Source of the DNA: Schaalia meyeri
Lineage (GTDB): Bacteria; Actinomycetota; Actinomycetes; Actinomycetales; Actinomycetaceae
NCBI RefSeq assembly: GCF_900105015.1
Contig: NZ_FNLK01000012.1
Coordinates: 1 to 32,000, forward strand
Direction: 5' to 3'
DNA length: 32,000 bases
A program made the position numbers and the translations under genes. Shown piece after piece: positions 1 to 32,000 of this stretch. The stretch's first letter is position 1. Each line of letters opens with the position of its first letter. Under the pieces are notes generated by a model. It had not been told where the DNA came from. It saw nothing but the letters and a program-made list of their open reading frames with translations, and did not search any database.

Positions 1-382
1 CAGGCATGACGGTCACCCCCACCTCCTCGCACTGTTCGAGAAGCCAGGCGTCGAGTTTGGCGCGCAGGACGGTCACGGCGTTCGCGGGTTCGCTCAGGCG
101 CTGGTCCCAGTAGTCGATGTTGACGAAGGAACCGGCGTTGATGAGGCTCACGCAATTCCGGGTGATCCTGCGCTCCACGGGCGCGACATCAACGAAGTTC
201 GGAAAGACCTTTTCCATGACGCGGCAGTAGAACACCCCGCCAGACAGGTTCTTCGATCCCGGCTCCGCGCCGCGCTCGACGAGCAAAACCTCCCGTCCTT
301 GTTCAGCGAGGGTGTAGGCGCACACGGCGCCCGCCACGCCTCCGCCGATGACGATGACGTCGAAGTCAACTTCCTCGGACAT
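1..382 (-). CDS. fixC: FAD-dependent ETF:quinone oxidoreductase (FixC-like), N-terminal 127 codons; gene runs off the left edge
   Basis: Absent from the ORF track because there is no stop inside the window. Manual reverse-strand translation from ATG 382-380 is open down to position 2: MSEEVDFDVIVIGGGVAGAVCAYTLAEQGREVLLVERGAEPGSKNLSGGVFY... This shows a GxGxxG FAD fold and an N-terminus resembling E. coli FixC as I recall it. It starts 15 nt after the etfA stop, giving fixA-fixB-fixC order. Confidence 0.8.
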   Translation of the reverse strand, partial: MSEEVDFDVIVIGGGVAGAVCAYTLAEQGREVLLVERGAEPGSKNLSGGVFYCRVMEKVFPNFVDVAPVERRITRNCVSLINAGSFVNIDYWDQRLSEPANAVTVLRAKLDAWLLEQCEEVGVTVMP

Positions 383-397
383 GATCTTCTTCTCGTT

Positions 398-1270
398 TCA
401 GGACAGCGCCGCTGTGAGTGCGGGCACGACGTCGTAGATGTCGCCCACGATGCCGTAGTCCGAGATCTGGAAGATCGGGGCATTAGCGTCGTTATTGATG
501 GCGACGACGACCTTGGAGTCCGCCATGCCGGAGGTGTGCTGCACCTGGCCGGAGATGCCGAGGGCGACGTAGACATCCGGTGAGACGTGCATGCCGGAGA
601 CCCCGACGTAGCGGTCCTTGCTCATCCAGGCGGTGCCTTCGGCCAGCGGGCGCGAGCAGGCGATCTCCGCGCCGAGGGCATCGGCCAGGGCCTGGGCGAG
701 GGCGAGGTCCTCCTCGGCCTTGAATCCGCGCCCGCAGGAGACGATGCGGCGCGCCGCTGCGAGGTTCGCGGGGCCGGAGCCCGAAGGCTGGACATCGACG
801 ACCTCGGCACCCATGGGGGTTCCCTCGTGGGCCTGGGCTGCGGGGCCATCGGCCTCCACTGCGGCGCCCCCTTCGAGGACGAGGACGGCACCCTTGAAGG
901 CGACGGTCTCGTTGGTGAGGCCTCCGTAGCGGGCCACCTCGGCGCCTTCGGCGCTGACGCTTGTCGCGCCGACGACGACGGGGAGTGCGAGAGCAGCCGC
1001 AGCGGCTCCCGCAAAGGAGCGCTCGGCGGGCCGGTTCGCCGCCAGGATCACGTCGCCCTTCGCATCGGTGAGCAGTCCCGCGACCACGCCCGCGTAGGCC
1101 TCGGCGGGCACGTTCTCGGCGGTGGGCACGTGGATGACGCTATCGACGCCGCCGACGGCGGGGGCCGAGGGAGCGACGGCGATGACGGTGATGGTCCCGC
1201 CGATCGCAGCGGCAGTCTCAACGAGGTTGGCGATGCGCTCGTCGGTGGTGAGGATCCAGGTGTTCGTCAT
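398..1270 (-). CDS. etfA: Electron transfer flavoprotein alpha subunit (FixB/EtfA)
   Basis: 290-aa ORF. The C-terminus VYVALGISGQVQHTSGMADSKVVVAINNDANAPIF matches the ETF-alpha signature. GAAAGGA RBS lies upstream of ATG 1270. Tightly follows etfB. Confidence 0.9.
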   Translation of the reverse strand: MTNTWILTTDERIANLVETAAAIGGTITVIAVAPSAPAVGGVDSVIHVPTAENVPAEAYAGVVAGLLTDAKGDVILAANRPAERSFAGAAAAALALPVVVGATSVSAEGAEVARYGGLTNETVAFKGAVLVLEGGAAVEADGPAAQAHEGTPMGAEVVDVQPSGSGPANLAAARRIVSCGRGFKAEEDLALAQALADALGAEIACSRPLAEGTAWMSKDRYVGVSGMHVSPDVYVALGISGQVQHTSGMADSKVVVAINNDANAPIFQISDYGIVGDIYDVVPALTAALS

Positions 1271-1287
1271 TGTTCTGCTGTCCTTTC

Positions 1288-2052
1288 TCAGAGTGCGCCG
1301 GCGTTGCGCAGGGCGGCGACGAGCTGGGCTGCGGCGTCGTCTCCGGTGAACGTCTCGTTGCGGCGGGCCTTGGCGACCGGCTTGGAGCGGCCGGTGACCT
1401 CCAGCGCCGCGTCAACGGTGGGCAGATCGGCGACGGCAACCTTCTCGAGGGGCTTCTTCCCGGCGGCGAGGATGTCCTTCATGCCGGGGACCTTCACGGG
1501 GGCGGCATCGGTGGCGACGGCGGCGACGACGGGGCCGTCAACGCTGATGGTGCGGGTACCGCCCGCGGTGCTCTGGGTCAACTTCCAGCCATCGCCCGCG
1601 GCCTCGACCGCGACGACTTCCTGGAAGCACGGCCAGCCGAGGAAGCCGGCGATGAGGGTGGAGACGATCTTCGCGGATTCGTCGATGGAGGAGTCGCCCG
1701 TCAGGACGAGGCTCGCCCCCTCGACCTTGCCGACGAGCCCCGCCAGGGCGCTCGCGACGGTCGTGGCGTTCCAGGTCGAGGTCTCGTCATCGGCGACGAC
1801 CAGGGCGCGGTCCAAACCCCTGGAGAGGGCGCCCTTCTTTGCCATTGACGAGGAGACGGCCGACGTGCCGACGGAAATACCGACGACATCGGTGCCGAGG
1901 GAATCGGCGAGGGTGCGCCCCACCTGCACGGCGACGGGGTCGTATTCGGAGATCGCGGCCTTGGCGCGCGACCAGTCGATGGCGCCGGAGGCGTCGACGG
2001 TGGTGTCTTGCGGGTTTGCTGCGTACTTGTACGCGACGATGATGCTCATCAT
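1288..2052 (-). CDS. etfB: Electron transfer flavoprotein beta subunit (FixA/EtfB)
   Basis: ORF 1288..2097. The family-typical N-terminus MSIIVAYKYAANPQD begins at the internal ATG-ATG (2052/2049), preceded by AAAGGG. Collinear with FixA as recalled (KILAAGKKP-type motif DILAAGKKP). Confidence 0.87.
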   Translation of the reverse strand: MMSIIVAYKYAANPQDTTVDASGAIDWSRAKAAISEYDPVAVQVGRTLADSLGTDVVGISVGTSAVSSSMAKKGALSRGLDRALVVADDETSTWNATTVASALAGLVGKVEGASLVLTGDSSIDESAKIVSTLIAGFLGWPCFQEVVAVEAAGDGWKLTQSTAGGTRTISVDGPVVAAVATDAAPVKVPGMKDILAAGKKPLEKVAVADLPTVDAALEVTGRSKPVAKARRNETFTGDDAAAQLVAALRNAGAL

Positions 2053-2172
2053 CTGCCCTTTCTGCACGAGAGTGCTGTTGGTGGTCTGCGGGGGCATCCA
2101 ACCCCTGCGGGATGCGAAGAGGGTCGCTTAGAATTACTGCATGTGACCCCCCTCGCGGAAGGAGTGCGCGCG

Positions 2173-2805
2173 GTGACGCGTTTTGCGATTCTCAGTCCCG
2201 CCAAAGCGGGCCGGCCTCGTGATCCTCAATTGGAGGAACGCGTCTTTCGCACTGCCCTCGACCTGTACGGGGAGGCGGGCTGGGCGGGGTTCAACCTGAC
2301 GAAGATCGCCGCCGAGGCCGGGGTCGGAAAGTCCAGCCTGTACTCGCGATGGAGCGACCGCGACGATCTGCTCCACTGTGCCTTCACCGCCCTGGTCATC
2401 TGCCCGGGCCCCCGCGGGGACTCCCCCAGGGAGGTTCTCGTCAACGAAGCGGACTTCCGGCTCCGCGAGTACCTGGGTCCGAACCGTTCGGCCGTGCGCC
2501 GACTGTTCGTTGAAGCGGGGAACGCCGAGGACCCGGTGATCTACCAGATCTACGAGGACCTGTTCGTCACCCCCCTCTCGGCCATCCACGAGCGCCTGTG
2601 GGATTTCAAGCGCGACGGCTGCCTGCCCCGCAACACGTCGGTGGTGCGCCTCCTCGACGCCATCGAAGGCAGCGTGCTGATGCGTACCTTCTGCCTGCCC
2701 GACGATTTCATCGGCTGTTTCTTGGAGAAGGTGCCGGACTACGTGGCCGACCTGGTTGACGATCAACTTCACCATCACGAGCCCTCACGCCAGTTAGACG
2801 AATAA
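2173..2805 (+). CDS. TetR/AcrR-family transcriptional regulator
   Basis: Part of ORF 2008..2805. HTH NLTKIAAEAGVGKSSLYSRWSDRDDLL. Start chosen at GTG 2173, 8 nt after GGAAGGAG (2157-2164); GTG 2143 is an alternative. Divergent from etfB, and its 3' end overlaps the convergent MBL gene by 31 nt. Confidence 0.8.
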   Translation: MTRFAILSPAKAGRPRDPQLEERVFRTALDLYGEAGWAGFNLTKIAAEAGVGKSSLYSRWSDRDDLLHCAFTALVICPGPRGDSPREVLVNEADFRLREYLGPNRSAVRRLFVEAGNAEDPVIYQIYEDLFVTPLSAIHERLWDFKRDGCLPRNTSVVRLLDAIEGSVLMRTFCLPDDFIGCFLEKVPDYVADLVDDQLHHHEPSRQLDE

Positions 2806-3446
2806 TCTCCGCCGCGCAATGCGCTCAGGGCGATGGAGGCCAGCATCGGCCGTTCGGCCCCCAGGATCGTCGCCGGACCGTGCCCCGGGTAGACGCACAG
2901 ATCGGCGTCCAACTGGGCGAGGCGCGCGCACGAGCGCGCCATGTCCGCGTAGTTGCCCAGGACGAAAGCCGTCGAGCCGATCGCCCCCGCGAAGAGCACG
3001 TCCCCGCTGAACAAAACCCGCTGGGCCTCGCCCAACAGACATATGCTGCCGGGCGTATGCCCCGGAGTGTGAAGAACCCGCAGGACGTCGTCGCCCCAGG
3101 TAATCGTGTCCCCCTCACGCAGGGGTCGGTCAACGTGGTCGACGGTGTAGTCGATCCCCTCCTCGTCGAAGCCGGAACGATGGACGTCGCCCACCCCGTC
3201 CACGTCGTCGGCCCCGCAGGCCACCGGGCAGCCATACGCCTCAACGAGCTCATTGACCGCCCCGATGTGGTCGCTGTGGCAGTGGGTGAGGACGATGCCG
3301 ATGACCGTCTTACCCGAAAGCCAGCGCATGAGGGTCGCTGGCTCCGCGCCCGGATCCACGACGATGGTGCCCTCCTCGTTGGTGAGGGCGTAGCAGACGG
3401 CCTGCCAGGAGCCGACGGTGAGTTGCTCGATCGTGAACACTGTCAA
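2775..3446 (-). CDS. MBL-fold metallo-hydrolase (glyoxalase-II-like; possible thioesterase)
   Basis: C-terminal about 222 aa of ORF 2775..3860. Motifs THCHSDH (HxHxDH) and HTPGHTPGS. Start TTG 3446 (or GTG 3440) overlaps the stop of the upstream MFS gene as TTGA. The N-terminal 139 aa of the tracked ORF overlap the MFS gene in another frame and are rejected. Confidence 0.8.
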   Translation of the reverse strand: MTVFTIEQLTVGSWQAVCYALTNEEGTIVVDPGAEPATLMRWLSGKTVIGIVLTHCHSDHIGAVNELVEAYGCPVACGADDVDGVGDVHRSGFDEEGIDYTVDHVDRPLREGDTITWGDDVLRVLHTPGHTPGSICLLGEAQRVLFSGDVLFAGAIGSTAFVLGNYADMARSCARLAQLDADLCVYPGHGPATILGAERPMLASIALSALRGGDYSSNWREGS

Positions 3447-4777
3447 CGCCCCCTGAAGTCCACTGATCCGGTTTCGGCCAGCGTGTAACCGCGCGTCTCG
3501 GGAGCCCAGAGGATCGACACGACCGCGCCCAGGGCGGAGATCACCGCACCGGCCAGCATGGTCTTGGCTATGCCGTAATCGGCGATGAATGCGGGCAGGA
3601 CGTAGATCGACACGACGGTTCCGACGCGGCTGAGCGCCATGGCAAATCCCATGGCGGTCGCACGGATCTCCGTGGGAAAGAGTTCGTTGGGATAGAGCCA
3701 TTCGAGGTTGCCGGGACCGCCCGACAAGAGCGCGTAGGCGATGAAGCAACCCATGACCAGGCCGATGCCCGCACCCGGAAAGAAAGCGATGATGGCCAGG
3801 GCCACGGTCATCCCAGAGAAACAGGCGATGATGAGGGGGCGTCGGCCGATCCTTTCGCACAGGTACATGGCGGGGAGGGTACCGATCATGAAGAAGGTGC
3901 CGATCAGGAGCTCACCAAGCAAAACGTTGCGGCCTTCGCCCAGGCCGACGGCGCTGATGATCTGCGGGCCGTAGGTGTACAGGGCGAACATGGGGATCGC
4001 CTGGCAGAGCCAGATGGTGCCGACGAAGATGATGCGCCGCAGATAGACGCCCCGCAGGACCTTCATGACCGATGTTTTCGCTGCCTCCTCAGCCTCGGGC
4101 AGGCGGACATTGGCCCCCAGGGTCTCATGAACGATGCGCTGGGCTTCTTCGACCCGGCCTTTCGAGACGAGCCAGCGCGGGGATTCCGGGATGTTCCATC
4201 GGCCCAGCAGAATGAGAATGCAGGGAACGGCAGAGGAAGCCAGCATGTAGCGCCAGCCGTGATCGGTGTTGACGAGGGCGAAGCCCACGAGGGCGGCGAC
4301 GTTGGCCCCCAGGTACCAGGCGGCGGCGATGATGCCCATCGCCGCGGCACGGTACTTGCGCGGCGAGAACTCGGCAATCATCGAGGTTGCGATTGGGTAG
4401 TCGGCGCCCACCGCCACGCCGACAAAGAAACGCAGAATTACTAGTGTCACAGGGGTGTGGACCAGGGCGCACAGGATCGACAAGATGGCGATCACCACCA
4501 AATCGATGACGAACATCTTGCGCCTGCCGATCAGATCCGTGAGCCACCCGCCGACGGAGGCGCCGAGGAAGAGCCCGACGAGGGCTGACACGCCGAGCAG
4601 GCCATTCCAGTGCGCGTCGAGGACCAGGTCGGAACCCATCGCCCCCAACGCCACTCCGATGATGGACAGGACGTAGCCCTCCAGGAAGGGGCCTCCCGAG
4701 GAAAAGACGATGACGCGCTTGAGCAGCGGGGTCATCTCGAGGTCCTCAAGGTCGATGACGGGTTCGTTGTCGCTCAC
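3443..4777 (-). CDS. MFS transporter, sugar-porter (Sugar_tr) type
   Basis: ORF 3443..4891. About 12 predicted TM segments with motifs GRRKMF, PESPRWL and PETRGYTL. Start set at GTG 4777, 6 nt after GGAGGGAG. Confidence 0.85.
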   Translation of the reverse strand: MSDNEPVIDLEDLEMTPLLKRVIVFSSGGPFLEGYVLSIIGVALGAMGSDLVLDAHWNGLLGVSALVGLFLGASVGGWLTDLIGRRKMFVIDLVVIAILSILCALVHTPVTLVILRFFVGVAVGADYPIATSMIAEFSPRKYRAAAMGIIAAAWYLGANVAALVGFALVNTDHGWRYMLASSAVPCILILLGRWNIPESPRWLVSKGRVEEAQRIVHETLGANVRLPEAEEAAKTSVMKVLRGVYLRRIIFVGTIWLCQAIPMFALYTYGPQIISAVGLGEGRNVLLGELLIGTFFMIGTLPAMYLCERIGRRPLIIACFSGMTVALAIIAFFPGAGIGLVMGCFIAYALLSGGPGNLEWLYPNELFPTEIRATAMGFAMALSRVGTVVSIYVLPAFIADYGIAKTMLAGAVISALGAVVSILWAPETRGYTLAETGSVDFRGR

Positions 4778-4828
4778 GGTGTTCTCCCTCCAAGCTCGGT
4801 ACGGGACGTGTGGTGTCTTCAGGGGGCG

Positions 4829-4863
4829 GCGCGGGAGAGGATGCTGCAGCGTCTCTCCCGCGC
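4829..4863 (-). terminator. Perfect 11-bp stem / 13-nt loop hairpin between the MaoC gene and the sugar-porter gene (terminator or attenuator)
   Basis: GCGCGGGAGAG (4829-4839) pairs with CTCTCCCGCGC (4853-4863). Lies in the 122-nt gap after the MaoC stop. No T-tract, as is common in high-GC actinobacteria. Confidence 0.4.
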
Positions 4864-4899
4864 CTCGGGGAATCGCGGCCTGGCCCCGCACGGGCGCGA

Positions 4900-5775
4900 T
4901 CAGCGGTATTCGATGATCCCCCAGTTCAGGTGCGGCTTCGCGCCGGTCTCATCGACATCCGCATCGACCAGTGCGAAACGCAGCTCGCCTTCCTTGACCT
5001 TCCACAACCGGGTCTTCAGCGTCGACCCCGGGTGGACCGGCGAGGTGATGCGGGTCTTGAAGCGGGTGATGCGCTCGGGCTCGCCGGGAACGAAAGCGTT
5101 GATCGCGTGACGCATGACGACGCCCGCGTAGGAAATCGCGTGCAGGATCGGACGCGGTTCGCCGTTCTCGGCGGCGTAGTCCCAGTCGATGTGCTGGGGA
5201 TGGTAGTCGCCCGAGAGCCGGTAGATGAGCGCCTGGTTCTCCGGGATCGTCTCTTCGATCTCCACGTCCGCGGGGCGGTCGGGCATCTCGACAATGTCCT
5301 TGGGGGGCTTGGGACCGCCCCAGCCGCCGTCATAGATCAGGCAATCCCAGGACTCGTTGGTGAAGAGCAGGTTCCCGTCCGAGTCGTAGGTGTCGCCGAT
5401 GTGTTGGGCGAGCAGGCCTCGACCCTCGCCGCGGTCGTAGAGGCCCTCGAGGCGCACCTTGGTCTCCAGGTGGTCGTTCATCTTCGTGATGGGGCGGTGG
5501 AAGGTGATGTCGAAGCCCCAGTGCAGCGAGCCGGCGTAGTTGTAGCCGTAGTCGATGGTGCGGGTGACCTCGGAGTCCACGATCAGCATGGCGCCGAACA
5601 TGGGGAGCACCTTGAGCTGGGGGTCCCGCTCATCGTGCTCGTTGAGGTATTCGAGGCCGTCCTTGCCGTCGATGCCCGCGCCGCACCCCAGTGCGAAGAG
5701 TTCCAGGTCGCGGAAGGTGTAGTCGCGTACGAAGGGTCCGAAGGTCTGGCCGACCATATCGGTGTTGATTGCCAT
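4900..5775 (-). CDS. MaoC-like double hot-dog (R)-specific enoyl-CoA hydratase/dehydratase
   Basis: 291 aa. C-terminal half carries a hydratase-2 motif variant YRLSGDYHPQHIDWDYA (canonical form is SGDxNPxH). GAAAGGA RBS before ATG 5775. Confidence 0.85.
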   Translation of the reverse strand: MAINTDMVGQTFGPFVRDYTFRDLELFALGCGAGIDGKDGLEYLNEHDERDPQLKVLPMFGAMLIVDSEVTRTIDYGYNYAGSLHWGFDITFHRPITKMNDHLETKVRLEGLYDRGEGRGLLAQHIGDTYDSDGNLLFTNESWDCLIYDGGWGGPKPPKDIVEMPDRPADVEIEETIPENQALIYRLSGDYHPQHIDWDYAAENGEPRPILHAISYAGVVMRHAINAFVPGEPERITRFKTRITSPVHPGSTLKTRLWKVKEGELRFALVDADVDETGAKPHLNWGIIEYR

Positions 5776-5802
5776 TGTTCATTGTCCTTTCATGGATCGG
5801 AT

Positions 5803-7374
5803 TCACGAGTGTGCGAGGATGTGTTTCTTTACTTTTCCGTAGCTGCCCCGCGGGAGCTCCTCGACGAACTCCACGAAGCTGGGCACCTTGAAGCCGGCGA
5901 GCCGACCCGCGCAGTGGTCGATGACAGCCTCGGCATCGAGCCCGGCTTCCGGCTCGGCCACGACGAAGGCTTTGACCGCTTGGCCTCGCACGCCATCGGG
6001 AACGCCGATCACCGCGACCTCTCGCACCCCGGGAAGGCCGTCGATGATGCACTCGACCTCAGCCGATGACACCGATTCCCCGGAGCGCTTAATGAGGTCG
6101 ACCCGTCGGTCCATGAAATACACCCACCCGTTCTCGATGTAGGCGTAGTCATGCGTGTGAAACCAGCCGTCCTCGTCGAGCACCTCCGCCGTTGCCTCGG
6201 GATCATTCCAATAACCCGCCATGAGGCTCACTCCGGGGACGCCGCGCAGGACGATCTCCCCCACCTCGCCCTCGGGCAGCTCGTCACCCTGACAGTCCAC
6301 GATGCGAACCTCGTAGCCGGGACCCACCCTGCCGATGGACGGCCAGCGGCGCTCCCCGTGGGGATAATCGGTGATCGCTCCGATCAGGCACTCGGTGGAC
6401 CCGTAGTTGTTGAGCAAGGGCACGCCGAAGCGCTCTTCGAAAGCCGCCTTATCCCCCTTGTTGAGGGGTAGGAAGTAGTGCATCTCGCGCACCTGGTGGT
6501 CGCGCTCACCCGGGTCGACGCTCTGGCGCAGCATGGTCACCACGATCATCGCCATCCCCTGGACCAGGGTCGCTCGATGATCGCGTGCCTGCCGCCAAAA
6601 GCACGTCGCCCGGTAGCGGGAGAGCATGATGAGCGTCGCGCCCATCGTCAGCACCGGGGCCAAGGCCGAGAGCTGGAGATTCACCCGGGCCGCCACCATG
6701 GAGGTCATGTAGCGATCCTCGGGGTTCATATCCAGTTCCCAGTTGACGAAGTTGCCCGAAAAGACGAAGTTCGCGTGTGTGATCATCACGCCCTTGGGTG
6801 CCGAGGTCGTGCCCGAGGTGAAGAGGATCTCGCACAGGTCCTTGGGGCGCACACGAGGGTTCGACGTGAAGGTGTCGGCTTCGCGCGACGTGAGCTCCCC
6901 CAGGCGGGGAAGGTCAGGGCCGTCGCCGTCCGCGGCGCCCACCTGGCCCACCACGATGACGTCCCTGACGGTGTCCGGCAGGCAAAAGAGCACGTCACCG
7001 ACCCTGCATGCGCGGGTGATCAGCGTGTCAGCCTGGCACAGACCGAGGATGCGACCCAGCTCGAAGGGTGCCGAAGTGGCGTCAACGGGCACCGATACAG
7101 CGCCCATTTTCGCCAGGGCCAGGGTGCACTCTATGAACTCGACGCAGTTGTCGAGGTAGAGCACCACCCGGCTCCCCTCGCCGATGCCCCTGGCAACGAG
7201 GGCGTTGGCGCACTTGTTCACGGCCGCGTCGAATTCGCGGTAGGTGAAGCGACAGACGTCGTGGGAACGAGCGTCCTCGAAAACGAGGAACTCGTGTGCT
7301 CCCCGGTCCTTCACCTGCCGCTCCCACAGTTGGGGCACCGTGGTGCTCTCCGGCGCGAACGTCGAGCTGGTCAC
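5803..7374 (-). CDS. caiC: AMP-dependent acyl-CoA ligase, CaiC-like (crotonobetaine/carnitine-CoA ligase family)
   Basis: 523 aa, GTG start. AMP-binding motif ILFTSGTTSAPKGVMITH. ERRWPSIGRVGPGYE and FKVPSFVEFVEELPR resemble E. coli CaiC (KRRWPSIGRVG) as recalled. Symbol is tentative. Confidence 0.82.
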   Translation of the reverse strand: MTSSTFAPESTTVPQLWERQVKDRGAHEFLVFEDARSHDVCRFTYREFDAAVNKCANALVARGIGEGSRVVLYLDNCVEFIECTLALAKMGAVSVPVDATSAPFELGRILGLCQADTLITRACRVGDVLFCLPDTVRDVIVVGQVGAADGDGPDLPRLGELTSREADTFTSNPRVRPKDLCEILFTSGTTSAPKGVMITHANFVFSGNFVNWELDMNPEDRYMTSMVAARVNLQLSALAPVLTMGATLIMLSRYRATCFWRQARDHRATLVQGMAMIVVTMLRQSVDPGERDHQVREMHYFLPLNKGDKAAFEERFGVPLLNNYGSTECLIGAITDYPHGERRWPSIGRVGPGYEVRIVDCQGDELPEGEVGEIVLRGVPGVSLMAGYWNDPEATAEVLDEDGWFHTHDYAYIENGWVYFMDRRVDLIKRSGESVSSAEVECIIDGLPGVREVAVIGVPDGVRGQAVKAFVVAEPEAGLDAEAVIDHCAGRLAGFKVPSFVEFVEELPRGSYGKVKKHILAHS

Positions 7375-7380
7375 GGCCGA

Positions 7381-8601
7381 TCAGTCCCCGTCACTGGCTT
7401 TGACGGTGCCGGACTCGATCAGGGCGTCGATGGCCTCGTCCGAGTATCCGGCGCGCCTCAGGACGTCGCGAGTGTCCTCACCCAGAGCGGGCATCGGCCG
7501 CCAGAAGGCACCGGGGTTGCGGGCGAACTTCGGGAAGGTATTCAGCCCCTTGACGGGGGTGCCGTCCGCCTTCTCCCACTCGATGAAGCACTCGCGCGCC
7601 TGGACGTGCTCGGCCTCCAGGATGTCGGGGAACTCGTTGACGACCTGGGCGGCGATACGGTGATCCACGAAGTCGCGCTGCACGTCGTACTTGGACTGAG
7701 TCTTGAGGTACTCCTCCAGTGTCTCCTGGATGAGGTCGGCCTTGGGGCTGCTCAGCCACAGCGCCGACGTGCCCTCGGGGTATTCCTCCGTGCCCCACAG
7801 GTGACCCAGGCCGATGGTCTCGAGCAGGTACTTGTTCTGCGACACCCCGTACAGGCACAGTCCGATGTAGCCGTCCTTGCACTCGTAGATGCCAATACCG
7901 CACAGGTTCTGGTGGCGAGCTCCCGGACGCGGGTAGGTAATGCCCGCGTTCATGTAGTCCATCATGTAGTAGGTGCCCACCCTCAGCAGGGTCTCGTACA
8001 TCGCCATGTCGATGCTCTCGCCCTCGCCGGTGACTCCCACGCGGTGCAGGGCAGCCAGGGCCGAGGAGATGATCATCAGGGAGTTGATGTAATCGCCCAG
8101 GTACGGGGAGATGTTCATCGGCTGATCAGCGCTGCCGTTCTGGGCGATGATCCCCGCGTACGCGGCGACGGTGAGGTCGTAGGCCGCGGAGTTGACCTGC
8201 GCGTCATCGCCCCATTGCCCGAAGCCGGACACGTGGACGATGACGAGCTTGGGGTTAACTTCCCAGAGGAATTCGTCGGTGATGCCCTTGCGGGCGTACA
8301 TGGGGCCCTTGCCCGCCTCGATGAAGATGTCGGCGTCCTTGACGATGGCCCGCAGGGCCTCCTTGCCCTCTTCGGTGAACGGGTTCATGGAGATCGAGCG
8401 CATGTTGCGACGCTCCATCTCCTTCACCCAGGCGGTGTCGCGCATAGAGTCGCCGGTCCACACGTTTTCGATCCAGGTGACGTCGGCTCCCCATTCGGCC
8501 ATGATGGCAGCGGCCGTGGGGGCCGCGATCTCAACTGCGGAATAGACGACTTTGACGCCATCGAGGACGCCGAATGATGGCTTTTCCGTGGGCAGTGCCA
8601 T
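7381..8601 (-). CDS. caiB: Family III CoA-transferase, CaiB-like
   Basis: 406 aa. DIFIEAGKGPMYARKGITDEFLWEVNPKLVIVHVSGFGQ, GESIDMAMYE and FPKFARNPGAFWRPMP are collinear with E. coli CaiB as recalled. GAAAGGA RBS. The stop lies 6 nt before the caiC-like GTG. Confidence 0.87.
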   Translation of the reverse strand: MALPTEKPSFGVLDGVKVVYSAVEIAAPTAAAIMAEWGADVTWIENVWTGDSMRDTAWVKEMERRNMRSISMNPFTEEGKEALRAIVKDADIFIEAGKGPMYARKGITDEFLWEVNPKLVIVHVSGFGQWGDDAQVNSAAYDLTVAAYAGIIAQNGSADQPMNISPYLGDYINSLMIISSALAALHRVGVTGEGESIDMAMYETLLRVGTYYMMDYMNAGITYPRPGARHQNLCGIGIYECKDGYIGLCLYGVSQNKYLLETIGLGHLWGTEEYPEGTSALWLSSPKADLIQETLEEYLKTQSKYDVQRDFVDHRIAAQVVNEFPDILEAEHVQARECFIEWEKADGTPVKGLNTFPKFARNPGAFWRPMPALGEDTRDVLRRAGYSDEAIDALIESGTVKASDGD

Positions 8602-8629
8602 GGTGTAGGTCCTTTCTATTCAGATGGTG

Positions 8630-9763
8630 TCAGCGGTAGGGGTACAGGGCGGAGCGGCCAGCGGTGAGGATCATCATCTCGTCGGTGCCGCCAGAGATGC
8701 GGTCCACGCGCAGGTCGCGGTAGAAGCGCTGGACGCGGTGGTCGCCGGTGATACCCACGCCGGCCAGGACCTGGAGCGCACGGTCGACGACCTCGAAGGA
8801 GGCCTGGGAACAGTAGTACTTGGCCATCGAACAGTCGCCGCGGGACAGCAGACCGTTGTCGTGCTTCCACGCGATCTCGTAGAGCATGTTGCGCATGTTC
8901 GTCAGGCGGATCTTCATCTCGGCGAACTTGAGCTGGATGAGCTGATGGCGGGCGATGGCCGCTCCGCCCTGAACGCGCTGGTTGGCGTACTTCGCGGCAT
9001 CCTCGAAGGCGCAGTAGGCGGTGCCGTAGTTGGTCAGCGCAACGAGGAAGCGTTCGAGGTCGAAGTCGACCACGCCGCGGCGGAAGCCGTTGCCCTCGGT
9101 ACCAAAGAGGTCCTTCTCCTCCAGTTCGACATTGTCGAAGTAGATGTCGCAGCACGAGTCCATGCGCAGACCGAGCTTGCCCAGGGGTTCCTTCGTGATG
9201 CCCGGCAGGCTCATGTCGACGAACCACTCGGTGTAGGTGTCCATGTTTTCCGAGTCCCGGGCCATGACCACCAAGTAGGGCACGTAGAGGGAGGAGGTGA
9301 TGAAGGTCTTGTGGCCGTTGAGGTAGACCTTGCCGTCCTTGCGGGTGTAGGTGGTGCGCATGTCGTCCCACGAGGACCCAGCGGAGGGCTCGGTCATCGC
9401 GTAGTTGAGCATCTGCTTGCCGGTACCGACAAAGGAGAGGATCTTCTCCTTTTGTTCCTCGGTGCCCTCACGCAAAACGGTGTCCCAACACGGCAGCTGA
9501 TACAGGACGTAGGTGGGGCCACCTTCACGCCCGAGGGCCTCGTAGGCGGCGGTTAGGGTCACCCAGTCGGCGCCCAGCCCGTCGTTCTCCTCGGGGAGGA
9601 GGATGCGGTCGAAGCCGAGCTCACAAATGGCCTCGGTCCATTCGATGGGGTACTCGTGCTTCTCATCGCACTCGTGGAAGTAGGTGTCCCAGTTCCGCGA
9701 GCGCATGAGTTCGGTGAAGGCGTCTACCATGAGCTGCTGGTCTTCGTTGAGCGAGAATTCCAT
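8630..9763 (-). CDS. caiA: Acyl-CoA dehydrogenase, CaiA-like (crotonobetainyl-CoA reductase family)
   Basis: 377 aa. [56 protein letters not shown] and [17 protein letters not shown] match strings I recall from E. coli CaiA along the whole length. Confidence 0.87.
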
Positions 9764-9795
9764 GTCGAGTCACTTTCTGTGTGTGAGCGTGTTGC

Positions 9796-10764
9796 TCAGC
9801 GGTGGATCGGGTGTTCGGTGAAAAAGCGCGCGGCCTCGTTGAGGACTTCCATGGTCTGATCGAGCATCTTGGAGTGGTGCAGGAAGCCATGGATGACGCC
9901 CTCGACTTCGTTGTAGAGGTGGGGCACGCGGCACAGATCGAGGATTTCGACCAGGGTGCGCGAATCGTCGCGCAGGGGGTCGAGGCCGGCAGCGACGATG
10001 TAGCAGGGCGGGATGCCCGCGCTCAAGTCGGCGCCAAGGATGTTGAAGTAGGGGTCGTCGGCGTTCGCTGGATCGGCGAAGTACTGGCCCAGATAGTACG
10101 CGTAGTCCTCTTCGGTCAGCCCGTCCCACGTGCCTCCCAGCAGGCGCATGGACATGGAATCCTTCAGCCCGTAGGCGCCGTAGAAGAGGAGCATCGTGCG
10201 CACGGTGGACAGGGATTCCTCGTCGCGCATCATGAGCATCGTCGCTGCCGCCATGTTGGCCCCGGCGGAGTCTCCGGCAAAGGAGATGTCATCGGGGTCG
10301 ACGCCCCATTCCTCGGCGCGGTCACGAATGTGGGCGACGACGTCGCGGCACTCGTGGATCTGCTGGGGGAAGCGCGCATCGGGCGCCAGAGTGTAGTCGA
10401 TGCTGACGACCGCGGCTTCCGTGAGGTGGCACAGGGTGCGTGTGATGCGGTCGTGGGTGTCCACATCGCCGACGACCCATCCGCCTCCGTGCATGAACAC
10501 GATGAGCGGCAACGACCCCTGATCGCTCGGGCGGTAGTGGCGCACCCGCACCTCGCCGTAGCGGGTTGGGACCCGACGGTCGGCGCACATGGCCACTGAG
10601 GGGCCGCCCTCGTTCCAGAAGGCGCGTTCGGCCCGATAGGCCTGGCGCATTTCTTCGAGGCTCTGACCGGTGACGTAGGCGCCGGCGGCGAGTTCGTTCT
10701 GTTTGGCGACGACCTCGCCCATCTGCGTGCTCCACAGGCGAGGCACGGCGTATTTGTGACCCAC
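9796..10764 (-). CDS. Alpha/beta-hydrolase, family IV (HSL-type) carboxylesterase
   Basis: ORF 9796..10860. Oxyanion motif HGGGW, nucleophile elbow GDSAGA, and later DPLRDD and HGF for the Asp/His of the triad. Start placed at GTG 10764, 7 nt after GAAGGAG; ATG 10722 is an alternative. Confidence 0.85.
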   Translation of the reverse strand: MGHKYAVPRLWSTQMGEVVAKQNELAAGAYVTGQSLEEMRQAYRAERAFWNEGGPSVAMCADRRVPTRYGEVRVRHYRPSDQGSLPLIVFMHGGGWVVGDVDTHDRITRTLCHLTEAAVVSIDYTLAPDARFPQQIHECRDVVAHIRDRAEEWGVDPDDISFAGDSAGANMAAATMLMMRDEESLSTVRTMLLFYGAYGLKDSMSMRLLGGTWDGLTEEDYAYYLGQYFADPANADDPYFNILGADLSAGIPPCYIVAAGLDPLRDDSRTLVEILDLCRVPHLYNEVEGVIHGFLHHSKMLDQTMEVLNEAARFFTEHPIHR

Positions 10765-10793
10765 CGTATTTCTCCTTCGCTTGACTGGGATTG

Positions 10794-12116
10794 TCAGTTC
10801 TCGTCGTCCGCCTGCTTCTTCGAGCGAGCACGAACGAGCAGGACCAGAGCGATCGCGCACAGCGCCGCCAGGAGTGCGGAACCAGCCAGGATCAGGAAGA
10901 TCTGATGGAACGCGGTTTCCTTCGCGTCACCTGCGGCATCGCGGATGGAGCCGAACCAGGTGTAGGAGAAGGTGTCGGGAAGGAAGCCGATCACCGACAG
11001 GAGGCCGGAGGCCGTGCCGAAGACCACGGGGGGAATCTTTCCTTCGGTGAGCTGCGAGGACACGATGCCGAAGACACCGTTGGCGAGGAAGGCAAGAACG
11101 ATGACCAGGCTGGCCGCGAGCACGGCATTCGCGCTTGAGGGCAGGACCGCGAAGCAGACAAACACGCAGGACGCCGCGATCGAACCACCCGCGATAACGC
11201 GCGAGGGGGAACCAACCATCTGTGCCACTCCGCCGAAGAACGGGGCGGAGAGCAGCGAGACGCCGTAGGTACGGATGCTTGCAACCATGGTGACGACGAC
11301 GATTGGGAGGACCATGACCTCCTTCATGTAGCCTGTCGTCTGGTTGACGCCGGTGTAGAAGAAATAGACGAAGAAGAGCGTTGCCGCGGCCAGCCAGACG
11401 ACGGGGTTCGACAGGACGGTCCCGAGCTGCTTGATGCTGAAACCGCCCTCGCTGGACTCAAACTCACCCTCGAACTTCGGGATAAAGAAGAAGGAGAGGA
11501 CGGCGAGAAGCATGATGATGCAGCCGAGGATGATCAGCAGGACGCGCATGGGAATGAGGTCACCCTGGGACGCGAGGCGACCAAGCAGCCAGGAGTTGAA
11601 GAAGCCCAGAAGAACGCCGGCGAGGCCGTAGAATGCGTAGGAGATGCCGATGTTTCGCGAGTACGCGCTCTCCTCGGAGATGAGGCGGACCAGCTTGTAG
11701 CGGATTCCCCACCAGATCAGGATCGTGCTGACGCCCATCGCCACGAAAAGGAAACGGATCGTGAGCAGCGAGGGGAACATCGCGTACCAGAAGGTGAGCA
11801 GGGCGGTCAGACCGAAGCCCACCCAGGAGAGGGTGTGAACACGAACCACGTCGGCGACGATGCCCGAGGGCAGGTAGCAGATGAGGGCCGTGGTCGCGTA
11901 CGCGCTCAGGAGGGTTCCGAGTGTCGTCGTGACGTTGTCAGGGGTCGCCCCGCCCGAGGCGATGAGCGCCTTTCCCAGCGCGTCTTCGAAGACGTACTGC
12001 AAGAACGCGGGCATGTAGATGATGGAACTGCCGATGGAGACCAGGATGAGCAGGAAGACGCGATGACCAGTCGTCAAGTCTTGCGCGCGGCGCTCCTGGG
12101 TGAGCATACTCAGCAC
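10794..12116 (-). CDS. Polytopic membrane transporter, MFS-like, first gene of the minus-strand cluster
   Basis: 440 aa, about 12 hydrophobic segments, MFS motif-A-like LPSGIVADVVRVHTL. GTG 12116 lies 8 nt after GAAAGG; ATG 12107 is an alternative. Confidence 0.7.
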   Translation of the reverse strand: MLSMLTQERRAQDLTTGHRVFLLILVSIGSSIIYMPAFLQYVFEDALGKALIASGGATPDNVTTTLGTLLSAYATTALICYLPSGIVADVVRVHTLSWVGFGLTALLTFWYAMFPSLLTIRFLFVAMGVSTILIWWGIRYKLVRLISEESAYSRNIGISYAFYGLAGVLLGFFNSWLLGRLASQGDLIPMRVLLIILGCIIMLLAVLSFFFIPKFEGEFESSEGGFSIKQLGTVLSNPVVWLAAATLFFVYFFYTGVNQTTGYMKEVMVLPIVVVTMVASIRTYGVSLLSAPFFGGVAQMVGSPSRVIAGGSIAASCVFVCFAVLPSSANAVLAASLVIVLAFLANGVFGIVSSQLTEGKIPPVVFGTASGLLSVIGFLPDTFSYTWFGSIRDAAGDAKETAFHQIFLILAGSALLAALCAIALVLLVRARSKKQADDEN

Positions 12117-12686
12117 TGCGGCTGCCTTTCATATGTCGAGGGTCAGGGGAATTGACTTGTTTCAAGTGCCCCGCGACCATCTCGCTCATTCCCATGAAAA
12201 TTCCGAGAAATTCCATGTTCCTGACGATTCTGACCCACCATTGCGGTCAACGTTAACCACGAAACCAGGGCCATCGGAAGCGCGCGGGGCGTTGCAATAT
12301 CAATGCTATCGGGTAGCCCCTATGTTTGTCCTGACCTTGGTCCCACGACTTTCGCCAACCATTTTGGACCCCGCGCGTCCAAAAATCACTTCTACCTGCA
12401 ACGGTGCCAATCGCACCCTAACCATGTTTATTCTGGACGATTTGAGTCCATTTGTCCCCTACGTTTACGACACGCACAAACTATCGAATCGCGCGCTCCA
12501 AACGAGCATAATTATCCGACAAATAAAATGAGGGAACAGGAGCTCCGTTCACGAGGCACCCCCAAGGAAACGAGCCCGGATCGCACGGGAATCATCCCAC
12601 GCGCCGACGCTGCCACCGCTCAGGAATCGCCCTCACAACTGTCGAAACAAGGGACGGGAGGGATGCGAGCATGAAATATTTATGCT
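12117..12686. promoter_or_regulatory. AT-rich 570-bp intergenic region between the divergent cai-like operon and the CPBP gene; presumed promoters/operators
   Basis: Visibly lower G+C than the flanks. Contains a near-palindrome GTCAACGTTAAC (12246-12257), GAAAATTCC/GAAATTCC direct repeats (12196-12214), and the palindrome AGCATgAAATATTTATGCT (12668-12686) abutting ATG 12687. The tracked ORFs here lack RBS and coding bias. Confidence 0.45.
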
Positions 12687-13670
12687 ATGAGCTCGTGGAC
12701 CCCTCCCCCGTGCGCTGACGCCGGGACTCCTCTCGTTCCGCCCCCACAGCAAACGGCGCTGGCGGCGCTGCCCTCGATCGGCCGGATGCCGATTCTCCAG
12801 GGGATCCTCCTATTTGTCGGCCTTTTCGCGGCACACGTGAGCGCCAACCTTGTTAAAGCGCTCCTCGCCGGCCCTCTCGGACCCGCGTTAGCCACCACCA
12901 TCGGGTACGTGCTCGCCAGCGCGATCGCCGTTTGTTTCTACTTTGTCGCCGTACGCCTCGTCGGGGCCAGGCAGGCGAGCGATTTCGAGGGGACGGGGTG
13001 GGTGCGAGAACTTCTCTCAGGCGTGATCTTCGGAGCGCTCCTCATGGGCGTCGTCGTCGCCGTCGCCTGGGCGTTCGGCGCCTACACGGTGACCGGGTTC
13101 AACCCGCATTCGCAGGCCGCACCCGCGGCGGCGATCTTCCTCCTGGCCGGAGTCGGCGAGGAGATCGCGTTCAGGGCGGGGCTCCTGCGCCTCATAGAAC
13201 ACCGCCTTGGAACGTGGTGGGCGCTCGCCATCACGTCGATCCTCTTCGGCGCCGCACACCTGTCCAACCCGGAGGCGAGCCTGTGGGGCGCCACGGCCAT
13301 CACCATCGAAGCCGGAATCCTGCTCGGGGCCTGCTACGTCGTCACTCGACGTCTGTGGCTCGTCATGGGCCTCCACTGGGCATGGAACTTCGTCCAGGGC
13401 GCCGTCTTCTCCTCGGACGTGTCCGGCACGGGGACGGAGAACGAGGGGTTGCTCGCCGCTCGGATCGAGGGCCCGCAGTGGCTGACCGGAGGGAACATGG
13501 GATTCGAAGGATCGGTGGTCACCGTCGTGGTCGGCCTGGCCGTAGGTATCGCCCTGCTCACCGTCGCCCGGCGGCGGGGCCTCGTTATCCCGCCAGGAGC
13601 CTTCCGACGCCCGAAGAACGAGGCCCCACGCGCCTCGGCGGACGAGGCTCCCGGCACACGCCCTGACTAA
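12687..13670 (+). CDS. CPBP-family (CAAX/Abi) intramembrane glutamic endopeptidase
   Basis: 327 aa, multi-TM. Motifs GVGEEIAFRAGLL (EExxxR), LFGAAHL (FxxxH) and GLHWAWNF. Start uncertain: ATG 12687 has no SD, and ATG 12786 is an alternative. Confidence 0.8.
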   Translation: MSSWTPPPCADAGTPLVPPPQQTALAALPSIGRMPILQGILLFVGLFAAHVSANLVKALLAGPLGPALATTIGYVLASAIAVCFYFVAVRLVGARQASDFEGTGWVRELLSGVIFGALLMGVVVAVAWAFGAYTVTGFNPHSQAAPAAAIFLLAGVGEEIAFRAGLLRLIEHRLGTWWALAITSILFGAAHLSNPEASLWGATAITIEAGILLGACYVVTRRLWLVMGLHWAWNFVQGAVFSSDVSGTGTENEGLLAARIEGPQWLTGGNMGFEGSVVTVVVGLAVGIALLTVARRRGLVIPPGAFRRPKNEAPRASADEAPGTRPD

Positions 13671-13795
13671 GAGAGGGGCGCTTCCCCGCCCCGCATGAGA
13701 AGTGCACCGCAGGCCGGGCGGCTCCGGCGAGATCGCGGCCTGTGACGGGGGCGGCACGCCCCGCGGCCCGCCTGGTTCCATCATCCACGTTCCCC

Positions 13796-13826
13796 TTGAC
13801 AGCGACGCTGCGTCACAGTGTTCGAT
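13796..13826 (+). promoter_or_regulatory. Candidate MerR-type promoter: TTGACA, 19-nt spacer containing the dyad GACGCtGCGTC, then TTCGAT
   Basis: TTGACA at 13796-13801. Perfect 5-1-5 palindrome at 13804-13814 inside the spacer. Weak -10 TTCGAT at 13821-13826. ATG 13834 lies 8 nt downstream, so the transcript may be leaderless. Pattern-based only. Confidence 0.3.
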
Positions 13827-13833
13827 GGTGCCT

Positions 13834-14700
13834 ATGAGAGTCAAAGTGATGGCCGACCTGGCGGGGACCACGACGCGGACGGTGCGCTACTACCACCGCC
13901 TGGGGCTGCTGCCCGTGCCCCCGGTCGTCGCGGGGCGCCGCGACTACGGGATTGAGCACCTGGCGCGCCTGCTGCGCATACGGTGGCTGGCCGAGTCCGG
14001 GATCCCCCTGGCGAAGATTGCCCCGATGCTGCCCGACGAGCCCGCCCAGGGGCGCAGCGCCATCGAGGCGGACCTGCTCGCCACGCGGGCGCAGATCGAG
14101 GCGCGCATTGAGGTCCTGCACCACCAGCGGTCCCGCATCGACGAGCTCGTGGCCAGGGTACGCTCCGGCGAGGCGCTCTCGCCCCTGCCCACTGTCCTCG
14201 AGCGCTTCTACGATCGCATCGAGGGCCTCGTCGAGGACCCGGCCACGCTGTCCATCATCCACACGGACCGGTGCACGGTCCTGGCGCTGGCGATGTCGGG
14301 GCTCCTCCCCGCCTCGCTGGGCCCTTACATCGAGGGGCTCAGCGACCAGGACCACCGCGCGGTGGCCCGTATGATCACCGCGTTCGCCAGACTCGACCGC
14401 AGCCGCTACCCCGGCGCCTACGGCGACGAGGAGAGGGAGTGCGTCATCAACGATCTCAAGGAGAGTGCGTGGGCCGTCCTCGAGCGCAACAGGGCCACCG
14501 CCCTCGCGTTGCTGCGCGACCTGCCCAGAGGAGGACCCGGGCACCTGTTGTGGAAACGAGTCGCCCGGCTGTCCAAGATCGGCTACCCCGAGCTCGACCA
14601 GAGGCGCGTCATCGACGACCTGATGCACCTCTTGCGGGCGGACCCGGAGTTCGGGCCCGTGCTCGAAGAAAGAACAGGAAAGGACTGGAACATTGTCTGA
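13834..14700 (+). CDS. MerR-family transcriptional regulator with a long (about 220 aa) uncharacterised C-terminal domain
   Basis: Within ORF 13702..14700. N-terminal HTH MRVKVMADLAGTTTRTVRYYHRLGLLPVP. ATG 13825 is an alternative start. The 3' end overlaps the next gene by 8 nt. Confidence 0.85.
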   Translation: MRVKVMADLAGTTTRTVRYYHRLGLLPVPPVVAGRRDYGIEHLARLLRIRWLAESGIPLAKIAPMLPDEPAQGRSAIEADLLATRAQIEARIEVLHHQRSRIDELVARVRSGEALSPLPTVLERFYDRIEGLVEDPATLSIIHTDRCTVLALAMSGLLPASLGPYIEGLSDQDHRAVARMITAFARLDRSRYPGAYGDEERECVINDLKESAWAVLERNRATALALLRDLPRGGPGHLLWKRVARLSKIGYPELDQRRVIDDLMHLLRADPEFGPVLEERTGKDWNIV

Positions 14701-15607
14701 TCTCATCGAGGCCGAGGGCCTCATCAAGAGTTTTGGGAAGGTCAAGGCCCTGGACGGCCTCGACCTTGGGGTCGTCAAGGGCCAGATCCACGGCTTCCTG
14801 GGCCCCAACGGCGCGGGGAAGTCCACGACGATCCGCGTGCTGCTGGGCATGTACCGCACCGACGGTGGCCGCGCCCACGTCCTGGGAATGGACCCCGCCC
14901 GCAGTGCCTCGGACATCAACCGCCGCCTCGCCTACGTGCCCGGCTCGGTGAGTCTGTGGCCCAGCCTCACGGGCGGGCAGGTACTCGACACCCTGGCGGG
15001 CCTGCGCGGCTCGCGCGACCGCGCCCGCGAGGAGGAGCTCACCGAGCGCTTCGACCTGGACCCCACCAAGAAAGTGCGCGCCTACTCCAAGGGCAACGCG
15101 CAGAAGGTGGCGCTCGTGGCGGCCCTATCGGCCCCCGTCGATCTCCTTATCCTTGACGAGCCGACCTCGGGCCTGGACCCCCTCATGGAACGCGTCTTCA
15201 CCGACGCCATCCGGGAGGCCGCTGACGCAGGGACGACCGTCCTGCTGTCCAGCCACATCCTGGTGGAGGTCCAGGACCTGTGCTCGCACGTGACGATCAT
15301 CAAGGACGGGCGCACCGTGGAGAGCGGCGACTTGTCGCACCTGCGCTCCCTGGCAAAGACCGCCATCCGCATCGGCGTCGGCGAGGGGGACGCGCGGCGC
15401 CCCCGCCTCATCGAGGCCCTGGCCGGGCTCGGCGCCCCCATCCGCCCCACCGGGACCCGCGTGGAAACCCGCGTCCCCTCCTCCCTGGTTCCTGCGGTCC
15501 TGGGCGTGGTCGCGGATCTGGGCGCAGACGACGTCCAGGTGGAGCCCGCCAGCCTAGAGGACTTGTTCATGAGCCACTACTCGGGGGACCAGGGGGCGCG
15601 CTCATGA
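14693..15607 (+). CDS. ABC transporter ATP-binding protein (DrrA/ABC-2 type)
   Basis: 304 aa, TTG start after GAAAGGA. Walker A GPNGAGKST, degenerate signature YSKGNAQK, Walker B LLILDEPTSGLD, H-loop LLSSH. Confidence 0.9.
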   Translation: MSDLIEAEGLIKSFGKVKALDGLDLGVVKGQIHGFLGPNGAGKSTTIRVLLGMYRTDGGRAHVLGMDPARSASDINRRLAYVPGSVSLWPSLTGGQVLDTLAGLRGSRDRAREEELTERFDLDPTKKVRAYSKGNAQKVALVAALSAPVDLLILDEPTSGLDPLMERVFTDAIREAADAGTTVLLSSHILVEVQDLCSHVTIIKDGRTVESGDLSHLRSLAKTAIRIGVGEGDARRPRLIEALAGLGAPIRPTGTRVETRVPSSLVPAVLGVVADLGADDVQVEPASLEDLFMSHYSGDQGARS

Positions 15608-17205
15608 GCGCGTTCACGGGAATGTGGCGGTGCCTGGGGCTGGCGACGCGCCGCTACAGGTGGCAGGCGCTCGCGTGGATGGTGCCGCTGTGGCTGTTCC
15701 TCCTGGTCAATCCGATCGCCCTGCAGCGCACCTACCCCTCCTTCGAGGAGCGCACCGCGATCCTGTCCCAGATGGGCGACGCGCCGGGCGTGCGCCTGCT
15801 CTTCGGCCCGGCACCCGCCACCGGCAGCGTGGGGGAGTTCGCCAGTTGGGAGGACGGCGGGTACCTGCTGTGGTTCGTCGCGATCATGGCGATCATGCTC
15901 ACGACCGCGATGGCCCGGCGCGACGAGCAGGACGGGCACGTCGAGGTCGTCCTCGGGGCGGGCGCGGGCCGATGGGCCCCCTTCGCCTCGGCGACCGCGT
16001 GGGCGCTGGGCGCCATGGCGCTCACGGGCGCGGGCCTGGCGGCTTCGCTGATCGGCGTGGACGCCGTCGCGGGCGAGACGCCCCTGCGGGGGGCCTTGGT
16101 GTTCGGCGGCGTGGCCATCGCCCAGGGATGGGCTTTCGCGGGCATAGCCCTGGTGGCCTCGCAGTTGGTGCGGGACGTCTCGGCAGCGCGGGGACTGTGT
16201 TTCACGGTCTTCGGGGTGGCCTTCGCCGTCCGCGTCCTGGCCGACGAGACCGGGGCGGCGTGGCTGCGGTGGCTGAGCCCCCTGGCCTGGCGGGATGTCG
16301 CCGAGCCCTTCGGGGCGGAGCGCGTGTGGGCGTTCGCCGTCTTCGCGCTCGTGGTCGCCGCTCTGGTGGTTCTGGCGGCGCTGCTCCACTCCCGCCGGGA
16401 GCTGCTGGGAGCACTGTTGGCCGACCGCTCGGTGTCCACCAGGCGGTGGCGCGTGCGCGGCCCGCTGGTTTTGATCGCGCGCCTGGGCGCACGGCGCCTG
16501 GCGGCCTGGTCCTTCGCCCTGATGCTCACAGGGGCGCTCTTCGGTGCGATGTCGGGCGGGCTGTTAGACCTGATCGACACCAATCCGGCGAGCGCCGCCT
16601 ACATCGAGAAAATTGCCCCCGAGATGCGGCCCGCCGTCCAGTACACCACGTTGCTCGCGGTCGTGATAGTGGCCCTCGTGGCCACTGCGGTCGTCCAGCG
16701 GGTGCTCGACCTGGCCGCGTCGGAGGAGAGGGGGCTGCCCGAGGCGGTGCTGGCCTGCGGCGTCCCGCGCACGCGCGCGCTCATGGCGGCGGTGGCCGAC
16801 GCCATTGGCGCCGGGGTGGTCCTGCTCCTCGTGTCCGGGGCAGCACTGGCGGCCTCCACGGCCACCCAGGTGAGCGAGGACCACGCTCCCGCCCGCGCGC
16901 TGGTCTCCACGCTGACCCAGCTGCCGGGGGTCGTGGCGGCGGCGGGAATCGCCGCGTTGCTGGTGGGCGCAGCGCCCCGGTGGCGGTCCCTGGCGTGGGC
17001 ACTCATCGCATGGAGTTCTTTCGCGCGCTTCTTCGGGGGCCTCATCGACATGCCGAAGTGGGCTCAGGACCTGGGCGTCCTGGGGCACGTGGTCGACCCG
17101 TGGGGGACGACGCGCTGGGTGCCGCTGGCGGTCCAACTGGTGGTGGGGCTCGCCTGCTGCGGCGCCGGGCTGGCCGTCTACCGGAGGAGGGACATTCCCG
17201 CCTGA
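15604..17205 (+). CDS. Large ABC exporter permease (533 aa, polytopic; resembles the roughly 530-aa 'exporter of polyketide antibiotics' permease class)
   Basis: In-frame part of ORF 15280..17205. The ATG at 15604 overlaps the ATPase stop as ATGA. Hydrophobic throughout. The upstream 108 codons of the tracked ORF overlap the ATPase and are rejected. Confidence 0.8.
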   Translation: MSAFTGMWRCLGLATRRYRWQALAWMVPLWLFLLVNPIALQRTYPSFEERTAILSQMGDAPGVRLLFGPAPATGSVGEFASWEDGGYLLWFVAIMAIMLTTAMARRDEQDGHVEVVLGAGAGRWAPFASATAWALGAMALTGAGLAASLIGVDAVAGETPLRGALVFGGVAIAQGWAFAGIALVASQLVRDVSAARGLCFTVFGVAFAVRVLADETGAAWLRWLSPLAWRDVAEPFGAERVWAFAVFALVVAALVVLAALLHSRRELLGALLADRSVSTRRWRVRGPLVLIARLGARRLAAWSFALMLTGALFGAMSGGLLDLIDTNPASAAYIEKIAPEMRPAVQYTTLLAVVIVALVATAVVQRVLDLAASEERGLPEAVLACGVPRTRALMAAVADAIGAGVVLLLVSGAALAASTATQVSEDHAPARALVSTLTQLPGVVAAAGIAALLVGAAPRWRSLAWALIAWSSFARFFGGLIDMPKWAQDLGVLGHVVDPWGTTRWVPLAVQLVVGLACCGAGLAVYRRRDIPA

Positions 17206-17258
17206 GCTGCTCGGGGTCCCCCGGCAACCGCCCCGCCCCCACCGGTCCCGCACCAGCC

Positions 17259-17288
17259 TTGCATTTTCGCCGCCAATGGTTTTAGTAT
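17259..17288 (+). promoter_or_regulatory. Candidate promoter of the EEP gene: TTGCAT, 18 nt, TAGTAT
   Basis: TTGCAT at 17259-17264 and TAGTAT at 17283-17288, about 38 nt upstream of ATG 17326. AAGGAA RBS at 17314-17319. Confidence 0.35.

Positions 17289-32000: not shown

Follow-up and report, generated by a model that had tools for sequence, protein, structure and literature searches.

A cai/fix-type gene cluster with a predicted acylcarnitine front end in Schaalia/Pauljensenia-like Actinomycetaceae

The 32-kb stretch of DNA analysed here (the window) probably carries a chromosomal locus for anaerobic cai/fix-type carnitine reduction with an acylcarnitine front end, in Schaalia/Pauljensenia-like Actinomycetaceae. 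The host is a Schaalia-like actinomycete of the mouth or gut; the closest genomes, at 87-88% nucleotide identity, are those of Schaalia georgiae and Pauljensenia hongkongensis. G+C across the window ranges from 0.58 to 0.74. Gene identities, gene order, conservation and orthology with a cluster of Propionibacterium freudenreichii are established here; we infer the roles of the MaoC-type hydratase, both MFS transporters, the MBL hydrolase and the TetR regulator, as well as the direction of electron flow.

In the proposed pathway, the transporter MFS2 would bring O-acylcarnitines and carnitine into the cell, where a cytoplasmic Aes-type esterase would strip the acyl group. CaiC would prime the cycle by betainyl-CoA synthesis, and CaiB would move CoA from gamma-butyrobetainyl-CoA to incoming carnitine. 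The MaoC-type hydratase would convert carnitinyl-CoA to crotonobetainyl-CoA, the step of CaiD in E. coli. CaiA would reduce crotonobetainyl-CoA to gamma-butyrobetainyl-CoA with electrons passed via FixAB (ETF) and FixCX, and gamma-butyrobetaine would be exported, probably by a YaaU-like MFS transporter. [quoted passage not shown]

Core enzymes and electron transfer proteins

As originally predicted, three consecutive minus-strand genes span 9763 to 5803: caiA (8630..9763, 377 aa; crotonobetainyl-CoA reductase, acyl-CoA dehydrogenase fold), caiB (7381..8601, 406 aa; gamma-butyrobetainyl-CoA:carnitine CoA-transferase, family III) and a caiC-like gene (5803..7374, 523 aa; betaine:CoA ligase, AMP-forming). 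The products are collinear over their full length with the E. coli K-12 proteins, at 63% identity for CaiA (380 columns), 45% for CaiB (399 columns) and 38% for CaiC (514 columns). All five strings that had been quoted as shared occur at equivalent window/E. coli positions: PTYVLYQLP (83/83), LGLRMDSCC (197/200), a 13-letter string (237/240), GESID[MI]AMYE (194/193) and RRWPSIGRVG (342/337).

CaiA scores 716 bits against the NCBI equivalog model NF002885 (cut-off 540), with 423 bits for the runner-up NCBIfam family and 181 for the acryloyl-CoA reductase model; SGG[TS]DEM replaces the usual YEG motif, as in E. coli CaiA. CaiB reaches 675.9 bits against NF002914 (cut-off 413), and the next CoA-transferase family follows at 145. 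Among solved structures it comes closest to E. coli CaiB (1XA3, 383 bits, the second at 113), and the catalytic Asp169 of the E. coli enzyme aligns with D170. Since both proteins exceed their cut-offs and the next families score far lower, neither falls with another characterised subfamily. CaiC, at 537.6 bits, is under the NF005947 cut-off of 651, yet far over the second family (342), and its place in the cluster is kept across orthologous loci. In other phyla, the core of CaiA, CaiB, CaiC and MaoC adjoins a BCCT transporter with 41-79% identity to CaiT, a neighbour that links this core to carnitine-type substrates. To judge from these sequences, the locus is a genuine cai/fix gene cluster and no look-alike.

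The original prediction had offered as a second reading an enoate-CoA reductase system acting on a different substrate. The enzymes would then reduce some other enoyl-CoA, that of a betaine other than carnitine or of an ordinary enoate, comparable to the reduction of caffeate or acrylate, and the Cai likeness would reflect family membership only. Such a reading could draw on the absence of a BCCT transporter, CaiD, CaiE and CaiF from the window and on the scores of CaiC, FixA and FixB below their cut-offs. We consider it unlikely in view of the CaiA and CaiB scores, the neighbouring CaiT-like transporters in other phyla and the association of the orthologous P. freudenreichii cluster with carnitine compounds (PMC11007987).

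The predicted fixA-fixB-fixC order at 2052 to 1 was likewise recovered on the minus strand, as fixA (1288..2052, longest ORF to 2097; ETF beta-type subunit), fixB (398..1270; ETF alpha-type subunit) and the part of fixC (1..382; ETF:quinone oxidoreductase type) that encodes its first 127 residues, the window edge cutting the rest. FixA matches Pfam ETF (2.9e-27) and shares 31% identity with its E. coli counterpart; its best NCBIfam models are YdiQ and FixA, both under cut-off. FixB matches ETF_alpha (1.7e-29) and aligns with E. coli FixB at 35% identity (309 columns). Both proteins lie far under the E. coli-type equivalog cut-offs. The FixC translation contains the FAD-binding motif GGGVAG and is 42.5% identical to residues 1-126 of E. 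coli FixC. FixX follows FixC in orthologous loci and is expected just past the window edge, where the original prediction had proposed to look for it.

The layout is conserved gene for gene in P. freudenreichii and in over 45 loci fetched from genomes and metagenomes of Actinomycetaceae and relatives. Of 70 genome loci, 27 have the complete order, with partial copies besides. Of 80 metagenome loci, 15 have it complete with all genes detected, and further loci are one gene off or cut by a contig end. Thus the proposal of an actinobacterial carnitine route stands insofar as this is a true cai/fix locus, but not as regards the word 'undescribed'. Because the same layout was connected with the turnover of acylcarnitines and carnitine in P. 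freudenreichii in 2024 (PMC11007987), the locus adds a new member to a cai/fix variant that came to notice recently and is not an undescribed pathway.

The MaoC-type hydratase

Searches with E. coli CaiT, CaiD, CaiE and CaiF (tblastn, whole 32-kb window) found none of the four (best E = 0.28), in line with their predicted absence. The accessory genes named in their stead (two for MFS transporters and one each for a family-IV esterase, a MaoC hydratase, an MBL hydrolase and a TetR regulator) are all present by profile matches, and the view that they are non-orthologous to the E. coli parts is borne out. The maoC gene (4900..5775, minus strand) encodes a double hot-dog, hydratase-2-type protein of 291 aa with the Pfam domains MaoC_dehydratas and MFE-2_hydrat-2_N; it matched no NCBIfam family, and among structures it is closest to 3KHP and human MFE-2 hydratase 2. 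The motif YRLSGD[YWF]HPQH is present in 49 of 50 cluster MaoC homologs, so that the catalytic motif reads HPQH where NP[LIV]H is usual. Wherever the contig extends, the homologs are cai-linked (6/6 contexts looked up by protein and 80/80 metagenome loci). By motif and gene neighbourhood, the protein is a member of a dedicated MaoC subfamily (motif GD[YWF]HPQH) in cai clusters of four phyla, which is new here.

We propose that this hydratase is the carnitinyl-CoA dehydratase that replaces CaiD. Clusters with the subfamily are usually devoid of CaiD, and about 130 of about 137 MaoC-bearing loci have no CaiD-like gene inside 7-10 kb. In an Enterobacillus operon, in which CaiT and CaiA are 79-85% identical to those of E. 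coli, MaoC stands where caiD/caiE would. Conversely, Coriobacteriia with the same set of MFS2, esterase, CaiABC and YaaU have CaiD and no MaoC. The change from NP[LIV]H to HPQH also fits a changed reaction.

Stereochemistry complicates this assignment. Characterised MaoC/hydratase-2 enzymes are specific for D-(3R)-hydroxyacyl substrates, and the characterised relatives of this protein (3KHP, MFE-2 hydratase 2, PhaJ) are all (R)-specific hydratases, whereas L-carnitine is the spatial counterpart of the L-(3S) type. A canonical MaoC would therefore be unlikely to dehydrate L-carnitinyl-CoA, and this expected conflict with L-carnitine is a point raised here for the first time. In addition, the two hydratases sometimes stand side by side: in Shewanella fidelis and Ferrimonas, MaoC lies between a bona fide caiD (86-89% identical to that of E. 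coli) and caiE, and a crotonase is found near MaoC in one Eggerthellaceae locus. MaoC and CaiD are therefore not simply interchangeable. Within the same pathway, MaoC may thus act on D-carnitinyl-CoA, so that the cell can use D-carnitine or, with a crotonase as partner, has a two-hydratase racemase, or MaoC may have some other role. L-carnitinyl-CoA would then be left to a crotonase encoded elsewhere in the genome. Carnitine racemase activity is known from E. coli and Pseudomonas (PMC2131755). Against the many loci lacking a CaiD-like gene and the exchange of MaoC for CaiD in Enterobacillus and Coriobacteriia, we regard this as a possible but less probable explanation than replacement of CaiD.

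Predicted transport, acylcarnitine hydrolysis and regulation

The gene that opens the operon, MFS2 (10794..12107, minus strand), encodes a transporter of 437 aa that matches Pfam MFS_1 (2e-15) and no specific NCBIfam family; its start was set to agree with genes called at 437 aa on contigs of 99% identity. Identity to the MFS protein that Roder et al. linked to acylcarnitine depletion in P. freudenreichii is 57%. Among the fetched loci, MFS2 occurs where CaiT is missing, the sole exception being a 26% match in one locus (L045). We propose that MFS2 imports acylcarnitines and carnitine. The adjacent esterase (9796..10764, minus strand, 322 aa) is of family IV (HSL/Aes type), with Pfam Abhydrolase_3 at 5.5e-54, 390.2 bits against the NCBIfam Aes model NF007547 (cut-off 389), E. 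coli Aes 4KRX as best solved structure (1.8e-75) and the motifs HGGG at position 92 and GDSAG at position 164. It shares 55-56% identity with P0044, the hydrolase of P. freudenreichii, and is proposed to be a cytoplasmic O-acylcarnitine hydrolase. Intergenic gaps in the nine-gene operon measure 2-32 nt.

The second transporter, MFS1 (3443..4891, minus strand, longest ORF taken), is a YaaU-like member of the sugar-porter family (Pfam Sugar_tr, 6e-60) and is 50% identical to E. coli YaaU over 440 columns, the likeness beginning near 4765, inside the ORF that starts at 4891. In E. coli, yaaU is the gene immediately 3' of fixX, and MFS1 also occurs in cai clusters of Bacillota and Coriobacteriia. 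E. coli YaaU is an ortholog of the MFS1 of the cluster, a relationship that is new here. MFS1 may be a betaine transporter of either direction.

The operon closes with the MBL gene (2775..3440, minus strand), which starts with GTG 2 nt past the MFS1 stop and encodes a YcbL/GloC-type, glyoxalase-II-like metallo-hydrolase of 221 aa (Pfam Lactamase_B, 2.1e-34; best structure 2XF4, 4e-29). Most actinobacterial loci have kept it, as has P. freudenreichii (52% identity); the clusters of Cellulomonadaceae and Bacillota lack it. It might be a betainyl-CoA thioesterase that frees CoA.

A thioesterase-like enzyme would also suit a pathway running in the oxidative direction, from gamma-butyrobetaine via crotonobetainyl-CoA and carnitinyl-CoA to carnitine, as in aerobic Agrobacterium/HK4-type metabolism, with the MBL protein as carnitinyl-CoA hydrolase and electrons passing through ETF and FixCX to menaquinone. 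The core enzymes are all reversible in principle, and a 'carnitinyl-CoA hydrolase' step is part of the aerobic pathway (PMC2131755). This direction is nevertheless very unlikely here: putative gamma-butyrobetaine goes up, not down, with the P. freudenreichii cluster (PMC11007987). Carnitine set free from acylcarnitines by an esterase would supply the reductive direction, and the MBL gene is not universal among the clusters. Moreover, the hosts are fermentative facultative anaerobes.

For the reductive pathway, we suspect a local repressor in the TetR-family protein (2173..2805, plus strand; Pfam TetR_N, 2.7e-8), which would probably shut both transcription units until a pathway metabolite appears. 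Its gene diverges from fixA and runs towards the MBL gene, the 3' ends of these two overlapping by 31 nt, and its position is the same in more than 45 fetched loci, partial contigs included. A minus-strand ORF at 2134-2778 (214 aa) was rejected as an antisense artefact of the tetR ORF. The cai cluster of Desulfobaculum is likewise flanked by an MBL and TetR pair. Upstream of MFS2, a non-coding region of 579 bp and lower GC (12108..12686) is presumed to hold the promoter and operator of the operon; a palindrome search identified TTTTGGAC-N7-GTCCAAAA at 12362-12384, and the region gave no Rfam family and its ORFs no Pfam match.

Comparison with known systems

The closest known system is the P. 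freudenreichii 'carnitine gene cluster' of Roder et al. (2024, Genome Biology), described as MFS, alpha/beta hydrolase, caiABC, enoyl-CoA hydratase, MFS and fixABCX, without caiD and caiT (PMC11007987). Content and order are the same as in the window (MFS, hydrolase, CaiA, CaiB, CaiC, MaoC type, sugar-porter MFS, MBL, FixA, FixB, FixC), at 48-85% identity overall, with MaoC at 85%, CaiA at 83%, CaiB at 67% and MFS1 at 60%. The host belongs to the Propionibacteriaceae rather than the Actinomycetaceae, and its cluster lacks the tetR that lies between the MBL gene and fixA in the window. In strains with the MFS and hydrolase pair, octanoyl- and decanoyl-carnitine were down and carnitine and putative gamma-butyrobetaine up; these findings stem from genome-wide association with metabolites of yogurt rather than from enzyme assays, and the gamma-butyrobetaine identification is putative (PMC11007987).

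The E. coli/Proteus caiTABCDE and fixABCX (plus yaaU) system shares orthologous CaiA, CaiB, CaiC, FixA, FixB and FixC and a CoA-dependent chemistry in which CaiB cycles CoA. Carnitine reduction in E. coli needs fixA and fixB (Walt and Kahn 2002, cited by PMC11007987; review: PMC2131755). In place of the CaiT antiporter, the CaiD crotonase, CaiE and CaiF, the window has MFS2 and the esterase, the MaoC hydratase, the MBL hydrolase and TetR, and all genes but tetR are on one strand, whereas E. coli has two divergent operons. The caiT-caiAB(C)-MaoC clusters of Bacillota, Desulfobacterota and Enterobacillus share the MaoC subfamily (58-70% identity), CaiA, CaiB, CaiC, FixABCX and often YaaU, but keep the BCCT transporter CaiT, are devoid of the MFS2 and esterase pair and have another gene order; in Bacillota, an inserted fixABCX separates caiB from caiC.

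The bbu/gbu system of Emergencia timonensis, which converts gamma-butyrobetaine to trimethylamine, likewise uses an acyl-CoA-dehydrogenase fold, family III CoA-transferases and carnitine-derived betainyl-CoA intermediates (PMC8364193). The bbu cluster encodes a pair of CoA-transferases along with a ferredoxin, a thioesterase and a BCCT transporter, and neither ETF nor ligase, and bbu-bearing genomes are reported to be without cai homologs (PMC8364193); the window dehydrogenase is 63% identical to CaiA. Finally, HocS of Pseudomonas aeruginosa carries out the reaction proposed for the window esterase. Whereas HocS is a short-chain acylcarnitine hydrolase that feeds an aerobic carnitine dehydrogenase pathway and the window enzyme is of the Aes type, in both cases carnitine would be freed from O-acylcarnitine before carnitine metabolism.

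Gene layout and identity of the Cai and Fix proteins

Positions 1-12116 of the window have a G+C content of 61-70% and carry twelve genes, all but one of them on the minus strand. The series begins with an MFS transporter (MFS2; 12107-10794, minus, 437 aa), a family-IV esterase (Est; 10764-9796, minus, 322 aa), CaiA (9763-8630, minus, 377 aa), CaiB (8601-7381, minus, 406 aa) and a CaiC-like ligase (7374-5803, minus, 523 aa). These are followed by a double hot-dog MaoC protein in the post-caiC position (5775-4900, minus, 291 aa), a sugar-porter-type MFS transporter (MFS1; 4891-3443, minus, longest ORF 482 aa) and an MBL hydrolase (3440-2775, minus, 221 aa). Given that the gaps between these first eight genes are only 2-32 nt, they look like one operon. 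Beyond a TetR regulator on the plus strand (2173-2805, 210 aa) lie FixA (2052-1288, minus, 254 aa), FixB (1270-398, minus, 290 aa) and the first 127 residues of FixC (382-1, minus), whose gene is cut by the window edge. The fixABC(X) genes are a second transcription unit, divergent from tetR.

The coordinates and peptide strings of the original prediction all matched when checked against the window sequence. The TetR gene that it named is real, on the plus strand; a long minus-strand ORF overlapping it (2134-2778, 214 aa), which has no Pfam or NCBIfam match and an antisense-like composition, was rejected as an antisense artefact, the reverse frame of TetR. The MBL protein was set at 221 aa because a GTG sits 2 nt past the MFS1 stop, and a 361-aa reading of this ORF (2775-3860) was discarded, as it overlaps the MFS1 gene and its domain begins at residue 152.

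The remaining genes of the window are housekeeping genes (pgi, pfk, pta, ackA, cobB and ABC transporters), and thus the locus is chromosomal and not obviously mobile. Directly past an ABC ATPase gene, the segment at 15280-17285 (plus; G+C 0.74, AT skew -0.34) holds an ORF of 553-641 aa without a Pfam or NCBIfam match, probably an uncharacterised permease partner. A lower-GC patch at 29000-31000 (0.58-0.61) includes a DUF3800 protein (29598-30356) beside a CobB-type sirtuin (30706-31548). PADLOC found no defence systems in the patch at 28-31 kb, and one ORF considered there is actually ackA on the other strand.

The proteins were scored against the NCBI curated family models (NCBIfam) with their cut-offs. 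CaiA reaches 716 bits on the crotonobetainyl-CoA dehydrogenase equivalog NF002885 (cut-off 540; next family 423, acryloyl-CoA reductase 181), and CaiB 675.9 bits on the L-carnitine CoA-transferase equivalog NF002914 (cut-off 413; next family 145). CaiC scores 537.6 bits on NF005947, the crotonobetaine/carnitine-CoA ligase, which is under the cut-off of 651, yet this is its best family by 195 bits, and the position of its gene is syntenic across the compared loci. Full-length identity to the E. coli K-12 proteins is 63% for CaiA, 45% for CaiB and 38% for CaiC. The top solved structure for CaiB is E. coli CaiB 1XA3 (383 bits; next 113), and the catalytic Asp169 of the E. coli enzyme aligns with D170. 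Within their C-terminal 50 residues, the window CaiA (8630-9763, minus) and E. coli CaiA share SGG[TS]DEM at the place of the YEG catalytic-glutamate motif of typical acyl-CoA dehydrogenases, which suggests that the CaiA subfamily may place its catalytic base elsewhere.

The adjoining FixA, FixB and FixC (N-terminus only) are 31%, 35% and 42.5% identical to their E. coli K-12 counterparts, and the NCBIfam FixA and FixB models were matched below cut-off only. FixX, which was predicted to lie left of the window, follows FixC in orthologous loci and is outside the window itself. Searches of the 32 kb with E. coli queries found no homolog of CaiT (best E = 1.3), CaiD (1.8), CaiE (0.28) or CaiF (0.49). 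Where E. coli has the CaiT antiporter, the crotonase CaiD and the CaiF activator, the window has instead two MFS transporters, a MaoC hot-dog protein and a TetR regulator.

With CaiA and CaiB over their equivalog cut-offs and CaiT, CaiD, CaiE and CaiF missing from the 32 kb, the view of this region as a true cai/fix locus rebuilt with other parts is upheld. On the NCBI family models, the proteins did not fall into another characterised subfamily, and the alternative put forward with the original prediction, a related system acting on a different substrate, is unlikely.

Distribution of the cluster and its MaoC subfamily

Scanning a single genome from each species gave 65 loci with close CaiB relatives. 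The nearest are in Schaalia georgiae, S. cardiffensis and Pauljensenia hongkongensis (CaiB 93-94% and locus DNA 85-88% identical), and metagenome contigs are 99.3-99.5% identical to the window locus. In the strains S. georgiae DSM 6843 and P. hongkongensis HKU8, nucleotide identity over the locus is 87-88%. The full order, MFS2, Est, CaiA, CaiB, CaiC, MaoC, MFS1, MBL, TetR (reversed), FixA, FixB, FixC, FixX, is complete in 27 of 70 genome loci and 15 of 80 metagenome loci, and many more copies are partial owing to contig ends. It is present in Schaalia, Actinomyces, Arcanobacterium and Trueperella; versions without TetR, or without both MBL and TetR, occur in Winkia, Bifidobacteriaceae MAGs, Brooklawnia, Cellulomonas, Oerskovia and Sanguibacter. 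In Actinomyces marseillensis (locus L019, 4089-10000) the esterase-CaiA pair is tandemly duplicated (MFS2, Est, CaiA, Est, CaiA, CaiB, onward).

Other lineages combine the same parts differently. Bacillota (Neobacillus, Bacillus, Peptococcaceae, Sporomusa) have CaiT, CaiA, CaiB, FixABCX, CaiC, MaoC and YaaU, without MFS2, Est or CaiD. Coriobacteriia (Senegalimassilia, Ellagibacter, Eggerthellaceae) have a divergent FixXCBA, then CaiD, MFS2, Est, CaiA, CaiB, CaiC and YaaU, without MaoC. The order CaiT, CaiA, CaiB, CaiC, MaoC, without CaiD or CaiE, was found in Enterobacillus and, followed by fix genes and with an MBL and TetR pair upstream, in Desulfobaculum. Shewanella fidelis and Ferrimonas have CaiT, CaiA, CaiB, CaiC, CaiD, MaoC, CaiE and an esterase, none of these missing. 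An Eggerthellaceae MAG (L076) carries a second cai-like set (MFS, dehydrogenase, CoA-transferase, MaoC, ligase, reversed crotonase) adjoining a ligase, a YaaU-like MFS and a LuxR/GerE regulator, and may have paralogous betaine pathways in one genome. Sequence identity indicates that the cai module has probably moved horizontally between phyla: E. coli CaiA shares 76-85% identity with its counterparts in Bacillota, Desulfobaculum and Enterobacillus (loci L034, L038, L045, L049, L051, L065 and L073-L075) but only 63% with the actinobacterial one.

The nearest solved relatives of the MaoC protein are (R)-specific hydratase-2 enzymes, which have an Asp/His dyad in the motif [YF]-x(1,2)-[LVIG]-[STGC]-G-D-x-N-P-[LIV]-H. 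The window protein reads YRLSGDYHPQH, keeping the Asp and the final His, with His in place of Asn and Gln in place of [LIV]; 3KHP has the canonical YRLSGDRNPLH. GD[YWF]HPQH, as against the canonical GDxNP[LIV]H, is found in 49 of 50 cluster MaoC homologs, and in all contexts examined (about 51 genome loci, 6 protein-based contexts and 80 metagenome loci) this subfamily occurs only in cai clusters.

From the perspective of stereochemistry, it is important to consider which carnitine isomer such an enzyme would handle. L-carnitine owes its R label solely to the priority rules, under which CH2N+ ranks above CH2COO-; in spatial terms it is an L/(3S)-type alcohol, as made by crotonases such as CaiD. 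From trans-crotonobetainyl-CoA, a canonical hydratase 2 would therefore make D-carnitinyl-CoA. MaoC could accordingly be a D-carnitinyl-CoA hydratase, with an unlinked crotonase carrying out the L-specific step, and this reading fits the known stereochemistry of the fold. We favour it less, since clusters with MaoC on its own are so frequent (about 130 loci lack CaiD), and since in Coriobacteriia that share the accessory set it is CaiD that is present and MaoC that is missing. In Enterobacillus, MaoC without CaiD is part of an operon with CaiT and CaiA that match the E. coli proteins at 79-85% identity. That MaoC is a stereochemically unusual replacement for CaiD seems to us the somewhat more probable reading.

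Within the first 65 loci MaoC and CaiD strictly excluded each other; Shewanella, Ferrimonas and one Eggerthellaceae locus with MaoC and a crotonase contradict such a rule. S. fidelis (L072, 8123-11697) and F. kyonanensis (L077, 8106-11855) have bona fide caiTABCDE operons (CaiD 86-89% and CaiE 70-75% identical to E. coli), in which the MaoC gene stands between caiD and caiE and a family-IV esterase gene follows caiE. Since these operons carry MaoC together with true CaiD, both hydratase types coexist there.

A bolder version of the replacement reading, which we advance tentatively and consider rather doubtful, is that the GD[YWF]HPQH proteins are hot-dog L-carnitinyl-CoA dehydratases, with a stereochemistry opposite to that of every characterised member of the fold, and displace CaiD in most cai clusters outside Enterobacteriaceae. 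If so, the textbook caiTABCDE operon would be the minority version of the pathway, and gamma-butyrobetaine, a pro-atherogenic intermediate, would have producers not yet recognised as such among oral and gut Actinomycetaceae, Coriobacteriia and Bacillota, which would make it from substrates that include acylcarnitines.

Predicted pathway, transport and regulation

The best supported model has seven steps and predicts anaerobic conversion of L-carnitine or crotonobetaine to gamma-butyrobetaine, with indirect support from the carnitine gene cluster of Propionibacterium freudenreichii. In this scenario, MFS2 would import acylcarnitine and carnitine, and a cytoplasmic Aes-type esterase would free carnitine. 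CaiC may then prime the cycle by making betainyl-CoA, with CaiB cycling CoA from product to substrate. Carnitinyl-CoA would be dehydrated by MaoC, and crotonobetainyl-CoA reduced by CaiA with electrons from FixAB and FixCX. Gamma-butyrobetaine would finally be exported, possibly via the YaaU-like MFS1. The E. coli biochemistry behind the steps from CaiC to CaiA is established (review PMC2131755), and a requirement for fixAB in E. coli is cited in a passage of Roder et al. (PMC11007987).

The roles suggested for MFS2 and Est follow from the P. freudenreichii association and from their recurrence beside cai genes, including the esterase after caiE in Shewanella and Ferrimonas. In P. freudenreichii, the presence of an MFS and an alpha/beta-hydrolase gene is tied to depletion of octanoyl- and decanoyl-carnitine and to higher carnitine and putative gamma-butyrobetaine, and this strain-level link to acylcarnitines is reported for that species only (PMC11007987). 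Among the compared loci, MFS2 usually comes with the esterase and occurs where CaiT is missing, the one exception being a 26% MFS2-like match in locus L045. The HGGG and GDSAG motifs of Est are intact, its closest structure is E. coli Aes, and inspection of the protein revealed no obvious N-terminal signal sequence.

A YaaU-type MFS goes with cai/fix in Actinomycetota, Coriobacteriia, Bacillota and E. coli. The uncharacterised E. coli yaaU, directly past fixX (E. coli locus L066, 12808-14139), shares 50% identity with MFS1 (3443-4891, minus) from end to end, and its product is 59-61% identical to that of the MFS gene ending the Bacillota cai clusters. This linkage across phyla points to a possible betaine-transport role for YaaU; a full-text search found no paper pairing yaaU with carnitine. 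The MBL protein is a candidate thioesterase because its fold is of the YcbL/GloC-type glyoxalase II. The roles proposed for YaaU, MBL and TetR are inferences.

A perfect 8+8 palindrome, TTTTGGAC-N7-GTCCAAAA, lies at 12362-12384, within the 579 bp of lower-GC intergenic DNA (12108-12686) that precede MFS2; an operator is one possible role for it, a hairpin resembling a bidirectional terminator another. No shared TetR operator is proposed, as the fixA-tetR spacer (2053-2172) and the MFS2 upstream region have only a 9-mer in common and the palindrome is upstream of MFS2 only. Promoter and terminator consensus scans gave counts no higher than in shuffled sequence, and no Rfam families were matched in the window.

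Significance and comparison with known systems

Gamma-butyrobetaine is an intermediate between dietary carnitine and trimethylamine/TMAO. Its formation is credited to the cai operon, which papers in the TMAO field assign to facultative anaerobic Proteobacteria or call simply caiTABCDE (PMC8364193; PMC12026204). Among host-associated Actinomycetaceae, namely Schaalia, Pauljensenia, Arcanobacterium, Trueperella and Winkia, cai/fix systems that are complete but differently equipped are common, and such systems also occur in Coriobacteriia and Bacillota; gene surveys requiring caiT or caiD would miss these organisms. The locus is predicted to add common actinomycetes of the mouth and gut to the known hosts of gamma-butyrobetaine formation, and would tie acylcarnitines to the pathway. 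The added esterase and MFS point to acylcarnitines as a substrate pool, and levels of these compounds increase in the inflamed gut (PMC10694575). Candidate functions are also proposed for three orphan families: the HPQH MaoC subfamily, E. coli YaaU and the Aes-type esterases.

The window locus differs from the bbu/gbu gamma-butyrobetaine TMA-lyase cluster, which has a BbuA-type lyase, two CoA-transferases, a ferredoxin, a BCCT transporter and a thioesterase, and no ETF. In the window there is a single CoA-transferase alongside a ligase and ETF genes, and the dehydrogenase is an equivalog of CaiA.

The architecture is not undescribed, contrary to one of the readings first suggested. A full-text literature search found one paper with it, by Roder et al. 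(2024, Genome Biology; PMC11007987) on the P. freudenreichii carnitine gene cluster; no other work on the system came up when cai terms were combined with Actinomyces, Schaalia, Coriobacteriia or MaoC. In P. freudenreichii, the MFS and hydrolase genes adjoin caiABC and fixABCX, caiD and caiT are missing, and the authors pointed to two genes between caiABC and fixABCX, for an enoyl-CoA hydratase and an MFS, that "might fill these gaps" (PMC11007987). In both organisms an MFS and hydrolase pair lies directly upstream of caiA (MFS2 at 10794-12107 and Est at 9796-10764 in the window), and a MaoC-type hydratase and a second MFS lie between caiC and fixA, with no caiD or caiT. The retrieved P. freudenreichii proteins are 83% (CaiA), 85% (MaoC), 67% (CaiB), 62% (FixA), 60% (MFS1), 57% (MFS2), 55% (Est), 54% (FixB), 52% (MBL) and 48% (CaiC) identical to those of the window. 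Given that this locus matches gene for gene, minus TetR, the S. meyeri locus is a further member of an already noticed variant.
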